A stretch of DNA of 63,958 nt, filler included, from Octopus bimaculoides (taxonomy: Eukaryota): the NCBI RefSeq assembly GCF_001194135.2. It is 3 parts of 3 records of this genome, joined end to end, with 100 filler letters (N's around TTAATTAATTAA, not from the genome) between each part and the next. Parts side by side here need not be neighbours in the genome. Positions count along the whole stretch, not along the records: positions 1 to 30,885 come from NC_068981.1; 2 more parts are not named here. The stretch is one strand, 5' to 3'. The notes beneath the pieces were generated by a model, which did no database searches, was not told the DNA's origin, and saw only the letters and a program-made list of their open reading frames with translations. Positions 1 through 63,958 of the stretch are shown here, piece after piece (the stretch's first letter is position 1; every line of letters begins with the position of its first letter). A program made the translations under genes and the position numbers.

Positions 1-289
1 TATATATATATATATATATATGCGACAAGCTTCTTTCAGTTTCCATCCACCAAGTCCACTCACAAGGCTTTAGTCAGCTGGAGGTTTAAGAAAACACATG
101 CCCATGGTGTCACATGGCTGGGAAGCAAACTTCTTATCACACCGCTATGCCTCCGATTAAGAAGCTTGCTTTGCAATTATATGGTTCCAGGTTCAATCCT
201 ACAGTGCAATAATCTACAACAACTGTGAATTGATCAAAGCCACATGGTGTGTATATGTTTTTGTAAGTGGGCATAAGACGAACGAAACT

Positions 290-597
290 GCTATGCTGAG
301 CGAAAATACGTTGTGCAAATTTAGTTCTGTCCAAGTTATGTCCCTTGATGCCAAAATTACTTGTTTTCTATCTCATATGAGATCGATCGACTATCGCAGG
401 TTACATTCCAAAAGCCCCTGCAATAGGTGAAAATTCACAAAGTAGAAACAGTACTGTAATGTATATTTTGTTTTATTATTTTTATAATTTGTATATATTT
501 ATTTCATTATGAATGCAAAACAACACCATAAAGGAATGGATGTAAGCTTAAATAATAAACCATGATAGATGAACCGCAATACAGCAAGGGATTACTA
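290..597 (+). mobile_element. Possible pogo/Tigger-like DNA transposon 3' end
   Basis: Ends gaaccgcaatacagcaagggattacta-TA, resembling Tigger-type TIRs, with internal ataggtgaaaattc. No partner TIR is seen. Confidence 0.4.
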
Positions 598-2529
598 TAT
601 TACAGTTCTGAAGTCAATAACAATCAACTAAAACCTTTAAAAATGGTGTCCCTATATGACCCCAGTCCAATAACTGAGACCAGCAAAAACAAACAATGCA
701 CTAAAGAATAACAATTAAATATAATCTACTGCAGTAAAGAATTGTGAAGGAAATGGTAAATTATTTCATTCACACTGATATGAATGACATTTGCAAAAGT
801 AGACAGCTCAAGAGGGAATTGAAATAATATATAGAACATCATCATCATCATCATTGCTCTAACGTCTACTTTTCCAAGCTTCCATGGATCAGAACAGAGT
901 TTATTGAGGCAGGTTCTCAAGGGCTGGATGCAGTTCCTCTACCTGTTTGCAAACTCGGTAATATTCCTTCATTGCAGCAGGGAGATGACACAATCGTTAG
1001 CATGCCGGGCGAAATGCTTAGCGGTATTTCGTCTGCCGTTATGTTCTCAGTTCAAATTCCGCCGAGGTCAACTTTGCTTTTCATCCTTTCGGGGTCAATT
1101 AAATAAGTACTAGTTACACACTGGGGTCGATGTAATCAACTTAATCCCTTTCTCTGTCCTTGTTTGTCCCCTCTATATTTAGCTCCCTGTGGACAATAAA
1201 TAAATAAATATTTCTTCATGGCAAGAATGACAACCATTTATAAGAGTCATGCAGTGTCAAGACAAGGAAACAAACTCATGCACACACACACGATGTGCTT
1301 CTTTCAGTTTCCATCAACCAAATCAACTCACAAGGCTTTTACTCAGCCCAAGACTATAGTAGAAGACACTTGCCCAAGAGCCATGAAGTGAAAGCTAACT
1401 CAAAACCATGTAGCTGGGAAGCACACAGCCACTGCACACACTCTTACTTTCTGTCTCACTCTCACACACACCTGATTCTTTTTACAAATCACTAATAGTA
1501 AGGCAGCAAGCTGACAGAGTCATTAGCAAGCTGGGCAAAATGCCTAGCAGCACTTTGTCTTTGTTCTGAGTTCAAATTCCACCAAAGTCAATTTTGCCTT
1601 TCATCCTTTGGGGATGGGGGGGGGGCAATAAAATAAGTACCAGTTGAGCATTGGGGGTCGATGTGATCAACTTACCTCTCCCCCCAAAATTGTTGACCAT
1701 CAACCAAACTTTGAAACTAATGGCGCATAAAATGACACAACCAATTTTTGCCATTTTGATCATTTGAAATGAATACATTAAAATGTTGAGTAATGTGTTT
1801 ATGCTGATGACATAACATTTCAAACATTAAGAGAAACACATACTCTTTTACTTTTACTTGTTTCAGTCATTTGACTGCAGCCATGCTGGAGCACCGCCTT
1901 TAGTCGAGCAAATCGACCCCAGGACTTATTCTTTGGAAGCCTAGTACTTATTCTATCGGTCTCTTTTGCCAAACAATTAAGTTACGGGGACGTAAACACA
2001 CCAGCATCGGTTGTCAAGCGATGTTGGGGGGACAAACACATATATATATATACATATACATATATACGACGGGCTTCTTTCAGTTTCCGTCTACCAAATC
2101 CACTCACAAGGCTTTGGTCAGCCTGAGGCTATAGTAGAAGACACTTGCCCAAGGTGCCACGCANNNNNNNNNNNNNNNNNNNNNNNNNNNNNNNNNNNNN
2201 NNNNNNNNNNNNNNNNNNNNNNNNNNNNNNNNNNNNNNNNNNNNNNNNNNNNNNNNNNNNNNNNNNNNNNNNNNNNNNNNNNNNNNNNNNNNNNNNNNNN
2301 NNNNNNNNNNNNNNNNNNNNNNNNNNNNNNNNNCTCTTTTACTTTTACTTGTTTCAGTCATTTGACTGCAGCCATGCTGGAGCACCGCCTTTAGTCGAGC
2401 AAATCGACCCCAGGACTTATTCTTTGGAAGCCTAGTACTTATTCTATCGGTCTCTTTTGCCAAACAATTAAGTTACGGGGACGTAAACACACCAGCATCG
2501 GTTGTCAAGCGATGTTGGGGGGACAAACA

Positions 2530-2780
2530 CAAACACACGCAGTTTCTTATTTCTTTATTGCCCACAAGGGGCTAAACATAGAGGGGACAAACAAGGACAG
2601 ACAAACGGATTAAGTCGATTACATTGACCCCAGTGCGTAACTGGTGCTTAATTTATCGACTCCGAAAGGATGAATGGCAAAGTCGACCTCAGCGGAATTT
2701 GAACTCGGAACATAATGGCAGATGAAATACAGCTAAGCATTTCACCCGGCGTGCTAACAATTCTGCCAGCTCGCCGCCTT
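2530..2780 (-). mobile_element. SINE, family B (other copies about 975-1210, 48885-49120, 56232-56400 and many fragments)
   Basis: Consensus ggcggcgagctggcagaa...gaaatgcttag...gagttcaaattccgccgaggtcgactttgcc...ggggtcgat...aataaagaaataagaa. Confidence 0.85.
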
Positions 2781-3108
2781 TTGGTAGACAGTTTCTGTCT
2801 ACCAAATTCACACTTCACACACAATCTACCATTCATTGAGAGAGAGAGAGAGAGGGGAACCCCAACCTACCTCTGCTAATTAAGTCACCATGAGAAACAA
2901 AGACAGGATGGTCAAAGCTAGAATGCCTTAGATCAAAGTTCTGTCTGATCAAGGTTAAGATTAAACAACAACCATCTAGTCTAACTAGAGTTTTTGGACA
3001 TTAGCAATATAAACTTTGAACAACAAATGCTGAATCCAACAGACCATCAGTCTCCATTTGGTGTAGTAGTAATAGTAATAATAGGAAACACAACACAGTA
3101 TTGCTTAC

Positions 3109-3206
3109 CACAATGTATCTGTTTCCAAATAATGTAGAATTGACCGGATCAGATCTGTTTTAGAACGTTGCAATGGGTTGTCAATAGCTGTGTTACATAA
3201 CATGGT
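3109..3206 (-). CDS. ATPAF2: ATPAF2 coding exon 4 (98 nt); later exons presumably lie left of the window
   Basis: Acceptor tatattctag|, donor TG|GTAAGC. Encodes TMLCNTAIDNPLQRSKTDLIRSILHYLETDTL(C), matching human TTLCNTSLDNPTQRNKDQLIRAAVKFLDTDTIC. All four exons join in frame. Confidence 0.96.
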
Positions 3207-3471
3207 CTAGAATATAATAAAAGAAGACAAGAGTCAATTGATAGGGATTGTATCAAATATTATATGCAAAGCACCAGACATCACCATACACAATTACTAT
3301 GGAACTATAATCTCCAGCAACTGCTACAAGGAGAACCTTTTACAATGCTGCAATAACTGTATTAAAGATACATATCTATTCAAAACCAAGAAATACTATA
3401 CCCCTGATTAGTTATTAACATCCTTCAATCTCCAACTATAGAATATTACTTTCATATCCTGATGGCAATAA

Positions 3472-3544
3472 CTCATCTTCTAGATCTTATAAGTTCTCAT
3501 CTTCTAGATCTTATAAGTTCTCATCTTCTAGATCTTATAAGTTC
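3472..3544 (+). repeat. Perfect 24-bp x3 tandem repeat
   Basis: (ctcatcttctagatcttataagtt)3. Confidence 0.9.
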
Positions 3545-3622
3545 ATATCTGAACAACAAATGATTTTTCCACTTAAAATACGGAAATATAGAAGTGTTGT
3601 GTGCTCAAAGTGAAAGGAACGT

Positions 3623-3990
3623 GCAGGTGTGGCTGTGTAGTAAGTAGCTTGCTTACCAACCACATGGTTCCGGGTTCAGTCCCACTGTGTGGCACCTTGG
3701 GCAAGTGTCTTCTACTATAGCCTCAGGCTGACCAAAGCCTTGTGAGTGGATTTGGTAGACAGAAACTGAAAGACGCCTGTCGTATATGTGTGTGTGTGTG
3801 TGTCTGTTCCACCCCACTATTGCCTGACAACCAATGTTGGTGTGTTTACATCCTTATAACTTAGAAATTCGGCAAAAATGACCGATAAAATAAGTACTAA
3901 GGCTTACAAAGAATAAGTCCTGGGGTCAGTTTGTTTGACTGAAGGCGATGCTCCAGCATGGCCACAGTCAAAATGACTGAAACAAATAAA
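3623..3990 (+). mobile_element. tRNA-derived SINE, family A (many copies in both orientations, e.g. 1843-2163, 20380-20780, 24560-24870, 53289-53450)
   Basis: A-box-like tggctgtgtagtaag and B-box-like ggttcagtccc, then core ccttgggcaagtgtcttctactatagcc, an internal microsatellite and an AT-rich tail. Confidence 0.85.
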
Positions 3991-5581
3991 AAATAAAAGA
4001 AAAACAAAGACACTAAGGAAGATTTGAGGTGAAGCAGTGATCTTAAAACATATCTCATGAAGGGGACAACAAAAAACTATACTGATTGGCAACACTGCCA
4101 GAGTGGACCCATCCACCCATGTAAGTATAGCAAAACATGTCAAAAGGCTGGGAGACAATATATATATATATCTACTGTCCAGTCTACATGTGATGCCTCC
4201 TCCAACTCTTTGTTATTCATCCACCTCTCTATCACTCATCTTACAATCATATCTCCATCATTCACTCACTGCATATGCTGCTGGTATAACTAAAGATCAG
4301 AGTGAGCCTTTCCTACTCACTGTACTATGCTCCCTGCATACCTAGAGAAGTTACTGAATCTATCCAGCCTTATCATCTCTCTGACAATCACTCTTTTCTT
4401 CCTGTTCCTTCTGTTATGATGCCTATGTAACAAAATAAGGTATTGGAACTATCTTTATTCAATCCCCTCCCAAACACCATCCTTATCATTATCTCTTTCG
4501 TCAATGCCAAGGTTAATGTATAAAAAACTGCATCAAACCTGCTTGTACCCTAAACACCCTACCATCACCCTATCAATATGTCCAGTCATTGTTTCCTCTC
4601 CCTCTTTGACCACTTGCTATTGCTATCTATTATTCACTCTTACTGATATCCATTTCTACCTCCATTACTATCCTGCATCCTCTCTCTCTCTCCTCCTCCT
4701 CTACTTTCTCACTCCATTCAATTTGTTTCTACCCTCACACTGTTGCTCATCAGTCTTTTCCTCCCATTGCTCTCTTCTCAGTTATGTTGCTTTGAGTGAA
4801 TGAACACCTCACAGAGCAGTAAGGACTCTTTAGTTTTATGAAATATACGGCAACCTTATTATTGTTGGTGTACAGCAAAATGCACTCACTACACTCTTTA
4901 ATATGGTTGTCAAACAAGTACCATAGGTTGAAAGAATGCTTTAGCCTTGTCAAGAAGATGACAACCTCTCTAGTGCTGGTGCCATGATAAAATGCATTCA
5001 GTTAACTCTGTATAATGGTTAGAAATAGGAAGGGCATCCAGCCATAGAACCCAGACCAAAACAGAGTGTACATACAAGATGTGGTCCTCCAATTCCTCTA
5101 GAATGGGCAGCAACTCTGGATAAGAACCAACTTCATCCATGCCATCACAGAAAATGAACATGTATTGATGATGTTTATGGTAATGGTAGAGTTGGTTATG
5201 ATAATTATGATGATGGTGGTGATGAAATGCTAATGAAGATGATAATGATGATACGGTCTCTGACCCATTGCTGTATCATAACCTCGATTTCCTTCTATTA
5301 CTATTACAACAGATTTTACTTTTTGTTTTGTTTTTGTTCAGAACTTGCTACCTACCACTCCTAACTTCTACTCCAAAGTTACTTATTGCTTCCAACCATC
5401 CCATTTTCATCTCATGTACAGTACTTCACTCCCTAATACATAAAAGCCAACAAAATTTTCATGTAGCCTTTTATTCTAACAATCACCATTCCATAGTATT
5501 CCATTCCACCTGTTTCCATAAAATGCTTAACTCCAATTCTTTAAACTTCATATTCACCACACTACTCTCATTCTTTCCTGT

Positions 5582-7741
5582 CAATATTCGAGACAGCACC
5601 CTGGTAGATAAAGCAATTAAGGATATGAAGCCAGGAAAAGCTCCCGGCCCATCAGGAATCACTGCTGAGATGCTTAAAACATCTGGTGGTGTGGGCTATG
5701 GCCAAGTCATCCGTATTGTAAACCAGGTAGTTCATACACAATGACTGGCATAGCAGCACCATAGTCAACTGCTACAAGGGTAAAGGTGATGCTTTAGATA
5801 GAAATAACTACAGGGGTATCAAACTGCTGGATCAGGTGAAGGTCACGGAGAGGGTCATAGCCCAACTAACTAGGGAGAGAGTCTGCTTAGATGAGATGCA
5901 GTTCGGTTGATGCTATATTCCTTGTACAGCAACTGCAGGAGAAATACCTAGCCAAAAATGAACTCCTATATTTGGCTTTTGTGGACTTGGAGAAAGCCTT
6001 TGACAGGGTCCTCGATCTCTTATCTGGTGGGCGATGGAGAAACTGGGGATTGACGAATGGTTAATAAGGGCTGTTCAGGCCCTATACAGAGATGCCGTCA
6101 GTAGGGTTAGGATTGGAAATGAGTATAGTGAAGAATTCCGGGTAGTAGTAGGGGTCCACCAAGGATCAGCCCTCAACCCCCTCTTATTCATAATAGCCCT
6201 CCAGGCAATAACAGAGGAATTCAAGACAGGTTGCCCCTGGGAACTCCTCTATTCTGATGACCTGGCCCTCATAGCAGAATCACTACCAGAACTAGAGAAG
6301 AAACTTCAAGTTTGGAAGCAAGGTTTAGAATCGAAGGGCCTTAGAGTCAATGTTGCAAAGACCAAAGTTCTAGTAAGTAGGAAGGCGAACACATCACACA
6401 CCCCTTCAGGTAGGTGGCCCTGCTCGATCTGTAGAAAAGGTATAGGTAGAAACTCCATAAGATGTACCCAGTGTAAGCTATGGACACATAAGAGGTGCAG
6501 CAACATCAAAGGAAGATTAACTGGGAAGATAGCTTTCACGTGCAGCAGATGCACAGAGGCAATAAACACCACAGATGCTCAGAAAACAGACTCCATCACA
6601 TGCCAGGGGAAGAAACTAGAAGTAGTTGATAGCTTCCACTACCTAGGTGACCAAGCCTGTAGTGGGGGTGGATGCTCAGAGAGTATTAGAATAAGAATCG
6701 CCTGGCAAAGTTCAGAAAGCTTCTACCTCTACTGGTGACAAAGGGCCTCTCGCTCAGAGTGAAAGGTAGATTGTATGATGCATGTGTGCGAACTGCCATG
6801 CTTCACAGCAGTGAAACATGGGCCATGACTGCAGAAGACATGCACAGGCTCGAAAGAAATGAAGTTAGCATGATCCACTGGATGTGCAATGTCAGTGTGC
6901 ACACACGACAGAGTGTAAGCGCCCTCAGAGAAATGTTAGACATAAGAGGCATCACTGGTGGGGAGTGGCCTTAACATTTCTGCAGTGGAGGATGGGTCTT
7001 CTTGAGTACAGCAAACCACCAGGTATCTTGGTTTGCAAAAGAGACGTTTGCGTTGGTATGGTCATGTACTGTGGATGGACAATGAGAGCAGTATGAAGAA
7101 GTGCCACTCCCAAACATTGGAAGGAATCCAGGGCAGAGGAAGATCCAAGAAGACATGGGATGAGATGGTGAAGCATGACCTTCAAATGTTGGGCCTCACA
7201 GAGGCAATGACAAAAGACCAAGACCTCTGGAGGTATGCTGTGACTGAGAAGACCAGGCAAATAAAGTGAGTCCACTGCTGTAACCTACACCAGTGTGGCA
7301 TAACCAACGCACTCAAAAGTACCTTGGATCGTAGGGTGACATGCTGTGCTTGAGGAGACCTATTGAGTCAAGTACATCAACATCAGCAATATCAAAATCA
7401 AATCAAATGGAAATTGCAGTTGTGAGCCCCGTGTCGGTAGCACGTAAAAAGCACCATCTGAATGTGGCCGATGCCAGTGCCGCTATGACTGACTTCCGTG
7501 CCAGTGGCACGTAAAAAGTACCATCCAACCATGGTCAATGCCAGCTCACCTGGCCCCTGTGCCAGTGGCACATAAAAAGCACCCACTACACTCTCGGAGT
7601 GGTTGGCATTAGGAAAGGCATCCAGCTGTAGAAACACTGCCAGATCAGATTGGGGCCTGATGCAGCCTCCTGGCTTCCCAGACCCCAGTCGAACCATCCA
7701 ACCCAAGCCAGCATGGAAAACGGACGTTAAACGATGATGAT
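5582..7741 (+). mobile_element. 5'-truncated, decayed RTE-clade LINE (RT domain, PHD-like finger, C-terminal domain, 3'UTR, (GAT)n tail) antisense in ATPAF2 intron 3
   Basis: Translations include KPGKAPGPSGITAEMLK, YRGIKLL, FVDLEKAFDRV, GVHQGSALNPLLF, LLYSDDL (YADD variant) and KGRLYDACVRTAMLH. Frameshifts are present. The 3' end is aacggacgttaaacgatgatga. Confidence 0.92.
6957..7031 (+). repeat. 75-bp arm of an inverted repeat (partner 8238-8312)
   Basis: ggtggggagtggccttaac...caccaggtatcttgg matches the reverse complement of 8238-8312 with 2 mismatches. Confidence 0.9.
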
Positions 7742-7824
7742 GGACAAAACCTACTTTACATAAACACAAAAGATTCCATGAAAAATATTAAAGCACACAG
7801 AAGAATATACTGAAGTTGACATAC

Positions 7825-7970
7825 CAAATTCATTTTGTTTTGTTTGATTGCATTCTTTTGACCATTCCATTCAGTAGCAACAGCTAAGGCCAAGCTTTCA
7901 TTAGGAACAATGAAGACGTTACCAAGAGGTGTCCGAAGTTTACGCTTGTCGAGGTTGATTTCAAACTGAC
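7825..7970 (-). CDS. ATPAF2: ATPAF2 coding exon 3 (146 nt)
   Basis: Acceptor ttcttgtctttcag|, donor TG|GTATGT. Encodes GQFEINLDKRKLRTPLGNVFIVPNESLALAVATEWNGQKNAIKQNKMNL, matching human GFEINLDHRKLKTPQAKLFTVPSEALAIAVATEWDSQ. Confidence 0.96.
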
Positions 7971-8237
7971 CTGAAAGACAAGAAAAAAAATAATGAAGAT
8001 TTGGGAAAATCTCATCAAATACCTAAATAATAATAATTATAATTTCTAATATGGGTGCAGTGCCAGAAAGTTTGGGGAAACAGAATTAATTAAATGGACT
8101 TGGATTTTAACAGCTACTTTAATTTATCAACCTAGGAACGATAAAAGGTAACAATGACATTGGCAGGATTTGAACTCAGATTGTGAACAGTTGTAACAAA
8201 TACAGGAAGAATATCTATATTGTCAACACCAAAAAAC

Positions 8238-8312
8238 CCAAGATACCTGGTGCTTTACTGTACTCAAGAAGACCCATCCTCCACTGCAGAAATGTTAAGG
8301 CCACTCCCCACC
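8238..8312 (-). repeat. 75-bp arm of an inverted repeat (partner 6957-7031)
   Basis: Manual alignment gives 73/75 identity to 6957-7031 in inverted orientation. Confidence 0.9.
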
Positions 8313-9573
8313 CCGGTGAAGAGGACTGGCCTTCAAGAGACCTGTGCCGGTGACACATAAAAAGCACTCATGACAGTGCCACATAAAAGCACTCATGCTG
8401 GTGCCACTTTAAAAGCATCCAGTACACTCTATAAAGTGGTTGGCATTAAAAGGGTATCCAGCTGTTGAAACGAAGCCAAATCAGACTGGAACCTGGTACC
8501 ACTTGCCAGCTCTGGTCAAACCATCCAACCCATACCAGCATGGAAAACAGACGTTAAAGGATGATGATGATGATCATGATGATGATGACAATGATGATGA
8601 TACACTTACATAATTGCTCCTACCCCCACTGACTGACATGAACAAATCAGAGTTCAGCAGCCAACAAAAATAACAAAAACAGCAATTCACATTACATATA
8701 CACTGCACAACAAACTGATGAAGCAATAACACCAGAGACACCATCATCATCATCATCATCATCATCATCATTTAACATTCGTTTTCCATGCTAGCATGGA
8801 CTAGATGGTCAGACAGGAGCTGGCAAGGCCTGAAGCTGCACCAGGTTTCATAGTCTGTTTTAGCTCGGTTCCTATGGTTGGATGCCTACCACTTTACAGA
8901 GTGCACTGGGTGCTTTTTATGCTGCACCAGTACCAGTGATTTTTACATGACACCAGCAGCAGTGCCCTACATGGGTAAGCATTACCACAATGATTTTAGG
9001 ATATTCGTTCTGTTTTTCTCTATTGTAGCTGACAGGTCATCTTGAGTACAACAATGCACCACATACCATGCCATATACTTTGTCACCTTCTTCATAAGAC
9101 TCAGTGTCTTGAGACTGGCCTTCAATACTTAGACAAAAATTGTTGATGCCTTTCAGTTAAATGCAAAGAACAATAAGTAACAACATAATGCCAGCATGGC
9201 TGTGTGATTAGAAAGATTGCTCTGCAACCACATGCATGGCTTTGGGTTACATCCCATTGCATGGCACTTTGGGTAAATGTATTGTATTATAGCTTCAGGT
9301 TAACTAATGCCTTGTGAGCAAAATTTGATAGACATAGAGAAGCACATATATGTAGAGAAATTTGGCTGCTATTTCTAGCAGGCTGAGTAACTATATAGAT
9401 ACACCCTCAGATATTCGATAGAAATACCAGATAATCTGAGAATATTAACTGTGATGCACTCTATCCAGGAGAAAACTTATCTCACAGCCACTTAATGCTA
9501 TGAAAGTAGTGAAGCATTGACCCTTAAGAAGCATTTTTTGACACAGATTTTACAGCAACAGATATGCTATAAC

Positions 9574-9844
9574 CAGTGGTGGACTGGCTAGGTAGCCAGC
9601 TTGCCCGATGGCAAGTGGGCCCCTGTGCCATTAGAATCCATATATGGGGGAGCCTATCCCCTCAAGTCTGAGAATTTTTTATTCACTCCTGGAAGAATGC
9701 ATTAATTATTTCAGCCTGGCTGTGTTTGTAGACAGTTGAAAAGAATACTTTTAACAAAAAAAAAATTTAATGATAGTATTGTAGTTGCAGGTGGGCCCCC
9801 TTAGTCTCCTGGCAACCAATATTTTTAGACCCAGTCCACCACTG
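9574..9844. mobile_element. hAT-superfamily MITE (271 bp) in ATPAF2 intron 2
   Basis: Perfect 14-bp TIRs cagtggtggactgg / ccagtccaccactg, flanked by an 8-bp TSD gctataac (9566-9573 and 9845-9852). Confidence 0.9.
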
Positions 9845-10059
9845 GCTATAACAGTACCTAGTTTTGTGCTCTAAGTTAATGCTATGGGCGGTGGAATCAA
9901 ACTTGTAATATACTGAAACAACTTTAAATATAACTTCAAATCAACAATATTCTAAATCAACTTTAACAATCTTCTAACAACACAGCCTTATACCTAAGTA
10001 AAAATCATTATTAACTGAACTATAAGAAGGGAAAAATAGATTAGAGGTAAAAAACTCAC

Positions 10060-10104
10060 CATTATTTTGAGAAATTGTTGCAGTCTTGTAAAATTTTTTC
10101 AATT
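10060..10104 (-). CDS. ATPAF2: ATPAF2 coding exon 2 (45 nt)
   Basis: Acceptor ctctttacag|, donor G|GTGAGT. Encodes (E)LKKFYKTATISQNN(G), matching ATP12-family ERKRFYQNVSITQGEG. Confidence 0.93.
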
Positions 10105-11060
10105 CTGTAAAGAGATAGATAAAAAAGGGAAAGCACTTAAAATTACTGATAAAGAACTCAATTTGAGATTGGGTTAAGAACAATAATTTACATAGAATAA
10201 TTTTAAAACCTATACACCCAGTTTAAAATCACCTGATTTTAAAAGGAATCCATTTTAGTGCAAGGATTTAGTCCAGGTCTATGGACTGAGAATGACCCAC
10301 TCCAAAAATAACTTCTTCCTTTTCCCTCACTAATTTCAGGGTCCCTGAAAAGGCACATAGACCCTACTTATCCTCCACTGACTAAACTAAACAAAATTTT
10401 TTTTTTAAATTACTTGATGGCCGCTTCACATTGAGAAGTTTGAGCCAGTTGATTAGTTTTCTTTTCATCAGCAACATCATTTAATGTTTATTTTCCAAGC
10501 TGACATGGGGTGGATGGTTTGACAGGAGCTGGCAAAACAGGAGTTGCACCAGGTTCTATAGGCAGTTTTGACCTGGTTTCTACAGCTGGATTTCCTAACA
10601 CCAACCACTTTACAAAGTGTACTGGATGTTTTTTTTATGTGACACCAGCACTACTGATTTTTATTTGGCACCATCACCACTGCTTTATACATGGCACTAT
10701 CACCAGTGCTTTTTACATAGCACCTGCACCTGTGCTTTGCACATGGTACCATCATCAGTGCTTTTTGTGTGGCACCATCAACAATGCTTTCTTAACTGTT
10801 AGGGAACGAAATGGGGAGGGAAAAGGTTGACAGGGTAGAGGACAGTGAATTGGCCAGATGAACAGGGCATCAGACAAAATGTTTTGCAGTGTTGGTTACA
10901 TTTCTACATGTTCTGAATTTAAATCCTGACTAGTTCAAAATTACTCTTCATTTTTCTGGAGCCAATAAGATAAGCACAATTCAAGTTGTGGGAGCTAGGT
11001 AGACCATGTACTAGGGTACTGTTAACAACATTAAGACTGCCACCAAGTTCAATGAGGAAT

Positions 11061-11274
11061 TTAACTCTTCAGCATTCAAATTATTCTGTCAAAAGTAATG
11101 CTTATTTATTCACATTGTTTTGAATTAATCAGATATTATTTTGTAGTTTTGAGATTTGATGAGGTAACTGTTAATTTTTTAGAATGATATTGTAGGGTTG
11201 ATGTGACCAGTATGAACATAAAATAGGTTGAATATTTTGTCCACATATGGCTGGTTTAAATGATGAAGGATTAA
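11061..11274. mobile_element. Older TTAA MITE copy in ATPAF2 intron 1
   Basis: TTAA-ctcttcag...tgaagga-TTAA. Body is similar to 16459-16676 and 26073-26301. Confidence 0.65.
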
Positions 11275-11589
11275 TGTATAAATAGATGGTCACTAAGATT
11301 CTGCCTTCAATAAATGATATTGAAGACAGTTTTATAAGATGATATAACACAAAGTTTTGGGATTTATTGTTCTTGGAAACTTCTATATGCAGTAACTTGG
11401 TTTTCAACTATTATAAAAACTGATCCAGTGCAGAAAGAGACATGTCAGTCAGTCCTGTCAGATAACTTGTGTGAGTGGTAATAGTTTGTATTAGGAAGAG
11501 CACCCACTATTAAAAAACACATCAAAAACTCAAGTCAAATCAATTTAAAACCCTAATTGCACATACAGGACTAATACCATGATAGCACT

Positions 11590-11900
11590 ACATGGCTCAG
11601 TGGTTAGAGCATTGAGCTTGCAATCATGTGGTTGTGAGTTCAATTCCCAGGCTGGGCTTGTGTTGTGTTCTTGAGTAAGCCACGTTATTTCACATTGCTC
11701 CAGTTCACTCAGCTATAGAAATGAGTTGCAACATCACTGGTGCCAAGCTGTATTGGCCTTTGCTTTACCCTTGGACAACATTAGCGGCGTGGAGATGGAA
11801 GACTAGCATGCATGGCCAACTGTTGGTCTTCCACAAACAAGCTTGCCCAGACTTGTACCTCAGAGGGGAACTTTCTAGGTACAATACCATGGTCATTTGT
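11590..11900 (+). mobile_element. tRNA-derived SINE, family C
   Basis: Head tggctcagtggttagagcattg...gagttcaattccc and core ttgtgttcttgagtaagccac. Homologous to 22846-23150. Confidence 0.75.
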
Positions 11901-13353
11901 GACCAAAGGGGGTCTTTACCCTTTACTGCACAAAGTAGTATAGTGGCCAAGTAGGAATATTAGACCATGTGTGAACACCCTTCAAATCACCATGTCAACT
12001 TTCTTTCTTTCAGATACAGAACCAAACGACCAAAACACCATCAGAAACTCCTCTCTCCCTGACAGACTACACCATCAATGTATGTATATAACAAATGGTA
12101 GGTTTGGAGAGATTGTGGAGATGTCATTGACTGAAGACAGTCCTGGCAACCATCTATTGATGTGTTAAATTCCTCACGAAACTTTTTGGCAATCCCAACT
12201 TTGTTAATAGCACCATAGTGCATAGTTTGTGTAGTTCCCATAACCCTGACATTTAACTGGCCCTTATTTTATTGACTCTAGAAGAATGAAGGGTAAATTT
12301 GAACTAGGCAGGATTTGAACTCAGAACAAATAAAAATGTAACTGCACACTTCAAATCTCTTTCCAATCTTTCCAGCTTTACCTTTAATTTCCCAATGAGT
12401 GAGCAACAAGCTCACTCATTGATTCCAGACTGATACTTTTTGGAAGATCGTAAAGGTTGCTATGTTCGTGTCTATTTCATTACCTGAGTATGTATATCAA
12501 TGTGTTCATTCACATATTAAAGTCACTTGTACTGGTTTTCTTAAGAGACATAAGATTATATACAATTGTAGCTATAGCAATGAAGTGAAAATGTTGAAAG
12601 AGATAATCGAAAATAGAGTTTGCATCTATTACGTTTTAATTTATTTTTAACTAGTCATAGAGAACCTATATTGTAATGGAATAGTAAAGAGGAGTTGTGA
12701 TATTTTTACTTTTGCCGGTCAAGAACATTGGTTTCAAATGGGAAAAACACGTTTTCGCAGTTCTACAGCAAATGAAAGACATGAAGGATGTCCTTCACCA
12801 GAGTTGTTACGATGAAACTAAATCTGGGGGCTGTTTTAGCGATCCCTGATTAAATCCTTAAAAATAAAACACAACTCCAAAAGCTGTCTCTCTTCTAACT
12901 AGTCTAACACTGAAACAACGAAATCATAATAGTTGTTTAGCATAAGGTTAATAGTGAGCAACAGGCCTATGATAAACAGCATTTCAGTTGTTACCATCCC
13001 GACTTCCTAGGAATATCTAAAACTATTTTATCTAATGTGTCATGCTTTTCCTTTTTTCTAAGACAATAAGGGGTGTGATTTGAGGGATATTTGGTAAGAT
13101 CTTTAACAGGACAGGCAACCACATAGAGGTTCCCTAATATAATTGTAGGTTTGTGTTTTGCTAAAACAAGCAGCGTTACACATGTATAAACATTAGGTTT
13201 TCTAACTATATAAATAGATCATCAAACACGACTGTTACAAGCCGACTGAGGGGTCAAGGACACAGCAATGACGAAGATATAATAAACTTTTAAACCGTGT
13301 CTAACGACAAACACAAAATTTGATCGAGGACAATATACAAATATTCGAAACCC

Positions 13354-13392
<39 letters not shown>

Positions 13393-13694
13393 GATAGTTA
13401 AGAGTGCAAGTACTTTAGATAACAAGGCAAGGCTCGCTTAACAGGTTACTAGGTTTCGATTCCAGATTAAGGATATTTCAGTTCCCATGCACTATTTCCT
13501 GGAAAGGGCTTGAATGTCATGATTTCCCTATTTCCTTCTTACTTTGAATGTATCCCCATAAAACCAAAAGTCAAGAAAGCAATATTTACAAGTTTTTAGA
13601 GAACCAAAGACGATCAACGTAAAAGTGTATTAAAATTTCTTTTTAAGAGAACGATAACAGCGCAGAAATAATTTTAGTACAGGAGTCACTATAC

Positions 13695-13806
13695 CTTTCG
13701 AGTGTAATTTCCTAGTAAATACAGTGTTTATGGCATTAGAGAGAGGAAATTTCTTGAGAAAGGGATGAAACCGTTGCAAAACACCGTTAGCGGCAGCAGA
13801 AGCCAT
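13695..13806 (-). CDS. ATPAF2: ATP synthase mitochondrial F1 assembly factor 2, coding exon 1 (probable mitochondrial transit peptide)
   Basis: Minus strand ATG at 13806 gives MASAAANGVLQRFHPFLKKFPLSNAINTVFTRKLHSK+G (112 nt), then donor AG|GTATAG. The peptide is basic, hydroxylated and acid-free like a presequence, and splices in phase 1 into the 10104 exon. Confidence 0.88.
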
Positions 13807-13997
13807 GTTGAAAAAAAGAATAAGCAAGTTGGTTTGTAAAGTATCATTTAATTGGTTAATCAGGCCGGAAGTAGGCGTAGTAACCAATTGATGTTGGCGT
13901 TACATAGCAGGCGTAAAAATCTTCTAAGTGGAAGACGTTCATTCTTCCGTGTTTATGGTGTAAGTAAACAAACCTAGCAAAGTGCTTCTAAAAAAAA
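13807..13997. promoter_or_regulatory. Bidirectional promoter and 5'UTRs shared by ATPAF2 and GID4
   Basis: 191 bp between divergent ATGs. ETS/GABP consensus CCGGAAGT at 13865-13872, CCAAT on the minus strand (ATTGG 13851-13855) and on the plus strand (13884-13888). Locally CpG-rich against CpG-poor flanks. Confidence 0.75.
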
Positions 13998-14141
13998 ATG
14001 CCGCAAAATATCATAGACCCTCCACCGCCCGAAAACCATCATCTTGCTGGAATGCCCACAAATCTTTTATACAACGGCTCTCGATTCAACGGACATCAAA
14101 AAAGCAAAGGCAATTCATACGATGTTGAAGTGGTTTTACAG
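13998..14141 (+). CDS. GID4: GID complex subunit 4 (VID24 homolog, Pro/N-recognin of the GID/CTLH E3 ligase), coding exon 1
   Basis: ATG at 13998 gives [48 protein letters not shown] (48 codons), then donor AG|[23 protein letters not shown] is identical to human GID4 as I recall it. I could not find exon 2 in the window. Confidence 0.95.
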
Positions 14142-14397
14142 GTGAGAACGATAAGTTACTGACTAAATCTATCTTATTCTGCCGAACAATCTGGTTTGTT
14201 TTAGCATAAACCTTTTGCCTGTTTCCTCCTATATCATAGCAATCGCATTATTACAGCATCTGCAGTTTACGTTCACCACTGCATCATTTGCTCTCCGATG
14301 TAATTTGAAATGATAAATTCTATGTAAATGTCAGCTGTCTCTAACATCATCGTTTTTCTTTCTCTCTTTCTCTCTCCGCACACACATACATACACAC

Positions 14398-14436
<39 letters not shown>

Positions 14437-16458
14437 CATACTTTTGTGTTTTTGAATTTGTTCTCGATTATTCTTGTTTTCAATGTTTTTGGTCATCTTA
14501 TTGAATTAGAAATATGTACTGTGTGTGTGTATGTATATATATATATATATACACACGCAGACACATATATATANNNNNNNNNNNNNNNNNNNNNNNNNNN
14601 NNNNNNNNNNNNNNNNNNNNNNNNNNNNNNNNNNNNNNNNNNNNNNNNNNNNNNNNNNNNNNNNNNNNNTATATATATATATATATATATATATATGCAT
14701 GTATATGTGTGTACGTAGTCACAGTCTGAGTAATGTGAATTTGAAAATACAGGATCAGTAATCGCGAAATGTCTGTTTCCTTTCCTTGTTGCTTTTATGA
14801 ATAAATTTGCTTTGGATTGTTATCAACACTGTCTCAGATGATGTTCACGAGTTGTAATGATAATTATCCTAAGTGTGTCCTGTGATACGATCGTCCTTCA
14901 TGTCACAGTATCTCATATCAATGTGATGTCTGTCCATTGAAAAAAGGCATTAATAGACATCAGCATGTGTATCTCTCTCTCTCTATATATATATATATAT
15001 TTAAACATTCTCATATATATATATATTAGAATGTTTAAAGCTGTCATTTGCTCAATGTTTTTTAAAACACCGTTGATGGATTGGTTCTGTTTAATAAATG
15101 CACAACTGTACCAGTTATGTAGCTGGAGGTGAAGACTGTAGATTAGAAAATGTTAATCTCACGGAAAACCGTTTTCAAAACTTGGCTTCGACTCCCTTCT
15201 ATAGGAGCTGTATCACTTCACGATTTTATTATTATTAGTTTAAATAATGCGACTATGCCTCATGGAAAGATTCATGTTTATCACATTTACATGAGATAAA
15301 TTAGTTTTATCATGTGTATGGAAATCTAGAACATACCTCGTATTTATAAATCTTTCGTTCGTCTTTTACCTGTAGCACTCTACCTGCTGATAGTTGCTTG
15401 TTTAGCCTATCAAATTTCTAGACTAGAACTTTGTAATAAGCAGATATTTTTCTCTCTTCTGAGAGAGTTTTTGTTTGTTTGTTTTTTAACCTTTTTTAAA
15501 AAATGATTTCGCGGGTAATTAAGTGTGAGCCGGTTTCGTTTATAACTTGCACTTTGAACAAAGTGGGGGTAGGAGTCACGACGCGATCGCTCGACTTGCT
15601 AGAAATTGCAACCAAATTTTCCTGAAAATCACACCGTACTATTCTAAATAGAATTGACACATTGGAATGTGTGATCCAGGGTTAACACTTGAAAAAATAA
15701 TTATTATTATGGGATTGTTACCGCTTAAAGACTTATCAACAAAGGTCACCTGATTTGGGCCTGACCTGAATCAGGACAATAATTCTTACATAAACTGAGT
15801 TGGTCTCTCTCTCTCTCTCTCTCTCTCCCTCTTTCTCTCTCCCTCTCTCTCTCTCTCTCAGCAACATACTGGGTGTACTTTTCTTGAATATTAAAATTTA
15901 CTTCATCGATCCGATCAGAGTATATTACTTTTTACATTCACAAAATGTTTACACATAATTTTTTGAAACACTTATTAAAAATATAAATTAGAGTAGAATA
16001 CTTCCGGCAAGAGAGAAAATTTTCTCACTGTTTGGTAGATTATTTATTAAGTTTTCCTCGTGTGTGTGTGTGTGTTCATTTAAGCCTTCCATGCTTGCAT
16101 AGATTAGAGCGGGTTTTGTGGAGGCAGATTTCTTCAGCTGAGTGCCCTTCCTGTCATTAACACTCACCTGTTTCCAAGCAAGGTAATATTTTCTCATAGC
16201 TAGACATGTTTTTTTTTGTTTTGTTTTTTCATGGAAGACTGACAACAAACAACCTCGCTTGTATGACGATGATGCTCATTTACAACCATCACGCAATGCC
16301 TAAACAAGGGTACACATAAACACACACATACACGTACGCACAAGTGTGTGCATACATACGTACAGTGGGCTTCTTTCAGTTTCCCTCTACTAAATCCACT
16401 CACGTGGCTTTGGTTGACTTGGAGCTATAGCAGAAGACAAGGTGCCACGCAGTGAGAT

Positions 16459-16676
16459 TTAACCCTTTAGCATTCAGATTACTGTGTCACCTGTAATATT
16501 TATTCACATTGCTTTGAATTAATCTTGCATTATCTTCAAGATTCCAATGATGTGATTATTTAGTTTTAGAATGACATTGTAGATTGAGGTGTGAGAGACC
16601 AGATTCAGTCAGTTTGGACATAAAACAGATAGAATATTTGGGCCAGATTTGGCTGGTTTAAATACTAAAGAGTTAA
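16459..16676. mobile_element. piggyBac-like TTAA MITE (second family) nested in a SINE
   Basis: TTAA-ccctttag...ctaaagag-TTAA, with SINE sequence on both sides. Confidence 0.75.
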
Positions 16677-19600
16677 CCTCTCTTAGATGGTAAACAACTT
16701 CTTAACCACACAGCCTCATCTCCTTCAGTTTGTGTGTCATCAGCATCATTATCATCATATAACGTCCGTTGTCCATGTTGGCATGGGTTGGATGGCTTGA
16801 CCAGAGCTAGCAAGCTGGAGATCCGCACCCTATTTCCATAATAACATGTTTCAGTAGAATATACCAAAAGGAACTACCAAAATTTTTGAGTAGAATTTTA
16901 GTAGGATATTCATTCTCAAGTAAATAAAAAAAGACTTACTGAAAGTGCAATACAGGAGGATTGAACTTGAAAGCACACAGCTACAAAGCAAACTTCTTAA
17001 CAACGCAACCAAAAGTTTCCTATCAGACCACTCCATTTAAAACATTCTTATCCCAGTAGTATAGTCGTGAGGGTGGCACTTTTCGGTTTGCTGTATAAGC
17101 CGTATTGCTCCCAGAATCAGGAGGAAAACGCATGGGCTGCTCTGGGTGGCACACATTCTAACTACTCTGCTATCTCTTCCTTCTGTGCATTGATCACTTT
17201 TCTATCATACAGATAACACCATCCTCACTTTTCTTTAATCTCCTACATTACACTTAAACACTTCAGTGTTTGCACTGCTTTCATGGAAATACTTCAGTAG
17301 GAACAACACAACCAGTTCTCCTTTGACAGTACTTAGACATTTACTACACAAACAAGGAGACAATCTTGCAACACTGCACTCACTCTATTCATGAACAACA
17401 CTTAGCTACAACTAGAAGACTAGCCTTCTTCTTCAAAACAAGAAAAATTATTGTCCTGAAAAGTAGCTAACTTTCTGCAAAGCTCAAATTAAACCCACAA
17501 TGTTGTATTGTTCATATATCTGTGGTGGTGTTGCTATTACAAACATAAACATCCTAGACAACATAGTAATTTATCTAATTGACAGATTCACTTATCACCA
17601 GCATACCACAATCATTTGCTCACAGACCATTGTTTTATCTTCCTGCCTGTTCTACTGCTATTATAATGCCTTATACCAGTGGTTCCCAAACTTTTTCATG
17701 CTGCCACCCCCTTGGCACCCAGACCACATACCTAACGCCCTCCACCAACTCACCACCACAAATATAGACCATTTTCTGCAACAAATTCAAAACAACTGTA
17801 TTCCACAAATAAAACCTAACCTAATTAACCCATTGTTTTTACATTTGTTGCCTCCACTTCAGCACCCTACTGAATCTTTTCACTTCCGCAAGGGGCCACT
17901 ACCACACCACTGCCTTATACTCTACAGAATTAGCTATCTACTTATACCCTACTCCTGCTCCCTCAACACACCTATTTCTCCTCTTCTTATGTCCCTATAG
18001 CCCCTCACTCTCAGACTGCACACTAAATACAGTCATTCCTCTCCAAAATCTCAACCCTGTAGAATTGCCTCTCGGGCAATGTTTTACTACACAAATGTCA
18101 CTTTGCTGATGTTTCAACCAAATACTCTCTGAGTGAAAGAACTTAGCTATGAATGTATGCTAGATGCTGCATTTCCACTTCAAAAGAACTAATATAAAAA
18201 CACTAAAGAATAATTCACTCTGTAAAATAGTCAACTCTGTAAAGTTGTTGGTGTTAGGAAGGGCACCCAACCATAGAAACCATGCCAAAGTAAACAGTGG
18301 ATCTTAGTGCAGTCCTTTAGTTTATCAGCTCCTTATCCATCCAACCCATGCCAGCATGGAAGACGGATGTTAAATGATGATGATGACAAATAATTATCTT
18401 CACCATCAACGTTGCCTTTCATCCTTTTGGGGGTCGATAAATTAAGTACCAGATGCATACTTGGGTTGATCTAATCAACTGACACCCTCCCCCAAAAAAA
18501 TTCAGGCTTTGTGCCTAGAGTAGAAAAGAATTATCATTACCGTTTAATATCCATGTTCCATGCTGGTATGAGTTGAACCATTTGACAGGATCAGATGAGG
18601 GTCCAAGGACTACCTCATACTCTAGTGTCAGTATTGGCATGATTTCTACACCTGGATACCCTTCCTAATGCCAATCACTTTACAGTGTGTATTGGATGCG
18701 TTTGTGTGTGTGTGTGTGTGTCACTGGCACTAATGAGGTCACCATGCAGCTCACAAATCTGCAAAACCCAAAGAAGAAGGAGGAATGTCTTTATGCTAGA
18801 TGGGAGTTAAGATGTGAGAGAAGGAAGTGGAATAGAGGAGCTACATGGAGAAGAAAGTGTTGTAGCGGCGCTACATGGCTGCTCACATTTAGGGGAGAAG
18901 TGAGAATGAATCAGTAGTAGCTGCAAAGAGGTAAATAGTAGTGTAGTGTTGAGATGTCTAGGTGCTACCTCAAGGGATGATGTGAGTGGTGACAGAGAAG
19001 CTAAGAGTGCAAATGTGTAGGGCTTACAAGAGTAAATGATGGGAGTAAGAGATAGGAAAAATGGGAGAGGAAAAGTAGGCAACATCTGTAAAGATTGGGT
19101 TGGGCTGAAGAGTGGCTGGACAGAAAGATAGATATGGGGAAGGGAGATGGCCAGTGATGCAGGAGTTGGAGAAGATACAGGAATGCAAACAACAGGATAG
19201 TAATGATGGTACAGTTGGCAGGAGATGGAGACGAAATGACATGTTTAGGTTGGCTACAGGAGAGAGGGAGAAAAACAGAGAGGCATAGTGCATAAGGAGA
19301 GATAATTTGGTGGTCCAGTGGTGGGAGAGGGGATGATACAAAGTTGTGTTAGGTGCTATGTTAATATAATGAACTTGTATACAGTATTCAGGTGCTCGAC
19401 AACTCATCAGAAAAAGTAACCAAAATTGTATGGGAAATGAACTGTGAATGAGTCTTTAAAAAAAAAAACACGGGGCAAGGAGCATCAGATGTTGGTGAAT
19501 TTCAGGAAGCAGGAAAGTTTTGAAGAATGTAGTGTCTCAACAGCTAACAACTGATGCAGGTAGTTTATTCCATACTTCAGTAATTCTGAGTTCAAAATTT

Positions 19601-20898
19601 GCCATGGTCAACTTTACCTTTCATCCTTTCAGGGTTGATAAATTAAATACCAAACAAGTACTGGTGTCGATGAAATCAACTAACCCCCTCCCCCAAAATT
19701 TCAGGCCTTGTGCCTATGGTAGAAATGAATATTAGATATGGCCATAAAGCTTGGCAGATCTATAGTCTTATCCCTCATGCTAGGTGCAAATAAATAGTAG
19801 ATAGAATAATGCTTGTTGTGGTGTGTAAGTTCAGTACAGTTTAGAAATCTATTGTGCATCAAAGATAGGCTCATGTAAGAGAAACAATTAAAATGGTATG
19901 GACACCCATCCTAGCATGGAAATGGACATTAAATGATAAGAGGAGAAATATTTGAGGAAACAGCAATGTGAATTAATAATGAAAAGTAACCAGAGTGAGA
20001 GTAGATCAAAGCAGATTTTTAATGACACATAAACCCACATATGTCTATTGTATAGGATTTTGAGAAAATGCTCAATAACTCAACTTACTATTATGTTTTT
20101 TATCATAGCTTTATATTAACAAACAACAGCAGTCTTTTGTGAAGCACATTCCTAAAATAGTTTCTCAACTAATTCTGTTTTATCAATACTTGTTATGTAG
20201 CCAATGTAGAATAATATTTTACTTATAAACTTTGTTAATAGGATCCTTTATATAATAGCAGTGCGTTGGGTGAATGAGTTAGTCAGACAAAATACCTTGT
20301 GGTGTTTAATTACATACCTCTACATGAAGGTTGAGTTTTACCTTTCATTCTTTGTGAAATAATAAAGTACCAGTAAAATACCATCTTTTATCTTTTACTT
20401 CTTTTGGTCATTAGACTGTGGCCATGCTGGGGCACCACCTTGAAGAATTTTTAGTTGGATGAATTGCTCTCAGTACTTTTTTTTTTTTGTCAGCCTGGTA
20501 TTTATTCTATTGCTCTCTTTTGTTGAACTGCTAAGTTACAGGGACATAAACACACCAACACCAGTTGTCAGGTTGTGGTGGGAGGCAAACACAGACACAA
20601 AGACACTCATAGATATATATTTATATAACAGACTTCTTTCAGTTTCCATTTTCCAGATCCACTCACAAGGTTTTAGTCAGCCCAAGGCTATAGCAGAAGA
20701 CACTTGCCCAAGGTACCATGCAGTAGTACTAAACCCAGAACCTTGTGGTTAGGAAGCAAGCTTCTTACCACACAGCCATGCCTGCTCAGGATAATCAACC
20801 GTTTTCCTTCTATCAAAAATGTGTCACCTTTTGCCTAAATGAGAAAACAGTATTATTGTTCTCAATGAGTATAGTTCTGAAGAGATTCCTTACCACCT

Positions 20899-21129
20899 TT
20901 AACCCATTTGATACCAACCTGGCTGAAACCGCATCTGGCTCTGTAGTACAAATGTCTTGTCTTCATAAGTTCTGAATTAAAATTTTCCACCAAACCATAG
21001 TCACAATTTATGTTCCTAACACTAGCTTAATGATAACTAAGTTATTTTTACTAAATACTTTGTTGCATTTAAAATTAATTAAAAGAAACACAGAGCATCT
21101 CAAAATAAATACGGTAACAAAAGGGTTCA
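20899..21129. mobile_element. TTAA MITE (third family); related copy at 24004-24236
   Basis: TTAA-cccatttg...caaaaggg-ttca. Body gaaactgcc...ggtt(c/t)tgt...aattattttactaaa is shared with 24004-24236. Confidence 0.65.
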
Positions 21130-22294
21130 GGGGCATTTAAGAGCCATAAAGTGGATGGCGAACAATACATTTATTTTAAATTTCATTGTGTTTGTATGAT
21201 TATGAAGCTTGCTTCCCAGCCATATTGTTTTAGGTTCAGTCCCACTACAGGGTAGTTTGGCATAGTGTCTTCCACTATAGCCCCCCCCCCCCAGGTCAAC
21301 CAAAGCCTTATGAGTGGATTTTGTAGAGAGAAAACGAAAGAAACGCATTGTGTGTGTGTGTGTGTTCTTTTTGAGTTTGCCCTTCACTATTGTTTGACAC
21401 CTGGTGTTAGTTAGTTTAGGTCCCTATAACTTAACAGTTTACCCAAAGCAATCAATAGAATAAGTACCAGATTTAAGAATAAGATTTGTTCGACTAAAGT
21501 TCTTCAGGGTGGTACCCCAGCATGGGCAGAGTCCATTTACTGAAACATGTAGAAGATAGAAGAGTAAAAGTTGGTTGTTAGTATGTGTCCAAATGTTTTA
21601 GGTAGAAATTCAGTAAGAAAGGTTGAATAAGACTTTGCCTGAAATTATATAAAAATTAATATATTGTGTAAAATTGTCAATTTATTGATCCAAGCAACTT
21701 ATGTACGTCTTTACTCTCAAAATACAGAGAGAAAAATCAATCAATAAGAAAAATGTTTTCAGATTATGTGTCTGTGTATGAGAAAAAAAAATCAGATATT
21801 GAGTGGAGCAATATGTCAATAAATACCTAAAGGTTGAACTCAGAACGAGATGGTTGGGTGCAACATTTTGGATGCTGAGGATTTAACACGGCTGACTGGA
21901 AATTCAGTCCGATTTAGCCACAGTACTTTTTGAGTACACACACACACATATATACACATATGCAGCAATATACACCTACAGATAGAAAGAGCGAGAGAGA
22001 GGCATTACAATTTATTGACATGATTGATATAGACACTTTCTCGCTTCTCATACATATAGATAAATATACTCACACACATAACTTTTTTTTTTTTTTATCC
22101 TTTAGCTCCAGCAAAGCTATTCCAGACATACCTAGGACTGTGGAGTTTGTATGCAAAATTATTGACTCTGACTCCTCAGTTTTTGTTACCTCTGGTTCTG
22201 ACTCCTCAACTTGTAATTAGAATAATTGTACATTCTTTATGTTGATTAATAGTATACAACTTACATGACCAAAGTAGGTTACTTTTTATCACTA

Positions 22295-22592
22295 TTAACC
22301 CATTACCTCCCATAATTCTATTAACTGGAATTTTTTTATGAAACTTTGATTTCTAGCATAAAACAGCCTTAGAAACACGCTGGAATGATCAAAATAACAT
22401 TTCAAAATAACATTTTAAATAGAAATAAGCGAGACATTGGGTGAAAAATTAGCAAACCTCATTTGAATATCAGAGAAATATACCTGGTAGATATAGCAAA
22501 AAGGTTAGATATGTGTAAATATTGACAGATAATTACGAAATTTGTAATTTTTAAGTGATCTCATATGAGATCACTGGTGCGTAATGGGTTAA
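22295..22592. mobile_element. piggyBac-like TTAA MITE, copy 1
   Basis: TTAA-cccattacc...gtaatggg-TTAA. Nearly identical to 27499-27798. Confidence 0.85.
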
Positions 22593-22655
22593 AGTTTACA
22601 TTTAAAGGTTATAGCTGTGATGTTATATTATCTATCAAAGAACTTTCACTTGATA

Positions 22656-23195
22656 ATAACCCTTCGGCATTTAAACTGGCCCAAATATTCTACCTGTTTT
22701 ATGTTCAAACTGGCCAGATCTGACACCTTGCACCTACCCTACAATGTCGTTCTAAAAATAAACAATCATACCATTAAAATTTCAAAGCTATGAGATGATG
22801 CACAATTAATTCAATACAATGTGAATAAATAAACATTACATTTGATGCATGGTTTAGTGGTTAGGGCATTCAGCTCATGATCGTAAGGTCATGAGTTCAA
22901 TTCCCAGCGACACGTTGTGTCCTTGAGCAAGACACTTTATTTCACGGTTTCTCCAGTCCACTCAGCTGACAAAAATGAGTAGTACCTGTATTTCAAAGGG
23001 TCAGCCTTGTCACGCTGAATCTCCCTGAGAACTAAGTTAAGGGCACACATGTTCATGGAGTGCTCAGTCACCTACATGTTAATTTCACGAGCAAGCTGTC
23101 CCATTGATCGTATCAGCTGGGACCCTCGTCATCGTAACCGACAGAGTGCTCCTACTCCTACATTTGGCAGAGTAATCTGAATGTTAAAGGGTTAA
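22656..23195. mobile_element. TTAA MITE carrying an internal tRNA-derived SINE (about 22846-23150)
   Basis: Ends ataa-cccttcgg and ttaaaggg-TTAA. Internal SINE head reads tggtttagtggttagggcattc...gagttcaattccc. Confidence 0.7.
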
Positions 23196-25519
23196 ACATA
23201 AACACAATGGGGGTTAATCTCACTTTGCAACCACGTAGTTTTGGGTTCAGTCCCATTGTGCAGCACCATGGGCAAGTTTGTCATTGTCCCCACCACCACT
23301 TGACAACCATTGTTGGTTTGTTTACATCTCCATAACTTAGTGGTTCAGCAAAATGAATTAATAGGATAAGCACCAGACTTTAATAAAAAATAAGTACTTG
23401 GGTCAATTTGTTTGACCGAACCCTTCAAGGAAGTGCTCCAGCATGGTCACAGTCCAATAACTGAATCAAGAAAAAGATAAAAGATAAAGAGACACTACAT
23501 CTATTGAAGAGGGATTAAATAAAAAAATCCATATCCAAAGTTTACTAATCTTAAAACCAGAATTGCTTCTACTAGGCCCTCTTTCATTGGAGCCATTAAA
23601 TCTAATTTGAATATTTTCAAATTAGTAATTTTGAAATTAATCAAATTAGTACCTGTGAAATTGAAAGTTTTAGTGCGTTATATTACATTTTACATTTCTT
23701 CCCAACTGCATGGTTTCAGGTTCAGTCCCACCGCGTGGCACCTTGGGCAAGTGTCTTTTGCTATAGCCCCGAGCCGACCGAAGCTTTGTGATTGAATTTG
23801 GTAGGCAGAAGTTTACTGCCGTGTGTGTATATGTCTGTGTATGTGCTTGTGCCTCTCTCCCATAGAGAGAGAGAGAGAGAGAGAAAAAGATTTCAATTTA
23901 TCATGCAATACTCAGTTTAATTATCAATCTTTATGTCAACCCCTGATATTTTTCGTTATGGAATCGATGAAGCAAAGCTTCATACTTTTACAAGTACAAT
24001 GCATTAACCCTTTTGTTATTAAACCCCGTGAGACTGCCCTTGGTTTTGTTATGCAAACTCTCTGTTTTAAAATGATTTAAATTTTAAAAATCTTCCATCA
24101 AAATTTCATGGAAATTTATGTTTCAAACATCAGATTAATAATGACAGAATTATTTTACTAAATTCTTAATTATTTTCAAAATTAATTAAAAGAAAGGCAG
24201 TGTATGTCTACAGAAATATGATAATGAAATAGTTAAATATATTGGTTTCAAATTTTGAAACAAGGCCAGCAGTTTGGGGGAATGGGTTAAGTTGACTAAA
24301 TTGACCCCAGTGCTCTACTGCTAGTTATTTTATTGACCCCTAAAGGATGAAAGCAAAGTCAACACCAACAGAATTTGAACTCGGAGCATAATGACAGATA
24401 AAATGCTACTGAACACTTTGTTCAGCATGCTAACAATTCAGCCAGCTCACCACCTTAAAAGGGTTTAAATATTTTAACCCCTAACTTAACTATTTTATAT
24501 TCTTCTTTGAAAAGTTAAACACATACCCTTTTCTTGACATCTATTCTTTCTTTTTCTTTTATTCTTTTGCTTATTCTTTGTAAGCCTGGTACTTCTTCTA
24601 TTGGTCTCTTTGTTAAACCACTAAGTTACAAGGACATAAACACACCAACATCGGTTGTCAAGTGATGGTGGAGGGGAAACACAGACACACAAACACACAC
24701 ACACACATATATACGATGGGCTTCTTTCAGTTTCCATCTACCAAATCCACACACAAGGCTTTGGTCAGCCCGAGGCTATAGTAGAAGACACTTGCCCAAG
24801 GTGCCACACAGTGGGACTGAACCTGGCACCATGTGGTTGGAAAGCACACTTCTTACCGTACAGCTGTGTCTGCGTTTGCAGTTCTATATGAACTTTTGGA
24901 GAAGAATGCTTTCAAGAATAGTTCATAAAATACTGGTTTCACATTTTGGCACAAGGCCAGCAATTTCAAGGAAGGAAGAAGTTGATTACATTGACCCCAG
25001 TGTTCAACTGGTACTTATTTTATTAACCCCCAACAGGAGAAAAGGCAAAATCGACCTCGACTGAATTTGAACTCAGATTGTAAAGATGTGTGAAATGCCA
25101 CTAACCATTTTGCCCTGTATACATTGTATTATAGGCACAAGGCCTGAAATTTGGGGGAGGGGGATAATCAATTACATCGACCCCGTAATTTGAACTCAGA
25201 ATGTAGCAGCAGATGAAATACCAATAAGCATTTCACCCAGCATGCTAACGACTCTGCCAGCTCCCCACCTTTTGCTCAGTATACTTACGATTCTGCCAGA
25301 TTGAAGCCTTAGTTTGTAGAAATATTAAGTTTAATTCAATATGAACTGGTCATCATCATCACCATTTTGATATTCACTTTTCCATGCTTGCACCGGTCAG
25401 ATTTTCTAAAGCAGGATACTCTTCCTGTTGCTAATCCTCACCTGTTTCTGAACATGGTCATATGTCCTTTAATTCTTCAAATATGACTACCTCAATGACC
25501 AGACATCTTTACATCTTTA

Positions 25520-25992
25520 CTGAAATCGAAATCGAACTAAATTCGACGACTGGCACCCATGCCAACGTCGTCTCCTTCATTGGACACAAAACTCAGCTTG
25601 CGAAGACTTATTGGGGCAAGCGAAAGCGAAATCGGGATAGCACCTGTGCCCAGCGTTGCCTTTCTGGCACTTGTGCCCGTGACATGTGTAAGGATTTTCG
25701 TGCGAGATCATTGCCAGTGCCCCTGGAGTGGCTCTTGTGTGGGTGGCACATAAAATACACCATTTTGAGCGTGGCCATTGCCAGTACCGCCTGACTGGCC
25801 TTCGTGCCGGTGGCACGTAAAAGCACCCACTACACTCTCTGAGTGGCTGGCGTTAGGAAGGGCATCCAGCTGTAGAAACTCTGCCAGATCAGATTGGAGC
25901 CTGGTGTAGCCATCTGATTTCACCAGTCCTCAGTCAAATCGTCCAACCCATGCTAGCATGGAAAGCGGACGTTAAACGATGATGATGATGAT
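25520..25992 (+). mobile_element. RTE-3'UTR-related short element with (GAAATC)n start and (GAT)n tail
   Basis: The 3' end gcatggaaagcggacgttaaacgatgatgatg is shared with the RTE tail at 7700-7741. CpGs are largely intact, which suggests a young copy. Confidence 0.8.
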
Positions 25993-26072
25993 TGATACGA
26001 TTAACTGAACAGCCTGCTTGTGAAATTAATGTGCGAGTGGCGGATCACTGCACTCTTCAGACATGCACATCC

Positions 26073-26301
26073 TTAACCCTTTAGCATTTAAACCAGCCAT
26101 ATCCAGCCAAAAGTATTCTGGCTGTTCTATGTTCAAACTGGCCGGATCTGGTCTCTCACACCAACCCTACAATATCATTTTAAAAATTAACAGCTACCTC
26201 ATCAAAAGCTTATAGCTACAAGATAATGCATGATTAGTTCAAAACAATGTGGGTAAAAAAGCATTAATTATGGCAGAATAATGTGAACACTAAAGGGTTA
26301 A
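26073..26301. mobile_element. piggyBac-like TTAA MITE (second family) nested in a SINE
   Basis: TTAA-ccctttag...ctaaaggg-TTAA. The interrupted SINE (...catcc TTAA | tgtagtcctcagggagattc...) resumes after the TSD. Confidence 0.82.
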
Positions 26302-26570
26302 TGTAGTCCTCAGGGAGATTCACTGTGACATGGAATGTAACAAGGCTGGCCTTTTTAACTGGCTTCAACCATCAAATTACAGCTCAAAAATATGCCCTAA
26401 CCCACAGCAGCCATTTCAAAGTGTTGATTCACTTGAAGTTGAGAAACTGATTTCAAATTCTTTTATTTCTTTCTACTGTGACCGAGTAACAACGCTATTT
26501 TCTAACTCTTAAAAATAACTAACTTTATTTTTCCGACAGCGTGCAGCAGACCTGCAAAGTACACAACTCA

Positions 26571-26609
<39 letters not shown>

Positions 26610-27498
26610 ACACACACACACACTCTCTCTCTCTCTTACACACACACACACTCGCACACTCATACACACACAAATACACACTTTTACACACACACACTCT
26701 CTCTCTCTCTCACACACACTCACACAAATACATACTTTTACACACACTCACACACTCTCTCTGTCTCCCTCCTCTCTCTCTCTCTCTCTCTCTGGCTGGC
26801 TGGATGATGAACAACAAGCTGTTCACTACAAATGGTTTTTACATTTCCTTTTCACTTCTGTTTCTTTCTCAGATTGAATGACAGACATACCAGTCAGTTG
26901 CATATTATAAGAGTGTCTACTGTCACTACCACCACCACCACCACTACTATTAATTTGTATTTCTGTTGCTGTAGTTAAAAGCTAGTGTTAACATGTTTAA
27001 AGCAATGAGCATAAAAAGATCTAATTAAAATTAATTATATGATGAGTAAAAGACATATGCTCAATGACTACTATTTATTTTAATCATTTAATACAATTAT
27101 GGGAAACAACTTAAGATATATTTCAGTCTTATTAAACCTCATTATCATGCTTACTTAAATATTGGTTTCACATTTTGGCACAAGGCCATAAATTTCAGGA
27201 AAGGGGATTGAGTTGATTATATCGACCCCAGTGTTCAACTGGCACTTATTTTATTGACCTTGAAAGGACAAAAAAAACAAAGTAGACCTCAGTAGAATTT
27301 GAACTCAGAACATGAAAATGGATGAAATGCTGCTAGGCATTTTGCCCAGCAGGCTAACAATTCTGCCAGCTTGATGCCTTAATGCTTGCTGGAATATTGA
27401 TAAGAGAATCATTATATAAATGTACAATACTGTATATGAGTAGATGTGAAATATATTTTAAAATAAATGACAAATGTTTATTATTGCTATACCTCTGC

Positions 27499-27798
27499 TT
27501 AACCCATTACCTCCCATAATTCTGTCAAATGGAATTTTTTTATGAAACTTCTGATTTCTAGCATAAAACGGCCTTAGAAACACGCTGGAATGATCAAATT
27601 AACATTTCAAAATAACATTTTAAATAGAAATAAGCAAGATATTGGGTGAAAAATTAGCAAACCTCATTTGAATATCAGAGAAATATACCTAGTAGATATA
27701 GCAAAAAGGTTAGATATGTGTAAATATTGACAGATAATTAACGAAATTTGTAATTTTTAAGTGATCTCATATGAGATCACTGGTAGGTAATGGGTTAA
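27499..27798. mobile_element. piggyBac-like TTAA MITE, copy 2
   Basis: TTAA-cccattacct...aggtaatggg-TTAA with a perfect 10-bp TIR and TTAA TSD. Confidence 0.88.
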
Positions 27799-29421
27799 CT
27801 GGGCTATAGTCATCAATAGCTAATTAGCATATAAGTAGATGCTTTTTATATGGTACTGGCACTACTAGTAACCTCACAAGTGTTGGAGCCTTGGAAAATT
27901 TACTCAGTACATTCTATGAGACGGTTTGCATTAGGAAGGACATCCAGTCATAGAAACTATGCCGAAGCAGGTGTTACAGCTTGACTCAATCCCCTGGATT
28001 ATCAACTCGTGTCAAAACATCCAACCCATGCCAGCATGGAAAATGAACATTAAACAATGATGATGTGGTGCAACCGGATAGGTTTTTACAAAAACTAATG
28101 ACATCGAACTTGTAAAGAGAAATTGCAAACAAAATAATTAAAAGAATTAAATAGTTGGAAAATATTTACAATTAAGACTTCCTCCATATTTTTTTTTTCT
28201 TTATGATGGAAAATGGGAAGCTTTTGTCCCTTCAGGTTCACTAATTGGAACTAGCAAGAGAGCTTATATGTGACTGTTCAATGCTTAGCCTGCTAAAATA
28301 GTAGCCAAGTCTCCCACAGATTACAGCCTACTGCCTTAAGCAAAAGAGGGAGACATTGAATGTTGTAGTTCATGATACTTGGTGCCTCATAAAAAGTTAC
28401 CGTATCAGGACAATTACCCCTCTCCCTTGGTTAATTACCCCCTTTCCAATATATTAAGAAGTTTTAAATCATCATCTGTTGTCCTCAGGGGTCATTGTCC
28501 TTGGGAGGTTATTCTCCATGGGGGATGAATGTCCTGGACTCAAAGTTACACTTTTGATAATAGATTGATTCAAAATATAACCTCAAATGTAAGCACTACA
28601 CCTCTGTCCATCTCTTTTCATTACTCTGTAATGGTGAATTGGTCATCACATTGTCTTCAACTAGCAGCTCTTGTTTGGTTGACAATTTTAACCAAACACA
28701 AGCTAAATCTATACACTGGTTTTTATTATATCTTTTTTTATATTAACCCTTCCGGGTTGCATCCCTTTTTAGATATTTGTATGGACTAGTGTCTCTAAGT
28801 CACATGTTTGTGTGTACCTTAGACTACATTATTCAAAGTATCCTCTTTCATAGGTACATAGATACTTATTGATCCTTTCTGTCCCCTTTTACCCTGTTCC
28901 AATGAGTTGTTGTGCACTTGAGCACTGTTTATAACAATCTCATCATCATCATCATTATTTGAAAGGTGGTGAGTTGGCAGAATCATAAGTGCGTCAAGTA
29001 AAAGGCATTTCGTCTGCCTTTATGTTCTGAGTTCAAATTCCGCCAAGGTCAACTTGGCCTATCGTCCTTTCAGGATCAATAAAATAGGTACCAGTTGAGC
29101 ACTGGGGTCGATGTGATTGACTAAATCTTCTCCCAAAATTTCAGGCCTTGTGTCCATAATAAGAAAGAGTTATTATTATTACTTTGCCTTTCATCCTTTT
29201 GGGTTCGATAAATTAAGTACCAGTGAAACACTGGGGATCACTGCAATCAACTTGTCTCATCATCATCATCATCGTTTAACGTCCACTTCCAAGCTGGCAT
29301 GGGTTGGATGGTTTGACTGAGGACTGGCAAGCCAGGGGGCTGCACCAGGCTCCAATCTGATCTGGTAAGGTTTCTACAGCTGGATGCCCTTCCTAACACC
29401 AACCACTCTGATAGTGTAGTG

Positions 29422-29700
29422 GGTGCTTTTTAGGTGCCACCAGCATGGGAGCCAGTCAGGCAGCACTGGCATCAACCCTGCTCAAATGGTGCTTTTCACA
29501 TGCCACCAGCTAGGGACCCAGTTAGGCAGTACTGGCATCGACCAGATGCTGACATCCGTGCTGGTGGATGCTCATATGGTGCTTTTTACCTTCCACCAGC
29601 ACGGAAGCCAGTCCAGTGGAACTGGCATCGACCACACTCAAATGGTGCTTTTTACGTTCCACCAGCACGGGTGCCAGTCAGGCAGTACTGGCATCACCCA
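29422..29700. repeat. Four diverged ~66-bp tandem units inside an RTE-tail-derived element
   Basis: Units start ggtgctttt at 29422, 29488, 29578 and 29644. Each contains gccagt...actggc or a variant of it. Confidence 0.8.
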
Positions 29701-30424
29701 CAACAATGATTTCACTTGACTCAACAGGTCTTCTCAAGCAGAGCATATTGCCTAATGATTGTAGGGTACTCTTAAATGGACTGGTTATGCAACACTGGCA
29801 TAGGTCTCACTTGGCTTGCCAGGTCTTCTCAAGCACATCCTCCTACAAAATTTCATGCTTTTGCCTGTAGTAGAAAGGATGATGATGATGATGATGATGG
29901 TGATAACATTTATTTTACATGTTAGTATTCATAACAGTCAGTAGTGTAAAATACATTCAAATATTGATTTCTTACATTAGTATAATGCTAGAAATTCGGT
30001 GGGAGGGGAAAGGAACAGTCAATTATATTGAGCCAGTACTTGACTGGCACTTCACTTTATCGATCTCAAGAGAATGAAAGGCAAATATCAGGCACAATTT
30101 TGTTTTCAAAACAATTTATCTTTCACTCTCATATTCAAAATAAATTTCTTATAATCGTGTAATGGAATGAAAGTGTGGATTACATCAAGTTTAACCTTCC
30201 ATCTTTAATGTTACTTCTGTTGGCATTTAATTTGTGTTATAGTATTGGTTATATTCAAGAACTGATTATGAATTTTATATGAATATGCTCTACACTGTAG
30301 CATAATAGCAACTTAACAAATTATATATATGTGTGTGTGTGTGTGTACATGCCTATATATCATATATACATATATATCAATATATATATATATACATGTA
30401 CACACACAAACACGCAAACATATG

Positions 30425-30463
<39 letters not shown>

Positions 30464-30577
30464 TCAAGGGAGAGCCAAAAGGTAATGGAAATAAAGATTG
30501 CATTATTTTTTGATTCACCTTCGTGTGTGTGTGCGTGCATGCATGTGTGTGTACATGTACACACACACGTGTGTATA

Positions 30578-30885
30578 TCATCATCATCGTTTAACGTCCG
30601 CTTTCCATGCTAGCATGGGTTGGACGATTTGACTGAGGACTGGTGAAACCAGATGGCTACACCAGGCTCCAATCTGATTTGGCAGAGTTTCTACAGCTGG
30701 ATGCCCTTCTTAACACCAACCACTCAGAGAGTGTAGTGGGTGCTTTTACGTGCCACCCGCACAAGGCCAGTCAAGAGGTACTGGCAACGGCCACGCTCAA
30801 ATGGTGTATTTTATGTGCCACCCGCACAAGAGCCAGTCCAGGGGCACTGGCAATGATCTCGCTCGAAAGTCCATTACACATGCCA
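30578..30885 (-). mobile_element. Inverted copy of the RTE-tail element, truncated at the scaffold end
   Basis: Begins catcatcatcgtttaacgtccgctttccatgc and is highly similar to the reverse complement of about 25680-25992. Confidence 0.8.
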
Positions 30886-30985
30886 NNNNNNNNNNNNNNN
30901 NNNNNNNNNNNNNNNNNNNNNNNNNNNNNTTAATTAATTAANNNNNNNNNNNNNNNNNNNNNNNNNNNNNNNNNNNNNNNNNNNN
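30886..30985. other. Artificial scaffold-join spacer
   Basis: Exactly 44 N + TTAATTAATTAA + 44 N = 100 bp. The 12-mer places stops in all six frames. Confidence 0.95.
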
Positions 30986-31039
30986 TATATATACATACAC
31001 ACATACAGACCATATTTTACAAGAATATAACCAACAGAT

Positions 31040-31430
31040 ATATCTAAATTCGCCCCTGCCGCCACCACCACTGCCGTCGGCGCCGGCACGCCGCCGCCGC
31101 CGACGACGATGACGACTACCACGAAGAAGACAACGACGAAGAAGACAACGACGACGACAACGACCACCACCACCACCACCACCACAGGCAGGAAGAGCAG
31201 CAACGAATAAAGAGCTACAAGAATATCAGTAACAAAACACTGCAATCTCTAACTAAAGCACGTGGAAACCAATTATGAAAGCATCTTCAATATCACCACC
31301 ACCATTGCCGCCGCCGCAACAGCAGCAGCAACCACCAACATTACCACCACTATCACAACAACGGCTCTAATCTATCATGTTCAATGGTACACATCATCAT
31401 CGTCATCACCACCACCACCAGCACCACCGC
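31040..31430. repeat. GC-rich low-complexity trinucleotide mosaic (CCG/ACG/ACC/CAT)
   Basis: Runs of ccgccg, gacgac, accacc and catcat. No recognisable protein. Confidence 0.75.
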
Positions 31431-31989
31431 AATCGTTTTCATTGACCGTTGACCATCCTCAATACAACCGTTTTCTATTCGGTCTCCAAGAACTGGTTTG
31501 TCCCAACAGCTTTAGCAAGTTCCATTGCTTGACAACCGATGCTGGTGTGTTTATGTCTCCGTAACTTAACGGTTCGGCAAAAAGAGCCCGATAGAATAAG
31601 TACTAGGCTTCCAAAGAATAAGCCCTGGGGTCGATTTGCTCGACTAAAGGTGGTACTCCAGAATGGCCGCAGTCAAATGACTGAAACAAGTAAAAGTGTG
31701 TTCAGATCAGTGCTTGGAATCGAACTCGGAATCTCGGGATTAGTGGCTCGCACTCTTAACCACTACGCCGTATGCCCATGGGCAGTTATTGAGTGAATTT
31801 TAGGGCTTATAAATCTAAGATTTTTCTATTCGAAGGATAGAAAAATTTTGTTATTGCAGCTATCCTTGTTGTTATTGCTGCTATCCTGCTGTTTAGCTCC
31901 TGTTTTTTTTATGCTATTGTTTCACAATATTGATGCATTAACCACTTCAATTTCGGTTCCCATCATGTCGCAGTCCGGTGTCTTGAACG

Positions 31990-32690
31990 AGAATTATTTT
32001 TGTCCCCTATCATATAAACCTCCCTTTCTACTGATTAGGTCTTTCCTTACTTTAGCTTCTACGTGGATAGTTCTTGCAGGACCGAATACACGAGCCCCCT
32101 ATATTGTGCCCACACACAGATAACGATCCAGCTTTCCAAAGTTTACTCTCAGATCTTCGATAACAACTCTCAAGACCCCAATTATAGTTTGCTCTATCAT
32201 CACTTTATTATACTCTTTGTGCTCGCATGAAAGAATTCCATACTTCAGGCTGATAGAATATTCAGCCTTTTTCTTTTTAGCTTTTTCGTGATTCCTGTGT
32301 CAAATCGACATGCCAATGTCAAATACACATTCTTCTCCTTATCAACCACAACAATATCCGGCTTTTTATATTCGATTCCTCATTCGGGTTTTTTCTTTTT
32401 TTTCGTGTATTGGAAATTCCCATATCAACCTCACTTCCTTGTTTTCAAGGACTTTCATACATGACGTAACGCTTTCTTCTTCAACTAAATCTGAACCGCT
32501 TCCGAAAATTCTGTTGAAGTATTTCAGCAAACTTCTCACGCCTAAAATATTGGACTCGTTTCGTCTGCCAACTATAGTCATCCTGATACAATGTGGGCAA
32601 AAGTTCATTCTTAGCCGAGCAGATTCAGCATTTGAGTGAACCAACAAATTTACTTGTCATACTGTCGACACAACGCACCCATAAGTTTCA
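31990..32690 (-). mobile_element. Decayed 3' region of a restriction-like-endonuclease (RLE) non-LTR retrotransposon (R4/Dong/NeSL-type)
   Basis: With frameshifts it reads ENKEVRLIWEFPI...KKPDIVVVDKEK.CVFDI.ACRFDTGI...KKAEYSISLKYGILSC...KVMIEQTIIGVLRVV, the PD..D..K RLE signature. Confidence 0.75.
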
Positions 32691-34287
32691 CATTACGTCC
32701 TGATTGTTAATTCCAACCGTTTCTTCCTCTTTTTTTTTCTATGTTAACTATATCCAACTATCCGTGCTATCTCTATTTCTTTTGTCCGTTAGATAAATAA
32801 ATAAATGAATAAACTGAATGGAGGTTTCATTTTCCTCAGTACTAGGCAGAATGTCTCCCCCGGCTACAGGCCCAATTGCTACCGTGGGCAACTTTGTCCT
32901 TCCGTTCCTTTGGGTTCAATAAAAAACGTATAAATCATGGCCAGTGTAGTAACTTAACTGTAAGTTGTCGGGAAGAGTTTTGCAGTAACTGTTCCAAAGA
33001 TTCTTTTGCGTTCTGCGAGTATTCTTGCAACAGCATGATGCCAAGCTGCATCGACCTTGAAACAGTGGAATTTTGATTGAACATCGACGGTGGCATGGAG
33101 AAGGAAGACATACATGTATAAGCATTTATATGTTTTCTACAAAAGAACTTTCTGAGGCATGAGCATTCAGATGCGGCTGGGAGGCAAACCTTCTCCGATG
33201 GAATCCCCGAATGAGTCAAATGCTCTTCGGTTTTTACTTTGGGTTTAGGATTCATAGTGCCGGTTACTCAGTCTGCATGGCTTATAAGTGACAGAGATCT
33301 CAACATCTTCCTTGAACTGGATGGTTGTCCGTTGAAGGGTTATTCATTTACATCTAGCTGAACACCGACCTCCTTAAGAGGTCGATAAAAATAAGATACC
33401 AGTAACGTGTTGAGGTCTATGTATTCGACGTAGCCGGCACCTTATATGAAAATTTAAACCATTATTTTGTTTAAATTCTGACACAAGGCCAGCAAGTTCG
33501 GGGAGAGTGTAAGTCGATAATATCAATCTCGGTGCTCAACCGCACTACATCTTTTATTGATCCCAAAAGGATAGAAGGAAAAATCGATATCGGCGAAATT
33601 TGAACTCACAACGTAAAGACGGACGAAATGACACTAAGCACTTCGCCTGCGGTGCTAACAATTCCGCCAACTCGCCGCGTTATTAATAGTATAAATTATT
33701 ACAATAACAAATTTAAAAAAAAACACTTAGTCAATAATAAATTCATATTGGCAGGATTTGAAACCAGAACTTTTAAGATGGGTTTAAATCTTACACCGTA
33801 TTTCATGAAAGAATTCCAGTAGTTCTTCAGTCTAACGGTCTTAGAATTCACAAAAGAATCTACAATAAAGCTATCCTCATGATTCCAGGCAGATGTTTCT
33901 CATCAGAGCAAGCACGTGTTATCGAAATTTGCTAGACTTAGTGAATGCGTAGCGAAAGACATGTGGAATCACAGGAGAAAAGCGTTCCATATTTCCTCCA
34001 TTGCTTCATCCTCTTCCAGCTTTAGAAAATATTTAATTATTTTTTCCTCATGCATGCTTTCGAATTTTCATATGAATGCTTACATTACTCGCAATTGAAT
34101 CATTACCAGTTAATACCTACATACATACACACATACACATATGTATATCTATGCATGTGCACACCGATATATATGTATATATATATAGAGAGAGAGAGAT
34201 GCATATATATATGTGTGTGCGTGTGTGCATATGTATGTGTATATATATTATATATATATTATGTGTGTCACTATATATGGATATACT

Positions 34288-34336
<49 letters not shown>

Positions 34337-34482
34337 ACACACACATATATATCTGTATATATACATATGTTTGTTTTTCAACTTAAATTCTATATCCGTG
34401 TAGTTTAATTTCACGCCATTCCATTTAAAATATCGATAAAAGCCTAATATTCTCTCAGTGTAGCAATTTTTGAATATATATC

Positions 34483-34544
<62 letters not shown>

Positions 34545-34800
34545 TGTGTGTGTGTGTGTGTGAGTGAGTGTTCACACACACACACACACACACCGACATA
34601 TCCACGTATACATAAACGCACGCATGCGCACGTGCACGTATTTAAATAATGGCAATGTGCTTAACGATGAAAACTAATGAAATAACCAGATGGCGCTATA
34701 GTAACATCGATTGGCATTATTATATATTTGATTATCTCTGCTGTGCATGCGCTTGTATGCATGAGAATGCACTCGTACTCTCATGCGCATGGTATTGCTC

Positions 34801-34860
<60 letters not shown>

Positions 34861-36045
34861 ATCTATCTTTTTACGTACATAGTATGTCTTCACTTGCGCA
34901 ATCGAAGTTTCTGGATGGATATCGGCGCTTATACAAATATGAATGACAAGTGCAGCTGCTCAAAATTACGTCATAAACGAAAAACGAAACAAAGCGCGAG
35001 ATTGGAGCAAACGCTTGGTGTGTGCGCGTGTGTGTGTGTGTGTGTGTGCGTGTGTGCGTGTGTCTGTGTTTGTGCATCTGTGTGCATATGTGTGTGTGTG
35101 TGTTTATATGTATTTGTGAGTGTATGTATGTGTGTCTATGTGTGTGTGTAATTGTGTGCGTATGTGTCCATGTGTGTGTATGTTTATGTGTATGCGTATG
35201 TGTGTGTGTGTGTGTGTGTGTGTGTCTGTAATAAAGTTTGATCATGTTGTATGTACAATACATTACCGTTATTTTTTATTATTTCTTGCAGTAACTTGAG
35301 TGCGGCCATGATGGGGCACCACCTTGAAGGGTTTTAGTCGAGGAAATGGACCCTATTTGCTTTCTAACACATAATTTGTTTTTCTATACGTCTCTTGAGG
35401 TGAACCGCTAAGTTACCGGTGCATGGCTGCATTCTAAGAGCTGGAACAAGTAAAAACATAAAATAGCGAAATAATTAATTCAGTACAAGTATAGATTTAA
35501 TTACTGGACAAAAATTACTTTCCCGGGAGCACGGCGGTTGATGTCCATAGAACACAGTTATTGATGGAGTTCTGAACTACTTTCTTATTCATTATCATTT
35601 AATCTAATCGCTGTATGGTGTGTTATATAACGTTCGATATGATCAAATTAATTTATCTGGGTTTAAATAGATACAATGAGACGGTGTCAGTCAAAGAATA
35701 CATCCGCTTCAAATGGTACCGAACTTGACGATGGCCAACTAGTTTAATATCATGATCACCGTGTTATAGAGCCGCAAGAATAATTTCACATTTAATTTCT
35801 GACATGACTATATTTGTCAGTCGTACCTCTTGAAATCAATCAAAGATAGAAGGAACTTTAGAAGTTATAAGCTATTTTACTAGTAGCCATACAACCTATG
35901 TAATTATTTACACAGCAAGGGGTTTGAATTAATATAAATCTAGCTTCATACATACACACGCGAATGTTGATCTCTATATCTGTGTATGCATATATATATA
36001 TTATATGTGTGTGTGTTTGTGTGCATGTGTATGGTTGTATATCTG

Positions 36046-36088
<43 letters not shown>

Positions 36089-36929
36089 NNNNNNNNNNNN
36101 NNNNNNNNNNNNNNNNNNNNNNNNNNNNNNNNNNNNNNNNNNNNNNNNNNNNNNNNNNNNNNNNNNNNNNNNNNNNNNNNNNNNNNNNNNNNNNNNNNNN
36201 NNNNNNNNNNNNNNNNNNNNNNNNNNNNNNNNNNNNNNNNNNNNNNNNNNNNNNNNNNNNNNNNNNNNNNNNNNNNNNNNNNNNNNNNNNNNNNNNNNNN
36301 NNNNNNNNNNNNNNNNNNNNNNNNNNNNNNNNNNNNNNNNNNNNNNNNNNNNNNNNNNNNNNNNNNNNNNNNNNNNNNNNNNNNNNNNNNNNNNNNNNNN
36401 NNNNNNNNNNNNNNNNNNNNNNNNNNNNNNNNNNNNNNNNNNNNNNNNNNNNNNNNNNNNNNNNNNNNNNNNNNNNNNNNNNNNNNNNNNNNNNNNNNNN
36501 NNNNNNNNNNNNNNNNNNNNNNNNNNNNNNNNNNNNNNNNNNNNNNNNNNNNNNNNNNNNNNNNNNNNNNNNNNNNNNNNNNNNNNNNNNNNNNNNNNNN
36601 NNNNNNNNNNNNNNNNNNNNNNNNNTATATATATATGGATATATACGTATATATCTGTATGTATATATATATATATACACACACGCATGTATGTATGTAT
36701 GTATATATGTATGTATGAACATGTGTATGTAATTATTCTTCTGAAACAGAGAAATTCAGTTAGTCTTGTTGTGGTATCTGTAGACGCTCTAAAATAGATT
36801 CCCAGAGTTTAATGTTTTTAGCGTTGAATGAGATTAAATCGCAACGAATGCTCCCCCTCCAAGAATCTCTTCCAAAGCAAATACACAGTCACACACACGG
36901 ACACAAGCATATAGACACACGCACACACC

Positions 36930-36968
<39 letters not shown>

Positions 36969-37295
36969 AGACTACCATGTGTGTCCAAATGAAAAGAAGT
37001 TCATAATTCTCAGAAATTGCAGTCATAGAGAATACAGAGTACGAGGGACAGAGTGATTGTACAAGTTGTTTGGGAAATTGGAGGTGTATGAACTCAAGGA
37101 ACATTAAGCGAAGTCCAAATTGTGCTGCAAGCCGCTTTGGTTGGCAACCAAGTGATCCCACGTTCGATATCACTGAATACCATTAATGTCACATTTTTTT
37201 AGTAGAATTTCGTAGATCGAAACTACGATGAAATACCCCCCCCCATATATATATGTATAAAATATAGTAAGTAGAGGGCTGTAATNNNNNNNNNN

Positions 37296-37329
<34 letters not shown>

Positions 37330-38212
37330 AATGACTGAGCACTCCACAGACACGCGTGCTCCTAACGCAGTTCTCAGGGAGACTCAGCTTGAAATACACG
37401 TACAACTCATTTGTTACCCGACTGAGTAGACTGGATCAAAGTGAAATAAAGTGTCTTGCTCAAGGACACAGTGCCTCACTTGTCACATTGCTTATTTATT
37501 CACATTATCTTGGGTCAGTGTTGTAGTGTCTCGTAGCTTCAAGATTTTGATGGTCTGATTGTTTATTTTGAGAATGGAATTATAGGGCACGCATGAGAGG
37601 CTGGAACTGCCCTGTTTAAACTTAAAACAAGTAGAATATTTGGGCCTTGAATGTTCGGTTTAACTGCTTGAAGGATCAAGGGCGGAACGCTTTCATCTTA
37701 ACATTGGGACTCGAGCAAAATGCCATCTTGTTACATCGAATATTTGTAGGTATCAGCGAAATGGCAAATGCGATTGGAGAAAAGAACATTTTCCGTTACA
37801 CATTTTGTTTTTCAGGAATCACATGAAACCGTATATCCCATGGGCAACATAAAACGTTTTAATGGCAAAATTTCAATACTATGTCCATGGCTATCATGTC
37901 GGTTGTGATTACAACCAGAAACCGACCTGCTCACTGTCCCATATAATGTAAGATATTTTATTTTGCACAATGACTTTGTATAGAGAGCAAGTGACGAGGA
38001 AAAAATAAGTGTAGTCGACACGACATTCAACGAATTTGCACATAGCACGTATATTTTTATTAAGTCGATACACGTATCACATTTATTGTTTCAGAAACGT
38101 TTTATGAAAAATATGCCATACCATTACATTATTCCAATGCGTCTGGGTTTGATAAATGTACACGCACGCACACACACACACAATTCACATATATGTGTGC
38201 ATGTATATATCC

Positions 38213-38244
<32 letters not shown>

Positions 38245-39349
38245 GTATAATTATATATNNNNNNNNNNNNNNNNNNNNNNNNNNNNNNNNNNNNNNNNNN
38301 NNNNNNNNNNNNNNNNNNNNNNNNNNNNNNNNNNNNNNNNNNNNNNNNNNNNNNNNNNNNNNNNNNNNNNNNNNNNNNNNNNNNNNNNNNNNNNNNNNNN
38401 NNNNNNNNNNNNNNNNNNNNNNNNNNNNNNNNNNNNNNNNNNNNNNNNNNNNNNNNNNNNNNNNNNNNNNNNNNNNNNNNNNNNNNNNNNNNNNNNNNNN
38501 NNNNNNNNNNNNNNNNNNNNNNNNNNNNNNNNNNNNNNNNNNNNNNNNNNNNNNNNNATATATATATATAAAGAGATATGTAAATATAGAGAGCGAGGTG
38601 TAGAGAGGGAGCGACAGAGAGAGAGTGAAAATGATTGAGAGAAAGAGAGAGAGTGCGTGTTTGTATGTGCGTGTGTGTGTGTGTGTGTTTGTGTGTGTGA
38701 GTATGTGTGTGAAACCGGTGGAGTTATGTCCAAAACTGGTCAAGCATTGATGTTATTTGAAACTCTTTTCGTGTGGATCAATAAAGCCGAAATATGTTGG
38801 AAAATAGAAATAAAATATATGAAAAAATATATAATGCATTATTCTCATGCAGTCTTTTGATAAGCTAAACAAACGATCAGAATATAATATCGAACTAATG
38901 CGAATAACTGAGAATTATATTTCACCTGCTAACTGGTCAATTCTGTATTTGAACGAGACTTTTAGCTGCAAAATGATTACACACACGCCATTACAACGAA
39001 ACGATAACATGGCGAAATTCATCAAAGACCATAGATTGTATCTTTTTTTAACTTTTACTTGCTCGCGTCATTGCATAACGGCCATGCTGGGGGGTACCGC
39101 CATGAAGTTTTTAATCGAACAACTTTTTAATATTTGTACGTATTGTCTCGGTACGAACGGATCGATTTCAAGTACTTAGTTTTTCGAAGCCTGGTACTGT
39201 GAACTTTTTAACCGAACAGCTTAGTTTAGAGAAGTAAACAAACCAATAACGGTTGCCAATCGATGTTGGATAAATGGACGCACACACACACTCACACACA
39301 CACGTATATGTCGTGTAATATATGGATATATATATATATATATATACAT

Positions 39350-39400
<51 letters not shown>

Positions 39401-40224
39401 NNNNNNNNNNNNNNNNNNNNNNNNNNNNNNNNNNNNNNNNNNNNNNNNNNNNNNNNNNNNNNNNNNNNNNNNNNNNNNNNNNNNNNNNNNNNNNNNNNNN
39501 NNNNNNNNNNNNNNNNNNNNNNNNNNNNNNNNNNNNNNNNNNNNNNNNNNNNNNNNNNNNNNNNNNNNNNNNNNNNNNNNNNNNNNNNNNNNNNNNNNNN
39601 NNNNNNNNNNNNNNNNNNNNNNNNNNNNNNNNNNNNNNNNNNNNNNNNNNNNNNNNNNNNNNNNNNNNNNNNNNNNNNNNNNNNNNNNNNNNNNNNNNNN
39701 NNNNNNNNNNNNNNNNNNNNNNNNNNNNNNNNNNNNNNNNNNNNNNNNNNNNNNNNNNNNNNNNNNNNNNNNNNNNNNNNNNNNNNNNNNNNNNNNNNNN
39801 NNNNNNNNNNNNNNNNNNNNNNNNNNNNNNNNNNNNNNNNNNNNNNNNNNNNNNNNNNNNNNNNNNNNNNNNNNNNNNNNNNNNNNNNNNNNNNNNNNNN
39901 NNNNNNNNNNNNNNNNNNNNNNNNNNNNNNNNNNNNNNNNNNNNNNNNNNNNNNNNNNNNNNNNNNNNNNNNNNNNNNNNNNNNNNNNNNNNNNNNNNNN
40001 NNNNNNNNNNNNNNNNNNNNNNNNNNNNNNNNNNNNNNNNNNNNNNNNNNNNNNNNNNNNNNNNNNNNNNNNNNNNNNNNNNNNNNNNNNNNNNNNNNNN
40101 NNNNNNNNNNNNNNNNNNNNNNNNNNNNNNNNNNNNNNNNNNNNNNNNNNNNNNNNNNNNNNNNNNNNNNNNNNNNNNNNNNACAAACAGATGTATTAGT
40201 TTAACGCTCGGGAAGTGAAAACGT

Positions 40225-40260
40225 CTTTTACGTTTCGAGCCTACGCTCTTCGACAGAAAG
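40225..40260 (-). ncRNA. Penelope-type minimal type I hammerhead-like motif (A6 variant)
   Basis: Minus strand reads CTTT-CTGTCGA-A-GAGC-GTAG-GCTC-GAAA-CG-TA-AAAG: stem I CTTT/AAAG, stem II GAGC/GCTC, and GAAACG-UH. Confidence 0.55.
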
Positions 40261-42226
40261 GAACACAGAAATAAACAGGGAGAGAAAATAAAATAAAATA
40301 TATATGACCAACGAAATGCCGGGAAACATTTAACCCGGAGTGCTAACCATTCGGCCAGCTTGCTGCTTTTTTTTTCTTGGGGGCGGTGGGGATGCGTCGA
40401 TTACATCGACCCCAGTGTTCAACTGGTATTTATTTCATCAACCCCGAAAGGATGAAAAGCATAGTCGACCTCGGTGGAATTTGAACTCAGAACGTATTGA
40501 CGGGCGAAATACTGCTAGGCATTTCACCCGCCGTGCTAGCGATTCCTCCAGCTTGCCAATATTTTTCTAATGTATAACATTGCGATTTGTTTTTATCTGC
40601 AGTTTTCAATCAATAAACTTAAGGAGAATAACATATTTCTATTAAGAAATAAAAAGTTGACATTGAATTAACTTCACACGCAAGAGTTTCCACGTATTGC
40701 CTTTATTTATGGATCGATATACTGGCTCTCAGAAACGGATTATTTTATATCTACTCGCATTTTCTATGCTATCTTGCTAATCGCTTTGAAAAAACGAATT
40801 GCTAAGTACTTTCCTATACAAGCATCTCCATATATGTATATATTTGTGAGTGGACATGTGCGTGTGTATGTGTACTATATTACATTACATAGATATCTAT
40901 ACATTAATACACACATACATAGACACACGCACGCATATATACACATATGTGTCTAGATATGTAAAAATATTTATTCTGTGTTTTTTAACACTATTCGTCT
41001 ATAAGAGATATGTACGAACACCGCAGTTAATGGAGTTTTCTCTGTACGTCCATGTTAATTTGGATGTACACGTTGACATTCGCTACACAAACAATTTCCG
41101 TTGCTAATAATCTAATGATTATATAAATATACAAAAGTAAAGGAATGGAATACATAAGATCCGAACGTGAGTACAATAGCCTGAACACTATGCCATTCAA
41201 CTTCACATTTATTTATATACATTTTTATACATAATTTATATTAATTTATATAATTTATATCAATTTCTCCCTCCTGAAGACGGAAGTCGGATTTACGTTA
41301 ATGTTTCCATGCATTCATTACTGTTTGCATATTCTTGACTTTTTGCTCACTCCATGTGTCATTACAAGTATGACTCAATTCCGAACCCAAAGAAACAGCC
41401 GTCGGACATGAAATACTCCATGTACTCCCTTTTGTACTCCACGTAAACTTGTTCTAAAAATAAATAAATATCGATTGACCATGTAAATATTTTCAGTTTT
41501 TCTCTCTCTCGCTTTATTTCTTTTTCTCTCTCTCTCCCTCTCTCTCTCTCTGTATATATANNNNNNNNNNNNNNNNNNNNNNNNNNNNNNNNNNNNNNNN
41601 NNNNNNNNNNNNNNNNNNNNNNNNNNNNNNNNNNNNNNNNNNNNNNNNNNNNNNNNNNNNNNNNNNNNNNNNNNNNNNNNNNNNNNNNNNNNNNNNNNNN
41701 NNNNNNNNNNNNNNNNNNNNNNNNNNNNNNNNNNNNNNNNNNNNNNNNNNNNNNNNNNNNNNNNNNNNNNNNNNNNNNNNNNNNNNNNNNNNNNNNNNNN
41801 NNNNNNNNNNNNNNNNNNNNNNNNNNNNNNNNNNNNNNNNNNNNNNNNNNNNNNNNNNNNNNNNNNNNNNNNNNNNNNNNNNNNNNNNNNNNNNNNNNNN
41901 NNNNNNNNNNNNNNNNNNNNNNNNNNNNNNNNNNNNNNNNNNNNNNNNNNNNNNNNNNNNNNNNNNNNNNNNNNNNNNNNNNNNNNNNNNNNNNNNNNNN
42001 NNNNNNNNNNNNNNNNNNNNNNNNNNNNNNNNNNNNNNNNNNNNNNNNNNNNNNNNNNNNNNNNNNNNNNNNNNNNNNNNNNNNNNNNNNNNNNNNNNNN
42101 NNNNNNNNNNNNNNNNNNNNNNNNNNNNNNNNNNNNNNNNNNNNNNNNNNNNNNNNNNNNNNNNNNNNNNNNNNNNNNNNNNNNNNNNNNNNNNNNNNNN
42201 NNNNNNNNNNNNNNNNNNNNNNNNNN

Positions 42227-42274
<48 letters not shown>

Positions 42275-44594
42275 ATGCACACATATAGTCGCACGTATTT
42301 GTGAATGTGTAGTGTAATGCCTGGCTTCTATGCTTTTATCTTTCTTTCTTTTTTATTTCTCGTACGCTCCTTTTTGTATATCTTTGCTAATGGTCTTTTC
42401 TCCATGTTTACGGCAGGAATACCGTTCCGTATGTCTTTGGTTCGTATGAATATGTGTGTATACATCTGTTCATGTGTGTATACGTTCCTTTGTATGCTGT
42501 GTGATATTCGTCCTTGTCTATATATGTCTTTTTGTCTTTTTTTATATATATATTTATGGACATCAGCCCTTCTTTTTTATGGAGTTACATTCTTTGTCTT
42601 TTTCAATTTATTGTTATATTGGTTATGGTTGTTGCTGTTGTTGTAGTTGTTTTAGTATTTTTGTTTTGGCTGTTTTATTATTTTTGTTTTGTGTGTAAAT
42701 GTTTTCAACGGGCACGATTTATCAATATTCTTGACTAATCGATATCTATTTGCGGTAAAGTATACGCATGACACTAAATCTATCAATGCCTTTTTCAATC
42801 TCACAGGCTCTCACTTTCCCCCTGCCTTTTGTTTCTTTATCTTCTATATATCAACCAACGTGTGTGTAGTGTACGTACATATATAAATACACACACACAC
42901 ATACACACACACACACACACACACATATATACATATATATANNNNNNNNNNNNNNNNNNNNNNNNNNNNNNNNNNNNNNNNNNNNNNNNNNNNNNNNNNN
43001 NNNNNNNNNNNNNNNNNNNNNNNNNNNNNNNNNNNNNNNNNNNNNNNNNNNNNNNNNNNNNNNNNNNNNNNNNNNNNNNNNNNNNNNNNNNNNNNNNNNN
43101 NNNNNNNNNNNNNNNNNNNNNNNNNNNNNNNNNNNNNNNNNNNNNNNNNNNNNNNNNNNNNNNNNNNNNNNNNNNNNNNNNNNNNNNNNNNNNNNNNNNN
43201 NNNNNNNNNNNNNNNNNNNNNNNNNNNNNNNNNNNNNNNNNNNNNNNNNNNNNNNNNNNNNNNNNNNNNNNNNNNNNNNNNNNNNNNNNNNNNNNNNNNN
43301 NNNNNNNNNNNNNNNNNNNNNNNNNNNNNNNNNNNNNNNNNNNNNNNNNNNNNNNNNNNNNNNNNNNNNNNNNNNNNNNNNNNNNNNNNNNNNNNNNNNN
43401 NNNNNNNNNNNNNNNNNNNNNNNNNNNNNNNNNNNNNNNNNNNNNNNNNNNNNNNNNNNNNNNNNNNNNNNNNNNNNNNNNNNNNNNNNNNNNNNNNNNN
43501 NNNNNNNNNNNNNNNNNNNNNNNNNNNNNNNNNNNNNNNNNNNNNNNNNNNNNNNNNNNNNNNNNNNNNNNNNNNNNNNNNNNNNNNNNNNNNNNNNNNN
43601 NNNNNNNNNNNNNNNNNNNNNNNNNNNNNNNNNNNNNNNNNNNNNNNNNNNNNNNNNNNNNNNNNNNNNNNNNNNNNNNNNNNNNNNNNNNNNNNNNNNN
43701 NNNNNNNNNNNNNNNNNNNNNNNNNNNNNNNNNNNNNNNNNNNNNNNNNNNNNNNNNNNNNNNNNNNNNNNNNNNNNNNNNNNNNNNNNNNNNNNNNNNN
43801 NNNNNNNNNNNNNNNNNNNNNNNNNNNNNNNNNNNNNNNNNNNNNNNNNNNNNNNNNNNNNNNNNNNNNNNNNNNNNNNNNNNNNNNNNNNNNNNNNNNN
43901 NNNNNNNNNNNNNNNNNNNNNNNNATCTATATATATAGATAGATAGATAGATAGCAACAGATCGATAGATAGAAATAGATAGATAGATAGATTGATTGAT
44001 TGATAAGTAAGATAGATACAGCAATAGATGTCTTAATGCGTTCAAGTGTCTGTTTATTGTTGTTCCCTGTGTGTATCTTTCTGTCTTAAAAACAAACACT
44101 ATTTTTGGTGTTTCTTTTAGAGAATTTGAAAGAAGTGACAAATAAATAGAACTGAGGTTGAAAAGATGTATGCTTTTGAGAATAAATGCCGATAAATTCT
44201 CTTTGGTTTTGGTTTTAGAGTTTCGCTAAAGAGTAAAATAAAATCTAAAAGAAAGACAAAAAAATTAATGCGATGGAGAAACTGTTGTCAACCATTTTCT
44301 CAGCGCTACACAAGACTTTCTATTGAATGTGAAACATGGTGTGGAATACAAACCAGATATATTAGTCTACCAGTCTATTAGGAAGTGAAATTATATCTAT
44401 ATTTCATGTTGAAAGGGCGCGCAATTTACATAGACCGAACCCATAAAGGTATCGGCCTAAGAGTATTTTAGTGTATTTAGTATCGGCCATCTTTTGTCTC
44501 GTACATTCGCCGTTGAAATGGCGGCGTTGCACCATCGGCATTTGTTTTATTTTTACATTTAACGCTTGCATAACTCAATAACATATCTATCTTT

Positions 44595-44625
<31 letters not shown>

Positions 44626-45250
44626 NNNNNNNNNNNNNNNNNNNNNNNNNNNNNNNNNNNNNNNNNNNNNNNNNNNNNNNNNNNNNNNNNNNNNNNNNNN
44701 NNNNNNNNNNNNNNNNNNNNNNNNNNNNNNNNNNNNNNNNNNNNNNNNNNNNNNNNNNNNNNNNNNNNNNNNNNNNNNNNNNNNNNNNNNNNNNNNNNNN
44801 NNNNNNNNNNNNNNNNNNNNNNNNNNNNNNNNNNNNNNNNNNNNNNNNNNNNNNNNNNNNNNNNNNNNNNNNNNNNNNNNNNNNNNNNNNNNNNNNNNNN
44901 NNNNNNNNNNNNNNNNNNNNNNNNNNNNNNNNNNNNNNNNNNNNNNNNNNNNNNNNNNNNNNNNNNNNNNNNNNNNNNNNNNNNNNNNNNNNNNNNNNNN
45001 NNNNNNNNNNNNNNNNNNNNNNNNNNNNNNNNNNNNNNNNNNNNNNNNNNNNNNNNNNNNNNNNNNNNNNNNNNNNNNNNNNNNNNNNNNNNNNNNNNNN
45101 NNNNNNNNNNNNNNNNNNNNNNNNNNNNNNNNNNNNNNNNNNNNNNNNNNNNNNNNNNNNNNNNNNNNNNNNNNNNNNNNNNNNNNNNNNNNNNNNNNNN
45201 NNNNNNNNNNNNNNNNNNNNNNNNNNNNNNNNNNNNNNNNNNNNNNNNNN

Positions 45251-45301
<51 letters not shown>

Positions 45302-46693
45302 CATACATATCTGATACTATTGTTGTCCGTTACTATTTTTGTTTTCAACGTTGTTGTTTAGTCTCTGCGTCAATTCTGATCGAACAGGCGAGTGATTGAA
45401 CGGTATTTTATAAGTAATCAATACGATTTTTACTTTTCTGTCTCTCCAAGTATATTAACGCCTATCTTAGCCTACATTGTCCCTAACCGTGTATACAGCT
45501 TTTTATATTGTAAGATGTAAATATATAAATTTAGAAGCGTATTACTGCTACGTGTCGCGACACACACAATCGTCTGCTACTTCTCTAGAATGACAATATT
45601 AGGATATTATGTCTTTGTTGATCCTTACATTATTGTTATATTTTTTTTCTGGAGTCTCTTAATGACCCAAAGATAAAATTCCATTTGTTCAGCACGATAC
45701 CTTCTTTTGTATGATTATTTAGCACAACATTTATTTTCAAGGATAATGTAGCGCCACATTGCTGGATGTGTCCTTCGTATTTTGTAAGTTGACAGGCTGC
45801 AAATGGAAAACAATTTGGTTGCTATTTCTGCCATTTCAAGGGGTTACAAGATCCATTATGTAGTATTATCTTTGGTAACGTTTTAAAAGAGCGGGCCGCA
45901 CGAGCCATGGCTTATCATAAGGCGAACTGCACTATGAAAACGTTTCAGGTAATTTTTCTCCAGGCGTGCCAAACAGAAAATTCCGCGGGCCGCTATTTGC
46001 TCATGTCTGATTAAGCACTGTCTAACTGATTTAATACTATTTACCAAACAACGCGAATTGTTCTCTCTGTGCATCAATATCGTTGTAATCGTGTGCTTTT
46101 TTTATATCACACATACGCACGTATACAGAACACGCGAGTACAAGCACATACAAATATACATACATGTGAACACACACAAACAAACACTAGTATCTCTGTT
46201 GAATCCCAACAAATCCGATACATCGCAGATCTCAGTAACTTAAAGTGGTATTTTTAACCCTTTCACAACCAAATTAAATTTCATGGTTATTCCATTAATG
46301 ATGTTCAATATCTACCAAAAATAGAATTGGTATTTTCTGCAAGTCACGTTGCCCCAGTAAACTTGAAATGTCTCTAAAGAAAATAATTTCAATCACGACA
46401 TTCCTCAACAAAACATAGATTCTTATATAAAACAGCTTCCTATAGTTAACGTTAATGAAATTTTTATTTAATGGATATATCTGACTTACGCAGAAAAAGC
46501 AGTAAACGTCCAACTCGCCGTTACTTCTGATCACTGGGCGAGTAGTAGGCCACTTTATTCCAAGATTCAGGCCGATAAACTTTCATCTTCCAATCAAAGC
46601 TTGTTGCTTCTTTAATGATCGGATGTTTGCAAATGCTTTGAAACACCATTCGAGAGATATCGTGAAATACTTCATGCCATGATACATATGCGC

Positions 46694-46739
<46 letters not shown>

Positions 46740-46862
46740 GCATATGTATCTATCTATATATATATATATGTGTGATTCTGTGTGTGTGTATATATATAGA
46801 TATATACATACATACATACATACGTATGTATCTATATGAGAGTGTATATATATGAATGTGTG

Positions 46863-46893
<31 letters not shown>

Positions 46894-46912
46894 NNNNNNN
46901 NNNATACATACA

Positions 46913-46944
<32 letters not shown>

Positions 46945-47360
46945 CGACCAGTGTTCCAGATGAACCTACAACGGGGCAACAATCTCAAAAGTGGTCAGCA
47001 ATATCGAACACCTTCGATCACTGAAAGCCAACCAACAGAATGATCCATGAAAAAGTGATAACGCTGCTCTTGACCTAGCATTGTCACAATCTGTGGGCTA
47101 GAACACACAAGAAAAAGAATTAAATATATAATAATTCCTGACTAAGAATCTAATTTTTATTTCAAGAATAGTTTTTTCGTTGAAATTAATTAGATTCCGA
47201 TACTACTTGTAGAATTTATGTTTGATCTGTACCAACCTGGATTATGAATTAAAAAGATCTTCTACAATTACAATTTTTTTCCTTTCCTTATACTTCTTTT
47301 ATGTATAAATAATACGTGTATATATACACATATAATATATTATATATATGCATACACATA

Positions 47361-47399
<39 letters not shown>

Positions 47400-48357
47400 N
47401 NNNNNNNNNNNNNNNNNNNNNNNNNNNNNNNNNNNNNNNNNNNNNNNNNNNNNNNNNNNNNNNNNNNNNNNNNNNNNNNNNNNNNNNNNNNNNNNNNNNN
47501 NNNNNNNNNNNNNNNNNNNNNNNNNNNNNNNNNNNNNNNNNNNNNNNNNNNNNNNNNNNNNNNNNNNNNNNNNNNNNNNNNNNNNNNNNNNNNNNNNNNN
47601 NNNNNNNNNNNNNNNNNNNNNNNNNNNNNNNNNNNNNNNNNNNNNNNNNNNNNNNNNNNNNNNNNNNNNNNNNNNNNNNNNNNNNNNNNNNNNNNNNNNN
47701 NNNNNNNNNNNNNNNNNNNNNNNNNNNNNNNNNNNNNNNNNNNNNNNNNNNNNNNNNNNNNNNNNNNNNNNNNNNNNNNNNNNNNNNNNNNNNNNNNNNN
47801 NNNNNNNNNNNNNNNNNNNNNNNNNNNNNNNNNNNNNNNNNNNNNNNNNNNNNNNNNNNNNNNNNNNNNNNNNNNNNNNNNNNNNNNNNNNNNNNNNNNN
47901 NNNNNNNNNNNNNNNNNNNNNNNNNNNNNNNNNNNNNNNNNNNNNNNNNNNNNNNNNNNNNNNNNNNNNNNNNNNNNNNNNNNNNNNNNNNNNNNNNNNN
48001 NNNNNNNNNNNNNNNNNNNNNNNNGAAAGAGAGAGAGAGGGAGATATGTAGGTGTATATTTAGTTGGAAACGTTGAATGTTTATAAAGCAGTTACGTCGT
48101 ACGGGAATTTAAAATGCCGCTTTATCCCGATTCCTGCAACAAACTCCAGTCACAGCTGGTAGTTATTTCCTTCACCTAATGGAATTCCCATGTAAAAGAG
48201 TTCCGAAAGTTCACAACAGACAATCTCCACATAATGATTCTCCACAATGCTAGTGTCCATAAAGCGATACATTAACTACAAAATTCTTGTGTCTGAGAGA
48301 AAACCCATTTCCATTTTACGCTACCGTCTTCAACATTCGATTAATAGATTTTCCTGC

Positions 48358-48397
48358 TATCTATCTATCTATCTATCTACCTATCTATCTATCTATG

Positions 48398-48469
<72 letters not shown>

Positions 48470-48482
48470 GATCTATCTATCT
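48358..48482. repeat. (CTAT)n microsatellite (others near 34800 and 54270)
   Basis: Seen directly in the sequence. Confidence 0.95.
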
Positions 48483-48697
48483 CTCCTCCTGGATAGGTAG
48501 ATATATATATCAGTAAGATCTATGTATGTATGTGTATGCATATATGCATATGGGAGAGTAGGCATTTCTTCAAATCCCATTTTCGCTGTTGTCATTGTCG
48601 TTCTCCGGATTTGATGTTGCTTTTTCGCGTTACTTTCATAGTTCGTGATTTCATAGATATTTGTCTCCTTTTTACCTATTTATTTATATTTATTCTG

Positions 48698-48874
<177 letters not shown>

Positions 48875-49844
48875 GTGTGTGTAGGGCAGCGAGCTGGCAG
48901 AATTGTTAGCACGCCCGGCGAAATGCTTAGCGGTATTTCGTCCGCTGTTACGTTCTGAGTTCAAATTCCGCCCAAGTCGACTTTGCCTTTCATCCTTTCG
49001 GGGTCGACAAATTAAGTACCAGTTACGCAGCGGGGTCAATGTAATCGACTAAATCCGTGTGTCTGTCCTTGTTTGTCCCCTCTATGTTTAGCCCCTTGTA
49101 AACAATAAAGAAATAAGAAACGTTAGCACGCCGGGTGAAATGCTTAGCGGTATTTCGTCTGTCTTTACGTTCTGAGTTCAAATTTCACTGATCCCTTCCG
49201 GGATCAATAAATCAAATACCAGCTGCGTACTAGAGTTGATCTAATCGACTACCACACCCTCAGAAATTCGAGCCTTGTGCCTACAGTAGAAAAGAAAAGC
49301 TATTTATTTACATTATTTTGGCGATATTCCAAATATTTAGAACATTATCACTTTACATATTTCTGTTTGAACGCCTCTGTTTTGCTTTCAACTTAAGTTT
49401 ATTGAAATGCGAGTAACACGATATTTTATATACAATTTTCTGTTAAGTGAGGCGTGAAAATTTTTCGAGAATAATGTAGACGTATTTCATTTTCTATTCA
49501 AATTAGCGTATGTACTGCATGTATACATCAACAATGACATAATGAATAAATCTAACGTTACATATTGTTGGATCCATATTAATGCAAATCCAGAAAATAT
49601 TTGTTTTCATATTTTTAATAAATCTTATATTAAATATCAAGGCATCGAAATCATTTGGATTCTAATGACAAATTCGCAGGTGCTCCGGCATTAACTGGTT
49701 CTGATGCGTACATGCACACACACACAAGTACACATGCATACACACACTCTCACACACGCATACATATACGTGTAAATATATGTGGGTATACGTAAATATA
49801 ACACACACATTCACACACACACACACACACTCACACACGCTCTT

Positions 49845-49885
<41 letters not shown>

Positions 49886-49895
49886 NNNNNNNNNN

Positions 49896-49933
<38 letters not shown>

Positions 49934-50157
49934 TGCATAAATACACACACACTGACCCACACCCATATATATATATATGCATAAATATACACACACGCGC
50001 ATATATATATGTATTTATGCATACATATATGCACACAGACACACACACAGAGAAATACACCCAAACACACACACACACACACGCATATATATATATGCAT
50101 AAATATACATATATACAGACATACACACATACATATATATGCATTTATAAATATATA

Positions 50158-50188
<31 letters not shown>

Positions 50189-52533
50189 NNNNNNNNNNNN
50201 NNNNNNNNNNNNNNNNNNNNNNNNNNNNNNNNNNNNNNNNNNNNNNNNNNNNNNNNNNNNNNNNNNNNNNNNNNNNNNNNNNNNNNNNNNNNNNNNNNNN
50301 NNNNNNNNNNNNNNNNNNNNNNNNNNNNNNNNNNNNNNNNNNNNNNNNNNNNNNNNNNNNNNNNNNNNNNNNNNNNNNNNNNNNNNNNNNNNNNNNNNNN
50401 NNNNNNNNNNNNNNNNNNNNNNNNNNNNNNNNNNNNNNNNNNNNNNNNNNNNNNNNNNNNNNNNNNNNNNNNNNNNNNNNNNNNNNNNNNNNNNNNNNNN
50501 NNNNNNNNNNNNNNNNNNNNNNNNNNNNNNNNNNNNNNNNNNNNNNNNNNNNNNNNNNNNNNNNNNNNNNNNNNNNNNNNNNNNNNNNNNNNNNNNNNNN
50601 NNNNNNNNNNNNNNNNNNNNNNNNNNNNNNNNNNNNNNNNNNNNNNNNNNNNNNNNNNNNNNNNNNNNNNNNNNNNNNNNNNNNNNNNNNNNNNNNNNNN
50701 NNNNNNNNNNNNNNNNNNNNNNNNNNNNNNNNNNNNNNNTATATACATATATATTTACATATATCGCACACAAACCACTTTCTCTTCATAAAATCTGTCC
50801 ACCCTCCTACTACCAAAATTGGAACATCTGCTTCCTTCCAAATGTGTTTCTATTTCTCATTTTCTCATTCTGTTTACCTCTTTTTTCATCTTTCTCTATC
50901 GCTCTTTTCCTCCACCGCTCACACCTCCTCCTCCTCCTCCTCCTCCTCCACGCATACACATACACATAACGCACACACAAACCCCGTCTCTCTCTCTCTC
51001 TGTCTCATACATTTTCTTACTAACCATGGCATTTCTAGATCTTCTTATCTTCAAATCTTCTTGTATTTTCCCCACTATTTCCCTTGCTGTCCACGTCTCT
51101 CTTCCTTTCTCAATGTCTCCATCTTTACCTAACGCTCACCGTTTCTGTCTCTTGTCTCTCCTCCCCTCTTTCTCTCTCCTTATTGTTGCTATCATTCCAT
51201 ATCACTCTCCCTTTGCGTCTTCTCTCATCTCTTCTCGCTTTTCCTCAATCTTTCTCTTTTCCAGTTACGAAACAGCGGCGAAATGGAGTCACGTCAGCTT
51301 CATAATATCATTAGTGACAACTGATTTGTACAAAACTCTGCATGTGTGTGTGTGTGTGTNNNNNNNNNNNNNNNNNNNNNNNNNNNNNNNNNNNNNNNNN
51401 NNNNNNNNNNNNNNNNNNNNNNNNNNNNNNNNNNNNNNNNNNNNNNNNNNNNNNNNNNNNNNNNNNNNNNNNNNNNNNNNNNNNNNNNNNNNNNNNNNNN
51501 NNNNNNNNNNNNNNNNNNNNNNNNNNNNNNNNNNNNNNNNNNNNNNNNNNNNNNNNNNNNNNNNNNNNNNNNNNNNNNNNNNNNNNNNNNNNNNNNNNNN
51601 NNNNNNNNNNNNNNNNNNNNNNNNNNNNNNNNNNNNNNNNNNNNNNNNNNNNNNNNNNNNNNNNNNNNNNNNNNNNNNNNNNNNNNNNNNNNNNNNNNNN
51701 NNNNNNNNNNNNNNNNNNNNNNNNNNNNNNNNNNNNNNNNNNNNNNNNNNNNNNNNNNNNNNNNNNNNNNNNNNNNNNNNNNNNNNNNNNNNNNNNNNNN
51801 NNNNNNNNNNNNNNNNNNNNNNNNNNNNNNNNNNNNNNNNNNNNNNNNNNNNNNNNNNNNNNNNNNNNNNNNNNNNNNNNNNNNNNNNNNNNNNNNNNNN
51901 NNNNNNNNNNNNNNNNNNNNNNNNNNNNNNNNNNNNNNNNNNNNNNNNNNNNNNNNNNNNNNNNNNNNNNNNNNNNNNNNNNNNNNNNNNNNNNNNNNNN
52001 NNNNNNNNNNNNNNNNNNNNNNNNNNNNNNNNNNNNNNNNNNNNNNNNNNNNNNNNNNNNNNNNNNNNNNNNNNNNNNNNNNNNNNNNNNNNNNNNNNNN
52101 NNNNNNNNNNNNNNNNNNNNNNNNNNNNNNNNNNNNNNNNNNNNNNNNNNNNNNNNNNNNNNNNNNNNNNNNNNNNNNNNNNNNNNNNNNNNNNNNNNNN
52201 NNNNNNNNNNNNNNNNNNNNNNNNNNNNNNNNNNNNNNNNNNNNNNNNNNNNNNNNNNNNNNNNNNNNNNNNNNNNNNNNNNNNNNNNNNNNNNNNNNNN
52301 NNNNNNNNNNNNNNNNNNNNNNNNNNNNNNNNNNNNNNNNNNNNNNNNNATATATATATGCATATATAGATTTCTCTCACCGCTCTCTCTCTCTCTCTCT
52401 CTCTCGCACCACATGTAAGTGTATATATATATAGATATATATATATATGATTATATACAAATATCTATATAAGACACAATGAGAGTCTCTGAGATAGAAA
52501 GAGTAAACGAAAAAGAAGAGCAAAAGGGGGAGA

Positions 52534-52579
<46 letters not shown>

Positions 52580-53053
52580 AGGGAAAGACAAAGATATAAC
52601 CAGACATAGAGTGCAAGAATGTTAGGGAGGCAGTAGTTTTGGGTGAGTGACGGGGTTCGTTTGATGAGGTTGGTCGGAAAGAAAGCTTGTTTAACAAAAG
52701 TTATAAGGTATTATTACTAATAGAATTGATAAAAGTACTTATTGGTTCAGTCACATACAGTGCTACGGCAGCAATGGAAAGTCTTCGATGCATTACCAAA
52801 CAAAATGGCATTCGGAACCGAAGTACGCACTCCGCTCCCGACACCCACTTATTCATCACTCCGCGCTCTCTATCTCTCTCTCTTTCGCTTTCTAGAAACA
52901 CATGCTTACCTCGACGTCCCATTTTCTCTATGACTCTTCGTTTCTGAATATATACATGCATGTGTACACACACACACGCACAGACACACACACGCACACG
53001 CACACGCACACGCACTAACACACACACACATAGAGACACGCACATACACATAC

Positions 53054-53084
<31 letters not shown>

Positions 53085-53240
53085 CAGGGTGCGCGTGAAT
53101 AAAATGCTGTCTAAATTACGGAAAAATGAAAATAACACCGATATCTCGTTTTAACAGATATATTTTCAATACTAATATCTTCTAATACAGAAGAGTACAT
53201 CTATTCAATTAAATCACCAACGGCTTCAACCACGGCCTCG

Positions 53241-53289
<49 letters not shown>

Positions 53290-54214
53290 CGACGGGCTTC
53301 TTTCAGTTTCCGTCTACAAAAACCACTCTCAAGGCATTGGTCCGCCCGAGGCTATAGTAGAAGACACTTGCCCAAGGTACCACGCAGTGGGACTGAACCC
53401 GGAACCATGTGGTTGTTAAGCAAGCTACTTACCACACAGCCACTCCTGCCCCTATATGTATAAGTAAATGTAACTGTATATGTGTACGTACGTACGTATA
53501 CGTGTATGTGTTTATTTATATGGCTGTCTCTCAATCTGTTTGGCTTATTACGTTACGATAATTGACTATGTCATACGCGTTGTTTGCTTCCATTCTTAAG
53601 TCGTCCAAGTTAAGACAGATGGAACGGCTGCGTGAGTGCTAGAAACTTCACGTATATGTGTGTATGTGCAGGCGAGTTTATATGCTGGTACGTTCTAGGT
53701 GTATAAGTGTAGATATGTGTGCATGCTTGTGTGTGTGTGTGCATGTATTTATTTTGTGTGTGTGTACACGACTACAGGGATAGAATGATAGAATGACGGA
53801 GAAGACAATAAACCAAGGGAATGATTATGTAAACATATTATGAAGATTCCCGTGATACAGTTATATAAATTGATAGGATACATACGTATTCACACAAGCA
53901 TATATACTCACATACACACACACGCACCTGCACACATATACACACACATACACTCATACCCACATGCACCCACGTACACACATACACACATATATATACG
54001 TACATGCATATATATATATATGCATATATATATTAATGAGTGTATATGCATACATATATGCATTTATATATATATTATAAATCTATGTGTATGTGTCTAT
54101 GTGTGAATGTGTGTACGCATACATTTATATAGATATATATACACAGAATATGAAAGACGGATACAGGTAGCTGTGCATGTATGTATGTATCTAAAAAGAT
54201 ATGTATCTAAAAAG

Positions 54215-54255
<41 letters not shown>

Positions 54256-54267
54256 GCATATATATAA

Positions 54268-54316
<49 letters not shown>

Positions 54317-55124
54317 NNNNNNNNNNNNNNNNNNNNNNNNNNNNNNNNNNNNNNNNNNNNNNNNNNNNNNNNNNNNNNNNNNNNNNNNNNNNNNNNNNNN
54401 NNNNNNNNNNNNNNNNNNNNNNNNNNNNNNNNNNNNNNNNNNNNNNNNNNNNNNNNNNNNNNNNNNNNNNNNNNNNNNNNNNNNNNNNNNNNNNNNNNNN
54501 NNNNNNNNNNNNNNNNNNNNNNNNNNNNNNNNNNNNNNNNNNNNNNNNNNNNNNNNNNNNNNNNNNNNNNNNNNNNNNNNNNNNNNNNNNNNNNNNNNNN
54601 NNNNNNNNNNNNNNNNNNNNNNNNNNNNNNNNNNNNNNNNNNNNNNNNNNNNNNNNNNNNNNNNNNNNNNNNNNNNNNNNNNNNNNNNNNNNNNNNNNNN
54701 NNNNNNNNNNNNNNNNNNNNNNNNNNNNNNNNNNNNNNNNNNNNNNNNNNNNNNNNNNNNNNNNNNNNNNNNNNNNNNNNNNNNNNNNNNNNNNNNNNNN
54801 NNNNNNNNNNNNNNNNNNNNNNNNNNNNNNNNNNNNNNNNNNNNNNNNNNNNNNNNNNNNNNNNNNNNNNNNNNNNNNNNNNNNNNNNNNNNNNNNNNNN
54901 NNNNNNNNNNNNNNNNNNNNNNNNNNNNNNNNNNNNNNNNNNNNNNNNNNNNNNNNNNNNNNNNNNNNNNNNNNNNNNNNNNNNNNNNNNNNNNNNNNNN
55001 NNNNNNNNNNNNNNNNNNNNNNNNNNNNNNNNNNNNNNNNNNNNNNNNNNNNNNNNNNNNNNNNNNNNNNNNNNNNNNNNNNNNNNNNNNNNNNNNNNNN
55101 NNNNNNNNNNNNNNNNNNNNNNNN

Positions 55125-56220
55125 GAAACACCTAGCATCATAATTCTGAAATATCTATAAAACCGTCAAAAGCTTGTTTATTCTTATGATTTTTATGTAT
55201 TATTAGTGTTGTTTAATATGTTTTGCTAAAATTGCTGTTTCTTTTTAGGTAATTAAAATTCATTAAAATGACAAATCTATCGGACTTGTTGGTGCTCGTA
55301 TGGCAGACGCTAGCTTAACAAAAATAGTCGAAATGTTTGGTGTATCAAGAAGTACTGTCTCGAAGGTAATGCCAGCCTTTAAGACAGAAGGGGAACATCT
55401 CCTCCTCGAAACAAAACTCCGGAAGGAAACCCAAATTTTCAGATAGGGACCGTCGGAAGAGTTAGAAAGGAAGTACAGCTCTCAAAATTACTGCAGAGCT
55501 TAATGACCACCTCCAGAACCCAGTTTCCATAAAAAACTGTTCATCGGGAGCTGCACAAAACTAGATTTCAGGGGAGGGCTGCAATCAGAAAACCACTACA
55601 TTCAAAAACAAACGTTGCAAAGCGCTTAGAGTGGAGTAAAAACCTACAAAATTGGTTCCCAGATCAGTGGAAAAATGTTATTTTCTCGGACGAGTCATTC
55701 TTTACCTTATTTCCGACCATCGGCCGAATATACGTGTGGAGACCGTCAAATGAAGCATTTGACCCAGACTGCCTTCTTCCAATAGTTAAACAAGGAGGAG
55801 AATCTATGATGATCTGTGGTGCTATATCTTGGAAATCCGCCGACCCAATGGTTTCCCTTGATGGCAGAATTAATTGTCAAGACTATTTAATCATTTTATC
55901 TGATCAAATTCATCCTATGGTTGCGGAACTGTTTTCGAAGGGAAACGCAATCTTTCAGGGTGATAATGCACCAATTCACACAGCTAAAATTGTTACTGAA
56001 TGACACGAGGAACATTCTAGTGCAGTTGAACATCTTATCTAGGGACCACAGTCCCCAGATTTCAATATTTTTGAACATTTAATGGTGCATTTTAGAAAAA
56101 TAGTTAGGAGCGGATATCCTCTACCATCATCACTACAAGAACTGGAGAATGTTTTAGCTCAAAAAATGAACAAAAATTCCTTTGGAAACATTTCAAACTT
56201 TGTACGAGTCCATAATATCT
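55125..56220 (+). mobile_element. Decayed Tc1/mariner (DD34E-type) transposon
   Basis: Start near 55268. Motifs include VGARMA, FGVSRSTVSKV (HTH), WKNVIFSDES, VKQGGESMMICGAIS, FQGDNAPIH and PQSPDFNIFEH. Several stops and frameshifts; interrupted by a SINE at about 56232. Confidence 0.9.
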
Positions 56221-56447
56221 TTATTATTAAGGCGGCGAGCTGGCAGAACCGTTAGCACGCTGGACGAAATGCTTAGCGGTATTTCGCTCGTCGTTAACTT
56301 CTGAGTTCAAATTCCGCCGAGGTCGACTTTGCCTTTCATCCTTTCGGGGTCGATAAATTAAGTACCAGTTACGCACTGGAGGTCGACGTAATCAACTTAA
56401 CATGCCTTGTGCCTCCAGGTAAAGGATTATTATTATCATCATCATCA

Positions 56448-56488
<41 letters not shown>

Positions 56489-56988
56489 ATTATTATTATT
56501 ATTATTACCTGCCTCCCTAAATTAAGTATAATGGCAGGCACTCGTCCATAAAATTGAAGTCTAGTTCTAAACATCAGAGTCGTTTAATAGTTTATCAGAC
56601 GCAAGAGAGATACGTGAATAGAACCGAAAGCGTTAACGCAATAATGCACTCACCATAAACCTATTCCATCATGCATGACCTCGACCTACAGAATAGCACA
56701 AATGCAATTCTGTGTCAATTATCGATTGCAATTGTGGAAATCAAGTTTGACGAGACGCAGTAATTCAACACGTGTGTATGTATGTTTGTATGCACGTACA
56801 GTAATGCCTGTATATGACCATCCAGTGATGGCTGTGTGGAGAAGAAGCTGGTTTCTCAACTATGAGGTATTGGGGTCAATTCTCATGGGCAGCACCTTGG
56901 TCAATTGTCTTCCACTGTAGTTCTGGGCCGACCAAAATCTTCAGAATGGATTTCTGATCGACAGAAACTTCAAAGTCGCTCGTCAAAT

Positions 56989-57051
<63 letters not shown>

Positions 57052-57942
57052 TACACACACACACACTCCCTCATACGTACATGTGTAAGTAGGTACGTGT
57101 TTGTGTCGTGTTTGGCTCATACCAGCGCTTGAAAACCGGTGTTGTTTTGTTAATGTCCTTCTTACTTACCGCTTCGTCCAAAAGACTGCGATAAAATGAT
57201 TTCCAGTCTTAAGAACAAAAAGATTAAGTACTGGGTTGGATTTCTTAGATTAAATCCCTCCAGGTGATGCTTCAGCATGGCCTCAGTCCAATGACGGAAA
57301 GACGTGAAAGGCGCATGCGTGAGCGTATACTTCTTAATTACACGTAGTTTGCCTCTCTCTCTGTGCATGTGTGTGTGTGTGTGAGTGTGTGTTTGTGTGT
57401 GTGCTCAACGCACGTGTGTGTGTGTATTCACAAGTTCAAACAAACACGCACACACACACACATGCACACACACAAACTCCCATTCACACACACACACTTG
57501 CATTCGCACACAGGCGCACAAACACACACACATACACACAGCGCGCACATATATTATGTATGAGACGCGAGTACAATAAAGTGTGTGTATTCGTGCGTGC
57601 GCACATTACTTTAAGTACGTTAGCTGTTGTGTGTCGACAGAGGTATATATAAGTTATTATACCAGTGAGTGTACATAAAAGTATGTGTAAGTATATACAT
57701 ACACACATATATAAATGTATACACACACACACCTCACATATATATATATATATATATATATATGCAATTGTGCAAAGCAAGGTGTGTGTTGGTGTGTGTC
57801 TCATAATGTGTGTACTGTTGTGTATGCAAATATGCATGTGTATGTTATGCGCAAATGTGTGACGTACGCTGATGGAAGCGTTTATCTGGGAAATAAAGGC
57901 CAATGAGTATGTTTATGCGCGTGCACAGCTCTTGATGTATGA

Positions 57943-57974
<32 letters not shown>

Positions 57975-60217
57975 NNNNNNNNNNNNNNNNNNNNNNNNNN
58001 NNNNNNNNNNNNNNNNNNNNNNNNNNNNNNNNNNNNNNNNNNNNNNNNNNNNNNNNNNNNNNNNNNNNNNNNNNNNNNNNNNNNNNNNNNNNNNNNNNNN
58101 NNNNNNNNNNNNNNNNNNNNNNNNNNNNNNNNNNNNNNNNNNNNNNNNNNNNNNNNNNNNNNNNNNNNNNNNNNNNNNNNNNNNNNNNNNNNNNNNNNNN
58201 NNNNNNNNNNNNNNNNNNNNNNNNNNNNNNNNNNNNNNNNNNNNNNNNNNNNNNNNNNNNNNNNNNNNNNNNNNNNNNNNNNNNNNNNNNNNNNNNNNNN
58301 NNNNNNNNNNNNNNNNNNNNNNNNNNNNNNNNNNNNNNNNNNNNNNNNNNNNNNNNNNNNNNNNNNNNNNNNNNNNNNNNNNNNNNNNNNNNNNNNNNNN
58401 NNNNNNNNNNNNNNNNNNNNNNNNNNNNNNNNNNNNNNNNNNNNNNNNNNNNNNNNNNNNNNNNNNNNNNNNNNNNNNNNNNNNNNNNNNNNNNNNNNNN
58501 NNNNNNNNNNNNNNNNNNNNNNNNNNNNNNNNNNNNNNNNNNNNNNNNNNNNNNNNNNNNNNNNNNNNNNNNNNNNNNNNNNNNNNNNNNNNNNNNNNNN
58601 NNNNNNNNNNNNNNNNNNNNNNNNNNNNNNNNNNNNNNNNNNNNNNNNNNNNNNNNNNNNNNNNNNNATATATATATATATATGCATATGTATGTATGTA
58701 TGTATGTATGTATGAACCGTGTGTTTACGAGTGCTTTGAAAACGGAGATCAACTGCAATTGTCCATACGCACTTCATACACACTCTCTCATCGACATTGT
58801 GTATTCAATGCCAAGGCACTTAACATTTCGTGGCCCAGTTCAGTGAGTTATAAAGAACTAGTAAAGCGTAACGACGTATAATTAGTGCATCATTAGCTTC
58901 CGATACTGATTATCAACTCCTTCAGTGTATGGAACTTTAAGAGGACGTGGCGATTCTTGACTCCATCTTGCTAAAGATGCGATACTTGAAATCTAGCGAC
59001 TATATCCTCTTTGGATAAACCATACAGAGTTATGGAAGCCATCTCGCAAACAAACACATGAAGAGACACAACCACAAATTAAATGTACATAAACATTTAT
59101 TTTAACCATACATGCACGTACACATTAACACACACACACACATATATTTTATATATATGTATATATATATAATACACACAAACACACATATATATAATAT
59201 ATATATAATATAATATAATATAATATAATATAATATAATATAATATATATATATATNNNNNNNNNNNNNNNNNNNNNNNNNNNNNNNNNNNNNNNNNNNN
59301 NNNNNNNNNNNNNNNNNNNNNNNNNNNNNNNNNNNNNNNNNNNNNNNNNNNNNNNNNNNNNNNNNNNNNNNNNNNNNNNNNNNNNNNNNNNNNNNNNNNN
59401 NNNNNNNNNNNNNNNNNNNNNNNNNNNNNNNNNNNNNNNNNNNNNNNNNNNNNNNNNNNNNNNTATATATATATTTGAACTTGCATGCACGCAAAGACGT
59501 GTGTCTGCTTACATGTATGTGTATGCATATGCACGTGCGCCTGCGTGTATGTCTAGGAGAGACGGAGAGGGAGAGAGAGGGGGTGTATGTATGTCATATA
59601 TATATGTATATGTTATGTGTGTGTTTGTGTAGGTGTATGTTTATTCTTTTATTCTTTTATTCATTTACTCATTCACTTGTTTTAGTCATTTGACTGCGGC
59701 CATGCTGGAGCACTGTCTTGGTGGGATTCTTAGTGGAACAAACCGACCTCACGTCATGTTTCTGTGTAAACCTAGTACTTATTCTATCGCTCTCTTTTGC
59801 CGAAATGCTAGGCTATGTGTATGTAAACACACGAGCGGCGGCTTTAAAGCAATGGTGGTGGTGGTGGTGGAGGGGAGAATTAGACAGAAAAAGAAACACA
59901 CATAAATATGAACATGTGTTATATATACCAGAATAACCACATAAATGTGAAACAAGGTGAGAAAATTAGTACTTGAATACCGCAGGTAGGGTGATATGCT
60001 TTATTAATAAAACAGCAAGAAGCTCAGAAATACATCAGAAAAACCGTTGATCAGAGTTTGACGCTTCGGTTCGTCGGGCAATTTTGATCTACCCGACGAA
60101 CTAGAACATGAAACTCTCGGTGTCACTGTTTTGTGTTTTTGTGACGTTTTTGTAAAAATAGTTTATAAGTGTATATATAAAGTGATGGTATGTTGTCAAC
60201 TTAATGAGACAGTCACA

Positions 60218-60250
<33 letters not shown>

Positions 60251-61690
60251 GGACAGGCTTCTTTAAATTTCCATGTACAAAATCCACTCATGACGACAAT
60301 TTGGTCGGCTCGAGGCTATAGTAGAGGACGCTTGCCCAAGGTGCCATGCAAGAGGACTGAACATGGAACTATGTGGTACAAGGCTAACGATTTTGGGCAA
60401 AAGAGGATGCATAGCTTCTAGTGCTCGACTCGTGATTATATTATCGATTCCGAAAGGGTGAAAGGCAAAGTAGACCTTGGCGAATTTTGGGCTCGGGACG
60501 CAAGGGTGAACGAAATGTCGCTATGCATTTTACCCAGCGTGCAAAGGATTCTGCCATCTCGCCGCAATAGAACGAATCAAAGACTATAAACCGATAATTA
60601 TTATTTTCATCGAAGTAAAATTGTTCCACCTGTGAAGGAAACGTCAAAGGCTGGCGCCATTAACGCGGAGCATAATGCATAATGTACGATGGTATTCAGA
60701 TAATGATATTTGCTATAAATAGATACATTCGTATATGCAGATAGATATACATCGATGTATATACGCATATATTCTCATATCTATGTGGATATACACATAC
60801 GTACACACACGCACACACACACCCACACACACATACACATACACACATATATATATACATATATAAATATCCCTAACTCCCACCCGCCCTCCATTCCTCC
60901 ATCCATCCAAACATACATACGCACACATACTTACACATGCTCACATTTACACACACACACACATAAATGTACGTGTGTATCTATAAAGATATATACATAT
61001 ACATGGATACACGCACAAGAAGGGTAGAAAAAAAGTACATTTGCGCCCGTTTGCACTTTCACACAAACGTATCGAAAAGCACACATATGCAAATACACAT
61101 TCGCATGTCACACAAAAATATAAATTCGCACAACAATTCCTACACATACATACACACATACACGCACACACATTTCATAATATCACGCATACATACATAC
61201 ATTCATTCATTCATTCATTCATTCGTTCACTCATTCATACGTACGAACACGCAGACACATATACGCGATCTCATATATAGACAGAGACATGAAGCGAGCC
61301 GACCAAACTCGCCATCGTACATACAATCCCACCAACTTTGCTGTCTCTTGTAATTTACAATATAAAACCAACGTGCAGGCTTTGGTTTTTGCCAACTAGT
61401 ACAATCTGTCAGCTTATATAAGAGAAATAATATATCGTACAATATACTTTTGTATTATGTTTCTAACACATTTCATGGATTGATCTCTCTGAATTCACCC
61501 CAGAAAGCACTCACCGCCGAGTCTCTGTCAAACTAAATTTACTTTAAATAATTTAACTGGAAACAAATAAATATCGTGATTTTTTCTTTTTTTTTTGGTT
61601 TTTGTTTTGTGAATTTTTAGGTTAATTTTTCTTTCCTTTGAACTATTTATTCTTTTTCTTTCTTTCTTTCCACATTTCATTTCATTAAAG

Positions 61691-61721
<31 letters not shown>

Positions 61722-61777
61722 TCTATCTATCTATCTATCTATCTATCTAACTCTCTCTCTCTCTCTCTCTCTCCCTC

Positions 61778-61814
<37 letters not shown>

Positions 61815-61853
61815 GAATATACATACCAACGTACATATGTGTGTATATATATA

Positions 61854-61953
61854 NNNNNNNNNNNNNNNNNNNNNNNNNNNNNNNNNNNNNNNNNNNNTTA
61901 ATTAATTAANNNNNNNNNNNNNNNNNNNNNNNNNNNNNNNNNNNNNNNNNNNN
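61854..61953. other. Artificial scaffold-join spacer
   Basis: Same N44-TTAATTAATTAA-N44 structure as 30886-30985. Confidence 0.95.
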
Positions 61954-63923
61954 CTCCACAGACACATCTACCCTTAACGTAGTTCTCGGGGATATTCAGC
62001 GTGCACAGTGTGGAAAGGCTGACCCTTTTGAATTACAGGCATAACAGGAACAGGAAGTAAGAGTGAGAGAGAGTTGTGGTGAAAGAGTACAGCAGGGTTC
62101 GCCACCATCCCCTGCCGGAGCCTCGTGGAGCTTTAGGTGTTTTCGTTCAATAAACACTCAAAACGCTCGGTCTGGGAAACGAAACCGCGATCCTATATAT
62201 ATATATATATATATATNNNNNNNNNNNNNNNNNNNNNNNNNNNNNNNNNNNNNNNNNNNNNNNNNNNNNNNNNNNNNNNNNNNNNNNNNNNNNNNNNNNN
62301 NNNNNNNNNNNNNNNNNNNNNNNNNNNNNNNNNNNNNNNNNNNNNNNNNNNNNNNNNNNNNNNNNNNNNNNNNNNNNNNNNNNNNNNNNNNNNNNNNNNN
62401 NNNNNNNNNNNNNNNNNNNNNNNNNNNNNNNNNNNNNNNNNNNNNNNNNNNNNNNNNNNNNNNNNNNNNNNNNNNNNNNNNNNNNNNNNNNNNNNNNNNN
62501 NNNNNNNNNNNNNNNNNNNNNNNNNNNNNNNNNNNNNNNNNNNNNNNNNNNNNNNNNNNNNNNNNNNNNNNNNNNNNNNNNNNNNNNNNNNNNNNNNNNN
62601 NNNNNNNNNNNNNNNNNNNNNNNNNNNNNNNNNNNNNNNNNNNNNNNNNNNNNNNNNNNNNNNNNNNNNNNNNNNNNNNNNNNNNNNNNNNNNNNNNNNN
62701 NNNNNNNNNNNNNNNNNNNNNNNNNNNNNNNNNNNNNNNNNNNNNNNNNNNNNNNNNNNNNNNNNNNNNNNNNNNNNNNNNNNNNNNNNNNNNNNNNNNN
62801 NNNNNNNNNNNNNNNNNNNNNNNNNNNNNNNNNNNNNNNNNNNNNNNNNNNNNNNNNNNNNNNNNNNNNNNNNNNNNNNNNNNNNNNNNNNNNNNNNNNN
62901 NNNNNNNNNNNNNNNNNNNNNNNNNNNNNNNNNNNNNNNNNNNNNNNNNNNNNNNNNNNNNNNNNNNNNNNNNNNNNNNNNNNNNNNNNNNNNNNNNNNN
63001 NNNNNNNNNNNNNNNNNNNNNNNNNNNNNNNNNNNNNNNNNNNNNNNNNNNNNNNNNNNNNNNNNNNNNNNNNNNNNNNNNNNNNNNNNNNNNNNNNNNN
63101 NNNNNNNNNNNNNNNNNNNNNNNNNNNNNNNNNNNNNNNNNNNNNNNNNNNNNNNNNNNNNNNNNNNNATATATATATATATATATATAAATATCTATAT
63201 ATATTTAAGATATCTACCCGCACGTACACACTGGCGCATGCCAAGCGGTATTAAGTGTGCCTGTGTGTAAAAGTAATTTGTGCAAAACACACAACTGACA
63301 CACATTAGTAAGTTCTAAATTCGACAGAGTGAGAAAGAAAATGAGACCATGTTTACGATGAGGCGGACGCGGAAAATGCTAAGAGATATAAATACAGAAA
63401 TAGACAGAGAGTGGGAGGAAGAGAGAGAGAGGGAGTAAGAGGGAGTATAAGTGAAGGCTACGTGGTGGCCTTGCGATGGAGAGGAAGTGAGCATTTTCGT
63501 GATTTAAGCGTCGAACATATTCGCTTTAAATAATTGATAGAAAGCAGATTGGTTCACATTTGAAACTAATAGATAAGCGGCTTTTAGAATATTTTTTGAA
63601 AGAATCACGTACAGGAAACAGTATAATGTATAGATATATATATTTTGAGCGAAACAAATATGTATGTATATGTGCATATGCATGTATATGTATTTCCTTA
63701 TGCGCGCGCGCACATACACATATATATATATATACAGACACACAAACACACACACATACACGCACATATAGGTACATAGTCATGCAGGCACTTATTTACT
63801 GCCATATATACAGACAAAAATTTATATCTCACACTATATATCTCCACATATAGACACATACACATACGAGTACACACACATATATATACATACGTGCAAA
63901 CATACATGCATATACACATACAT

Positions 63924-63958
<35 letters not shown>

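What the first reader, a model, noticed from the sequence alone, without database searches (positions are those of the whole stretch)
3109..14141. ATPAF2 and GID4 are head-to-head with 191 bp between ATGs, apparently the same pair as in humans
Seen: four spliceable ATPAF2 exons on the minus strand and GID4 exon 1 on the plus strand, divergent, with no assembly gap between them. Established (recalled): human ATPAF2 and GID4/C17orf39 are divergent immediate neighbours at 17p11.2 (Smith-Magenis region). Inference: the pair dates to the bilaterian ancestor and is held together by a shared promoter. That would couple mitochondrial F1 assembly (ATP12) to the GID/CTLH Pro/N-degron receptor, whose yeast ortholog Vid24/Gid4 degrades gluconeogenic enzymes: a possible conserved metabolic co-regulation module. 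It is notable in a lineage whose genome is otherwise heavily rearranged. I cannot say whether published microsynteny catalogues already list it.
Basis: partly seen in the sequence, partly recalled or inferred. Interest (0 to 1): 0.78.

Follow-up and report, generated by a model that had tools for sequence, protein, structure and literature searches.

The report
Octopus ATPAF2–GID4 head-to-head gene pair
In this octopus sequence two unrelated housekeeping genes (ATPAF2 and GID4) start back-to-back 191 bases apart, as in humans, an acorn worm, a tubeworm and other molluscs; this is a real but ordinary example of an ancient gene pair stuck together around one compact two-way promoter.

Summary
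Four GT-AG-bounded ATPAF2 (ATP12, PF07542) exons lie on the minus strand. GID4 exon 1 lies on the plus strand and is 100% identical to the N-terminus of Octopus vulgaris GID4. The two ATGs are 191 bp apart, with no gap in between.

The same divergent adjacency occurs elsewhere:
- cuttlefish: 219 bp between ATGs
- annelid tubeworm: 243 bp
- hemichordate: 285 bp
- sacoglossan gastropod: 4 kb
- human: 199 bp between TSSs, taken from the literature

It is absent within 10 kb in a wasp, an octocoral and a sea anemone. A bilaterian-age origin is therefore well supported.

The spacer sits in the only stretch of the 30.9-kb piece that is not CpG-depleted (o/e about 1 versus a median of 0.26). It carries two CCAAT boxes and ETS sites. 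This fits a constitutive bidirectional promoter, but transcription was not tested.

The pair is already catalogued as a conserved vertebrate head-to-head pair (Li 2006; Dávila López 2010; a 2025 list of human divergently paired genes). Hundreds of such ancient pairs are known. The proposed metabolic co-regulation module has no support: GO similarity is low, human eQTLs point in opposite directions, and the pair is lost in some lineages. Interest is low to moderate.

The parts
13695..13806 (-). ATPAF2 exon 1 (ATG at 13806-13804; 37 codons + 1 nt; donor GTATAG)
   Evidence: Sequence read and splice check. The N-terminus and the context around the ATG align with cuttlefish ATPAF2.
10060..10104 (-). 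ATPAF2 exon 2 (ELKKFYKTATISQNN; acceptor TTACAG, donor GTGAGT)
   Evidence: Matches the KKFYKN motif of ATPAF2 homologues.
7825..7970 (-). ATPAF2 exon 3 (GQFEINLDKRKL...ATEW...MNL; acceptor TTTCAG, donor GTATGT)
   Evidence: tblastn gives 57-75% identity to ATPAF2 proteins. Splice sites.
3109..3206 (-). ATPAF2 exon 4 (TMLCNTAIDNP...LETDTL; acceptor TTCTAG, donor GTAAGC). Later exons lie outside the piece.
   Evidence: The same 32-aa exon is found as a discrete block in cuttlefish, gastropod, annelid and hemichordate loci.
13807..13997 (.). 191-bp spacer between the two start codons; putative bidirectional core promoter
   Evidence: Islands of conservation with the cuttlefish spacer.
13851..13888 (.). 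CCAAT-box pair (ATTGG 13851-13855, CCAAT 13884-13888) flanking an ETS/GABP-type site, CCGGAAGT 13865-13872
   Evidence: Two CCAAT boxes 28-37 bp apart occur in all four short spacers examined. CCGGAAG lies between them in both cephalopods.
13944..13949 (-). Second ETS core (CGGAAG on the minus strand)
13964..13973 (+). GTAAACAAAC, a forkhead-like 10-mer about 25 nt upstream of the GID4 ATG, identical in octopus and cuttlefish
   Evidence: Alignment; coordinates.
13998..14141 (+). GID4 exon 1 (48 codons, [13 protein letters not shown]...YDVEVVLQ; donor GTGAGA)
13200..15800 (.). The only stretch of the piece that is not CpG-depleted (CpG o/e 0.9-1.1 versus a median of 0.26); approximate limits. 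The top-scoring 500-bp window (13601-14100) spans both start codons; the stretch itself runs mostly into GID4 intron 1.
   Evidence: The same contrast is seen at the cuttlefish, tubeworm and acorn-worm promoter blocks.

Best explanation
This is the octopus copy of an ancient head-to-head pair of two housekeeping genes. ATPAF2 is the ATP12-family assembly factor for mitochondrial F1-ATPase. GID4 is the substrate receptor of the GID/CTLH ubiquitin ligase. Shown: the adjacency and orientation are shared by cephalopods, a gastropod, an annelid, a hemichordate and vertebrates, so they were inherited from at least the protostome-deuterostome ancestor. Inferred: the roughly 200-bp spacer, which lies in a germline-unmethylated (CpG-undepleted) island and has CCAAT and ETS sites but no TATA box, is one compact bidirectional promoter. 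The core elements of both genes interdigitate within it. Any rearrangement breakpoint or insertion there would damage at least one essential gene, and the target is tiny. The pair therefore survives even in the heavily rearranged cephalopod genome. Retention needs no functional link between the two proteins.
For: Gene identities. Same divergent adjacency: cuttlefish L001 with a 219-bp ATG-ATG gap, Lamellibrachia L007 with 243 bp, Saccoglossus L005 with 285 bp, and Plakobranchus L003 with 4004 bp and no gene called between. ATPAF2 exons in those loci were confirmed by tblastn. Human: TSSs 199 bp apart (PMC12672016). Vertebrates: listed as a human-chicken-Fugu head-to-head pair (PMC1487180) and as a potential bidirectional promoter in 8 vertebrates with 131 nt intergenic distance in human (PMC2871058 Table S5). 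Promoter signature: the highest CpG o/e window of the whole piece is 13601-14100 (1.10 versus a median of 0.26), and the same contrast holds in three other phyla. CCAAT pair plus ETS sites. General precedent: conserved ancient pairs are enriched for 5'-5' orientation and spacers under 1 kb (PMC3514665).
Against: No transcript, CAGE or methylation data were available, so divergent transcription from this interval and sharing of elements are inferred. In an unbiased k-mer test the CCAAT result is only suggestive: the expected number of 5-mers present at least twice in all four spacers by chance is 0.18. The gastropod spacer is 4 kb, so tight spacing is not obligatory. The pair is not adjacent in a wasp or in two cnidarians. 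The Solemya locus is unclear. Only one species per non-molluscan phylum was sampled.
Confidence: 0.75

Rival explanations
1. One reading: the pair is kept together by selection for co-regulation, because coupling F1-ATPase assembly to the GID4 Pro/N-degron pathway forms a conserved metabolic module.
For: Deep conservation of orientation and short spacing in four phyla. Conserved 5'-5' pairs as a class show raised co-expression (PMC3514665). One SNP is a cis-eQTL for both genes in human blood.
Against: GO-based functional similarity of the pair is low (GS2 0.23). The human eQTL alleles move the two genes in opposite directions. Adjacency is absent in a wasp and in two cnidarians that have GID4. 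The pair is not listed for fly, mosquito, nematode, Daphnia, Ciona or Trichoplax in a 64-species survey. From memory, yeast VID24 and ATP12 are on different chromosomes. From the abstract of PMC5572396, bidirectional neighbours are often co-expressed but rarely functionally related.
Confidence: 0.1
2. Purely neutral persistence: the genes have independent promoters and remain neighbours only because a 200-bp spacer is almost never hit by a breakpoint.
For: The spacer is about 1e-7 of a Gb-scale genome, so random breakage between the genes is improbable. The gastropod keeps the adjacency with a 4-kb spacer, which suggests that spacing is not strictly constrained.
Against: The spacer has stayed at 191-285 bp in four phyla, although the introns on both sides filled with repeats. 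Cephalopod spacers keep aligned motif islands. One CpG-undepleted island covers both starts. This rival overlaps with the best explanation and differs only on whether elements are shared.
Confidence: 0.12
3. Convergence or artefact: the adjacency arose independently in cephalopods and vertebrates, or is an assembly mis-join.
For: None found. The piece does contain gaps and a gap-flanking duplicate.
Against: There is no gap between the genes. An independent cuttlefish assembly shows the same junction with alignable spacer sequence. Four further lineages share the orientation. Independent origin of the same pair in the same orientation five times is very improbable.
Confidence: 0.02

Closest known systems
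Human GID4(C17orf39)-ATPAF2 divergently paired genes at 17p11.2
   Same: Orthologous genes, 5'-5' orientation and about the same spacing: 199 bp between TSSs in human versus 191 bp between ATGs in octopus. The pair is catalogued as conserved in human, chicken and Fugu and in 8 vertebrates.
   Different: The octopus promoter block is AT-rich (GC 0.36-0.39). It stands out by lack of CpG depletion, not by GC content. Octopus introns are long and full of repeats. Published catalogues that I could read list the pair for vertebrates only.
Conserved ancient microsyntenic pairs (CAMPs) of the co-regulated 5'-5' class (Irimia et al. 2012, PMC3514665)
   Same: A non-paralogous gene pair kept adjacent across distant metazoan phyla, divergently oriented, with conserved orientation and a very short spacer.
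   Different: I could not check whether this pair is in their list, because the supplement is not held. Co-expression, one of their criteria, was not testable here.
HSPD1-HSPE1 bidirectional pair
   Same: Mitochondrial-function gene in a head-to-head pair with a spacer under 1 kb, conserved far beyond vertebrates.
   Different: HSP60 and HSP10 are partners in one machine, and the pair reaches fungi and unicellular holozoans. ATPAF2 and GID4 have no known functional link, and the pair was absent in the two cnidarians sampled.

Membership tests
ATPAF2 / ATP12 family (PF07542) | Significant match to the ATP12 domain above Pfam's gathering score | tested here: met
   108 bits versus a cut-off of 27, E 4e-31, residues 40-134.
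ATPAF2 / ATP12 family (PF07542) | Best homologues are annotated ATPAF2 orthologues, with shared exon boundaries | tested here: met
   All 13 hits carry PF07542. The best is cuttlefish ATPeAF2 at 60% identity. The same discrete exons are seen in L001, L003, L005 and L007.
ATPAF2 / ATP12 family (PF07542) | Complete open reading frame with the C-terminal half of the protein | not testable with these tools
   No exon downstream of 3109 is present in 1-3108. The gene runs off the piece.
GID4 / Vid24 family (PF09783) | Match to the Vac_ImportDeg domain | tested here: inconclusive
   The 48-aa exon alone scores 16.4 bits, below the cut-off of 27. It covers only profile positions 2-26.
GID4 / Vid24 family (PF09783) | Identity with a full-length GID4 orthologue | tested here: met
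   48 of 48 residues are identical to the N-terminus of Octopus vulgaris GID4 P0196, which scores 209 bits on PF09783. The MP...PPPP...[26 protein letters not shown] start is conserved across phyla.
Bidirectional (divergently paired) genes | 5'-5' orientation with less than 1 kb between starts | tested here: met
   191 bp between ATGs. The TSSs themselves are unknown.
Bidirectional (divergently paired) genes | Divergent transcription initiating within the spacer, and co-expression | not testable with these tools
   No expression or CAGE data. The only indirect support is a CpG-undepleted island peaking at 13601-14100.
Bidirectional (divergently paired) genes | Promoter motif signature (CCAAT/NF-Y, ETS/GABP, no TATA) | tested here: inconclusive
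   Two CCAAT boxes, two ETS cores and no TATA in the octopus spacer. The CCAAT pair recurs in all four short spacers, but the unbiased k-mer control gives a chance expectation of 0.18.
Conserved ancient microsyntenic pair (bilaterian) | Adjacency with the same orientation in several distant phyla on both sides of the protostome-deuterostome split | tested here: met
   Mollusca, Annelida, Hemichordata, Vertebrata (literature).
Conserved ancient microsyntenic pair (bilaterian) | Presence in non-bilaterian outgroups, which would indicate an older origin | tested here: not met
   No ATP12 gene or exon within 10 kb of GID4 in Dendronephthya or Actinostola.

The most novel reading that the evidence does not exclude
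The ATPAF2-GID4 bidirectional unit, with a paired-CCAAT (NF-Y-type) plus ETS architecture, has been kept since the bilaterian ancestor. On this reading, joint or reciprocal transcriptional control of ATP-synthase assembly and of GID/CTLH substrate selection is itself selected, making it a hard-wired metabolic switch.
Probability: 0.07. Interest if true: 0.55.

Novelty: new member of a known kind. Interest (0 to 1): 0.25.

Why it matters
It adds one verified case to the known class of ancient head-to-head gene pairs. It extends a pair catalogued only for vertebrates to molluscs, annelids and hemichordates, with 190-290 bp spacing kept in four phyla. It also shows that such pairs survive the cephalopod genome reshuffle. 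The spacers are short, alignable and from several phyla, so they could serve as a small test bed for how bidirectional promoters are built outside vertebrates. It does not by itself reveal new biology linking ATP synthase assembly and the GID ligase.

Tried and rejected
- **Failed synteny look-ups.** Look-ups of GID4 from oyster, shark, Manduca and Paramuricea found no record, probably because they were shorter isoforms. This cost four of the twelve look-ups.
- **Solemya velum unresolved.** No GID4 exon lies within 10 kb upstream of the partial ATPAF2 model. The locus has triplicated exon-4 copies and an inverted ATPAF2 fragment. The two genes sit on the same 137-Mb contig with locus tags 464 apart. 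I left this as inconclusive.
- **Metagenome scan uninformative.** A scan with a GID4 profile gave 80 loci, mostly intron-less transcripts or short contigs. None carried an ATPAF2 match, so it says nothing about synteny.
- **Supplements.** The Irimia 2012 supplementary lists are not held. The supplements of Schmidbaur 2022 on cephalopod microsynteny do not mention either gene.
- **RNA scans.** The Rfam and tRNA scans of the piece were empty.
- **CCAAT significance.** The targeted test looked strong, with a joint probability of about 4e-5. It weakened to suggestive in the unbiased k-mer control.
- **Further exons.** I looked for more exons of both genes in the piece and found none.
- **Bacterial promoter scan.** Not used, because it does not apply to an animal genome.
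Full report
**Observation**

The piece is AT-rich animal DNA (GC 0.38) with two N runs, at 2164-2333 and 14574-14669.

Four exons on the minus strand splice cleanly with AG/GT boundaries into a 401-nt open frame:
- 13806-13695
- 10104-10060
- 7970-7825
- 3206-3109

These were read and verified by splicing.

The 134-aa product matches Pfam ATP12 (PF07542) at 108 bits against a cut-off of 27. All 13 of its database hits are ATP12-domain proteins. The best is cuttlefish ATPeAF2 at 60% identity.

On the plus strand an ATG at 13998 opens 48 codons that end at a GTGAGA donor after 14141. Alone this exon is too short for Pfam (16.4 bits). It is, however, identical at 48 of 48 residues to the start of Octopus vulgaris GID4, which scores 209 bits on PF09783. 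The window is therefore from an Octopus species.

The two ATGs are separated by 13807-13997, which is 191 bp, and no gap lies between them.

Neither gene has further exons in the piece. ATPAF2 runs off the left end, and GID4 intron 1 exceeds 16.7 kb.

**Is it the same pair elsewhere?**

I fetched genomic context for orthologues. The called gene coordinates start at the CDS ATG, which I checked.

| Species (group) | Locus | Arrangement | Gap between ATGs |
|---|---|---|---|
| Octopus (cephalopod) | window | head-to-head | 191 bp |
| Acanthosepion pharaonis (cuttlefish) | L001 | head-to-head; GID4 exon 1 98% identical | 219 bp |
| Lamellibrachia satsuma (annelid) | L007 | 282-aa ATP12 gene and GID4, head-to-head | 243 bp |
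| Saccoglossus kowalevskii (hemichordate) | L005 | 278-aa ATP12 gene and GID4, head-to-head | 285 bp |
| Plakobranchus ocellatus (sacoglossan gastropod) | L003 | divergent neighbours, no gene called between | 4004 bp |

tblastn confirmed ATPAF2 exons in each of these loci.

For vertebrates the literature is explicit:
- Li et al. 2006 name C17orf39/ATPAF2 among 42 human head-to-head pairs linked in human, chicken and Fugu.
- Dávila López et al. 2010, Table S5 entry 90, list it as a potential bidirectional promoter. The human intergenic distance is 131 nt, and the pair is found in eight vertebrates.
- A 2025 catalogue gives human TSSs at chr17:18,039,408 (+) and 18,039,209 (-), 199 bp apart.

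The pair is not adjacent in three sampled species. None of the three loci contains an ATPAF2 match within 10 kb.
- Wasp Cotesia congregata: Nup188 is the divergent neighbour.
- Octocoral Dendronephthya gigantea.
- Sea anemone Actinostola.

In the 64-species survey the row for this pair does not list Ciona, flies, mosquitoes, C. elegans, Daphnia or Trichoplax. Those species do appear in other rows of the same table.

On parsimony, the arrangement dates to at least the protostome-deuterostome ancestor. It was lost in some lineages, and it was either absent or lost in cnidarians. Independent origin of the same pair in the same orientation in five lineages is not credible.

**What the interval looks like**

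The piece as a whole is strongly CpG-depleted, with a median o/e of 0.26 in 500-bp windows. The one exception is a block of about 2.5 kb at roughly 13200-15800, where o/e is 0.9-1.1. The top-scoring window, 13601-14100, spans both start codons, although the block itself extends mostly into GID4 intron 1.

The same contrast between the promoter block and the whole locus holds elsewhere:
- cuttlefish: 1.01 versus 0.33
- tubeworm: 1.23 versus 0.59
- acorn worm: 0.94 versus 0.72

In methylated genomes this is the footprint of a region kept unmethylated in the germline, as constitutively active promoters are. This interpretation rests on general knowledge.

The octopus spacer has no TATA box. It carries these motifs:
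- ATTGG at 13851-13855
- CCGGAAGT at 13865-13872
- CCAAT at 13884-13888
- a reverse CGGAAG at 13944-13949

The octopus and cuttlefish spacers align in islands at exactly these motifs. They also align at a GTAAACAAAC 10-mer about 25 nt before the GID4 ATG.

Each of the four short spacers has exactly two CCAAT boxes, 28-37 bp apart. The joint empirical probability is about 4e-5. That test was post hoc. In an unbiased control, CCAAT/ATTGG is the only 5-mer present at least twice in all four spacers, but the expected number of such 5-mers by chance is 0.18. I treat the NF-Y-type signature as suggestive only.

**Mechanism**

Shown: ancestry of the adjacency.

Inferred:
- The spacer is one compact bidirectional housekeeping promoter.
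- Breakpoints or insertions there would damage an essential gene.
- A 200-bp target is almost never hit.
- The pair therefore persists even where cephalopod genomes were reshuffled.

This matches the co-regulated 5'-5' class of conserved ancient microsyntenic pairs.

**The metabolic-module idea**

This idea lacks support:
- The GO similarity of the pair is low (0.23).
- In human blood, alleles that lower GID4 raise ATPAF2.
- Several lineages have separated the genes.

**Novelty**

The pair is already catalogued for vertebrates, and the phenomenon is well known. I did not find the extension to molluscs, annelids and hemichordates stated in any text I could search. The most relevant supplementary list, from Irimia 2012, was not available.

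I rate this a new member of a known kind, of low to moderate interest.

Noticed in passing
window 5268-7269 (+): Degenerate non-LTR retrotransposon fragment in ATPAF2 intron 3, antisense to the gene. The ORF at 6034-6738 hits RVT_1 (E 1.5e-11) followed by a PHD-type zinc finger. Neighbouring ORFs are frameshifted pieces.
   Followed up: partly
window 1843-2040 and 2334-2531: A 198-nt direct repeat, 100% identical, sits immediately on both sides of the N run at 2164-2333. It looks like a gap-flanking assembly duplicate, not biology.
   Followed up: no
window, e.g. 3623-3808, 20600-20785, 24689-24864; 7550-7718, 25804-25989, 29287-29455, 30577-30762: Several families of 100-230-nt dispersed SINE-like repeats fill the introns of both genes in both orientations, at up to 97% identity (25804-25989 versus 30577-30762). 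None intrudes into the 191-bp spacer.
   Followed up: partly
window 13955-13973: ATGGTGTAA, a two-codon upstream ORF, lies directly before a GTAAACAAAC forkhead-like motif about 25 nt upstream of the GID4 ATG. The 10-mer is identical in cuttlefish, but the mini-uORF is not.
   Followed up: partly
L006 14681-17979 and L008 5287-9213: In both cnidarians sampled (octocoral and sea anemone), GID4 lies within a few kb of a gene with GTP_EFTU and GTP_EFTU_D2 domains. This may be a cnidarian microsynteny in place of the ATPAF2 linkage.
   Followed up: no
L002 (Solemya velum) 9608-9766, 40976-41071, 41457-41546, 43739-43831: The bivalve ATPAF2 locus carries three copies of the exon-4-like segment and an inverted ATPAF2 fragment upstream of the gene model. 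GID4 is on the same 137-Mb contig but has a locus tag 464 away. This could be a rearranged locus or a mis-assembly.
   Followed up: partly
window 14141-30885 versus L001 664-9638: GID4 intron 1 is longer than 16.7 kb in octopus and about 8.8 kb in cuttlefish. The CpG-undepleted island extends about 1.7 kb into this intron, to about 15800.
   Followed up: partly
window 15792-15901 and 26562-26777: Long (TC)n/(AC)n compound microsatellites in GID4 intron 1.
   Followed up: no
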